Shown: piece by piece, positions 1 through 42,752 of the stretch
Layout: the number at the start of each line of letters is the position of its first letter
How positions within the stretch are numbered: position 1 is the first letter of the stretch
Virus record (IMG/VR): IMGVR_UViG_3300033402_000023
Span: 1-42,752 of that record
Origin: a virus
Lineage: Duplodnaviria > Caudoviricetes
Reading direction: 5' to 3' (one strand)
Length of the DNA: 42,752 nt
Notes under the pieces: model-generated
What the model was told of the DNA's origin: nothing
Databases searched by the model: none
The model's input: only the letters and a program-made list of their open reading frames with translations
Made by a program: the position numbers and the translations under genes

Positions 1-25
1 GGTAAATAATCTGCAAAGGACTAGC

Positions 26-105
26 CCCTTCGACAGGCTCAGGACAGGCTGTCCAGGCGTACGGCGTTTGCGCGCCATGGGATTCGTGGTCTCCCACCCT
101 TTCGC
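26..105. repeat. Host REP-like intergenic repeat fragments
   Basis: CCCTTCGACAGGCTCAGGACAGG and TCCCACCCTTTCGC resemble dispersed REP-like repeats recalled from Acidobacteria; single copy in this window. Confidence 0.4.
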
Positions 106-122
106 CAACCGGAGTCCCCAGA

Positions 123-127
123 GCTTG
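123..127 (+). repeat. Left target-site duplication GCTTG
   Basis: Identical to 42627-42631, directly abutting the TG terminus. Confidence 0.95.
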
Positions 128-152
128 TGTGATTCTCTAAATTAGATTACAG
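128..152 (+). repeat. Left end transposase-binding site L1
   Basis: TGTGATTCTCTAAATTAGATTACAG aligns without gaps to the reverse complement of the right end, TGTGGCTCGCCAAATTGCGTTACAG. Confidence 0.9.
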
Positions 153-153
153 T

Positions 154-201
154 GGTGGGAGATGGCGGGATGTGGCGGGAATCGGCGGGAACGGAGCGGG
201 T
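154..201 (+). repeat. GG(C/T)GGGA direct repeats with 10-bp period (4 copies plus 1 degenerate)
   Basis: Copies end at 160, 170, 180 and 190; lie between L1 and L2. Confidence 0.85.
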
Positions 202-237
202 GAAACGTATTTTTCCACAATGCGGCGGCGGTTTTCG

Positions 238-260
238 ATTCTCCAAATTAAATTACAGTA
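238..260 (+). repeat. Left end transposase-binding site L2
   Basis: ATTCTCCAAATTAAATTACAGTA is identical to 42554-42576. Confidence 0.9.
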
Positions 261-673
261 CTCGGCAAAAATCGACGCTTTTTGACCTCTAAGTTGTTGA
301 TTCTTCGTTGAGGCGATGTTTACTACTGCGCGCATCAGAGAAGTTTACTTATATGACAATATTGTGGAAATCGCCGTAATGCCGCGTGAATAGCGATTTA
401 GAGGCGCTTCTAGACTCTTAAAACCCTCCAGGATGCTCCCCGAGAAACGATCAATAAAGAGTAAACAAGCCAATCTACCGAAATTCATAGAAAGGCAGCA
501 AAAATGAGGGAAATTCCAATTGGTAAACGTGATGGATTTCGCGCTGGAGGAGAGGCCGGAGAGCGAGTTGAAAATGGCTGTTCTCATGCCTAAAATCACC
601 TGGAAAATGACTTAGAAACCCAGCTAAGTTGAACTTATCGAAGTTAGCGCAGATATAAGTATCTGAGATAGCC

Positions 674-922
674 TCAAAATCGCTGCTCGATGCCATTCTT
701 TTCATAGATAGTTCTGATGTAGGCTTCGAATGAATCACGGTTGATGCGCCATGGGCTTCCACTCACGCCGGGACGCACCTGATAGGCCATGAAAGAGCCT
801 GCTTCACACATGCGAATAACGGTTTGACGCGACACGTTGAGGATCTCGGCAGCACGCGCTGCGGAGATAGTATAGCGCGGGCTCCAGGGCATGAGTAATT
901 GATCGGGATTGCGGAAGTTCAT
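674..922 (-). CDS. Excisionase-like (HTH_17/MerR-type) DNA-binding protein; candidate late activator
   Basis: ISAARAAEILNVSRQTVIRMCEAG...WRI winged HTH; ATGA overlap with upstream gene. Confidence 0.8.
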   Translation of the reverse strand: MNFRNPDQLLMPWSPRYTISAARAAEILNVSRQTVIRMCEAGSFMAYQVRPGVSGSPWRINRDSFEAYIRTIYEKNGIEQRF

Positions 923-1443
923 GCGGCCTCCCGTCGCTGCCATTTGCCGGCGCGGACAAGCATCTGCTTCAGCGCCCAGCGCACGCGGTTGGCGTCGGCC
1001 GAGGTGGTGATCGTGGGTGCAGATTTATGCTTAAGCGGCGAGCGTGGCGAGCGCAGCCACACTTCTAATTGTGCCCATGTCCAGCCTAAGCGCGCACTGT
1101 AATTATCGATGACCTCCAGATCGGCCGCTGAGGCGAGCTGAGGCGCGCTGGCGAACTCCTGGCTGTCGCGGCGGCCATCGACACCGGCGCGGCGCGCCTG
1201 GTCGCGATCGAGGCGCGGGCGCGGCTTGGCGCCCACAGGAATGCCAAGGGATTCGTGAAGACCGTCGATCAGGAATGCCGCGTCGGCCGAGGATAGATCG
1301 CGAAAGCTCTCTATAGGCTTGCGCAGGCGCTGCGTGGCCCAGGCAAGGCGCTCCTCGCGCGATTGACCTATGCCGATCTCGCGGCGCGCAAATTGCGCGT
1401 AGAGCGTTTGCAGCCGGCCGAGTTGTTTCTTTGTAATCCGCAT
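919..1443 (-). CDS. gemA: GemA/Mu gp16-like protein (DUF1018-like)
   Basis: IESFRDLSSADAAFLIDGL and ANRVRWALKQM motifs; typical position at the end of the early region. Confidence 0.7.
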   Translation of the reverse strand: MRITKKQLGRLQTLYAQFARREIGIGQSREERLAWATQRLRKPIESFRDLSSADAAFLIDGLHESLGIPVGAKPRPRLDRDQARRAGVDGRRDSQEFASAPQLASAADLEVIDNYSARLGWTWAQLEVWLRSPRSPLKHKSAPTITTSADANRVRWALKQMLVRAGKWQRREAA

Positions 1444-1444
1444 C

Positions 1445-1642
1445 CTACTTCTTTTCTCTGAGCTTCTTCTTGCATTCCGAGCAGAGCACCGGAGGCTTCA
1501 GTTTGCGCATTTCGCGCCCATCGGCCTGACGGCAAATGTCCGAGCAAAACTTAGCGTTGCGGCGCTTGTGCTCGATCAGATTTTTGCAGCCCATGTGCTG
1601 ACATTGCCTTTGATATCCACTTACGGGCGTGCCATTCATCAT
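1445..1642 (-). CDS. Small Cys-rich zinc-binding protein
   Basis: CQHMGC...KFCSDIC...CSEC. Confidence 0.65.
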   Translation of the reverse strand: MMNGTPVSGYQRQCQHMGCKNLIEHKRRNAKFCSDICRQADGREMRKLKPPVLCSECKKKLREKK

Positions 1643-2190
1643 TAACCACCAACCATCAGTATTCGATACAATCGGCTAACCTTTTGCGCATTCCGGACAG
1701 TTATAAAATCATGGCGTAACTGGATTGCTGGAGTCTTATAGCCGAGCCGCAATGCGAGCGAAGATTTTGTGAAACCTTCATCTAATAGTTTCGTAATCTT
1801 ACGCCATGTTGAATTCGCCGAGATTATCGAACCTCCCTGTCCTGCATAGCGATCAACAGCTAAAATCTTCCGCTCGGTTGACTGTCTTATTCGTTCGCGT
1901 TTACCACTACGAATCCGCTGCACAATCCCTTTATTAATGCCCGCAGCTTTGACCACGCTTTTATAACCAACGCCGTGTTGAGACAGCTTCAAGATATGCC
2001 TTTGTGCCCTTTTTGCACTGATAATACCGGCTCCTCTTCCTGCTTTGTTCTCAGCATCTCTGAAGCAGGAATAACGAGAGTTCGCAGCCCGGCATGGAAG
2101 ACATCGACACCCGGAGAGGTATTTAATTCGTGTACCATGCGGCTTATTAGCCGACAGTTCCTGTATATCCCGGAGATCACAAGGCCTCAT
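1642..2190 (-). CDS. Hypothetical DNA-binding protein (HGT...GCRC zinc motif plus HTH)
   Basis: HGTRIKYLSGCRCLPCRAA; basic HTH-like segments; lower GC; overlaps neighbouring genes. Confidence 0.7.
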   Translation of the reverse strand: MRPCDLRDIQELSANKPHGTRIKYLSGCRCLPCRAANSRYSCFRDAENKAGRGAGIISAKRAQRHILKLSQHGVGYKSVVKAAGINKGIVQRIRSGKRERIRQSTERKILAVDRYAGQGGSIISANSTWRKITKLLDEGFTKSSLALRLGYKTPAIQLRHDFITVRNAQKVSRLYRILMVGG

Positions 2191-2618
2191 TGCAGACTCC
2201 TCGCCAGCTCGTCAGGCACGCTGAAGAAGCCCAGGGAGCCTTTGAAGGCTACCGGCCCACCAAAGGCAATGGGATTGCGCAGCACAAAGCCATAATCGCC
2301 CACAAACCACGGGCTATCGCTCTGCGCCACGCAATCAACGATCTCCACCGAGCCGACTAAGCGGCCGCAAAAATTGCGCAGCAATATTGGCGAGCGTGCT
2401 GCATTCTGATTCAAGTGGAAGAGGTCCGGGCGATCGGATTGCTTGAACATTTGTTCGGCTGATGCAATATCTTCCGCCACCTCGCGCTCATTCCACCATT
2501 TGCTGGCGTGGATGAGCACGCGGCCGCGGACGCGCGTCGGCCAATCGCGATTCTCGATATTCTTGCCGGCGTGCAGGATGTACCACCACCAGGGCGCGCG
2601 AATGCTGAGAGCCTTCAT
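2187..2618 (-). CDS. ASCH domain protein
   Basis: MKALSIRAPW...GKNIENRDW...RGRVLIHAS...KGSLGFF signature. Confidence 0.92.
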   Translation of the reverse strand: MKALSIRAPWWWYILHAGKNIENRDWPTRVRGRVLIHASKWWNEREVAEDIASAEQMFKQSDRPDLFHLNQNAARSPILLRNFCGRLVGSVEIVDCVAQSDSPWFVGDYGFVLRNPIAFGGPVAFKGSLGFFSVPDELARSLQ

Positions 2619-3082
2619 GCCGGCCTCGCAATCTGCATCTGGGCGAGCAGCTCCACCGCCGTAGGTGGAATACGGCGGAAAGGCTTGGGACCGCGCTTTT
2701 GCGCGGTCATCGTGCGCAGGCGTTCACACAGTTCGGCATTAGAGAAGTCCTTGCGCGTGACTACCGAAGCATTTGAAAAAAGCGTCAAAGCCAGAGTTTT
2801 TTCTTTGATAAGCGCCAATTCTTCACGGCATAAATATTGGGCCAGGATCAGCGTGCGCATATTGGCATTGAGCTTATAAGCGGATTCGACCAGGGCTTCG
2901 CAATGATCGAAGGGCAAAATGCAGAGCAGCAATTCAAAACGCCTATGATGAAGCAGGCGCAGAGCTTCTTCGCAAGAGGCAGCAGTAGCCACCGCATAGC
3001 GCCAATTGCGTATAGCGAAGCGCAGCCAGCCGAACTTCTCTTCATCCGCGCCCACGAGCAGGATTGTATGTTTCGGCCTCAT
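2615..3082 (-). CDS. Degenerate single-domain response-regulator receiver (pseudo-REC)
   Basis: TILLV..., YAVATAASCEEALRLL, FELLL receiver pattern; acidic pocket and phospho-Asp absent; GGAGG RBS, ATGA overlap. Confidence 0.75.
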   Translation of the reverse strand: MRPKHTILLVGADEEKFGWLRFAIRNWRYAVATAASCEEALRLLHHRRFELLLCILPFDHCEALVESAYKLNANMRTLILAQYLCREELALIKEKTLALTLFSNASVVTRKDFSNAELCERLRTMTAQKRGPKPFRRIPPTAVELLAQMQIARPA

Positions 3083-3324
3083 GCGGGCACCTCCAGGATG
3101 CGGAAGAGGTTGGGCTTGACTGGATGCCATTGGATGGCATTGCGGAGCTTCAGATAGCGCAGCTCGTCTTTGAGAAGTACTCCGAGCGCGATGCCATCTT
3201 CTTCTGTGTCAATGTCACACCAGTGCTCTTCATTAAATTCGACTCCGAGCGTGCTATCTTTCAGCACTTGGATTGCGGCTCTGAGCGCCAGCGCGTGGGC
3301 CAGCTTGTTTGCTTCAGCGGTCAT
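3079..3324 (-). CDS. Hypothetical protein
   Basis: AGGAG RBS; translationally coupled to the next gene. Confidence 0.75.
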   Translation of the reverse strand: MTAEANKLAHALALRAAIQVLKDSTLGVEFNEEHWCDIDTEEDGIALGVLLKDELRYLKLRNAIQWHPVKPNLFRILEVPA

Positions 3325-3358
3325 AACTCTTCTCCTAAAATCAATCAGCAGTTGCCGG

Positions 3359-3721
3359 TCAGCTCGTAGCCGCCAGCTTGGAAGTGACAGTCGAGCGGCT
3401 CAGCTCCGCGCGCCGTTGCGCGAGGCGTTCGATCTGCCGCGTCACGTCGATGTTATGGAGCCTGGAGACATGAATGATCGCGGTGAGCCGGGCAATTAAA
3501 TAGGGCTGCACGGTTAGTTCTCCCGCCATCCATGCAGCCCATGCGCGGGCAACCTGCGCGCAAAGTTCGGGCGGAACCTCGGACCAATGTTCATCGCACA
3601 TCATGCGGTAGCCGCGCGGAATGGAGCGTGAGCAGCCGTCGATATGGCAGAAGCTCATCGTGCCGTCTGATGTGGGACGTGCAATAGCGGAAATGTTTTT
3701 ATGGATGGAGCGCGCGAACAT
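3359..3721 (-). CDS. Hypothetical protein with Cys/His metal motif
   Basis: CHIDGC...MCDEHW; TGATG overlap. Confidence 0.75.
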   Translation of the reverse strand: MFARSIHKNISAIARPTSDGTMSFCHIDGCSRSIPRGYRMMCDEHWSEVPPELCAQVARAWAAWMAGELTVQPYLIARLTAIIHVSRLHNIDVTRQIERLAQRRAELSRSTVTSKLAATS

Positions 3722-4200
3722 CAGGCGACCTCCTGGGCGGCAGCGCCGATCTCCAGTTGCAATTGGCCGAGCAGCTCCAGCGTGGTGCGCGGGCCGTCCA
3801 CCGCCTTGAGCACTTCAATCTCCGCTCTCACCTGGTCGAGGACTTGCTTATGCAGGATGGAGTGATCTTCGGCGGTGAGCATGATGAAGTAGCCGCCGCC
3901 GCTCGACATCTTGCTGCTGCCGATAGGCACACGGAAGTTGATGCGCAGCGCGCGCACCGCCTCCTTAATCTCGCGGGCATCGAGTTCTTCGCAGCCTTTG
4001 AAGTTCCGCATATCCCTGATGGTGATGGCGCGGGCAGCGCCGCGGCAGAAGCGGATGGCGGAGAGCACCAGCCTTTCAGCGTGGCTAAGATGCAGGCCCA
4101 GCGGGCCTCCCGATTTTCCGATGAGCAGCGCGAGGATCTCCGCATCGATGCGCTGGATGCGCTCTTCGACGGGCTCGGGAAAAAGGGATAGTTCCGTCAT
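3721..4200 (-). CDS. Winged-helix DNA-binding protein
   Basis: ITIRDM...DAREIKEAVRALR...PIGSS...GGYF; ATGA overlap. Confidence 0.75.
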   Translation of the reverse strand: MTELSLFPEPVEERIQRIDAEILALLIGKSGGPLGLHLSHAERLVLSAIRFCRGAARAITIRDMRNFKGCEELDAREIKEAVRALRINFRVPIGSSKMSSGGGYFIMLTAEDHSILHKQVLDQVRAEIEVLKAVDGPRTTLELLGQLQLEIGAAAQEVA

Positions 4201-4433
4201 GCCAGGCTCTCCGTGGTAGTGAGCGAATCTTCGAGCAGGTGGCCGCATTCTTCGCAATAGATGCGCTTGATGTGAACGCGCTTGAGAACGGTCAATGACG
4301 CCGCGGAAATCGATTCATCGTCGTAGACCGCAATCCTGTCACCGGCATAGATCGACTGCCGGCATTCATTGCAAACGCGCGGATGGTCGGTAGTGATCCA
4401 GGTGACGCCGGGTTGGGATTTGAGACCCATCAT
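4197..4433 (-). CDS. Small zinc-finger protein
   Basis: CNEC...IYAGD...YCEEC; ATGA overlaps. Confidence 0.7.
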   Translation of the reverse strand: MMGLKSQPGVTWITTDHPRVCNECRQSIYAGDRIAVYDDESISAASLTVLKRVHIKRIYCEECGHLLEDSLTTTESLA

Positions 4434-4963
4434 GATATGAATCCTTCAATCGGAAAGCGATAGTTGGCGGTGAAGATCGAGGCTTTGTTCGTGAGGTCTA
4501 ACTTCTTCCACCAGTTATCGAGAACATCCTCGGTGATGTTGAGCGAGATCACGGTAGTGTGCGTCTGCGCGGTGGATGGAGCCAGGTTGTGTTTGCCGGC
4601 GCGGCGGATATAGCCGACGGTGACACCGGAGATGCCGTATTTCCTACCCAGCGCGCAATTGGAGATGTGTTCGTCCTCGGCGGCGATCTGCAGCCTGATC
4701 GATTCAGGGACAGGCTCGCCGCGTTTTCTTTTGTGCGATTCAGGCATGGATTCCTCCTCGATTGGTTCTATGCGAGTGACGGGTTGAGGTTGGTTTTCAG
4801 GCGATGGAAATTTATATTCCGCCGTAAAATGAATCGGCGCGTGAGTGCCGTCGTCGCAGGCCGCGCAGAGCGCCTCGCCGTCGAAGACGATCACGGCGTC
4901 GCAGCAGAGGCAGCGCGTGCAGCGCTTGCCGATCGGCGCGGAACTGGTGACGGCTGAATTCAT
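4430..4963 (-). CDS. Hypothetical protein, N-terminal zinc ribbon plus HTH
   Basis: CLCC...CAAC; SNCALGRKYGISGVTVGYIRR HTH. Confidence 0.7.
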   Translation of the reverse strand: MNSAVTSSAPIGKRCTRCLCCDAVIVFDGEALCAACDDGTHAPIHFTAEYKFPSPENQPQPVTRIEPIEEESMPESHKRKRGEPVPESIRLQIAAEDEHISNCALGRKYGISGVTVGYIRRAGKHNLAPSTAQTHTTVISLNITEDVLDNWWKKLDLTNKASIFTANYRFPIEGFIS

Positions 4964-5184
4964 TTGCGCGGCCTTTCCTTGAATTGCTTGAGGCATCGCG
5001 GGCAGAGATCGCGCAGAATCTTTGCGTGAGTTAGAACGCGGCCCCAGCCTGCCTCTTTCGCATCATGACGAAGTTCGGCGATAGTGATGATTGCGCCATC
5101 AACGGGCGCCGGACACACGCCGACGCATGGATAGCGGTTGCCGCAGTGATCGCATATGAGATTGATGAGCGTGCAAAAGCTCAC
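4960..5184 (-). CDS. Small zinc-finger protein
   Basis: CDHC...AKEAGW...DLCPRC; GTGA overlap. Confidence 0.7.
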   Translation of the reverse strand: MSFCTLINLICDHCGNRYPCVGVCPAPVDGAIITIAELRHDAKEAGWGRVLTHAKILRDLCPRCLKQFKERPRK

Positions 5185-5675
5185 TTCGCGCCGCCCTTCT
5201 TCGCCGCCTTCTCCTCGCGCGCGCGGAGATCGGCCAGCGGCTCAACCTTGAGCGATGGCGTCTTTTTGCGGGGCACGAAGCAGCGCGCGTAGAGTTCCTT
5301 GATGCGCCTCGCATACCTCTGGGGTAGATGAGTCTGGGGTAATATACGCTCGGCTCCTTTGAGCATGGTGTACTCGACGCGCCGCGAGAACATCAGCTTG
5401 AAGACGCGCGGCAGCTTGGCTTTGGAGAGCGCCAGCTCCAATGCGGTCACGTTGTCGTCGAGGATCTCGATGGCGGTGGTTGTGGTGACGGTTCCACACC
5501 ACTCCGCGCCTTCGAAGCGGCGCGAGGCCTCGGCATTGGTGGGCACGCGGCCATATGCTTCGACGGCGGTCATCACCAGAGCCTTGGCGTCATCAGCCTT
5601 CTCTTTGGCAATGTTTGCTGCGAGCTGCTTTTCTGCATAATCCGCGCAGAGCGAATCAAATTGTTGCGGTGTCAT
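5181..5675 (-). CDS. Hypothetical protein with N-terminal coiled coil
   Basis: GGAGG RBS; operon context. Confidence 0.8.
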   Translation of the reverse strand: MTPQQFDSLCADYAEKQLAANIAKEKADDAKALVMTAVEAYGRVPTNAEASRRFEGAEWCGTVTTTTAIEILDDNVTALELALSKAKLPRVFKLMFSRRVEYTMLKGAERILPQTHLPQRYARRIKELYARCFVPRKKTPSLKVEPLADLRAREEKAAKKGGAK

Positions 5676-5924
5676 TGGATTGGTCCTCCATGGTTAAAAA
5701 GCGTTTGCGCAAATCGTCGAGATAGCGCTGGTGATGTTTGAGCGAGCAGGTGTCGCCGCAGAGCTCCTCGTAAACAAAGAGCGAGTTGCGCGGCTCTTCG
5801 ACGGATTCGATGGGCTGATAAAGCACGCCCTCGAATGCCGGCCGCGTGATAGCCATCTGCCAATGATTGGTTTCGCGCTTGGGCGTGAGGCAGATCGCGC
5901 AGATATAGGGGGGGCTTCAGCCAT
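5656..5924 (-). pseudogene. Zinc-binding protein gene frameshifted at a C7 tract (5908-5914)
   Basis: Coupled start at 5924 (TGATG) reads MAEAPP; the -1 frame continues YICAICLTPKRETNHW...LCGDTC. Confidence 0.65.
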
Positions 5925-6211
5925 CAATGCACCAATCCTTCCCTGGCGCCGTCGCAACCGCGCACGCACATATCGATGGCGGCGTGCGCCGGCTCCATGT
6001 TGCGCAGGATGGCCTTGGCCACCGGCAGCGGAATGCCGCCGTAGATTTTGAGGCAATCGAGCGCCAGCTCCATATCGGCGCAGATGGCCTTCAGCGCGCT
6101 CTCGAACTCCGAGGGAAGCTGGCCGACGGCCTTGGTGCTGTAACATTGCATTTTGCCGTGCTGGTCGATAAAAGAAATCAGGTCGCCGTTTTTCGATTTC
6201 AGCGAGTCCAT
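5924..6211 (-). CDS. Hypothetical protein
   Basis: GGAGG RBS and TGATG overlap at 6211. Confidence 0.7.
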   Translation of the reverse strand: MDSLKSKNGDLISFIDQHGKMQCYSTKAVGQLPSEFESALKAICADMELALDCLKIYGGIPLPVAKAILRNMEPAHAAIDMCVRGCDGAREGLVH

Positions 6212-6306
6212 CAGAGGCCTCCAATCCAGCATTCACGGATAAAAATCGCGCCCATGAACGCAATGCCCAGCAACGATGGTGTGATGAGAATCCATAGTAG
6301 GCTCAT
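6211..6306 (-). CDS. 31-aa single-TM membrane peptide
   Basis: MSLLWILITPSLLGIAFMGAIFIRECWIGGL; GGAGG RBS; coupled at both ends. Confidence 0.65.
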   Translation of the reverse strand: MSLLWILITPSLLGIAFMGAIFIRECWIGGL

Positions 6307-6410
6307 CGATGGCCTCCTGAAAGCCTCAAGTACGCCTGCAGCACGCAGAGCAAGATCAGCGCGGCGTAGATCAAAAATGATACGCCAACAATGGTTGCTA
6401 TTGTTTTCAT
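6303..6410 (-). CDS. 35-aa single-TM membrane peptide
   Basis: MKTIATIVGVSFLIYAALILLCVLQAYLRLSGGHR (translated by hand); ATGA overlaps at both ends. Confidence 0.65.
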   Translation of the reverse strand: MKTIATIVGVSFLIYAALILLCVLQAYLRLSGGHR

Positions 6411-6667
6411 CGGATGCCTCCCAGCACACGCTCCACAGCGCCGCCCGGACGGAAGGCCCAGGCGAATTCAATGAGGAAATAAAGAGCCGCGCAGACCACG
6501 AACGCCTTGAAGCCGAGATCAAGCACGCGGCCGAGTTTTCGGTTGAACCGGGAGGCATCTGGATCGAGAGCCAGACGCTTACCGATCAAATGCTCAAGAT
6601 CGCAGAGCAAGATCAGCGCGGCGCAGATCAAAAACGAAACGCCAACAATGGTTGCTATTGTTTTCAT
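6407..6667 (-). CDS. Chimeric 2-TM membrane protein created by duplication plus captured segment
   Basis: N-terminus copies the 6303-6410 peptide, C-terminus copies the 6664-7128 protein, middle is the antisense of 13288-13356. Confidence 0.65.
   Translation of the reverse strand: MKTIATIVGVSFLICAALILLCDLEHLIGKRLALDPDASRFNRKLGRVLDLGFKAFVVCAALYFLIEFAWAFRPGGAVERVLGGIR
6542..6610 (+). repeat. 69-bp exact inverted copy of 13288-13356
   Basis: GTTGAACCGGGAGG...GATCGCAGAGCAA matches the reverse complement base for base. Confidence 0.97.
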
Positions 6668-7128
6668 CGGATGCCTCCCAGCACGCGCTCCACAGCGCCG
6701 CCCGGACGGAAGGCCCAGGCGATTTCGCCGAGGAGATAAAGAGCCGCGCAGATCACGAATGCCTTGATGCCGAGATCAAGCACGCGGGCGAGTTTTCGAA
6801 GGAAGGTTCTTCTCCAAAAATCGATGTACCATTTTTGGAGTAAATATTTGTAGTACCAGTGATCGCTCAATTGATTGCGGCTCGACTGAATGCGCTGCGT
6901 CAATTCGCCGCGCTCGGGAAAATCATGTTCGAGCAGGCGGCGCAGCGAGCTGGCCTCCTGCCTGCGATGCAACACCATCAATCGGTAGCTGAGGGGATAA
7001 TCCTGCTTCAGGATCTCCAGATCATCCGGATAACTGACAATGACCGGCTTAGCCGTTCCCGGAAAGAAGTTCTTCATGCCGCGTTGCGACTGATCGCTGA
7101 CAACTGAGAACTGAGAACTGTTTTTCAT
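6664..7128 (-). CDS. Hypothetical protein with C-terminal TM helix
   Basis: ATGA overlap with the MuB stop; hydrophobic C-terminus; a second possible start (MKNFF) follows a heptamer repeat. Confidence 0.7.
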   Translation of the reverse strand: MKNSSQFSVVSDQSQRGMKNFFPGTAKPVIVSYPDDLEILKQDYPLSYRLMVLHRRQEASSLRRLLEHDFPERGELTQRIQSSRNQLSDHWYYKYLLQKWYIDFWRRTFLRKLARVLDLGIKAFVICAALYLLGEIAWAFRPGGAVERVLGGIR

Positions 7129-8090
7129 GCCACTGCCTCGACTTTCTCGCTCGCGGCCAGTCCCTCGCGGAAGGCGCGCGCGCCGGCCATGATGCGGCCG
7201 ATGGAGATGTAGCGTTGTGTTTTGCGGTCCACGCTGACCACGATGGTCGAGCCCTCGATCAGCGCGCGGATCTCGGCGGCGTCGGGCTTGCATTCCTTCA
7301 GCTCGCTGCGCAGGATGCCCGCGGCCTCGTCGCTGGTCAAGGGCGGCAGAGTGACCTTGTCGGTGATGCGCCGCTCCAGTTGCTCCAGCGTGCCCACAAA
7401 GCGCGAGAAGATCTTGTCCAGCTCATGCGAGCCGAGGAATAAAAGCGAGAAGCGCGGCTCCTCATCGAGCAGCTCGCGAATGACTTCAAGGCAATCGACG
7501 CTCAAATGCTGCGCCTCGTCGAAGACGAGAACCACGCGGCAACCCTTGAAGTCGAAGCGCAGATTGTGGATGGCGCGGTCGATAGCCGTATCCGATTGCG
7601 TTCCGCAGGCGGTGGCCACGCGCTTCATCAAATCGCGCGGGCAGATGCGCGCGCGGCAGTAGATGCGGAAGATGAAGGTCTTCTGATCGGCCTTGCGGTC
7701 TTTGTTATGCTCGGCAATCAAGTGGCGCGTGATTTCCGTCTTGCCCGAGCCGGGGGGCGCATAGCCTAAATAAATCTGCGGGCGTTCGGCGAGCTTCAAG
7801 AAGATGCCGCGCATGAGCTTGACCGCGCCGGTTTCGTAGATCTGGCCGCAATAGGGCGCTTCCGGCTCGATGGGGTTGTGCTCGATGAAGTTGAGAATGG
7901 CGGCGGTGATGCGGCTCGTATTGGCGATGTTGGAATAATGGCCAGACATGAACTGCTGCAGCGTGTTGTGCGAGTAGCCGACGCGGCGCGCAAAATCCAC
8001 CGGCGACATGCCCGATTGAATCAGGTAGCCGGTGACGATGCGCTGCACGCGCTGCGCGGTTTCAAAATGAGCTTTCCGTTCTTCGGTCAT
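7125..8090 (-). CDS. muB: MuB-like transposition AAA+ ATPase
   Basis: N-terminal HTH; Walker A APPGSGKT; Walker B LVFDEAQHL; directly follows the transposase. Confidence 0.95.
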   Translation of the reverse strand: MTEERKAHFETAQRVQRIVTGYLIQSGMSPVDFARRVGYSHNTLQQFMSGHYSNIANTSRITAAILNFIEHNPIEPEAPYCGQIYETGAVKLMRGIFLKLAERPQIYLGYAPPGSGKTEITRHLIAEHNKDRKADQKTFIFRIYCRARICPRDLMKRVATACGTQSDTAIDRAIHNLRFDFKGCRVVLVFDEAQHLSVDCLEVIRELLDEEPRFSLLFLGSHELDKIFSRFVGTLEQLERRITDKVTLPPLTSDEAAGILRSELKECKPDAAEIRALIEGSTIVVSVDRKTQRYISIGRIMAGARAFREGLAASEKVEAVA

Positions 8091-9934
8091 GCGTTCCTTT
8101 TCTCCAAAATCTGGCGTGCCAATTCGGCCGGGGTCGCCGGCCGGGTCAATGTTTCGTGGTTGTGAGGGATGGTCTTGCGCTGGGTGATGATGTGGGAGAG
8201 ATCGGTGTCCGCGGGAAGCCGCAATCTTCCGGCCATGGATTCGAGCGGCGTCTGAGCGCCGTTATGCCGGGCGACGATTGCAAGATTATGGATCGCTTCG
8301 CGCGTCTGCTTTTCGAGATGGCGGCGCGTCGCCATGCTCTCGGCAATCTGCGATTGCGTCTCGGCGTCGTAGGGAGCAAAGCGGACTTTTTCTTCAGCCT
8401 GAAGCGCACAAAGGAAGTTGCCGTCTTCATCGAGCGCGGCGCACTCTTCGGGTAGGGCGGAATCGTAGGCTATGAGGATCTCCGTCTCGTTGAGGTTGTG
8501 CATCACCGCCCATCCGGCTTGATCGACGGGCTGATAGCGGCGCTTCGAGAGCGTGATGGCGCACTCGCGCACCCGGCGGCGCTCATGCTCGGCCAAAAGC
8601 AGCGCCAGCGTGGCGGGATCGGGCGCGGGCTTCTGGCGGGGATTGAGGTTGGCTTCGAAGACCTCGCGCGGCGTTCCGCCGTCCATGCCTTCGCCCGAGT
8701 GCGGCGTGTTGGCGTACTCATCGAGCCAGGCCAGGCAGGCCATGATGAAGAGGCTCGCCTTCGGGTGCTTCGATTCCGCCACGCGGCCGGCCTTGAGAAG
8801 GCGGCGATGGCGCATCATGGCCGCTTCGGTTTGTTCGGGCCGCGTGAAGGGATTGCCGCTGGTGTAGGTGGGCCAGCATTTGTCGAAGCGTTCATGCACG
8901 GTGCGGAAACTGCGCTCGACGTGCTTGGATTGCGGGTGGTGAGGAATGCAATGCGTAACGGCAATGCCCAGCCGCGCGAGGAAGCCGGTGGCGGCGATGC
9001 CTTCGAGTTCATCCTTCCACCAGGTGGGCGGCGCCAGAGGCGATTCGGCGAGATAACCAGGCAGCGCGCCGCGCGCGATCTTGCGATAGTCCTTGCCGTT
9101 ATCGACGTAGATGTGCTCAGGAGGGCCATATCTGGCGATGCCGCGGCGCATGGCGGCGGCAATGGCCCGCGAGCTGCCCTCCCAGCACCAGCTCGCGCCC
9201 ACGTACATCCTGGAGCGGTAATCGAGCATGGCGGAAAATCTGATGCGAATGGGAGCGCCCCACTCCACGTTGGAGAAGCAATCGTTGGCGCACTCCACAT
9301 CGTGGATCATGTGATCGCCCACCCAAACCTGATTCGAGTAGCAGTCGGTAAATCCGCGCGTGAGATAGGGCGACATGCGCTCGCGGTAGATCTTCGCGCC
9401 TTCACGGGCGTAGGTGACGAGCTGAGGCGGCATCATGGAGAGCCAGCGGCGCACTGTGTTGTAGCTGGGCAGATCGCCGGCTGGAATTTCAAGTAGGGCG
9501 GCGTCGCGCAGCAGAGCTTCATAGCAGACGGAGACGGATTGTTTCTGGTCGAGGTAGAGATACGCTGCCAGCCAGGCGGCCTTGGGATAGAGAGAAAAAA
9601 AGCGGGATGAATTTTTGTCGCTGCGCTTGCGGTCGGCCAATGCGGCGAGACCGTCTTTTTCATAGCGGCGCTTCCAGAGCCAGATCGTTGCTTCGCTCAC
9701 ATTCGATTGCGCCGCCACATAGGCTGCCATGCGGCTGAAGCTGGTCACTGGAGTTCCATCGGGAAGGCGGAGATTGCCGAAGCGTTCCGGTTCGCGCTGG
9801 AAGTCGAAGAGCATGCGGAGAATGGATAGCCGGAATTCGGCTTGCGCCTGGTCATCGGGATCGGGAAGGAGTACTCGCTGCGGAATGGAGACCGGTGTGG
9901 GGAGCGGAAGAGTCAACGCGAGCTGAGCGGCCAT
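8087..9934 (-). CDS. muA: MuA-like DDE transposase
   Basis: HTH domains; WVGDH, IYVDNGKDY and SKHVERSF catalytic motifs; YANTPHSG; Mu-type C-terminal barrel. Confidence 0.97.
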   Translation of the reverse strand: MAAQLALTLPLPTPVSIPQRVLLPDPDDQAQAEFRLSILRMLFDFQREPERFGNLRLPDGTPVTSFSRMAAYVAAQSNVSEATIWLWKRRYEKDGLAALADRKRSDKNSSRFFSLYPKAAWLAAYLYLDQKQSVSVCYEALLRDAALLEIPAGDLPSYNTVRRWLSMMPPQLVTYAREGAKIYRERMSPYLTRGFTDCYSNQVWVGDHMIHDVECANDCFSNVEWGAPIRIRFSAMLDYRSRMYVGASWCWEGSSRAIAAAMRRGIARYGPPEHIYVDNGKDYRKIARGALPGYLAESPLAPPTWWKDELEGIAATGFLARLGIAVTHCIPHHPQSKHVERSFRTVHERFDKCWPTYTSGNPFTRPEQTEAAMMRHRRLLKAGRVAESKHPKASLFIMACLAWLDEYANTPHSGEGMDGGTPREVFEANLNPRQKPAPDPATLALLLAEHERRRVRECAITLSKRRYQPVDQAGWAVMHNLNETEILIAYDSALPEECAALDEDGNFLCALQAEEKVRFAPYDAETQSQIAESMATRRHLEKQTREAIHNLAIVARHNGAQTPLESMAGRLRLPADTDLSHIITQRKTIPHNHETLTRPATPAELARQILEKRNA

Positions 9935-9943
9935 GATTTTCTT

Positions 9944-10156
9944 TCAACGTGCAATGATTTTGAGAATGCAATCGGGTATTTCAGGGACGGTGAGCTTCAT
10001 CATGAGGCGGCGCGTCAAGCCCCAATCGTTGTTGGTGAATTTGTCGAAGGGTTTTGCGCCGGTGGAGATCAGCGAATGCCTGTAGGTCCAGGCATGATCG
10101 CAGAGCACATAGAGCAGCTCTCGCTCCGCGGCGGTGAGAACGATATCGGCGGCCAT
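9944..10156 (-). CDS. Hypothetical protein
   Basis: GGAGG RBS; abuts the upstream stop. Confidence 0.65.
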   Translation of the reverse strand: MAADIVLTAAERELLYVLCDHAWTYRHSLISTGAKPFDKFTNNDWGLTRRLMMKLTVPEIPDCILKIIAR

Positions 10157-10417
10157 CTAGCGGCCTCCGTACTGCGCGGCGATCTCAGCATCGACGCGGG
10201 CCATCTCTTCACGAACTGCGCGAAGGACGCGAGGCGAATTCCTGCGCTGTCTGGCTACATTGCAGGCGGTTGTTTCTGAGCATCCTATTCTATCCGCGAC
10301 TTTTTTATAAACGCCATAATAGCGCCCATTCGGTTTGAATTGATTGAGTTCAAGAGCATCGAGAGGGATGGGAGGTGGAAGAGCAGCCTCTGCGCGCCAA
10401 TCTATGGAATGCTTCAT
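10157..10417 (-). CDS. Ner/Cro-like HTH protein, paralogue 2
   Basis: KKVADRIGCSETTACNVARQRRNSPRVLRAVREE aligns with the 11512-11721 product. Confidence 0.75.
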   Translation of the reverse strand: MKHSIDWRAEAALPPPIPLDALELNQFKPNGRYYGVYKKVADRIGCSETTACNVARQRRNSPRVLRAVREEMARVDAEIAAQYGGR

Positions 10418-10611
10418 GCTGCGCCTCCGGATGCAGGAAGTGGCTTCCAGAGATCAGGATGAGCTCTTAGCCATTTCTCTCCTCGCCAGCGGGGTTCCCA
10501 AATGTACCAAGGCTTTTTGCGTGTGCCAAATATAGGCTCACCATCACCATCCACAGGACAGCCATCTGAATCCATGACCAAGCATTTGACTAAAATCTTT
10601 TTCAGCTTCAT
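10414..10611 (-). CDS. Hypothetical protein
   Basis: ATGA overlaps at both ends; lower GC. Confidence 0.65.
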   Translation of the reverse strand: MKLKKILVKCLVMDSDGCPVDGDGEPIFGTRKKPWYIWEPRWRGEKWLRAHPDLWKPLPASGGAA

Positions 10612-11246
10612 GCTGCGCCTTCGATCTCGGCGAGGGCTTCTTCGCGCGCCTTGTTCAGCTCGGACATGGCGTGATGGCTCCCGCCGCGATCCGGATGCAG
10701 ATCGAAAGCGAGTGCGCGAAAACTTGATTCGATGACTTCCTCAGTGGCATCGTGTCTTACGCGAAGCACCTCCCACCAGGCGCGGCCGGTTTTGGCGGGC
10801 AGCGCGGCGAAGCCGCGGAAGGTACGTTCCTGCACTTGCGCGCCTCCATGGCGCTCGATGGCGCGCATGGCGTCGAGGGTGGCGGCGACGGCGGCCAGGT
10901 TGTCGGCCACCGATCGGTAAATGTCGATGGCCATGCACTGCATCTGGGCGTTTTGATTTTTGCGCCAGTAGACGGCCACGCCGGGATCGGAGGGCTCGCG
11001 TTGATCGCTGCGCGGCAGGCCGTCGAGGCGCGTTTGCACGTTGGTGCTGATGAGCACATCGTCGCGGCTGATCTTCATCGAGGCGAGTTGCGCAAGGATG
11101 CGGTTGATTCCGCCCATGATCGAGATGCTGTTCCCATAGGTTTTGAAGTTGCCGCGCTTGCGAAATTCAGGATCAACGCGCGCCCATCCCTCCGGCCAGG
11201 AGAGCGGGTAATTGGTGAGTGAGAAGCGGCGGTTTTTGGTTTTCAT
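10608..11246 (-). CDS. J-domain (DnaJ-like) protein
   Basis: C-terminal WWEVL...FRALAFDLHPDRGG...LNKAREEA with HPD motif; YPLSWPEGW N-terminus. Confidence 0.92.
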   Translation of the reverse strand: MKTKNRRFSLTNYPLSWPEGWARVDPEFRKRGNFKTYGNSISIMGGINRILAQLASMKISRDDVLISTNVQTRLDGLPRSDQREPSDPGVAVYWRKNQNAQMQCMAIDIYRSVADNLAAVAATLDAMRAIERHGGAQVQERTFRGFAALPAKTGRAWWEVLRVRHDATEEVIESSFRALAFDLHPDRGGSHHAMSELNKAREEALAEIEGAA

Positions 11247-11515
11247 GCGGAGGCCTCCAGCGTTATAGAGTTGCCGTTGAGCCATTTTTCAAGTTGCGCC
11301 GCAATCCTGGCACCGTGCTCGTCGATATATGCCAGCGCTTTTTCTTCGCTATCGAAATTGCAACAAAAATACTCAGGGTCATCGACTTCCCAAAAATCGT
11401 GACGCTTATAAGGAATTACATTAATTGGAACTATTCTCTTTATCGAGGAGGGATTCCAAAGGCATCGAAATGCCAGACCGAGGGCGGCGAAGGAAAGACT
11501 GAATCGTTTTTTCAT
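11243..11515 (-). CDS. Hypothetical protein
   Basis: ATGA overlaps at both ends; lower GC. Confidence 0.65.
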   Translation of the reverse strand: MKKRFSLSFAALGLAFRCLWNPSSIKRIVPINVIPYKRHDFWEVDDPEYFCCNFDSEEKALAYIDEHGARIAAQLEKWLNGNSITLEASA

Positions 11516-11721
11516 GCCGCACGCCTTTCTGTCTTCCTGGCATAACGCTGAATCTCGCGTTCAATGCGGGCATATTCCTTTACGAGGGCGGCTTCTACCC
11601 GGCGAGAGCGCCGATGACCATTGGCCACCAGACAGAGATGGGAGCGGCTGAGGCCGAGTTGTTTAGCCACGCGGCTAAGGATATTGCGGGATAATTTGGT
11701 GCGATAAGTGTTGGCGTTCAT
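11512..11721 (-). CDS. Ner/Cro-like HTH regulator, first gene of the early operon
   Basis: SRVAKQLGLSRSHLCLVANGHRRSRRV; divergent from the repressor. Confidence 0.85.
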   Translation of the reverse strand: MNANTYRTKLSRNILSRVAKQLGLSRSHLCLVANGHRRSRRVEAALVKEYARIEREIQRYARKTERRAA

Positions 11722-11770
11722 ATATCCTGACCAAAGGCGCGAAAGAAACACCGTTTGCCTCTGAATCACT

Positions 11771-11799
11771 ATAGTCAGCCTGCTGACAATTTTTGTCAA
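11771..11799 (-). promoter_or_regulatory. Early promoter overlapping operator palindrome TGACAA-N3-TTGTCA (11784-11798)
   Basis: Minus-strand TTGACA, 17 nt, GACTAT; second palindrome GTCAGC-CT-GCTGAC at 11774-11787. Confidence 0.65.
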
Positions 11800-11808
11800 G
11801 GAAAAAGT

Positions 11809-12318
11809 GTGGATGCTGACAAAATTATTCCGTATGGCTCGATTGCACATGCAATCGTTTCATTAAGGAAATCTCGCGGAATAACGCAAGGCACACTATC
11901 TAAAGAGCTTGGTATAAAACGGAACAGGCTAGCGCAATGGGAGCGTGATACCTATAAGCCTCCACCTAAAATACTTCTCATGCTTGCTGAAATGGTTCCG
12001 GAGTCTGAAAGGCAATGGTGGAGAGATAAGGCATCGGAGCGCGCAGACATTAATCTGGATGAAACGGAAGCGATCTCGACGCCACTATTCCAACGGGTAA
12101 AGAAAGCCACGGACGAAGGATTGATGGCACAGGCGGTTGTCGCGGTTGAGGCCAGAATCCTTCAGAGAGGTCTAGGCATGACGCTGATGCAGAAAGCGCA
12201 GGTCTATTGTAGGGTCTATGATGATTGGCAAGGATTTGCCGAGCGCACCGATGCCACTGTAGATCGCCGCATCGATGAAGTCGTTTGTCCAATAAATACG
12301 AAAGGGCGCAAAAAATGA
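11809..12318 (+). CDS. XRE-family HTH phage repressor
   Basis: LRKSRGITQGTLSKELGIKRNRLAQWE...P; AAGGA RBS before GTG; divergent from the ner-like gene. Confidence 0.9.
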   Translation: MDADKIIPYGSIAHAIVSLRKSRGITQGTLSKELGIKRNRLAQWERDTYKPPPKILLMLAEMVPESERQWWRDKASERADINLDETEAISTPLFQRVKKATDEGLMAQAVVAVEARILQRGLGMTLMQKAQVYCRVYDDWQGFAERTDATVDRRIDEVVCPINTKGRKK

Positions 12319-12872
12319 AAACGATCAGCAGTCTGCTTATGATTTCCGTCTTGTGTTGCCTTCAATTGACAGCCCAGACATCGAAGCCGCGCCCGCGGCC
12401 GCTGGCACCGACTTCCTTCCTTGGTATTCAATTTGGGAAGCCCATCAGTGATTCCGTGCGCAAATGTGACAGATATGAGGCTTCTGTAGATACCTGCTTT
12501 GAACCGATAAGTGACTTTTATAAAGTTCGTAATATAGAACTCTTTAGCAATATATTTGTAAACGAGATCGATGGAAAAGTTGGAAATATCGACGCAGAAT
12601 TCAATGTAGATAATGCCGATCAGATATTGCGCGCGCTAAGGGAAAAATACGGGCCACCCGCTCTTGATACAATCACGCACCTCCAAAATTCCATGGGCGC
12701 GCAAATCAGAGGGCGCAAAATATATTGGCATTGGGCGCATATAAGCATCGTCTTCAAATCACCGGACTCGATGATTGATGAAGGCACTCTTTCTGCATAT
12801 ACCATGGAATATATAGCAGCGATTGAACGAGATCAGAAAAAAGAAAAGGACGCTTTGAAAGGCGTACTCTAA
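12315..12872 (+). CDS. Secreted/periplasmic protein co-transcribed with the repressor (lysogenic conversion or exclusion candidate)
   Basis: Signal peptide MKTISSLLMISVLCCLQLTA; ATGA overlap; low GC. Confidence 0.8.
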   Translation: MKTISSLLMISVLCCLQLTAQTSKPRPRPLAPTSFLGIQFGKPISDSVRKCDRYEASVDTCFEPISDFYKVRNIELFSNIFVNEIDGKVGNIDAEFNVDNADQILRALREKYGPPALDTITHLQNSMGAQIRGRKIYWHWAHISIVFKSPDSMIDEGTLSAYTMEYIAAIERDQKKEKDALKGVL

Positions 12873-12897
12873 TCCCTAATCCCTAGTCCCTATTCTC
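12870..12897 (+). repeat. Heptamer tandem repeat (TAATCCC type)
   Basis: TAATCCC TAATCCC TAGTCCC TATTCTC. Confidence 0.8.
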
Positions 12898-12914
12898 TCG
12901 TTTCACACCCGCGC

Positions 12915-12982
12915 CCTTCCAACCTTTCCCTTCTCTTCATGCGCTCCACCGCGCGGCGCGCTTCCGCCCTATTCTGCTCACA
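12915..12982 (+). promoter_or_regulatory. Putative activator-dependent late promoter (lysis operon)
   Basis: 25-nt motif, 30 nt, then TATTCT; same spacing as 21327-21387. Confidence 0.6.
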
Positions 12983-13115
12983 GACCTGAACGGTAGGCAA
13001 TCCGCGAATCACTCTGAAAGGAGGTCGCGGAGTAGCCAGAGCAGAGAGACAGCGGTCAGCAGACAGCGATCAGCCGAAGGCATCTGACAACTGAAAACTG
13101 ACCACTGTCGCTAGA
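12982..13115 (+). ncRNA. Structured late-leader RNA candidate
   Basis: TCCGCGA/TCGCGGA stem with CTCT-GAAA-GGAG tip; long heptamer-repeat hairpin at 13048-13109. Confidence 0.45.
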
Positions 13116-13179
13116 GGCGAGGGAAACGGAATGTCAAAGACAGTGGCGGATTATTTCAGTTCACCGGCGTCCCAGAAAG

Positions 13180-13446
13180 TCATTCGAGAAGCGCTTTCTC
13201 GCTCAAGGCCGGTCCCTCGATGGGCACGAATGCGAAGCGCAGTTCGTGGTATGGGAAGAAAAATCCGAGCGAGTTTGGCGCGGATCTTTGCTCTGCGATC
13301 TTGAGCATTTGATCGGTAAGCGTCTGGCTCTCGATCCAGATGCCTCCCGGTTCAACGCCCAACAGTTTGACTTCTTGGGGGCTGTTGGGATCAATGGCTG
13401 GAATCACGACGGTGATGTTGGTTCCAATGTAATCGAAAAGCTCCAT
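13180..13446 (-). CDS. Small protein with possible Sm/Hfq-like fold, antisense to the late operon
   Basis: YIGTNITVVI...VKLLGVEPGGIWIE...FFFPYHELRF beta-strand pattern; GAAAGG RBS; AT-rich upstream region. Confidence 0.75.
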   Translation of the reverse strand: MELFDYIGTNITVVIPAIDPNSPQEVKLLGVEPGGIWIESQTLTDQMLKIAEQRSAPNSLGFFFPYHELRFAFVPIEGPALSEKALLE

Positions 13447-13498
13447 TGGCGTACCTTTCACGTTCGTTTATAGTATGCCACCGGATGAGGGAAAAGCG

Positions 13499-13963
13499 AT
13501 GAACCTGAGCGCGGCGGGAATGGAGCTGTTAAAGAGAAGCGAGGGCTTCCGCGCGTCCGTCTATCTCGACGCGGCCGGGCTGCCCACCATCGGCTACGGC
13601 CACAAGCTTTTGAATTCGCAATCCTTTCCCGAGGGCATCGACGAGGCGCAGGCGGCGGAGATCCTTGTCTCCGACGTGCGCGAGGCCGAACATGCGGTGG
13701 AACGGCTGGTGAAGGTTCACCTCTTTCAAGGCCAGTTCGACGCGCTGGTGGACTTCACTTTCAACCTCGGGGCGGGTCGCCTTGCAAATTCAACTCTGCT
13801 CAAGCTGCTCAACAAAGGCCGCTACGATGACGCCTGCGAGCAGATCTTGCACTGGGATCATGCCGGCGGCAAGGAACTCGCTGGATTGAAGGCGCGGCGC
13901 GAGGCGGAAGCAGCGTTGTGGAAGCAGGGCAGTTCTCAGCCGTCAGTTCTCAGTTCTCAATAA
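13499..13963 (+). CDS. Endolysin, GH24 phage lysozyme
   Basis: EG...YLDAAGLPTIGYGH catalytic E-D-T; QFDALVDFTFNLG; GLKARREAE. Confidence 0.97.
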   Translation: MNLSAAGMELLKRSEGFRASVYLDAAGLPTIGYGHKLLNSQSFPEGIDEAQAAEILVSDVREAEHAVERLVKVHLFQGQFDALVDFTFNLGAGRLANSTLLKLLNKGRYDDACEQILHWDHAGGKELAGLKARREAEAALWKQGSSQPSVLSSQ

Positions 13964-13998
13964 AAAACAAATGCCGCATCCGCGGCGGAGGGAAAAAC

Positions 13999-14835
13999 GT
14001 GAACATCTTTTCGAACATCTTGAATTCGCCGAAGACATCGATTGCGGGGCTGCTGATCGGCGCGGTCACCATCGGCGGCGTGCTCTCGCAGCAAGGCATC
14101 ACCCTGGGCAATATCGGCAATGGAACCGTGGTCACTCTGATCTGTGCGCTGGCGACAGCGCTGCTCGGCTTGCTGGCGCGTGATCCGGCGCCTTCGACAT
14201 CGAGCTCCACAACGAGCACCACCACCAAGCTGGGCTGCTGGGCATTGATCGCTCTTTTGGTGCAGTTACCATTTGTGCAAGGCTGCTCGGCGAAGAGCGT
14301 GGCCCAGGATATTGTGAACTGGACTCCGGCGCTGCAATCGGCGGTGGCCACCATCGATTCAGGCGCGGCATTGCTCGACCCGGCGGCCGCGCCGATCTTC
14401 GCCGCGGCCACGGCGGGCTTCGATGCGGCCTCGAATGTTCTGGTCGCCCAGGCCAGAGCTTACCTTGCGAATCCCAATGCGACTGTGCTTGCGCAATTGC
14501 AAACTGCGGTGGTGACCCTACAGCAGCAGGTGAATACGGCGCTCTTGCAGGCGGCAAAGATTACCAATCCGGCGAGTCAGCAGCATGCGCTCAATCTCAT
14601 CAATGCCGTGGCTACGGTAGTGGATGCGATTCTGGCGCTGGTGGTCTCGATCAGCTCCAAGGCGGCGATTGCGCGGATGGATTCTCGAATTAGCATCCAG
14701 CTAGCCGACGTCGCTCCGCTGATGAAGGATAGGCAGGCCGATGAGATCATCGCGCGGCATTACAAGGTTCCTGTCATGACCGGCGATTATTTTCGCTCGG
14801 TCAACCGGGAGATTCTCGTACAGAACGGGTTTTAA
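13999..14835 (+). CDS. Holin-like N-terminus fused to a lipobox-bearing helical domain
   Basis: Two TM helices after SPKTSIAG, Ser/Thr linker, third hydrophobic helix ending VQGC; GGAGG RBS before GTG. Confidence 0.7.
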   Translation: MNIFSNILNSPKTSIAGLLIGAVTIGGVLSQQGITLGNIGNGTVVTLICALATALLGLLARDPAPSTSSSTTSTTTKLGCWALIALLVQLPFVQGCSAKSVAQDIVNWTPALQSAVATIDSGAALLDPAAAPIFAAATAGFDAASNVLVAQARAYLANPNATVLAQLQTAVVTLQQQVNTALLQAAKITNPASQQHALNLINAVATVVDAILALVVSISSKAAIARMDSRISIQLADVAPLMKDRQADEIIARHYKVPVMTGDYFRSVNREILVQNGF

Positions 14836-14962
14836 GGGATGACCCCCCCAATGCGAAGTCTCCAGGAGTTCGAGGTCCGTACCTGGAGTCACAACTTGCA
14901 ACCATAAACCCGGAGGCGGCCGATCGAACCAGGTTGGCCGCCGCCGGCAAAATGAGGAAGCC

Positions 14963-15238
14963 ATGGCAAGCTGCCAGCCGGTCAAATTCGCCAACGTCTC
15001 GCGGTTGAAATATCAGGCGATCCGGGCGCGCATCCGCGCTCAGGCTTCCAGCCTGACCATCGATGGCGACAGCGGCACGGCGAGCGGCTCGACGCCTCTG
15101 GGCAAGGTTGCCTTCAGTTGGAGCTATGACGAGGCCGGCCAAACCTTGACTGTGCAATGCACGAGCAAGCCGATGCTCGTCTCGGAGGCTACGGTCGCGG
15201 CCAAGCTGCGCGATCTGATGGAGTCGGTGACGACATGA
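14963..15238 (+). CDS. Hypothetical protein
   Basis: GAGG RBS; late operon orientation. Confidence 0.75.
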   Translation: MASCQPVKFANVSRLKYQAIRARIRAQASSLTIDGDSGTASGSTPLGKVAFSWSYDEAGQTLTVQCTSKPMLVSEATVAAKLRDLMESVTT

Positions 15239-15342
15239 GAAGGCGGTTTTGGGGTTGGATTTTGCTGGGAGCGGGCTTTGCCCTGACGGTTTGGGTGACG
15301 AGCTGCGGAGGCGATTTGGCCTGGGCGCTGACGAGGCGGTAA
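15235..15342 (+). CDS. 35-aa lipoprotein-like peptide
   Basis: MRRRFWGWILLGAGFALTVWVTSC lipobox-like; ATGA overlap. Confidence 0.45.
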   Translation: MRRRFWGWILLGAGFALTVWVTSCGGDLAWALTRR

Positions 15343-15539
15343 AAGCCGGGAAAAGCCGGTAAAAGGTAAAACCGCCGCGGGAGGCTCCAGGAGGCGATTT
15401 AAGGCATGCGGGCGAATTTCTGGCGGTTGGCTACGAAATATTCAAATGAACGGCCCGACGCGGACAGCAAATGGCGGCGATAAGGCGAAAATCGAGCCGG
15501 TCTAACAAAAATGCCGGTTTTTGGTTTGAAGGGGGTTTT

Positions 15540-15830
15540 ATGCGGAAGTTATGGGGCAGGTTTCTGGATTGGCTGGCGGAGTTCTGGGCGGGGGATGGCC
15601 CCGTCGAAATGATTCCGTCGAGGGTGCCACCACCTGAGGTGAAGCGACGGCTCAAACTCAGGACGAAAAAGTCGGCAATAAAGACAGTAAAGGCCGCGGC
15701 CAACATCCATGCTGTTGATTCAGGGTATATACGGCAGTTCGTCGGAGGAAACAAGCGTCGAAACGCCAAGACCAAAAAGTCAGCGGCCAAGAAGGCGGTC
15801 AAAAAGCCAGTCCGGAGCGGTAGCCGATGA
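15540..15830 (+). CDS. Basic Lys-rich hypothetical protein
   Basis: GAAGGGGG RBS; KKSAAKKAVKK tail; ATGA overlap with the next gene. Confidence 0.55.
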   Translation: MRKLWGRFLDWLAEFWAGDGPVEMIPSRVPPPEVKRRLKLRTKKSAIKTVKAAANIHAVDSGYIRQFVGGNKRRNAKTKKSAAKKAVKKPVRSGSR

Positions 15831-16378
15831 CCGGACTGGGCCTAAGTACATCATCATCGCCGAAGGTTGGCCTGGGCATCGATCTGCGCGCCGGCTGGCT
15901 GAAGCACGTCGGTCTGGCGATCAGCGGCGCCAGCGGCGCGGCCATCGTGGTTGGGGCCTACGACATCCTGCGCTCGCAGCCCGATCGCGCCTTCGCGCTG
16001 CTGCAGGGCTGGGGGCCGGCCTTCCTGATTGCCATACTCGCGATCTTTGCCGTGGGGCGGATCTTCGAGGGCCTGAACTCGACGGTGCGGGAGAGCTTCA
16101 GCACTATGTCAGCAGGGATTCAATCGAGCGCGGAGGCCGCCTCCAGGACGGCGAGCGCTCTAACGCAACTGGCGGAGCAGGGCAACCGCCAGGTGGAAGA
16201 GACGCGGCGGCTGGCCATCTATGCAGCGCAGGAATTTGTGCCCATGTACGAGCGGCTGGACCGGCAGGATGAGCTTTTGCGGGAGATCAGCCAGAGCGTG
16301 AAGGGCCTGCATTGCGTAATTCATCGTGAAACAAAAACTGTCGAATGTGAGGAGATGGGGGCGAGCAATGGAAGCTGA
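15827..16378 (+). CDS. Membrane protein with C-terminal coiled coil (Mu gp25-like position)
   Basis: Two hydrophobic helices followed by a heptad-rich helix. Confidence 0.75.
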   Translation: MTGLGLSTSSSPKVGLGIDLRAGWLKHVGLAISGASGAAIVVGAYDILRSQPDRAFALLQGWGPAFLIAILAIFAVGRIFEGLNSTVRESFSTMSAGIQSSAEAASRTASALTQLAEQGNRQVEETRRLAIYAAQEFVPMYERLDRQDELLREISQSVKGLHCVIHRETKTVECEEMGASNGS

Positions 16379-16709
16379 TATCAGGGTGGCTCAGAACAGG
16401 CGGCGGAATGTCTTCATCCTGAAGCAAATTCGCATCGGGCACGAAAACCAGATGCACCGGCTCAACGACAGCGAGCTGCACGCCATCATGCAGGACAGCG
16501 GGCTGCATGTGAGCCTCTTCCAGGTGCGCACCATGCTGCAAGATCTCAAGCTTCCCAGGCCTGATTTGAATATGCAAGGCTACGTCGAGTTCAAAGAGGA
16601 GTTCAGCGAAGAAGAGGGTTGCGTTGTCATCAGCGAGATCATTCTCACGGCATCCGGTCTGCGCTGTCTTCAGCGGCGCAAAAACAATGACGACTTGCTC
16701 TTCAACTGA
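16368..16709 (+). CDS. Mu gp26-like winged-helix protein
   Basis: RRNVFIL...VRTMLQDL...GYV...LTASG; upstream of the small terminase. Confidence 0.65.
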   Translation: MEADIRVAQNRRRNVFILKQIRIGHENQMHRLNDSELHAIMQDSGLHVSLFQVRTMLQDLKLPRPDLNMQGYVEFKEEFSEEEGCVVISEIILTASGLRCLQRRKNNDDLLFN

Positions 16710-16910
16710 GTTTGCGTGGCACACGATTGGAAGGACAGTCGGACGCCAAACACATAGTCCAGCATTCGAGTGCAATGGCGGTGCACAGGGTAGCCTGCTC
16801 GGACATTGAGATGAGCCTGGAACTATAGCTGGAATCGAGCCCAGCCCACGCACGCGAAGGAAGTTTGAGGGTTTTACAACGTTATTGCACTATTACGCTC
16901 GAAAGGCAAA

Positions 16911-17633
16911 ATGACCAAGCCCAGGCCCAAAACCGGAGAGCGACGCGCGGTGAATCAGCCGCTCAAGATCGATCGCTTGCCGCAATCGGCGCGCGACGCG
17001 ATCAAGGTGCTCTACGATCAGGGGCGCACCTGGAAAGAGATTGAAGAGCAATCGGCGCTGGGCTTCGGCCCAGATTGGTCAAAGCCTCCTTATGATCAAG
17101 GCTTCATCGATTGGACGACGATCGATTCAGAGACGCTCGATCTCTTCCCCGGCCTACGCGTGGCGAAAAATACCTTACATCGCTGGTTCGATCTGCGCGT
17201 GCGCCAGGTGCGCGCCCAGGTTTTGGCGGAGAGCGCGAAGGCGCGCAAGTGGGCCGAGGCCTTCGCCGGCAAGGATCTGCCGGGCACCAACGCCGCAGTG
17301 ATGAACGCCATGCGCGACCAGGTCTTCACGCTGATGCGCCAGGTGGGACCCGGCGACCAGGCTAAGTTTCTCGATGGCCTGAATGCGCTCTCGTTGACCC
17401 TTGCGCGTTTGCAGCGCGTGGAGCTGCAGGCGAAACGAGTCGAAGTAGACAGCCGAAAATTAAAGCTCCTGGAGGAACGCGAGGAGCAACAGCGCCAGCA
17501 GCTTGAGGCGGAGACGGAGGGCGCGGCCAGGAAGCTCTCCAAAGGCGAGCTGACCGTGGAAGATATCAATCGCCTGCGCGAGCGCGTCTTCGGCTTGCCT
17601 CCGGTCGAGGCTCCGGAGGCCGCGCGTGGCTGA
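16911..17633 (+). CDS. terS: Small terminase subunit, Mu gp27-like (DUF3486)
   Basis: KIDRLP...TWKEI...KNTLHRW; directly before the large terminase. Confidence 0.85.
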   Translation: MTKPRPKTGERRAVNQPLKIDRLPQSARDAIKVLYDQGRTWKEIEEQSALGFGPDWSKPPYDQGFIDWTTIDSETLDLFPGLRVAKNTLHRWFDLRVRQVRAQVLAESAKARKWAEAFAGKDLPGTNAAVMNAMRDQVFTLMRQVGPGDQAKFLDGLNALSLTLARLQRVELQAKRVEVDSRKLKLLEEREEQQRQQLEAETEGAARKLSKGELTVEDINRLRERVFGLPPVEAPEAARG

Positions 17634-19041
17634 GATCAAACTTCCTCCGGTTATTAAGCTCAGGCCATATCAGCAGCGCTGGGTAGACGATCACACGCGC
17701 TTCAAGTTCGGCGTAAAATCCGCGCGCATCGGCTACAGCTTCGCCACCGGCCTTGAAGCCATCTTCGATTGCCTGGAGCACGCCAACGCCACTTGGACGG
17801 TGCTCTCCGCATCTAAAGCGCAATCCACGGAGTTTATCGAGACCTGCCAAAAAAATCTGGAGCTGATGGGCGGCGCTTCGCGGCTCTATGCCGACGAGGA
17901 CTTCATCGATGTCTTCGGCCGCATCGAAGGCATTCAGCAGCGCATCACTTTTCCCAATGGCAGCCGCATCATCGCGCTGCCCGCCAATCCGCGCACCGCG
18001 CGCGGCTATCCCGGCAATGCAATCCTGGATGAATTCGCGCATCACGAGGACAGCTACTCCATCTTCGCGGCCGTCTTCCGCCAGGTGGCGCTGGGCCACA
18101 AGCTGCGCGTGCTCTCCACGCCCAACGGAGAGCAGGGCAAGTTCTATGACATTGCCCGCCAGCTCGGGCTCGATCTGGGCGTCGCTCCGGCGCAATTGCC
18201 AGTGAAAAGAGATGGATGGAGCGGCCATTGGGTCGATGTATATATTGCCGTGGCCGAAGGCTGCCCCATCAATATCGAGGAAATGCGCCGCGGCCTCAAT
18301 GACGACGATACCTGGAATCAGGAATTCTGCTGCGTCTTCCTCAAGTCCACCGGCGCATGGCTCACGCTGGATCTGATCGCCGCCTGCGAGGATGCGGGCG
18401 CGACGCTCGATCTGCCGCCCGGCTTCCAAAAGCGCGGCTCGCTCTTCAGCGGCATCGATGTGGGACGCGATCACGACGCCACCTGCCTGTGGCTTGATGA
18501 AAAGATCGGCGACGTGGCCTGGACGCGCGCCGTCATCAAGCTGCACGCCATGAGTTTTCCGGAGCAGTGCAAGCGCCTCAATCCGATAGTGAAGATGACC
18601 TCGCGCAGCGCCATCGACAAAACCGGCATGGGCGTGGGCTTGTTCGATCTTTTGGATCTGGAAAATCAAGGGCGGCTGATGGGAGTGAGCTTCGGCGGCT
18701 CCAATGATGATGGCGTGAAGATGAAGACGGATCTGGCCATTCGCATCAAGAAACGCTTCGAGCAACAGCGCTCGCGCATTCCCTACGATCCGCAGATCCG
18801 CGCCGAGCTGCAAGCCATCAAGCGCCAGGCCACTCCTTCTGGAGTAACTTTTGACGCGCCGCGCATCGAGGTAGATACGGCCGTGGCCGGCGGCGTGAAG
18901 CGAAAGCTCTATACCCACGCCGACGCCTTCTGGGCCAAGTCCCTTGCGGATCTGGCCGGCGATGGCGGCGTCTGCATGCTCGCCGGCGTCGAGACCGCCG
19001 AGAAACAAACTTCCTACGCGCAAACCAAGGGGTTCCTGTGA
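17626..19041 (+). CDS. terL: Large terminase subunit, Mu gp28-like
   Basis: LRPYQ, KSARIGYS, LPANPRTARG, ILDEFAH, STPNG, GIDVGR, HADAFWA. Confidence 0.96.
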   Translation: MAEIKLPPVIKLRPYQQRWVDDHTRFKFGVKSARIGYSFATGLEAIFDCLEHANATWTVLSASKAQSTEFIETCQKNLELMGGASRLYADEDFIDVFGRIEGIQQRITFPNGSRIIALPANPRTARGYPGNAILDEFAHHEDSYSIFAAVFRQVALGHKLRVLSTPNGEQGKFYDIARQLGLDLGVAPAQLPVKRDGWSGHWVDVYIAVAEGCPINIEEMRRGLNDDDTWNQEFCCVFLKSTGAWLTLDLIAACEDAGATLDLPPGFQKRGSLFSGIDVGRDHDATCLWLDEKIGDVAWTRAVIKLHAMSFPEQCKRLNPIVKMTSRSAIDKTGMGVGLFDLLDLENQGRLMGVSFGGSNDDGVKMKTDLAIRIKKRFEQQRSRIPYDPQIRAELQAIKRQATPSGVTFDAPRIEVDTAVAGGVKRKLYTHADAFWAKSLADLAGDGGVCMLAGVETAEKQTSYAQTKGFL

Positions 19042-20525
19042 TGGCCAAAAATACCGAGAAAAAGATTCAAGCCGTTCCTCCCATGCCGCCCAGGGGCGAG
19101 ATCATCTCGACCCAAAGCCTCTACCTGCAGCAGATCTCGCTTTACCGCAATACGCTGGCCTTCGGTGGCACGCGCAATCCTTCGGCGATCTGGGGCGCCA
19201 TGACCTACAACATGCCCGAGACCATGGCCTACTTCCGCGAGCTGGAGGAAAAAGACCCGGACGTGGCCAATGGCCTGCACACCCTGAAGCTCAGCGTGCT
19301 GGAGCGCGATCGCAGCGTGCTGCCCGCGCCGCGCGATGAATCTTCATTGGCTCAGGAGGCCAAGGAATTCATTGAAGAGCAGCTCGGCAGGCTCGACTTC
19401 CACGCGGTGCTGGATTGCATTCTGGACGCGCCTGGCTATGGCTTCAGTGTGCAGGAATTGGTCTTCGATACTTCCGAGGGCCAGGCGGAGCTGATGGAGA
19501 TCAGCGATTGCCCGCAGGAACTATTTTTGTTTGGCAATCGATTTTATCCGCAGGTGGGGCAATTGCAATTGCTCGACAATCCCTGGGCCTCGGAGGGAAC
19601 TCGGGTTCCGGAACAAAAGTTTCTGGTCTACAGCTATCGCAAGCGCAGCCGCAACCGCATGGGGCGGCCACTGCTCAAAGAAGTTTTCTGGCCAAGCTGG
19701 TTTAAGCGCAACATGGAGCGGCTGTGGCTTCAATATGCCGAAAAGGGTCCCGGCACGGCCGTGGTGCATTATAACGACGCCGATAATGAATCGGAGCGCA
19801 AACAGGCTGTAGCCATTGCCCAGGCGATCGTGGACAGCGTGGCCATCGCCGTGCCTAAAGGCTTCGAATACGATCCGGAGCTGCTCAAGATCGCGCGCAG
19901 CCAAAAGCCGGAGGTCTACGAAAACTTCTGCAAGGCCAAGCAATACGATATTGCCCGCCTGATCCTGGGCGAGACGCTAACCAGCTTTGGACAGGAAGGC
20001 GGCGGCGGATCGCGCGCTCAGGGCGAAACACATGCCGATACGCTCGACCAGCGCAGCGTGGAGCTTTGCCGCAGCCTGCAATCGGTCATCAACAATCAGC
20101 TCGTGAAGCCTCTGGTGCTTTGGAATTTCGGGCCGAATGCGCCGATTCCCATCTGGCAATTCGATCTGGAAGAGGCGGAGGATCTCGAACTTGCTTTGAC
20201 AGTGGATAGTGGCTTGCAACGCATGGGCTTCCATCAGACCGCGGGTTATATCTCCGATCGCTACGATCGGCCGTTGTCTCCCGATCAGCAACCCGACGAA
20301 ATTCTGACGCCCAATGTCAGCGCGCCCAGCGTGGCGCTGCGCGACACGGCGGCTGCAACTTTCTCGGAAAATAACCTGCCGCCGGCGATGCGCGCGGAGT
20401 GGAAGCAATATGACAAGCTCTTCGCGCAGTTGCAGGACGACGCCAGAAAAATCTACAAGCGGCGCGCGCGCGAGATTGCGGCCACAGCCGTGCCGCCGCA
20501 AAATAGGGAACAGGGAACAGATTGA
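19041..20525 (+). CDS. Portal protein, Mu gp29-like (DUF935)
   Basis: ILDAPGYGFSVQE, WLQYAEK, ILGETLTS...SRAQGETH motifs. Confidence 0.93.
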   Translation: MAKNTEKKIQAVPPMPPRGEIISTQSLYLQQISLYRNTLAFGGTRNPSAIWGAMTYNMPETMAYFRELEEKDPDVANGLHTLKLSVLERDRSVLPAPRDESSLAQEAKEFIEEQLGRLDFHAVLDCILDAPGYGFSVQELVFDTSEGQAELMEISDCPQELFLFGNRFYPQVGQLQLLDNPWASEGTRVPEQKFLVYSYRKRSRNRMGRPLLKEVFWPSWFKRNMERLWLQYAEKGPGTAVVHYNDADNESERKQAVAIAQAIVDSVAIAVPKGFEYDPELLKIARSQKPEVYENFCKAKQYDIARLILGETLTSFGQEGGGGSRAQGETHADTLDQRSVELCRSLQSVINNQLVKPLVLWNFGPNAPIPIWQFDLEEAEDLELALTVDSGLQRMGFHQTAGYISDRYDRPLSPDQQPDEILTPNVSAPSVALRDTAAATFSENNLPPAMRAEWKQYDKLFAQLQDDARKIYKRRAREIAATAVPPQNREQGTD

Positions 20526-21325
20526 ATTCCGATCAGGAACAAATCGGCGATCTGCTGGCGCGCCACCTGGCCGCGGCCAACCTGCTCGGCCGTCTGCATA
20601 TCATTGGCGTGGGCTTGAAGAAGTTGCGCAAGTCCATGCGCATCTCCACCAGCTCGCGACTGCGTAACTTTGCCGAGGAAGATGCCGAGGGAGACACCTT
20701 CAACGTGGGCTTTAATTTCGATTTGCCGCCGACAGGCGCGGTGGATTATCTGCGCGGCTTGACGCCAGTGACGCGCGATCTCTTCGATGGCCTCACCAGC
20801 CAATACAAAAATGACGCCTTCACCATCGCCGGAGTCAGCGATCAGCGATTGATTCAAAAGATTCGCGATGCGCTGGGTGAGACGCTGGCCAAGGGCGGAA
20901 CGCGCGAAGACTTTCACAAGGCCGTTGACGAGCTGACTACCGATGCCGGCATGGAGAAGCTGGCAGCCTTCGATCTGGATACCGTCTTCCAGACCAATGC
21001 AGGCAAAGCCTACAGCGCGGGGCGTCTGGAGCAGATGAAAGAGCCATCGATGATGGATGCGCTGCCCTATTGGCAATACTGGACGGTGGGCGATCTGCGC
21101 GTGAGGCCGGCGCACGCGGTGCTGGATGGTTTTTGCGCGCGGGCCATCGATCCGGTATGGCTGAAAATCTATCCACCATGGGATTTCAACTGCCGTTGCG
21201 GAGTGATTCCCATTTTGCCCGAGGATGCGCCCGAGGGCAGCGACGAAGGAGGCCTGGAACGATTGCCTTTGCTGGCTCGGATTGCGATTGCAGAATCCGG
21301 CTTTAACACGCTGACTGGAGAGTAA
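20522..21325 (+). CDS. MuF/gp30 minor head protein, short form
   Basis: AFTIAG, VFQTN...AYSAGR, DLRVRPAH, YPPWDFNCRC; start codon uncertain. Confidence 0.92.
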   Translation: MNSDQEQIGDLLARHLAAANLLGRLHIIGVGLKKLRKSMRISTSSRLRNFAEEDAEGDTFNVGFNFDLPPTGAVDYLRGLTPVTRDLFDGLTSQYKNDAFTIAGVSDQRLIQKIRDALGETLAKGGTREDFHKAVDELTTDAGMEKLAAFDLDTVFQTNAGKAYSAGRLEQMKEPSMMDALPYWQYWTVGDLRVRPAHAVLDGFCARAIDPVWLKIYPPWDFNCRCGVIPILPEDAPEGSDEGGLERLPLLARIAIAESGFNTLTGE

Positions 21326-21326
21326 C

Positions 21327-21395
21327 CATTCCATCCAGCCCAACCTTTTCACCCGTAGCACAGGCCGATAAAGCGGCCTAGTAAGGTGGTTCACA
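21327..21395 (+). promoter_or_regulatory. Putative activator-dependent late promoter (head operon), leaderless start
   Basis: 25-nt motif, 30 nt, TAAGGT, 7 nt, ATG; no SD sequence. Confidence 0.6.
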
Positions 21396-22768
21396 TGGCG
21401 GAAGTTCTCACCAAAATCGTAGACGGCAAGCCGCTCCCCAAAGAGAAGTTTGCCTACGTCGGCGATCCGGAAAAAATCGAGACCTGGCATCTGCCCATCG
21501 ACGAAGATCACATCGATTCGGCGGTGAAGATGTTCGGCCACGAAAAGCATGTGCCGGAATCCGAGAAGAAATCAGTGGCGCGCAAGATCGAGGCCACCGC
21601 TAAAAAACATGGCATCGATACGGAAAACTTCCACAAAACCTATCTGGCCGATGGCGAGCACGCCGAGGCTCCGCGTCCCTGGATTGAGATCTTCCGCGCC
21701 GGCGATTATAGCAATGCCAACAAGGGCCTCATCACCCGCGAAGATCTCGACCGCGTAGTGCGCAATTACGATCCCAGTTATCATGAAGCTCCCGAAACTC
21801 TCGGCCATCGCGCCGATGACCAGCCGGCCTATGGCTGGATCGACGCGCTGATGCTGGATGGCGATAAACTGCTTGCCCGCGAGCGCCAGGTTGATCCCAA
21901 GTTTGCCGAGGCGCGCAAGGCGGGCAAATTCAAAAAGCGTTCGGCGGCGTTCTATCAGGACGACGCGGGCAACATCACCGGGCTGCGCCATCTGGCGTGG
22001 CTGGGCGCTGGCATTCCCGAGGTCAAGGGTTTGCAAGACATCTCATTTGAAGATCACGGCCAGAAGTTCATCTCGTTGGACTTCGGCGAGGAGGATGAAA
22101 CCGTGGCAGATCCAAACAAAACCGTTCCCGATCAGATTAGGGATGGCATCAAGAGTTTCTTTGCGGAGATGTTCGGCGGCTCCGACAAACCCAAAACCTT
22201 CAGCGAAGAGGATGCCAAGCGCATCGCCACTGAAGCGGCCACCGCGGCTGCCGCGCCTTTGCAAGCCAAAGTTACCGCGCTCGAAACCGAGCTGAAAACG
22301 CAGACCGCAAAGTTTGCCGAGCGCGAAACGGCTCTAGCCGGCGGCGAGGTCAAGCAGCGCGCGCTGAATGCCGTCGCCAGGCTGAAGACCGCGGGCAAAT
22401 GGGTTCCGGCCTTTGAGAAGCAGGGTCTCGGCCCGGTCTTCGAGGAGCTGGCCAAGAACACCACCCCAACAATCGAATTCGGCGAAGGCGACCAGAAGAA
22501 GAAGGTCACGCCGCTGGAGACGTTGGTGCTCTTCCTGGAAGGGCTGCCGAAGATCGTTCCCGGCGGCCGGCTGATCGAAAGCGCACCCAACGGCAAAACC
22601 GGCGCATCGAGCGGCGATCCGCTCACCGATGCGACCCGCGCGTTGCAGAAGGAGCGCCGCGCCGATAACGGCGGCAAGGGCATCACCTTCGGCGAGGCGT
22701 TGGCGCAGGTTGCCGCAGAGCATCCTGAGCTGACTGTCACGGGCAACGCAACCGGCGGCGCGGTCTAA
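21395..22768 (+). CDS. Prohead protease/scaffold (Mu gpI-like) with an extra N-terminal domain
   Basis: WIEIFRAG, GH...PAYGWI, FKKRSA, LRHLAWLGA..PEVKGL; helical scaffold C-terminus. Confidence 0.9.
   Translation: MAEVLTKIVDGKPLPKEKFAYVGDPEKIETWHLPIDEDHIDSAVKMFGHEKHVPESEKKSVARKIEATAKKHGIDTENFHKTYLADGEHAEAPRPWIEIFRAGDYSNANKGLITREDLDRVVRNYDPSYHEAPETLGHRADDQPAYGWIDALMLDGDKLLARERQVDPKFAEARKAGKFKKRSAAFYQDDAGNITGLRHLAWLGAGIPEVKGLQDISFEDHGQKFISLDFGEEDETVADPNKTVPDQIRDGIKSFFAEMFGGSDKPKTFSEEDAKRIATEAATAAAAPLQAKVTALETELKTQTAKFAERETALAGGEVKQRALNAVARLKTAGKWVPAFEKQGLGPVFEELAKNTTPTIEFGEGDQKKKVTPLETLVLFLEGLPKIVPGGRLIESAPNGKTGASSGDPLTDATRALQKERRADNGGKGITFGEALAQVAAEHPELTVTGNATGGAV
22103..22768 (+). CDS. Internal in-frame scaffolding protein (Mu gpZ-like)
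   Basis: GAGGAGG RBS and in-frame GTG at the protease/scaffold boundary. Confidence 0.6.
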   Translation: MADPNKTVPDQIRDGIKSFFAEMFGGSDKPKTFSEEDAKRIATEAATAAAAPLQAKVTALETELKTQTAKFAERETALAGGEVKQRALNAVARLKTAGKWVPAFEKQGLGPVFEELAKNTTPTIEFGEGDQKKKVTPLETLVLFLEGLPKIVPGGRLIESAPNGKTGASSGDPLTDATRALQKERRADNGGKGITFGEALAQVAAEHPELTVTGNATGGAV

Positions 22769-22854
22769 AGATTCAAGATGCGCCGGCTCCGCTAGAAGCG
22801 CCCGGCGCTGCAACTTTTCAAGAATTCTGAAATCAGCCCCGAGGAGGGCGCATC

Positions 22855-23886
22855 ATGTCAAACATCTACGTTGAAGCAAAAGGCCCCAAGGGTGTGCAGG
22901 CAAAAGAATCGCTGCTGCCTGCGGCCGTCACCGGCTACACGCGCGGCCTGGCCGTCACCTATGGCTCCGATGCCTATCATTGCATGCTGGCCACGGTCCT
23001 GGGCCAGCTCTGCGCAGGCATTCTCGAAGAGGATGCGATCAATACCTACAATCCCTGCGCCGTGGTTGAATTCGGCCAGTGCGTGGCGGAGATTGGCGCC
23101 AGCGTGACCGCGTTGGAAGCGCTGATGGTCAACGCCTCCGGGCAGTTGATTCCCGCCACCAATGGCAATGCGGTGGTTGCCGTGGCGCTGGAGCCGCAGA
23201 CATACGTTGCGCCAGGCTCTTTCGCCAACGTCTTTGTCTTCGGCCTCTTCGGCTTCCTCTGCGCGGGCACCACGGTGCCTGTGCCGGCGCTCAGCCATCT
23301 CGTCGCCTCCGGCGCGATTCCGGTGGCTTCGGGCACCTATGGCTTGGGCAGCGCGGCTCCTTTGGCAATGACTCTCGCCACGCCCACCAATCTTCAGGAT
23401 GGCACCACCCTGGAGATCTGCGCGGAGACGGCGCAGGCGCATACCGTCACCACGGCTGCCAGCATCATCGATGGCACTTATTCCGTGATCACTTTCGCCA
23501 CCATCGGCGACAGCATCACGCTGGAAGCCATGGCTGGGCTCTGGGTGGCCACGGCGAAAAAGGGCAACGTTTCACTTGCTCCGTCGGTGACCGCCTATTC
23601 CGCTTCAGGCGCTATTGGCGTAACTGTGGGCATGGCAACCATCGGCGGAGCAGCAGCGAAAGCTATGACGCTGGTGCAGCCCAGCATTGCGCAGGAAGAT
23701 ACGCTGCTCTTTATCGAAGCGGTGACCGCGCACGCGCACACGGTCACCACTGCGGCAAACGGCATCAACGGCGCGGATGATACGGTCACCTTTGCCGCCG
23801 TCGGCGACGCGGTGCTGCTGCGCGCCAGAAACCAGAAGTGGATTGCCCTGGCGCTGGTTGGCAATGCCGCGCTGAGCGAGGTTTAA
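22855..23886 (+). CDS. Capsid cement/decoration protein with two tandem C-terminal repeat domains
   Basis: DUF2190-like N-terminus; SGAI...AMTL...AHTVTTAA...TF...GD...W repeated twice; located before the capsid gene. Confidence 0.75.
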   Translation: MSNIYVEAKGPKGVQAKESLLPAAVTGYTRGLAVTYGSDAYHCMLATVLGQLCAGILEEDAINTYNPCAVVEFGQCVAEIGASVTALEALMVNASGQLIPATNGNAVVAVALEPQTYVAPGSFANVFVFGLFGFLCAGTTVPVPALSHLVASGAIPVASGTYGLGSAAPLAMTLATPTNLQDGTTLEICAETAQAHTVTTAASIIDGTYSVITFATIGDSITLEAMAGLWVATAKKGNVSLAPSVTAYSASGAIGVTVGMATIGGAAAKAMTLVQPSIAQEDTLLFIEAVTAHAHTVTTAANGINGADDTVTFAAVGDAVLLRARNQKWIALALVGNAALSEV

Positions 23887-23977
23887 CTTTTCCCGCCTGG
23901 CGCGCGGCTGAGATTCCGCGCGCCGGGCGGCGCAACGCAACACGAATTCACCCGCGCGAGCGGAGGAGGATCTTTCA

Positions 23978-25069
23978 ATGGGCGGTTATGTAGGTCTGGC
24001 CCCAGCAGGGTTTCCCAATGTAGCCCTGAGCAATTATGCGAAGGAATTCGCCGATGACGCAGTGCCCCTGGTGGGAGATCTCATCTGCCCCAAGGTTCCG
24101 GTGGAGCGGCAGTCCTTTCCCTTCGTGATCTGGAATCGCGACAATCTGCGCATTCCCGGATCGACGCTGCGCGCGCCGAGCGACGGCGCCACCACCATCC
24201 GGCGCTCTTTCTCGACCAACAGCTATTTCGCGCGCTCTCACGCGCTCAAGGGAAGCGTGCCCTTCGAGAGCGAGGCCTATGGCCTGGGCCTGGGCTTCAG
24301 CGAGAAGCTGCACCTCACCGGCGACCTGATCGGCCGCATTCGCCGTGCCCGCGAGTCGGAGATCACCAAGATGGCCCTCTCCGCCACCAATTTCCCCAAC
24401 GGCGTCATCTACACCACCAGCTCGACTCCGGCGCAATGGGACAGCTACATCACCAATCCCAGCGATGATACTGAGGCCACCGTGACCTCGCATCCCATTG
24501 TGGATGTGGAAACCTACAAGGCGATTCTTCGCCAGGCCGCGGTGCAGGATTCGGAGATGGTGCTCATTCTGAGCGATCCGGTAGTGACCGCTCTGGTCAA
24601 CCATCCGGACATCATCAACCGCTTCAAGTACACCAACCTGGGCGGTCAGATCTCGCTTGATCAGCTTACCAGTGTTTTCGGCGTCAAGTGCGTGCGCGCC
24701 AGCGCCCTCACCATGAGCCAGAACAATGTGGCCTCGTGGATCTGGGGCTACAATGCCTTCCTGGGCATGGCCAAGAGCTCGCCTGACCGCAACGACGTGA
24801 GCTGCATGAAGACCTTCGTATGGGCCGGTGGCAAGGGGCCGGGAGCGGGCGGCGAGAATGTCGCTCTGCCAGGCGCTCCGGGAACCATTGACGGCTACGG
24901 CGTTCTCGAATGGCTCGATCCCGAGCTGGACAAGAAGACCTACTGGCAGTCCGTGGATTGGTACTACGACATCCAGGTGACGGCCGTCGAAACCGGCATT
25001 CCGCTGATCAACGTGGTTGATAGCGCCAACTTCACCATGGGAACGATCCCTGGCGATATCGAGAGCTAA
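23978..25069 (+). CDS. Major capsid protein
   Basis: Position after protease/decoration genes; GGAGGAGG RBS; ALSNYA...ICPKVPV pattern; size. Confidence 0.88.
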   Translation: MGGYVGLAPAGFPNVALSNYAKEFADDAVPLVGDLICPKVPVERQSFPFVIWNRDNLRIPGSTLRAPSDGATTIRRSFSTNSYFARSHALKGSVPFESEAYGLGLGFSEKLHLTGDLIGRIRRARESEITKMALSATNFPNGVIYTTSSTPAQWDSYITNPSDDTEATVTSHPIVDVETYKAILRQAAVQDSEMVLILSDPVVTALVNHPDIINRFKYTNLGGQISLDQLTSVFGVKCVRASALTMSQNNVASWIWGYNAFLGMAKSSPDRNDVSCMKTFVWAGGKGPGAGGENVALPGAPGTIDGYGVLEWLDPELDKKTYWQSVDWYYDIQVTAVETGIPLINVVDSANFTMGTIPGDIES

Positions 25070-25100
25070 CAAGGGCCGGCTTTCCGGCAATGATGAGATC

Positions 25101-25130
25101 GAGGGCGCGCTTCTTCGGAGGCGCGCCTTC
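25101..25130 (+). other. C(UUCG)G hairpin 3' of the capsid gene
   Basis: GGCGCGCTTC-TTCG-GAGGCGCGCC; no U-tract. Confidence 0.6.
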
Positions 25131-25161
25131 GGCGAACAGAGTTCCATCAAGGAGATTTTCC

Positions 25162-25341
25162 ATGGCAGACGCCACGACCAAAACAACCGCCAAAACCTCA
25201 GCCTACAAAGTGCTCACCAACCTGATGCACAATGGCGGAGGCCGAACCGGCAAGCTCTATCGCAAAGGCGATACCGTGCAGCTCACCGAAGCCACCGCAG
25301 CGCCGCTGCTCAAGAGCGGAGCCATCGAGCCCATCAAGTAA
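25162..25341 (+). CDS. Small head-associated protein (Mu gp35-like position)
   Basis: AAGGAG RBS; YRKGDTVQLTEATAAPLLKSGAI. Confidence 0.75.
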   Translation: MADATTKTTAKTSAYKVLTNLMHNGGGRTGKLYRKGDTVQLTEATAAPLLKSGAIEPIK

Positions 25342-25353
25342 CTCCGGAGCGCC

Positions 25354-25797
25354 ATGGCCTATGCAACCCAGAGCGACCTGGTCCCTCTCCGCATGACGGT
25401 GAAGGACCTCACCGAGCTTACCGATGATGATAATAGCGGCCAGATCAACGCCGCGATTGTCACCGCGGCGCTCGAAGAGGCCTCTGGGCGCGTGGAAAGC
25501 TATTGCCGGATGCGCTATGTGACGCCGCTGCAGCAATCGGACGACGTGAAGGCATTGACACTGGATATTGCGGTTTATCTGCTCTTCAGCCGGCGTCGCG
25601 AAACGGTGATTGGCGAGACGGTGCAGCAGCGCTTCGATCAGGCCATTGCTTTCTTGAAGGATATCGCCGCGGCCAAGGCATCGCTCGATCAACCCTCCAC
25701 GGCGCTGCAGCCGCAGACTTCGCTAGGCGGCCCGACAATCAGTGAAAAGGATCGCAAACTGCCTTTCCGCGAAGAGCATATTCAGGGGTATGTATGA
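25354..25797 (+). CDS. Head-tail adaptor, Mu gp36-like (DUF1320)
   Basis: MAYATQSDL...AALEEAS...RYVTPL...DIAVYLL...AIAFLKDIA. Confidence 0.92.
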   Translation: MAYATQSDLVPLRMTVKDLTELTDDDNSGQINAAIVTAALEEASGRVESYCRMRYVTPLQQSDDVKALTLDIAVYLLFSRRRETVIGETVQQRFDQAIAFLKDIAAAKASLDQPSTALQPQTSLGGPTISEKDRKLPFREEHIQGYV

Positions 25798-26441
25798 GCG
25801 CCACCGTTATCCAGATCGACGATGCCAATGTGAAAGTCGGCCTGGGAAAGTTCCGCCTGGCGCTTCAGGAAAAAAGCGAGCTGATGCAGGAGATCGGCAT
25901 GGCCATGCTGGTTTCTATCCGGCGCACCTTCCGTGAGCAGGGATCTCCGGCAAACTCCTGGATGGCTCTTGCGCCTTCGACCCTCAAAAAGCTCGGCGCA
26001 AAGGCCGCCGGCAAAAAAATCCTCATCGATACCGGCACGCTGCTCAACTCAATCGGCATCGCGCAAACTACGCCCGAAAGCGTGATTATCGTCACGAATG
26101 TGAAGTATGCCGCCGTGCATCAGTTCGGCTCGCGCGATCGCGGCTCCATCGGACTCGGCCCGCGCACTAAAGAGCAAGCCGCCGCCACCGTCAATGTGCA
26201 GCAGCACAGCTTTGCGCGGCTTACGCGCTCGCTGGGCAAAGGCCGGCTGGGCAATCGCGTGATGAATATCCGCGGTCCGCGCAATCAGATTCGCGGAACC
26301 GTTTCCGCGCACGCGCGCCATCAGAACATTCCCGCACGGCCTTACCTGGTCTTCCGGCCGGAAGATCCTCAGCGCATCCGCAACCTGGTCAACGGCTATA
26401 TTCAGCGCGCGCAATCGGCGGCTGGCCTGGGAGGCGAGTGA
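25794..26441 (+). CDS. Virion morphogenesis protein, Mu gpG-like
   Basis: ILIDTGTLLNSI, TNVKYAAVHQFG, IPARPYL. Confidence 0.93.
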   Translation: MSATVIQIDDANVKVGLGKFRLALQEKSELMQEIGMAMLVSIRRTFREQGSPANSWMALAPSTLKKLGAKAAGKKILIDTGTLLNSIGIAQTTPESVIIVTNVKYAAVHQFGSRDRGSIGLGPRTKEQAAATVNVQQHSFARLTRSLGKGRLGNRVMNIRGPRNQIRGTVSAHARHQNIPARPYLVFRPEDPQRIRNLVNGYIQRAQSAAGLGGE

Positions 26442-26959
26442 TGGGCGCTCCCTCGCAATTCAAAATCGACCAGGTCGAGGGCGCGCTGATCGCGCTGCTC
26501 AATAGCGTGATGCCCGCAGCCTATGGCACTGTGGAAGCGCCGGTTCTGGTGGATGTGAATTCTGTCAACAGCAAGGACTTCAACGCCCAGGGCCAGCTCG
26601 CGCTGAAACCTCCGTCGCTGCGCGTGCAATTCAGCGAAGCCAATTATGCCAATTTGCGCGACAATCAGCGGCTTACCTATCAGGCAGCGCTGCTCTTCGA
26701 CGTGCTCTGCTTCGAATCAAGCTTGCGCTCCAAGGCCGACGAGCGCATTCAAACTTTGAGCCTGGTGGACGTCACGCTCAACCAGCTCGCCGGAGCGCGG
26801 CTGAATCTGGCCGATGGCACGCAATCCATGCCGATCGAATTGCGGCGCGTTTCTCTCGTATTGCCCGATGATGGCGGCCCGGTCGACCAGCTCTTCGCCA
26901 TCACTTTGCTCATCAGCGGCATCGCGCAATTCAATGGACCCAACGGAGGCGTGCTCTGA
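26441..26959 (+). CDS. Tail terminator/completion protein, Mu gp37-like
   Basis: Position and size; IDQVEGALIALL N-terminus. Confidence 0.7.
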   Translation: MGAPSQFKIDQVEGALIALLNSVMPAAYGTVEAPVLVDVNSVNSKDFNAQGQLALKPPSLRVQFSEANYANLRDNQRLTYQAALLFDVLCFESSLRSKADERIQTLSLVDVTLNQLAGARLNLADGTQSMPIELRRVSLVLPDDGGPVDQLFAITLLISGIAQFNGPNGGVL

Positions 26960-27321
26960 TGGCCAATGCGACTCCGGACTTCGTTCAAGTGCAGCTCACG
27001 GCCGCGGGCATTGCCTTCGCGGGCGCTGGCCAAACCCTGCGCGTCTGCAATGGCCACTTCGATTACACTTTTACGCCAGGCAATCCCGTCAAAGTTCTCA
27101 TCAGCGAATGGAGCCGCGTGCTCTCGGCGCAGCTTTCCAACGGCCAGCCTGTTTTTGAATTGGTTTCCACCGGAGCGCAGGCCGCTCAGCAAAGCGGAGC
27201 ATCCGTGACGATTTCGCCCGAGGCCAGTCATAGCGATGCTCCCGCGCAGCCTGCGCCTCAACCCGCGTTCAAAACAAAATCTACGGCCGCCAAAAGCGCC
27301 GCGGCAACCGAGGTGAAGTGA
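26959..27321 (+). CDS. Hypothetical protein
   Basis: GGAGG RBS; TGATG overlaps. Confidence 0.75.
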   Translation: MANATPDFVQVQLTAAGIAFAGAGQTLRVCNGHFDYTFTPGNPVKVLISEWSRVLSAQLSNGQPVFELVSTGAQAAQQSGASVTISPEASHSDAPAQPAPQPAFKTKSTAAKSAAATEVK

Positions 27322-28337
27322 TGGCAGGACCCTACAATTTCCTCACACAATGGAAAGAAGCGCGAAATCTTCTGCTCAGCGCAAACTCGCAATCCGCCTG
27401 GCAAGGCGCATTGACGCTCTCCGCCCTCACGCAGCGCCAGCGCTTCGATGGCGGCGCGGTGCTGGGCTTCTCTTCAACGCGGCGCAGCGATCAAGGTTAC
27501 AGCGGCAAAGGAACCGCCTTCGCCACCAATGGCCAGGTCACGAGCTGGGATACCAAATTCCAGGGCTTCAAGGCGGAGCTCTCGCCATGGCTGGCAGGCT
27601 ATCTTTTCGCCTTTCTCATGGGCACGGATACCGTCACCGGATCAGCCTCGCCTTATACGCACACCTTCAATTTCGATGAGACCACGCGCATTGCCGTGCC
27701 CACGACGATCTACGTGGAAGACACGGCCGCCATCAAGTATCTTTGCCCGGATATGTGCATCGATGAAGTCACGCTGACCGTCAACGAGATCGGCGCGATC
27801 GTGGCGGAGATGAGTATGCTGGGCACCGGCTATCAGACCATCGGCGCTCTCTCTCCGCTGCCCGCGCTGGCCTCGGAGAGCTACATTCTGGGCTCCGACG
27901 CGGCGCTGACCTTTGGCTCCGGCGCGGGCGCATCGATGATCGGCCGTCATATGAAAACCACCTTCAAGGCGCAGAATCAGCTTCAAGTGCATCGCGCGCC
28001 CGGCGGCGGCCTCTATGGCCTTTTCGTCAGAAAGCAGAATCCCAAGTTCTCCATCGCCACCACCATCGCGGCCAAGGACACGGATGATATCTACACCCTC
28101 TTCCAGAACGACACGGCCTCGGTCTACTCGCTGGTGGTCAACTCCGGCGCCGCGGCGCAGCTCACCATTTCCATTCCTGTTGCTCACTTGAAGACCACCA
28201 AGCTGGGCTTCGACGGCGATATGGAAATTTGGGAACTGGAATTCGACGAGACCAGCGCCTTCGATGTGAGCGGCGTTTCGCCGGTCACGGTGACGGTTGT
28301 CAACAGCGTCGCGTCATATCTTACGGGCGTGGCTTAA
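27321..28337 (+). CDS. Major tail tube protein (non-contractile)
   Basis: YTHTFNF...PTTIYVED beta-rich pattern; no sheath gene; followed by terminator, chaperones and tape measure. Confidence 0.8.
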   Translation: MAGPYNFLTQWKEARNLLLSANSQSAWQGALTLSALTQRQRFDGGAVLGFSSTRRSDQGYSGKGTAFATNGQVTSWDTKFQGFKAELSPWLAGYLFAFLMGTDTVTGSASPYTHTFNFDETTRIAVPTTIYVEDTAAIKYLCPDMCIDEVTLTVNEIGAIVAEMSMLGTGYQTIGALSPLPALASESYILGSDAALTFGSGAGASMIGRHMKTTFKAQNQLQVHRAPGGGLYGLFVRKQNPKFSIATTIAAKDTDDIYTLFQNDTASVYSLVVNSGAAAQLTISIPVAHLKTTKLGFDGDMEIWELEFDETSAFDVSGVSPVTVTVVNSVASYLTGVA

Positions 28338-28349
28338 CGGTTGCTCCTA

Positions 28350-28381
28350 CGGGCGCGTGGGGAAGCGCGCCCGCTTTTTTC
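28350..28381 (+). terminator. Intrinsic terminator after the tail tube gene
   Basis: CGGGCGCG-N8-CGCGCCCG followed by CTTTTTT. Confidence 0.7.
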
Positions 28382-28504
28382 CGTTGTATCCGCGCCAATC
28401 CTGCGGCGCGGCGGAAGTCCGGCAGGCCTGCGCGGGGCTTCAAGAAAGACCGGGTCCTTCACCTGGATTGATTCACAAATCCCATCTCAAAGAAGGAAGG
28501 ACCT

Positions 28505-29245
28505 ATGTCTACGCAAAATTCCATCGAGCTCAAGGCGCCGCGCATCATCACCCTCACCGATCGCGGCAAGCAATATACCTTCACCTTGGCGCGCATCACC
28601 AAAAAAATGTGGCTGCGCTATTTTGAAGGCATCCTCTCCACCAGCGAAAACCAGGGCGGCAAGCGTATCGACAGTTTCGACAGCAGCGCCGCGCGGCTGG
28701 ATCTCGTGGAGAGTTGCCTCGTGACCGCCAGCGGCTATGCGCTGCCCGAAGGCAAAATCAGCATCGACCAGGTCGAGGATTGGAAGAAGCTGCTGCCTCT
28801 GTCCCATCGCCTGGGTGTAGCCAACGCCATCATCAGCGTCTCGCCCAGTGAGCCCAATGAGGATGAGCCCATCGCGCTCGGCCTTGAACCCATCTATCTT
28901 GACGCCATCTGGAGCGCTGGCGAAGACGGCGTGATGCGCAAATTCAAAAACCTGCGCCACAACTTCAAATCGCCCACCGCCGATCAGCAGCGGCGCATCT
29001 CGCGCGACAGCTCTCGCTCGCGCGTGGTGGGCGGCTCGCGCAGCTCGAAAACACAATGGATGGGCGCGCAGGCCACCCTGGCCGAGCTTTATGACGAGCT
29101 GATCGTCAGCGCCGAGGGTTATGTGGTTGACGGCGAGATTCCCGATCACGACGGCCTGGTGGAATTCATGGACACCTACCATAAGGTGGCGGCGGTGGAC
29201 GTGCTCTTTGCGCCGGCCGCGCCCAAGGTTGAAGAGGAGCAATGA
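28505..29245 (+). CDS. Putative tail assembly chaperone
   Basis: Between tube and tape measure; AAGGA RBS. Confidence 0.65.
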   Translation: MSTQNSIELKAPRIITLTDRGKQYTFTLARITKKMWLRYFEGILSTSENQGGKRIDSFDSSAARLDLVESCLVTASGYALPEGKISIDQVEDWKKLLPLSHRLGVANAIISVSPSEPNEDEPIALGLEPIYLDAIWSAGEDGVMRKFKNLRHNFKSPTADQQRRISRDSSRSRVVGGSRSSKTQWMGAQATLAELYDELIVSAEGYVVDGEIPDHDGLVEFMDTYHKVAAVDVLFAPAAPKVEEEQ

Positions 29246-29637
29246 TAGATGTCTCTAATGACGCGGAAGGCGTGCGCATGGCCCTCGAAGAGATCTTCGA
29301 GAGCGACTTCGCGCGCTCGCTCATGCGCGGCGAAGGGGCCAATGACGAGACTTTGGCTCGCATGGAGCGGCGCGTTCCGCCGCGCACTCTGGCGTGGGGC
29401 TATTACCGCTGGGGTGAGCATCTGCTCCATCTCGAAGCTCTGCAAAAGGCGGGCATTGCCCTGGCACTCAAGGATCTGGCTGCTTGTGAATCCGAAGGGC
29501 TGCTCACATTGTCGCGCGCCCGCGCGGCTTTTGAAGCGCGGCATCCAGCCTGCTCGGGCTGCGGGCAAAGGCAGCCGAACCGCTTCGGCGGCGAGTGCAT
29601 CGGGTGCGCGTCGAAGTTTCAAAGGCGCAAGGAGTAA
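29242..29637 (+). CDS. Putative second tail chaperone with C-terminal zinc ribbon
   Basis: Own GAGGAG RBS, ATGA overlap; CSGC...CIGC. Confidence 0.65.
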   Translation: MIDVSNDAEGVRMALEEIFESDFARSLMRGEGANDETLARMERRVPPRTLAWGYYRWGEHLLHLEALQKAGIALALKDLAACESEGLLTLSRARAAFEARHPACSGCGQRQPNRFGGECIGCASKFQRRKE

Positions 29638-29670
29638 AAAGGCGGTAAGCAGAATCTTCTGAGTGATTTT

Positions 29671-32600
29671 ATGAGCGTCGAAACCAGCGCGGTTCAAATC
29701 TCGGTCAACGTAATCGATAACACCTCCAACCAGGTGCTCGCGGGCGTTGAGCAGAATCTGAACAAGCTGGGCACGGCCGGCCTGCGCTCCGGCGCACAGG
29801 TCGAGGAGGGTATGAAGCGCGCCGGCGCGGGAATGCTTTCCGCCACGGAGAAGACGCGCCTGGCCGCCGAAGAGATGGGCGTGCGCCTGCCCCGCGCCAT
29901 GATCTCGCTGATTGGGCAGAGCGAGGCGGCGCAGGCCGTCTTGAGCAGCCTTAGCACGGCGCTCATTGGATTCGGCGCGATCCAGATTGGCGGCATGGTT
30001 TTTGCGGCCGCAATTGAAGGTGCGGAAAAGCTCTGGAACAATTACCTCTCGCTTAATCATGCGGCCGACGAATACGAAAAGACTCTCAAAAAACAAAAGG
30101 ACGAAGATTACTGGAATAGCCACGACATCGAGACCACAACTCTCCGGATCAATGAAGCGAAGAATGCTGCTGAATCTTTTAGAGGAGTTGCCGATGCAAT
30201 TCATCGCTCAGGATGGGCAGACATCTTCAGCGGGAATGTGGGAATGGGACTCGGAGAGCTTTACAATGCACATCAATTAGCGGGAGAAGCGGTCAAAAAC
30301 CGGGAGAGAGCCGATAAGCTCAGCCCTGAGCAGGAACGCCAGAATCACGAGGACGCACTGGCTCATATTGAACTTGCTCATGCAGGGGATGCGAGGCTGC
30401 GCGGCGAGCAGAAGATCACCGCCGAAAAGCGGAAACAGCATGCAATAAATGTCGAGGACGCCTCATTCAAATACAGCCTGGACAGCAATAAGGACAATCC
30501 TGTTGCTGCGGATGCTGCCGAGAAAGAACAAAACACAAAAAACTCAATCGCCGATGCAAAGGCTAATGCTGAACTGTTTAATCTGCGGCGCGCGCAGAAT
30601 CAGGAGCTGGCCCATTTGCGCGAACAGGCTTTAGAAGCCGGGCTGCGCGGTACGGCTCTTTACAAGGCTCAAGAAGCGGCAGCAATTGAAGAACTGAAGT
30701 TTAAAGATATGGATTCGGTCGCAGCTAGAAATGCGATCAAATTTAGATTCCATGCTGAAGAGATGAAGCGATTGCAGGAACAGGAACATGCAATTGAGAA
30801 AATGCGTGAATCAACACAACTTGCGGGCTTAACCGGAACAGCGCGCATTCACCAGGAAGAACGAAATCGGATTTCGGAAGTTTATAACCCTGACAATGGT
30901 CTAACTCCTGGCCAGCGCCTAGCTGAAGGCAATGAAATCCATAAGCAAACCGTTCAGGAAATTAGCGCGCTGAACAAGAGTTTTGCTGAGCGCGTAGATG
31001 AGATTGTGGGCAGCAGCGCTTCGCGAGAACTACAAGGCTTTGCGAGAATCAGCGCCGATGCGCAAAATGAAATCCGTAAATTACGCGCCGAAGCCGCAAA
31101 GAATGGCGGCAAACCTGAAGACCTGACTCGTGGAATAGATGCAATCAAAGCTAGCGAGGCCGGGCAGATCAAAGATCGTGACGATAAAAATCGGCTGGAA
31201 GATGAGCGATTGGAGGCACAGGCACGCGTCAAATTCCTCTCTGCCGAAAAGCAAAAGACGGCGGCAATTCAGACTGAATTAAATGAACGCAAGGAAAAAT
31301 ATGCCGAGGAGCTGAAGGCTCGGGAGATCACACAGGAGGATTACAATCGTCGCGTACTCGCCGCAGAGCAGGAAGCCAATGCCGAGCGCATCCAGGCGGC
31401 CGAGGAAGCGCGCAAGAAGATGGCCGGGGAGTTTACCTCCTTCTTCAAGGGCATGGAGCATCCGCAAAAATATCTCGCTGAGCTGGGCGATAAGGCTGCG
31501 GGGCAGGCGGCGGCTTCGCTCTGGCAGCGCTTCTCCAGTTCGCATGGCGGTGCTGCGGCGGAAGGTCCAGGCGGCATCTTTGGCGACATGATGAGCGGCT
31601 TCGGCCTCGGCAAAAAGAAAGCGCCGGGCGCGGGCGCGGTACCGGGAATGCCGGCCACGCACGAGGCCGGCAAATCGATGAGCATCGCCACCGCCATGAT
31701 TCACATTGGCAGCGCCAGCATTTCTGGCGGCGGCTTCGCCGGCGGATCGACGTCCGTGGGCAATGCAACCGTCGCCGGGCCTGGCAGCACAACTTTGCTC
31801 GCGCCAGGCGCTGGCGGCAGCTTCGGAGGCGGCGCATCGACGCCAGCCGGAGCGGCTTTCAGCAGCTCTCGATCGACCGCTGATATGGCTGCGAATATCG
31901 GCTCCGGCATTGCCGCGCCTGGCGGCGGAGTAGGGCCTTCGAATATAGCTCAGGCTAAAGGCGCGCTGACTGATGTGAGTCAAGGCTTTGGACTTTATAA
32001 ACAGCTTTCAAAAGATTTCTCAGGTTCTGGCGCAGCTTCTCAGTCGGCTGCCGGCGGCTCCATGGCGAGCGGAGGCTTCTCCGCTTCGAATGTAACTGGA
32101 GCGGCTCAAGGCGCTCTCGGCGTCTTCTCCGCATCGCAAGGCGGCGGCGGAGTCGGTGGAGCATTGAAGGGCGCCATGAGCGGCGCTGAGGCAGGCATGG
32201 CCATCGCCGGGCCAATCGGCGCGTTGATCGGCGCGGGTGTGGGCGCAGTGCTGGGCGGCCTGGGCAGCGGCAAAGCGGCGCGCGAATACGATCTGAAAAC
32301 CGTGCGCCCGCGCATGGCGCAGGACCTCGAAGCCTACCATTCCGGGGGCATGAATTATCTCGCGGCTTACTCCGACGCGCAGAGCCTGGAAATGGATGCG
32401 GACCGCACCACGAAGAAGATGGGTCCTGCCGACTATCGTTATTTCAGCAATACTATCAAGCCCGAGCTGACCCAGTTTATGGCCAAGCTTACGGCTCAGG
32501 AAAAGGCGGGGCGCAGCCAATATTCTTCTTCCACCGCGCAATATGCATCGGGCACGGATTATGTTCCCGGCACCGGCCTGGCCATCCTGCATAAAGGTGA

Positions 32601-32817
32601 AGGCGTCTTTGATTCTGGTCGTAATGAGCGCGTTACACAGGCAGTCGAATCTATGAGCAAAATGCCGGTGCAATCGGCCTCCATGGGCGACGTGCATCTC
32701 CATGTCCACGCCATCGATGCGCGCGGCGTCTCTCAATTCCTCGATAAATACAAGCACAACATCCGCTCGGCGGTAAATGACAGCTATGCGGAGAATTCCG
32801 GTGGAGGGTTGAACTGA
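29671..32817 (+). CDS. Tail tape measure protein
   Basis: 1048 aa, helical and Ala/Gly-rich; YASGTDYVP...AILHKGE C-terminal motif. Confidence 0.92.
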   Translation: MSVETSAVQISVNVIDNTSNQVLAGVEQNLNKLGTAGLRSGAQVEEGMKRAGAGMLSATEKTRLAAEEMGVRLPRAMISLIGQSEAAQAVLSSLSTALIGFGAIQIGGMVFAAAIEGAEKLWNNYLSLNHAADEYEKTLKKQKDEDYWNSHDIETTTLRINEAKNAAESFRGVADAIHRSGWADIFSGNVGMGLGELYNAHQLAGEAVKNRERADKLSPEQERQNHEDALAHIELAHAGDARLRGEQKITAEKRKQHAINVEDASFKYSLDSNKDNPVAADAAEKEQNTKNSIADAKANAELFNLRRAQNQELAHLREQALEAGLRGTALYKAQEAAAIEELKFKDMDSVAARNAIKFRFHAEEMKRLQEQEHAIEKMRESTQLAGLTGTARIHQEERNRISEVYNPDNGLTPGQRLAEGNEIHKQTVQEISALNKSFAERVDEIVGSSASRELQGFARISADAQNEIRKLRAEAAKNGGKPEDLTRGIDAIKASEAGQIKDRDDKNRLEDERLEAQARVKFLSAEKQKTAAIQTELNERKEKYAEELKAREITQEDYNRRVLAAEQEANAERIQAAEEARKKMAGEFTSFFKGMEHPQKYLAELGDKAAGQAAASLWQRFSSSHGGAAAEGPGGIFGDMMSGFGLGKKKAPGAGAVPGMPATHEAGKSMSIATAMIHIGSASISGGGFAGGSTSVGNATVAGPGSTTLLAPGAGGSFGGGASTPAGAAFSSSRSTADMAANIGSGIAAPGGGVGPSNIAQAKGALTDVSQGFGLYKQLSKDFSGSGAASQSAAGGSMASGGFSASNVTGAAQGALGVFSASQGGGGVGGALKGAMSGAEAGMAIAGPIGALIGAGVGAVLGGLGSGKAAREYDLKTVRPRMAQDLEAYHSGGMNYLAAYSDAQSLEMDADRTTKKMGPADYRYFSNTIKPELTQFMAKLTAQEKAGRSQYSSSTAQYASGTDYVPGTGLAILHKGEGVFDSGRNERVTQAVESMSKMPVQSASMGDVHLHVHAIDARGVSQFLDKYKHNIRSAVNDSYAENSGGGLN

Positions 32818-33674
32818 TGCCCTATACCGATATTCTCAATCCCACCACCGCGTGGTCTGAAGACATCAACGATTCCATGACGCCCAATTATGGCTTCACG
32901 CGCAAGCGCGTCGCTACCAAACTCAACAAAAAAGCCGTGGGAGGAACGCCGTGGACGCGGGAGACGCAGAATACCGGCCACGTCTTCAACCTGAGCTGGC
33001 TCACGCGCTCCTGGGCCTGCGTGCGCAGACTGAAGCGCTACTACGAGCAGTATGAAGATGGCGTCTTCACCATCGTTGATTGGGATGGCGGCGGCCGCCA
33101 TTATGTCGGCCGATTCACCACCGAAATCGTTCCCGTCGAAACCGGCAACGGCATGTGGGATGTGCAGAATGTGACCTTTGAGGAGATTCCGCAACAGCCG
33201 ATGGTGAGCTATCCCAGCGACTGGACCGACGATGCGATCGCATTTTTCGTCACCAACGACTTCGGCGATCAGAAGCTGGCCACCTCCGGAACGTGGACTC
33301 AAACCGCGCGCACGGCCGTCGCCGGCGCACAAGGGACTGCGCATGTTCCGCTGAGCACTATCGGCACACCATACGTCACCATGGACGATACGGGCACTGC
33401 CGGCGACTGGGCCTGTTACGAATATCGCGGCTACGGCTTCAGGCTCTATATGCTCAAAGGTCCGGAGTTCGGCCAGGTGGATATCTACGTGGATGGGGTC
33501 TTTCTTGAAACCATCGATCTTTACAACGCCGCCGATATCGGCCCGCAGATCGTGCTCACGCAGACGAATATGCCGCTCGACATTCACCGCGTGCAGGTGC
33601 TTTGCGACGGCACTAAGAACGCCTCAGCCTCGGGCGCCGCGGTGAGTTGGTATGCGCTGGAGGTGATGCGGTGA
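32817..33674 (+). CDS. Distal tail protein-like with C-terminal beta-sandwich
   Basis: Directly after the tape measure; GQVDIYVDGVFLETIDLY carbohydrate-binding-like motif. Confidence 0.7.
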   Translation: MPYTDILNPTTAWSEDINDSMTPNYGFTRKRVATKLNKKAVGGTPWTRETQNTGHVFNLSWLTRSWACVRRLKRYYEQYEDGVFTIVDWDGGGRHYVGRFTTEIVPVETGNGMWDVQNVTFEEIPQQPMVSYPSDWTDDAIAFFVTNDFGDQKLATSGTWTQTARTAVAGAQGTAHVPLSTIGTPYVTMDDTGTAGDWACYEYRGYGFRLYMLKGPEFGQVDIYVDGVFLETIDLYNAADIGPQIVLTQTNMPLDIHRVQVLCDGTKNASASGAAVSWYALEVMR

Positions 33675-34798
33675 TCGTCTATCCTCCATCCCTGCTGGCA
33701 GTGGGCGGCGCGCGCACCGGCATCGATCCGGTGAACCTGCTCGACGTGCAGGATGTGAATGGGAACTGTTATTACTGGAGCGACCGGCTCATCAAAAACG
33801 TGCCGACGGCGATTTCCTCCACGTCGTCCTCTTTGCCTTTCCCGATCACTCCTCCATCCCCTTTGGCTCCGGGACAATATGCCGCCTACGGGATTGGCGG
33901 AAATTTCAATCAATCGGTTGACGCGCCAAACCCGCTGGGAACTCAAACTGAAAGCGGCACTGTCGCTCTTGTCTTTCCCAGCGTGCCCCCGAACGCGACG
34001 ATTGTGGGGATTTATGAAGGCGTGGTTGGATCGATGACCAACAACGGCCTGGCCAGCGCCAATATTGAATTCATCAGCGACACGTATACCATCGACGATT
34101 CTTTTAGTGGCACGGCATGGGACCCGAATCCTATTCCTCTGCAGGCAAATAATGTCAACTTCTATCTCGGCGCGGGCACCTGGGAGGGAGAGGCAAAAGC
34201 ACAGATTAACGCCAATGTCGTAACCTGCATCATCTATACCGTTCCCGGCTCGGAATCGACAAACCCTTCTTTTCTGGAATATCTGCTCGACGGCGGACCC
34301 TATGTTCCCTGGCTTGTCGGCATTCCCGAGTTCAAATTCCATCGTTCCCTTCTCACGGATATCGGCTCATTTGTCATCCAGAATCTGAGTGGCGATACGC
34401 TCAGCCGCGACTTCGAGAAGATCGCCCGCAAATCCGCATTGGAGGGCGCTCTCTTTGTCTATCGGTGCTGGCAAGCCGATGCCATGGCTGCGTGGCTTGA
34501 GGTTCATGGCACTCTCACCGTTGAAGACATCGGCGTAGATACCGTGAAACTGAAAGGCTCTCAGCTCATCAATCCATCGCAGGATGATACGCCGCTGGAA
34601 ATCTATTGCGAGACCTGCCAACTGCAATGGGGCGGCGTGCGCTGCGGTTCCACTGAAACCACGGAATGCAATTACAGCTATCAGAGCTGCCAATCCCCGG
34701 CCCGCATCATGGTGGCAATGAATCACTACGAAACCAACTACGGCCAGAATCAGGCAAATACTGCGCTGAACGTCATCAACCGGAGAAGGGCGATCTGA
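33671..34798 (+). CDS. Tail tip protein (lambda gpL-like position, C-terminal Cys cluster)
   Basis: CETCQLQWGGVRC...C..SYQSC; GTGA overlap. Confidence 0.7.
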   Translation: MIVYPPSLLAVGGARTGIDPVNLLDVQDVNGNCYYWSDRLIKNVPTAISSTSSSLPFPITPPSPLAPGQYAAYGIGGNFNQSVDAPNPLGTQTESGTVALVFPSVPPNATIVGIYEGVVGSMTNNGLASANIEFISDTYTIDDSFSGTAWDPNPIPLQANNVNFYLGAGTWEGEAKAQINANVVTCIIYTVPGSESTNPSFLEYLLDGGPYVPWLVGIPEFKFHRSLLTDIGSFVIQNLSGDTLSRDFEKIARKSALEGALFVYRCWQADAMAAWLEVHGTLTVEDIGVDTVKLKGSQLINPSQDDTPLEIYCETCQLQWGGVRCGSTETTECNYSYQSCQSPARIMVAMNHYETNYGQNQANTALNVINRRRAI

Positions 34799-37700
34799 TG
34801 TCAAACGCCGCCACAACTCAGACCAGCTCGGCCAGCGAAACCACCGGCACTCCGATCCCGATCACCTATGGCTATGCCTGGGTGACGGGCAAGCGCCACG
34901 CCTATTACATGCTGCAAAATACCGGCGATTCGGTGAATGAATATCAGCGCCTGGGCATCTGGCTTCTGGGTCATGGCGAATGGGATGGGCCCATCTCTCT
35001 CTGGATCAACGATCTCATGGTCTGGAATGGCGGCAATGCGCCCGCGCAGCATCAGATACGGACCTACGGCTTCAACTGGCTGGCCGCGCTCGACGGCAAT
35101 CCCGAGGGTTTTGTTTTCAATTTTCATAGCGGTTGCGATACGCCGGTTGGCACCACATTATCTCCATCTTCAACAGGCCCGGATAACAACAATCTCGATG
35201 TGCTCTGGCCGCTGTTCCCGCCGGCGATCCAGCAGCTCGCTTTCTCGCGCATCGCCTACTACACGCTGATGCGCAAACAGCCGATCCAGAATCAGACCTC
35301 GAACAATGGCAACGATCCTTCGCAGTGGACCGATATTGCGCCTATTCTGCTTTGCCGCGCGCTGAGGTGCCGCCTCTTTGATGATGAGGGAAACCAGACC
35401 GGTTATGCCTTCACCACCAATCCCATCTGGCATTTCATCGATCTGATTCTGCGTCGCAAGCTCTTTCCCGATTATGGTCTCGTATATGACGTCGGTCCCG
35501 ATGGTCTCTCCGTCGCTGTTTCCAATCGCTTTGACTGGGGATCTCTTTATCTGGCCGCGCAATATTGCGATGAATTTCTAGCCAACGGAAGGCGGCGCTT
35601 CGAAGGCAATTATTCTTTTGCTCAACAGACGACTCTGCAAGCCTGCCTGGAGCAGATTCTCCTCAATTGCCGCGGCTTCCAGACGGAATATGCGGGCAAA
35701 ATCGGCGTGCAGATCGATATGCCGCGCTCCAGCGTTTTCACCTTCAGCCGCGCGCATATTTTGCCCGGCTCCTGGGAGGCGACCGATCAGCCTTTGAACA
35801 AAAGCGCTAACCGGTATCTCTCGCAATTCCGCGATCTGCTGGTTCCGCAGTGCAATACAATTCTATCGATCGAGAGCGGGCCGCTTCCCAGCGGGTGGAC
35901 AGTTGGCGGCTCGGGCAACTACCCCATTGTCACCACGTCGCTTCCTGGTTTAACCACTCCGGAACCGCATCCATTTCAAGCGAACGACTGGATTGCAATC
36001 GGCGGAACAAATTCTCCTTATGATGGCGTATGGCAAGTCTTCAGCGTTCCCTCCATCGTCAATCCTGGCGCAACTGACGAGATTGATCCGACTCAATTTG
36101 CGTTGGTTCCGCAGGGATCGAATTATCCGGCTAACGTGGGCAATGTAGGCGGTTGCGGGCTTCTCTATTCGCGCTTCAAGGAACGGACTCCGGAGTTCTG
36201 GCACAAAAACAATATGCTGGCTCGCGGCGCTCTGGGCTTAGGGATTCCCAGGCAGCGTCAGAAGGTGAAACAATCTCTCGATTTCGCCACAGCAACCTGG
36301 GATCAGGTCAGCCGCCTCACCTGCTATGAACGCGATCGCCTGCTGGGCGTTGATCAATCGCCTTATATCACTCCGCCCAACGTAAAGCTGCGCACCTCCA
36401 TGTTCGCGCGCGATATCTACGGCAATCTTGCCTGCGCCGTTCGCCCCGGAGATCACGTCACGCTCGACAATACAACCAACTTCCAATATGCCGGCGAATA
36501 CGAGGTGCTAGAGCCGCTCTCGTTCTTTCCTCCAACTGTGGATGCCTCAAGTCAGGGCGGAGAGATCGCGCGCAAGCCCGCTGAAAATAGCGGTGAAATT
36601 GAATTTGTGCTCGGTCCCTATGACGAAGCTGTGATGTACGATTCCAGCGATCCTACGCAGGCCGGATGGCCCGATGTGCCAGGAAGCGATCCCGGCAATA
36701 GCACTAACTTTACCGCAATCGCTTTGGCTAATGGCGGCCATTTTGTTTTCTTCAGCGGGCAGCTCAATAGCGGCCAGGCGTTTCAGTTGCCGTCCACGGG
36801 CATTCCGGTGGGGAATATGCTGGCCTGGGCCAGCGCTGCGGGCGCAAACATCACCGAGGGCTTGAATGATACGACTATCACCGGAGGCCACTCCGCGAGC
36901 GCAATCGTGCTCTGCGCGGCTTCGTCAACCTGCCTGCTGACCTTGAATTATCGCGATTGGGAAGGCCTGGAATGGATTGGAACTGTCAACTATGCGGTTC
37001 TCGCCTGGCTGAGTTCGGATACAACCACCAGCAGCGGCGGAATGACCTGGCTCGAATTGACGCTGGATGGCGGCGAAGTGATTCTCTTCGGTCAGGGAAT
37101 TCTTGCGGATGGCTCGACGATCACGCTTCCCGCGGGCTTCACGGCTGCGCAGTGCTTTGCCGTCGCCAATATGCATGATGGTCCCACATCCGGCAACAAT
37201 GTCGCGCATCTTATGGGCGCTTACGTCGATGCCGAGATGGTGGTGCATTACGATGTGACCGACGGTTCGGGAAATCACTGGCACGGAAATGCTCAGGTGC
37301 TCGTCTTCGCCTGGAAAAATAATATGGGCACCGTCACGACGCAGGCGCTCGGCGGCGGCAACTGGATGCAGATTCCGCTTTCCAACGGCACAATCTTCGG
37401 CGCGGGATGCGCGTTGAATATGGTCAATGGATCGACTCTGCAATTGCCTGCCGCTGCCGGGAATGGATCAACTCTTCAAATCAATATCGGTTCGCATAAT
37501 GGACTTCCTGAATCCGGCACCGATCACTGCCAGGGCGTGGGCGCCTGCTATCTCGATGCCGAGGATCAGGTTCACGTCTTCTTCCAGAATGGCTCTGGAA
37601 CTCAATGGCCCGGAACGGCAGATATCTTCGCCATCTATTGTGTGCCGTCTGCGGCTCCATCAACCCAGGTGCAGGTGACTCCCGCAACCGCAAGCATTCA

Positions 37701-38010
37701 GATCGGCAACACACAGGGATTTTCAGCCGCGGTTCTCAACAATGCGAATCCGAACGTGAAGTGGAGCGTGGATGGCATCGCCGGCGGCAATGTGACGGTG
37801 GGAACCATCAGCGCCTCCGGCCTCTATAACCCTCCAGATTCGATCGGCGCGCACACTATCACAGCCACAAGCATCGCGTCGCCATCTTGCTCGGGATCAG
37901 CCACCGTGACGATCTGGGGCACGGAGACGCCTAATTCCAGCGATTATCTGACCACCGGCGGCAACATCATCGATGTCAACGATAATCCGATTATTGTCGA
38001 GGAGGGATGA
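34798..38010 (+). CDS. Central tail tip/host-specificity protein with C-terminal Ig-like domain
   Basis: GTPIPITYG, FTTNPIW, AAQYCDE motifs; VQVTPATASI...VKWSV...GTISASGLY Ig fold. Confidence 0.85.
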   Translation: MSNAATTQTSSASETTGTPIPITYGYAWVTGKRHAYYMLQNTGDSVNEYQRLGIWLLGHGEWDGPISLWINDLMVWNGGNAPAQHQIRTYGFNWLAALDGNPEGFVFNFHSGCDTPVGTTLSPSSTGPDNNNLDVLWPLFPPAIQQLAFSRIAYYTLMRKQPIQNQTSNNGNDPSQWTDIAPILLCRALRCRLFDDEGNQTGYAFTTNPIWHFIDLILRRKLFPDYGLVYDVGPDGLSVAVSNRFDWGSLYLAAQYCDEFLANGRRRFEGNYSFAQQTTLQACLEQILLNCRGFQTEYAGKIGVQIDMPRSSVFTFSRAHILPGSWEATDQPLNKSANRYLSQFRDLLVPQCNTILSIESGPLPSGWTVGGSGNYPIVTTSLPGLTTPEPHPFQANDWIAIGGTNSPYDGVWQVFSVPSIVNPGATDEIDPTQFALVPQGSNYPANVGNVGGCGLLYSRFKERTPEFWHKNNMLARGALGLGIPRQRQKVKQSLDFATATWDQVSRLTCYERDRLLGVDQSPYITPPNVKLRTSMFARDIYGNLACAVRPGDHVTLDNTTNFQYAGEYEVLEPLSFFPPTVDASSQGGEIARKPAENSGEIEFVLGPYDEAVMYDSSDPTQAGWPDVPGSDPGNSTNFTAIALANGGHFVFFSGQLNSGQAFQLPSTGIPVGNMLAWASAAGANITEGLNDTTITGGHSASAIVLCAASSTCLLTLNYRDWEGLEWIGTVNYAVLAWLSSDTTTSSGGMTWLELTLDGGEVILFGQGILADGSTITLPAGFTAAQCFAVANMHDGPTSGNNVAHLMGAYVDAEMVVHYDVTDGSGNHWHGNAQVLVFAWKNNMGTVTTQALGGGNWMQIPLSNGTIFGAGCALNMVNGSTLQLPAAAGNGSTLQINIGSHNGLPESGTDHCQGVGACYLDAEDQVHVFFQNGSGTQWPGTADIFAIYCVPSAAPSTQVQVTPATASIQIGNTQGFSAAVLNNANPNVKWSVDGIAGGNVTVGTISASGLYNPPDSIGAHTITATSIASPSCSGSATVTIWGTETPNSSDYLTTGGNIIDVNDNPIIVEEG

Positions 38011-38357
38011 TGCAGATCGATCTGAGCACTGTGGTTGTCGAAGGCGCCTACGCGGCCCTTCCCGCATTTGGAATGCATGGCCGCGTTTACTACGCCACCG
38101 ACACAATGCAAATCTGGTATGATACCGGCTCCGCATGGGTCAACGTAACTCCGGTTCCGGTCAGCGTGGCGCTCGCTCCTTCAGCGCCGGGCAACTTCAC
38201 TCAAGCGCATGGCATGAGCCGCGCGCCGATCGCAGTGCTGATTTCCATGACTTCGGGGGGCGCCATCTGGCTTCAAAACCCCACTGGTTTTGACGCAACC
38301 AATCTTTATCTTGCGGCTTCGGATGCCGGAGTCACGGGCAATGCAATCTGCTTCTAA
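38007..38357 (+). CDS. Small tail fibre-related protein
   Basis: GRVYYATDT..IWYDTGSAW; AHGMSRAP. Confidence 0.7.
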   Translation: MMQIDLSTVVVEGAYAALPAFGMHGRVYYATDTMQIWYDTGSAWVNVTPVPVSVALAPSAPGNFTQAHGMSRAPIAVLISMTSGGAIWLQNPTGFDATNLYLAASDAGVTGNAICF

Positions 38358-38371
38358 ACCGGGAGGATAGG

Positions 38372-41209
38372 ATGAAAAAGCTCTTTGGAATTGGTTTATT
38401 GCTCATCTCGGCCATGGCCCTCTGCGCCCAGCAGCCGCAGTCGCAGCACGCGCCCATTTACCCGATCAATGCAAAATATGCGAATGGCGTCGCGCCTGGC
38501 TACTGGCCCACAGCCGGCTCGGGACTTACGCTCAATCTATCGGCAGGCACGGCGAACTGCGCCGGAACCATAGTAACTTATGCCGGCGGCACGCTGAGCA
38601 TGACGGCAAGCATAGAAAACTATGTTTACCTGAACACCAGCGCGAGCTGCGCGCCGGCGGTCAAAACGACGGCTTTCACATCGAGCGACATCCCGATCGC
38701 AACGGTGGTTGCGGGCACAAGCGCTATCACCAGCATCGCCGATGACCGCACTATGTTTCAGGAGAGCGTGACTGGAGGAGGCGGATCGAGCGGAGTCTCG
38801 CAGATCATCGCCGGAACCAACGTGACCATCTCGCCATCCGGCGGTACAGGCGCTGTTACGGTAAATGCCGGCGGCGGAAGCGGAGGAAACTCCGTATCCT
38901 ATAATCCATCCACCACGATGTATTATCTGGCGAGTTCCTCGATTCTGCTGGATGACAATCACAACATCAGTTCAGCGGTCGCGGCTGGCGCGTGGTCCTG
39001 CTCTGCAGGCGTATGCACGGTCAATACAACCTCGGCTCATGGCTACCAAACAGGTGATTGGGTATGCGTGAATCAATTGACGGGATGGCCCTCAGATTCA
39101 CAGACGCGAACCTATGTATCGATTTTTCCGATTACGGTCACCAGCACCACGCAATTCACCTTTTCAAGCACCAACACAGGCAGTGGATCTGGCGGCAATC
39201 TATATCTTTCAACTTATTGGGGCGCATATGAGACGGCAAATCAGCCATTTATTAAAGGGCATGGAACCTATACTCACTTCTTCACCACGGCCGCGAATTT
39301 AGCCACCAACTTCTCCAGCCTGGTCAATTGTTCCGCGGGCACTCCGAGTTATCTGATTCTGGAAGTGGGATTGAATGACATCATCTCGAATAGCCAGACG
39401 GCAGGCCAGGTTGAGACGTCGCTGCAATCGATTTGGCAGCAGGCGCACGCCGCGGGCTGTGTTGTCGTCGAGGGATCTCTGCTGAATACGCAGATCGGCA
39501 TCGATAGCTCAAGCTATTGGTCTACTGTCGGCCAGATAAATGAATGGATGGCTGAACAGGGTCCTACAGGATCGAATCGTTCGAACGGCCAATTCTGGGA
39601 TCGCTATATCGATTTCAATGCTTATGGAGGCTTATCCGGGCGCGTGGGAACCGATCCCTCGGGATCTGCCATCTTTGCGCAGCGAGTCAATGAGGCATTC
39701 GCCAGTCAAGGCAGCAGCATGAGCGGTCCGCCTCCAGTGTGGCAGCCGTGGACGAACAACAGCCTTGCTTTCAATATTCCAGAACCATATCCCGGTTTTG
39801 TGATGCTGGATGGTTACAATCCGGCCGTTCTCTTCAGCACCATTGGAACTTATGACGGCGGCAAGCCACGAATCGAGGTCCATGCGCCGAATACGGCCTA
39901 TGGAAACGGAGAGGCGGTCGATCAACTCTTTGATTTTGGGTTTGGAACTAATATGTACGGATGCAGCAGGATGGGGAATTCAAATGAATCTGTGGGTGAT
40001 GATTCATTCCGTATTTGCTACACGCAGGTTTCTCTCTCCTCCCTAAACAATTATTGGTCGCTTCAGTCGAACTACACCAACTACAACAGTTGGAATACGT
40101 GGATCAAAGTCTTTATGAATGGGGCGATTCAGTTCCCTCTGCTCGTCGCTTCCAGCGGCACGCAGCCTTTAGTGGTGGATACCTCGGGAAACGTGTCAGT
40201 AGGAACGAATAGCAGCGGCCTTTCCGGGATGACGGCCGGGCAGGTGCCGATCGCGGCCACGGCCAGTACGGTGACGAGCAGCAAGCCGTTGGCGGGCAGC
40301 GGCGCGGGAATTGTAACGGGGCCTATATCATCGACAACTGCGGGCGATATTGTGACTTACGCAGACGCATATGGCACGATGCAGGATGGCGGAGCCGCCC
40401 CAGTTGCCAGCGTGACAGGAACCAGCCCAATTGTGGCGACGAAAACAGGGTCGACGGTGGCGATTTCTTGCCCTACCTGTTCGGTTTCCTCTGGAGGAAC
40501 GGCTGTCAGCATCAATGGAGGAACGGCGCTGGGAAGCCTGAATCTGACCGGCTCGATTCCCATAACCTGCTCAGATACCTCTGGCAGCGGCACGGCACAG
40601 AGCTGCACGACGACGCCCAGCTTTACGCCAACGGCGGGGAACTGCATCACCTATTTGACCACGACAGCGAATTCAGGGACGGCGCTGACTATCAACGTGA
40701 ACTCATCGGCGGCTGACTCCGTTGCAAAATGGGCGGGCTCTGCAACCACGCTGGCAGCCGGCGATATCCCGGCCAACAAACCTGTCCCGATGTGCTTTGA
40801 CGCGGCAGGAAATTGGGATGTGATGACCATCGGGAATGCGCCAAGCGGTGGAAGTATCTCTTCGCAATATAAAACATTTTCCTGTGAACCGGGGCTGGGC
40901 GATGGAACCAACGCGATCACTGCGGCTACTTATCATCAGACTACCTGCTATAACAACAGCGGCGCGACATGGACAATCACTGCAATTGAGTGCTACACGG
41001 ACAATTCCGGTTCAAGCACAATCGCCGTAGCCGATAACTCCAGCAATAATCTGCTTTCAGCTTCCACACTGACCTGCTCCGCGACTCCGGCCTCGGGCAC
41101 CGTGAACAGCAGCCACTATACCATCTCGAACGGAGGCTGGATCAAATTCACCTTTGTTGCAGATGGCGCCACCACACAAACCACATGGATTATATCGGGG
41201 ACATATTGA
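38372..41209 (+). CDS. Mosaic tail fibre/receptor-binding-like protein with signal peptide and SGNH-like domain
   Basis: MKKLFGIGLLLISAMALCA-QQ; GVSQIIAGTNVTIS motif; ILEVGLND block; many Cys pairs. Confidence 0.8.
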   Translation: MKKLFGIGLLLISAMALCAQQPQSQHAPIYPINAKYANGVAPGYWPTAGSGLTLNLSAGTANCAGTIVTYAGGTLSMTASIENYVYLNTSASCAPAVKTTAFTSSDIPIATVVAGTSAITSIADDRTMFQESVTGGGGSSGVSQIIAGTNVTISPSGGTGAVTVNAGGGSGGNSVSYNPSTTMYYLASSSILLDDNHNISSAVAAGAWSCSAGVCTVNTTSAHGYQTGDWVCVNQLTGWPSDSQTRTYVSIFPITVTSTTQFTFSSTNTGSGSGGNLYLSTYWGAYETANQPFIKGHGTYTHFFTTAANLATNFSSLVNCSAGTPSYLILEVGLNDIISNSQTAGQVETSLQSIWQQAHAAGCVVVEGSLLNTQIGIDSSSYWSTVGQINEWMAEQGPTGSNRSNGQFWDRYIDFNAYGGLSGRVGTDPSGSAIFAQRVNEAFASQGSSMSGPPPVWQPWTNNSLAFNIPEPYPGFVMLDGYNPAVLFSTIGTYDGGKPRIEVHAPNTAYGNGEAVDQLFDFGFGTNMYGCSRMGNSNESVGDDSFRICYTQVSLSSLNNYWSLQSNYTNYNSWNTWIKVFMNGAIQFPLLVASSGTQPLVVDTSGNVSVGTNSSGLSGMTAGQVPIAATASTVTSSKPLAGSGAGIVTGPISSTTAGDIVTYADAYGTMQDGGAAPVASVTGTSPIVATKTGSTVAISCPTCSVSSGGTAVSINGGTALGSLNLTGSIPITCSDTSGSGTAQSCTTTPSFTPTAGNCITYLTTTANSGTALTINVNSSAADSVAKWAGSATTLAAGDIPANKPVPMCFDAAGNWDVMTIGNAPSGGSISSQYKTFSCEPGLGDGTNAITAATYHQTTCYNNSGATWTITAIECYTDNSGSSTIAVADNSSNNLLSASTLTCSATPASGTVNSSHYTISNGGWIKFTFVADGATTQTTWIISGTY

Positions 41210-41210
41210 C

Positions 41211-42257
41211 ATGAAAAAAATCTTCACGCTCTTCGCGTTCCTTCCCTTGCTGGCGGCGAGTCAGCAAGTAATGACCGGGAATCACCGGCACACGATCCAC
41301 TCTACCGCGCCATCATGCAGTGCCGCGCTATGCGCGTGTGTAACGGTGGGTTTGCAATTACGCGAGTTTTGCACATCCAGCAGGACGTGGAGCGCAACAA
41401 CGAATGGCGCAAACATCACCGTGGAGGCAATTGGCGGCGGCGGCGGCGGTAATGGCGGGAACAGTTCCTATGGTTCTGGCGGTGGCGGCGGTGAATATGC
41501 CAGTGCTTCAATAGCCTATATTTCTGGCGCAAACATCACCATCACAGTCGGCGCCGGGGGCGCCGCGAGCAGTGGGAACACAGGCAATAATGGAGGAGCA
41601 AGTTCCTTTGGGTCGTCTGTGATTGCCAATGGCGGAGCTGGTGCCACAAACACCAGCACGGCAGCAGCAGGAGGCACGGGCGGGACAGGAACCACCCTTC
41701 ATGATGGCGGGGCTTCCGGCACACCAGGGCCCCACACTGCCTTTTCAGGAGGCGGAGGCGCGGCCGGACCAAACGGCGCTGGTGCTGCAGGCGGAGCAGC
41801 AAATACAACAGCTTCACATACAGGCGCCGGAGGCGGAGGAGGATCTGGCGGCGGGTCTGCGGGTATATCCCCTGGCGGCGGCAATGCTGGCGCGGCTGGC
41901 GGCGCTAACTATACTGCATCGGTGGCTGGAGGAGCCGGAGATACAGGATCTGGAGCAGGGGCCGGCGGAGGCGATGTGAATGGAGCCTCGGGCGGTGGCG
42001 GCGGCGGCGTTATCGCCGCCGGAAATACCGGCGATCCGGGTGGAATAGGAGGAGCAGGGAAAGAATGGGGAGGATATGGATCTGGTGGGGGCGGCGGCGG
42101 TGGCGGCGGCGCTCTCTCTAGCGCAGCAGCCGCAAATGGCGGCACAGGAGGACTTTATGGAGGTGGAGGAGGATCTGGCGGCTATACCACTGGTAGCTCA
42201 TCTGGGCAAGGAGGCGCCGGTAGCCCAGGCATTGTAGTGATCACTTATACTCCATAG
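41211..42257 (+). CDS. Glycine-rich tail-associated protein with signal peptide
   Basis: MKKIFTLFAFLPLLAAS-QQ; VEAIGGGGGG...ITVGAGG...GSPGIVVITY. Confidence 0.85.
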   Translation: MKKIFTLFAFLPLLAASQQVMTGNHRHTIHSTAPSCSAALCACVTVGLQLREFCTSSRTWSATTNGANITVEAIGGGGGGNGGNSSYGSGGGGGEYASASIAYISGANITITVGAGGAASSGNTGNNGGASSFGSSVIANGGAGATNTSTAAAGGTGGTGTTLHDGGASGTPGPHTAFSGGGGAAGPNGAGAAGGAANTTASHTGAGGGGGSGGGSAGISPGGGNAGAAGGANYTASVAGGAGDTGSGAGAGGGDVNGASGGGGGGVIAAGNTGDPGGIGGAGKEWGGYGSGGGGGGGGGALSSAAAANGGTGGLYGGGGGSGGYTTGSSSGQGGAGSPGIVVITYTP

Positions 42258-42553
42258 GGGCCTCGCCATGGGTGGAATATGGAACCCTTCTACTCAAACG
42301 GCAATTACGTCGATCTCTTTGATCTGCGGTAACTGAACCGCTGGCGATGAAATCATGACTTATGCAAGCAACTAACTCGTCAACTGGCACATTGCGATTT
42401 GAATATATAGTAAAAACACCATGATGCCGTGGCTTATGAGAATCGTATTTTGCAGGGTTTTATATCTGATGTTGTTCAATGCCTTAAGGGGGAATAAATT
42501 GAGACAGAAAAAGGTCTCAAAAACCGCTTTTTTGGGAATATATAGATTTTCAT

Positions 42554-42626
42554 ATTCTCCAAATTAAATTACAGTATACTGTAACGCAATTTGGAGATTC
42601 ACTGTAACGCAATTTGGCGAGCCACA
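42554..42626. repeat. Right end transposase-binding sites R3 (inverted), R2, R1
   Basis: R3 at 42554-42576 sits head-to-head with two tandem ACTGTAACGCAATTTGG copies; Mu R3 is also inverted relative to R1/R2. Confidence 0.9.
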
Positions 42627-42631
42627 GCTTG
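42627..42631 (+). repeat. Right target-site duplication GCTTG
   Basis: Identical to 123-127, directly after the CA terminus. Confidence 0.95.
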
Positions 42632-42657
42632 ACTCAGATGCGGCAATGCCGCATAAT
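42629..42657 (+). promoter_or_regulatory. Host sigma70 promoter with palindromic operator
   Basis: TTGACT, 17 nt, CATAAT; ATGCGGC-AAT-GCCGCAT palindrome at 42638-42654. Confidence 0.8.
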
Positions 42658-42675
42658 CTCTTTGTGAATAAGCCC

Positions 42676-42752
42676 ATGCTGACGGTCGTTGAGACCAGCA
42701 TCTTCATTCGCAGGGCGGAGAAGCTGCTTTCCGCCGAGGAGCATGAGGAGTT
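42676..42752 (+). CDS. Host RelE/HigB-like type II toxin, 5' fragment
   Basis: MLTVVETSIFIRRAEKLLSAEEHEE resembles a RelE/HigB-2 N-terminus; autoregulatory palindrome upstream; truncated by the window edge. Confidence 0.7.
   Translation, partial: MLTVVETSIFIRRAEKLLSAEEHEE

Follow-up and report, generated by a model that had tools for sequence, protein, structure and literature searches.

Duplications of the FoSTeS/MMBIR type and the tandem inversion duplications of enteric bacteria carry a short inverted insertion at the joint, templated from a source a few kb off, with microhomology at a junction. Temperate phages also possess operon-embedded antisense regulators, of which the c4 RNA of P1/P7 and the CI RNA of P4 are examples. 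The DicF sRNA of the dicBF operon of the Qin prophage is a further one. For mycobacteriophage Island3, Pope et al. 2011 (PMC3029335) describe gene 68 as an insertion: the ORF has 85 codons, its final 18 duplicate the end of the gene upstream, and it is read as the footprint of a recombination event close to a gene boundary. Among the transposable phages, the Burkholderia phage KS10 is described (PMC2628397) with an early/transposase block that is inverted relative to Mu, and with lysis genes placed between the integration and head genes. The locus described here lies in the early operon of a transposable phage, and it combines a direct repeat across a gene boundary with an exact inverted copy of a piece of another gene of the same genome.

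Phage genome and architecture of the cassette

The window (the whole stretch of DNA analysed, 42,752 bp) is a metagenome-assembled IMG/VR virus record. It is a transposable, Mu-like (MuA/MuB) phage, as a MuA-type DDE transposase gene is followed by a MuB-type AAA+ ATPase gene, with an HTH repressor-like gene divergent from them. The early operon that holds MuA and MuB is on the minus strand, and the plus strand also carries portal, protease and tail genes. The main landmarks are as follows.

8087-9934, minus strand: MuA-type DDE transposase (rve, HTH_Tnp_Mu_2, Mu-transpos_C; phrog_310 at 3.7e-81)
7125-8090, minus strand: MuB-type transposition ATPase (AAA_22; phrog_296 at 8.5e-25)
11755-12318, plus strand: HTH repressor-like gene (HTH_3), divergent from the early operon
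13475-13963, plus strand: phage lysozyme, with which the recognisable genes of the plus-strand late block begin; it stands back to back with the donor gene

The deposited phage collection (50,697 records) gave no DNA match to positions 5500-8200 of the window. Homologues of the accessory gene that acts as donor below are found almost all in Acidobacteriota/Terriglobia MAGs, which suggests Acidobacteriota as the likely host phylum. The source setting is peat soil metagenomes.

A repeat search of positions 5500-14500 and of the whole window returned a direct pair of 198 nt at 93% identity, R1 at 6344-6541 and R2 at 6601-6798, with 257 nt from start to start, and an inverted pair of 69 nt at 100% identity, 6542-6610 and 13288-13356. 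A script counted 13 mismatches over the 198 bases of R1 and R2 and found the inverted pair to be an exact reverse complement (69/69). Both structures had been claimed by an earlier, sequence-only reading of this DNA, namely two 198-bp direct repeats with 13 mismatches around a spacer and a 69/69 inverted copy of 13288-13356 at 6542-6610, and both are borne out by the repeat search and the script. The runners-up in the whole window are a 47-nt repeat (74% identity) and a 27-nt repeat (89%); since the cassette repeats are by far the longest of the window, chance is excluded for them. The direct copies stand head to tail, as in a tandem duplication, and the filler between them is a templated one, with an exact copy nearby and a donor that can be distinguished from the recipient. 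The parts of the cassette and the small genes around it are listed below.

6664-7128, minus strand: geneX, which follows MuB directly and encodes a small membrane protein of 154 aa; its conserved C-terminal module consists of a TM helix and an AW/AFxPGGAVERVLGG tail
6601-6798, minus strand: R2, the C-terminal 45 codons of full-length geneX together with codons 1-22 of the peptide gene, the latter serving as the N-terminus of the chimeric ORF
6542-6610, minus strand: inverted insert, a 69/69 copy of 13288-13356, read as 23 antisense-frame codons (LLCDLEHLIGKRLALDPDASRFN) within the chimeric ORF
6344-6541, minus strand: R1, the last 45 codons of a geneX allele (TM helix and conserved tail), then the ATGA overlap and codons 1-22 of the 35-aa gene
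6407-6667, minus strand: chimeric 86-aa ORF, to which the peptide gene contributes an N-terminal TM, the insert a 23-aa linker and geneX its complete C-terminal module
6303-6410, minus strand: 35-aa hydrophobic peptide gene, the intact copy, whose start overlaps the stop of the chimeric ORF
6211-6306, minus strand: ORF for a hydrophobic peptide of 31 aa, coupled to the 35-aa gene by an ATGA overlap

The repeat unit straddles a gene boundary, running from the end of geneX through the ATGA stop-start overlap into the start of the 35-aa peptide gene. Positions 6601-6610 (CGCAGAGCAA) are common to the inverted copy, where they are the last 10 nt, and to R2, where they are the first 10 nt. The unique filler is 59 nt long, plus these 10 nt of microhomology at the right (insert/R2) joint, and the left joint (R1/insert, 6541/6542) has 0 nt of microhomology. 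On the minus strand the order after MuB is geneX, the 86-aa ORF, the 35-aa gene and the 31-aa ORF, and every start overlaps the preceding stop (ATGA). As the chimeric ORF is in frame and has ATGA overlaps on both sides, translational coupling would be kept through it.

The cassette was also looked for in other assemblies. A second IMG/VR record (19.7 kb) is 100% identical to the window over 3536-16446, cassette included, and holds the left-joint 30-mer. The protein of the 86-aa ORF that spans the insert (P0005) is recorded on 6 contigs, the longest of 543,577 bp, and the intact target protein (P0020) on 7 contigs. Among the Logan 31-mer contigs of the peat runs X1-X5, each run holds, with 0 differences, a 136-nt piece (6436-6571) that spans the left joint and an 88-nt piece (6581-6668) that spans the right joint. 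The left-joint piece consists of R1-specific bases followed by the insert, and the right-joint piece of the insert followed by R2-specific bases. In a sixth run, X6, the joint pieces were absent among the matches listed. The runs X1-X5 are listed under five peat studies, which may belong to one campaign, and the run that covers the locus best may be the very sample from which the window came; also, 31-mer contigs cannot connect both joints through the 69-mer, and the order of the parts rests on the longer assemblies. With the joints present in the contigs of five runs and in the second IMG/VR record, misassembly, which had been named as a risk from the start, is set aside. The word depth of the joint pieces in the Logan contigs is 0.6-1.0 of that of the flanks. 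From this some genomes might be without the cassette, although contig depth is too weak to carry such a claim.

Donor gene, geneX family and related phages

The inverted insert leads to a small gene located between the early operon and the lysozyme gene.

13180-13446, minus strand: donor (target) gene; its 88-aa product is an accessory protein belonging to an Acidobacteriota family for which an Sm/Hfq-like fold is predicted
13288-13356, minus strand: donor segment, codons 31-53, beginning exactly at a codon boundary and encoding VEPGGIWIESQTLTDQMLKIAEQ, which contains the invariant core of the family

A word-indexed search over 5.8 billion proteins found 12 homologues of the donor protein, confirming that 13180-13446 is a real minus-strand gene; one homologue (P0007), recorded on contigs of up to 46 kb, is 90% identical to the target. 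A related contig differs from the window at the positions that correspond to 13316 and 13318. In the 13-sequence alignment, the residues G30, V31, E32, G34, G35, W37, E39 and S40 are invariant, and the copied 69 nt encode this invariant core (GVEPGGIWIESQ). As the 23 copied codons are the core of the donor family, the alignment shows that copying must have run from the donor gene to the early operon and not in the reverse direction. The genome scan placed the donor family in 12 Acidobacteriota-type chromosomal loci without phage genes, and gene neighbourhoods were not conserved over the 9 MAG loci compared. No match to the donor protein was found in Pfam, PHROGs, PADLOC or NCBIfam, and with the Pfam threshold relaxed to E <= 5 none of the 13 family members (0/13) matched any family. 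The predicted fold consists of an N-terminal helix and a bent five-stranded sheet that can be superposed on Sm-fold chains. At the level of sequence, membership of the Sm family (Sm1/Sm2 motifs; Pfam LSM or Hfq) was found in 0/13 members at E <= 5, a search of the PDB sequences with the donor-family profile gave chance rows only, and the ESM Atlas returned only unnamed clusters. The target had earlier been proposed to be a toxin, a defence gene or an exclusion factor. This proposal finds no support in the four databases; the target belongs instead to a family carried on Acidobacteriota chromosomes, whose predicted fold is Sm/Hfq-like.

The C-terminal module of geneX, a TM helix with a AFLPGGAVERVLGG-type tail, was found in 96 clusters by a profile search of 1.84 billion representatives. 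Many members of this family are merely 48-60 aa long, which is the module alone, and by this measure R1 carries a complete module. An N-terminal TM helix like that of the chimera was seen in 0/23 of the geneX-family members inspected, and protein searches with geneX and with the chimera returned no second chimera.

The two related phages with DNA available were compared with the window. The first, L010, has about 70% DNA identity to the window phage, with MuB 64% and portal 74% identical, and in the second, L026, MuA is 65% and MuB 54% identical; gene order is shared with the window phage in both. In both relatives (2/2) MuB is followed by a single geneX and then by other genes, with no direct or inverted repeats and no insert. 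The unduplicated arrangement is what the relatives keep, and the cassette is the derived state. The suggestion of a cassette whose spacer varies between relatives finds no support in this small sample, given the single, insert-free geneX of L010 and L026 and the lack of any other chimera in the protein searches, and with the cassette absent from 2/2 relatives no co-variation of the insert with the target was seen. The accessory gene of L010 is a decayed remnant matching residues 48-80; as it survives only in this form, it is dispensable in the L010 lineage. Viral contigs were searched by way of geneX, alignment A3, the target and MuB, and they gave only the same phage, the two cassette-less relatives and L011, which is an unrelated record with a partial target match only. 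The metagenome scan for relatives returned the window's own contig only, the genome scan returned only chromosomal homologues without phage genes, and a donor of the R1 allele or a pre-duplication parent was found in no collection searched.

Origin of the cassette and competing explanations

The reading that we favour, with a probability of roughly 0.58, is that the cassette is a recent scar of illegitimate recombination or template switching, that is, a 257-bp tandem duplication across a gene boundary with a 69-nt filler placed backwards, which is tolerated and whose antisense match is probably a by-product. On this view a break or stalled replication, located where the repeat unit ends, would have left an end that acquired a short filler templated by the opposite strand at a distance of 6.7 kb. 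The end of this filler may then have re-annealed by way of CGCAGAGCAA to the start of the repeat unit on a second phage copy, about 93% identical to the first, so that R1 and R2 would be two alleles and not an old duplicate pair. Such a variant could survive because the operon and its coupling are unbroken and R1 still encodes the complete membrane module of geneX.

The sequence-only reading had argued that the repeats diverged while the insert did not. At the uniform rate of 13/198, the finding of 0/69 in the insert has P = 0.009 (Fisher 0.024). But 9 of the 13 R1/R2 mismatches lie within 66 nt that code for the variable TM stretch of the geneX family (binomial P = 0.009), where one codon differs at all three bases (ATT/GGC, I/G), and the mismatch rate outside this cluster is 4/122, for which the probability of 0 in 69 rises to 0.10. 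R1 and R2 share the conserved 18-aa tail without any difference. Within the geneX part 6 residues change, each time from one hydrophobic residue to another, and at 5/6 of the differing residues the R1 state and the R2 state each recur in other members of the family. As the mismatches are clustered and follow constraint, the argument from the unchanged insert is weakened. The pattern fits what would be expected of two functional alleles of about 93% identity and not of a dead duplicate that drifts. The simplest reading would be a recent join, with R1 and R2 derived from two slightly different phage copies. The caveat attached to the original argument, that the copies may come from different parental phages and that the capture may be recent and neutral, is the reading these data support best.

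Several observations go against the scar. Taken as it stands, the contrast of 0/69 with 13/198 (P = 0.009) would be in line with an insert held constant by selection or gene conversion. One of the two joints is without microhomology, and, with no R1-allele donor or pre-duplication parent found, the two-allele origin is drawn from the pattern alone. Also, the full conserved module in the chimeric ORF fits a selected protein equally well. Direct repeats of 198 bp should delete easily. Yet the structure of the cassette is identical across runs filed in 2019 and 2020, and it follows that the cassette is at least stably tolerated.

One unlikely alternative is that the duplication was kept because the 86-aa chimera is useful as a new protein, a two-helix membrane protein that would be a second, differently anchored copy of geneX. 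The chimera has two hydrophobic segments, its ORF is in frame, with ATGA coupling to either neighbour, the whole conserved module lies within R1 while relatives of 48-60 aa consist of the module only, and the tail is the same in R1 and R2 with changes that are compatible with a TM helix. Such a pattern would also be expected if R1 came recently from a functional allele. The linker, moreover, is an antisense reading of another gene, and none of the 23 family members inspected has an N-terminal TM helix like that of the chimera. The open frame by itself is unremarkable. The insert is codon-aligned with its source gene, and the codon-aligned antisense frame was stop-free in 77% of 5,410 sampled 69-mers from the genes of this phage, so that, with one landing in three falling into the right frame, about 1/4 of such events are expected to be open and coupled by chance (1/3 x 0.77). 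Events that leave an open, coupled ORF are also those least likely to be lost.

Of the same low probability is a selected antisense element, whereby the early mRNA would form a duplex with the target mRNA, RNase III would cut it and the Sm-like gene would be turned off upon induction. The strands were read correctly at the outset. The donor gene and the early operon are both on the minus strand and the copy between them is inverted, and by this geometry alone 69 nt of the early mRNA would be complementary to the mRNA of the target; if the two mRNAs paired, they could give a 69-bp duplex, for which we computed -146 kcal/mol. Such complementarity is, however, automatic for any inverted filler between co-oriented genes. 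The pairing covers target codons 31-53, which is mid-CDS and away from the start region, and not the ribosome-binding or leader region. In a consensus scan for promoters and terminators, the target gene showed no promoter-like site and nothing else of use. Both predicted folds of the early RNA, MFE and centroid, pair GAUGCCUCCC of the insert with the ribosome-binding stretch (GGGAGGCAUC) of the chimeric ORF; the folding energy of the cassette region, however, is unremarkable (z = -1.78). No discrete RNA structure was apparent, and a search of Rfam over 5800-13700 at E <= 1 gave no match except a chance snoRNA row. The runs listed as holders of the sequence include none of RNA. The lack of differences in the insert (0/69) against 13/198 in the flanking repeats would speak for selection on the antisense match, but this argument falls to P = 0.10 once the variable TM cluster is left out. 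L010, the sole relative with a visible homologous locus, has a decayed target remnant and no cassette, as the antisense explanation would have it, though this is a single case of co-occurrence, and the cassette is absent from both relatives (2/2). A shade less probable again is the version in which template switching itself built a self-targeting antisense patch, such that induction would destroy the phage's own Sm/Hfq-like accessory mRNA through the long duplex. If true, an antisense patch would be a one-step route by which a phage acquires trans-antisense control over its own cargo genes.

Much less probable than these is a role as recombination substrate, in which the 69-bp inverted copies let host recombination flip a 6.7-kb block and so change the genes behind the early promoter. 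The perfect inverted copies do bracket exactly this transposase/repressor block, with geneX, MuB, MuA, the early promoter, the repressor and a lipoprotein gene between them, and the 31-mer contigs cannot distinguish the two isomers. Yet all the longer recorded assemblies are of the window's isomer (the chimeric ORF on 6 contigs, the target on 7, and two IMG/VR records), both ORFs would be broken by the inversion, and no invertase was found among the genes scanned. The least probable explanation of all is an assembly artefact in which two strain alleles and a chimeric read were placed in tandem, for while the window is a metagenome-assembled virus record and the R1/R2 differences resemble strain variants, allele-specific joint pieces are present in five runs whose contigs were built per run by a different method, their word depth is 0.6-1.0 of the flanks, the second record is identical and the spanning ORF is on 6 contigs.

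Three known classes of element were tried and rejected. CRISPR-like arrays have non-coding repeats of about 23-50 nt, several spacers, a leader and cas genes; here the repeats are 198 nt of coding sequence over a gene boundary, there is one insert, and no cas-like match was found among the proteins scanned. In diversity-generating retroelements the mismatches are confined to the adenines of one copy and a reverse transcriptase is nearby. In the cassette the mismatches are T/C, T/A, A/G, A/T, A/C, C/T and C/G in both directions, and there was no reverse transcriptase among the genes scanned. A known RNA family was rejected, as no Rfam family matched.

Significance and comparison with known systems

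The cassette is a clean natural example of the remodelling of a phage operon, with a joint that has not yet been smoothed out: the duplicated overlap of 198 nt, the filler of 59 + 10 nt and the donor can each still be recognised. The rearrangement yields a new in-frame ORF for a small membrane protein. It also indicates that repair can, as a side effect, leave a perfect antisense copy of another gene in a phage genome, and this bears on the scoring of antisense matches in genome scans. If the antisense match or the chimeric protein is functional, this would be the birth of a gene or a regulator from a single rearrangement. As side results, the analysis brought out two unannotated families of small proteins in Acidobacteriota and their phages, one with the predicted Sm/Hfq-like fold and the other being the membrane module with the AFLPGGAVERVLGG tail (96 clusters).

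With the c4, CI and DicF RNAs the cassette shares a stretch of a polycistronic phage transcript that is complementary to another transcript and might act in trans. The three are processed and structured small RNAs, which pair over short imperfect stretches at ribosome-binding or leader sites and are conserved among relatives, whereas the cassette has a perfect 69-nt mid-CDS match inside an ORF, no detectable RNA structure, and is absent from relatives. In its overall layout, with a minus-strand early operon and plus-strand lysozyme and head genes, the window is like the KS10/BcepMu type (PMC2628397); it differs in the likely host phylum, which is Acidobacteriota as judged from the relatives of the accessory gene.

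The nearest published parallel found is that of Island3 genes 67 and 68 (PMC3029335). The likeness lies in a small ORF that was inserted into an operon, is absent from the sister phage, and ends in codons that duplicate, at the DNA level, the C-terminal codons of the gene upstream. The cassette differs from the case described there in that its repeat is longer (198 nt against about 50) and also covers the start of the next gene, and in that its joint adds a templated inverted filler from another gene of its own genome. From the template-switch class of duplications it differs in having microhomology at 1/2 junctions only, and in that its copies differ by 6.6%, so that two templates (two phage alleles) must be assumed, with the mechanism deduced from the product only. 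The kind of rearrangement is one that is already known, to which this cassette adds a further case.

Repeat links between the MuB/geneX and accessory-gene loci

MuB and the accessory gene (13180-13446, minus strand) resemble each other at their 3′ ends: positions 7142-7167 and 13194-13219, aligned in direct orientation, agree at 23 of 26 bases, and both stretches encode ...EG.A.SEK. A tract of the TCAGTTC heptanucleotide lies downstream of the matching end in each case. The shared ends and the tracts form a second link, older in appearance, joining the accessory-gene locus to that of MuB and geneX (6664-7128, minus strand; a small membrane protein gene directly after MuB). The heptad is present in 3-4 tandem copies at each of three sites in the window (5 matches observed against 0.02 expected):

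7097-7121, minus strand, TCAGTTC tract within codons 3-10 of geneX
13084-13101, minus strand, TCAGTTC tract about 80 nt past the stop codon of the accessory gene
13929-13960, plus strand, TCAGTTC tract at the end of the lysozyme gene and the start of the ORF at 13918-14835

The tracts could be a protein-binding iteron or could be prone to slippage. It may be noted that the Logan contigs of two peat metagenome runs (X3 and X4) contain a joint, at a word depth of 17-21, in which 13107 is linked backwards to 7089 through an intervening ACT; this may come from a rearranged variant or from a different element with tandem heptad tracts.

Relatives of geneX and of the accessory gene

The C-terminal module of geneX consists of a TM helix followed by a AFLPGGAVERVLGG-type tail. 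Its family, which includes proteins P0026-P0115, comprises 96 representative clusters of 37-160 aa with variable N-termini and is without a Pfam model; two further weak matches of 197 and 502 aa were found in the search. As for the accessory gene, a family member or remnant adjoins an IS1595-type (ISXO2-like) transposase gene in three loci, and no conserved neighbourhood was found for the family apart from this adjacency:

L013, 8776-9762, adjacency of transposase gene and family member or remnant
L014, 11621-12628, adjacency of transposase gene and family member or remnant
L027, 692-1594, adjacency of transposase gene and family member or remnant

In the related phage of locus L010, the accessory gene is reduced to a remnant of 56 codons (L028:1474-1644, minus strand), which matches residues ~48-76 of the accessory protein, has an altered end and is the immediate neighbour of that phage's lysozyme gene.

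Gene calls and record ends

In the regions 15500-19000, 23975-25700 and 28487-29242, calling genes as longest ORFs yields translations that are of low complexity and implausible; therefore, the true genes (e.g. terminase) probably lie in other frames or on the opposite strand. Towards the right end of the record, past the last tail-fibre-like gene, a 27-nt palindrome (89%) is located at 42556-42597. At the left, the computed end of the second, 19.7-kb IMG/VR record falls at about window position 24 if collinearity is assumed throughout, only a short way from where the window itself begins (1-24). Assembly breaks common to both records near this end would be as expected for a transposable phage, whose host flanks are variable.
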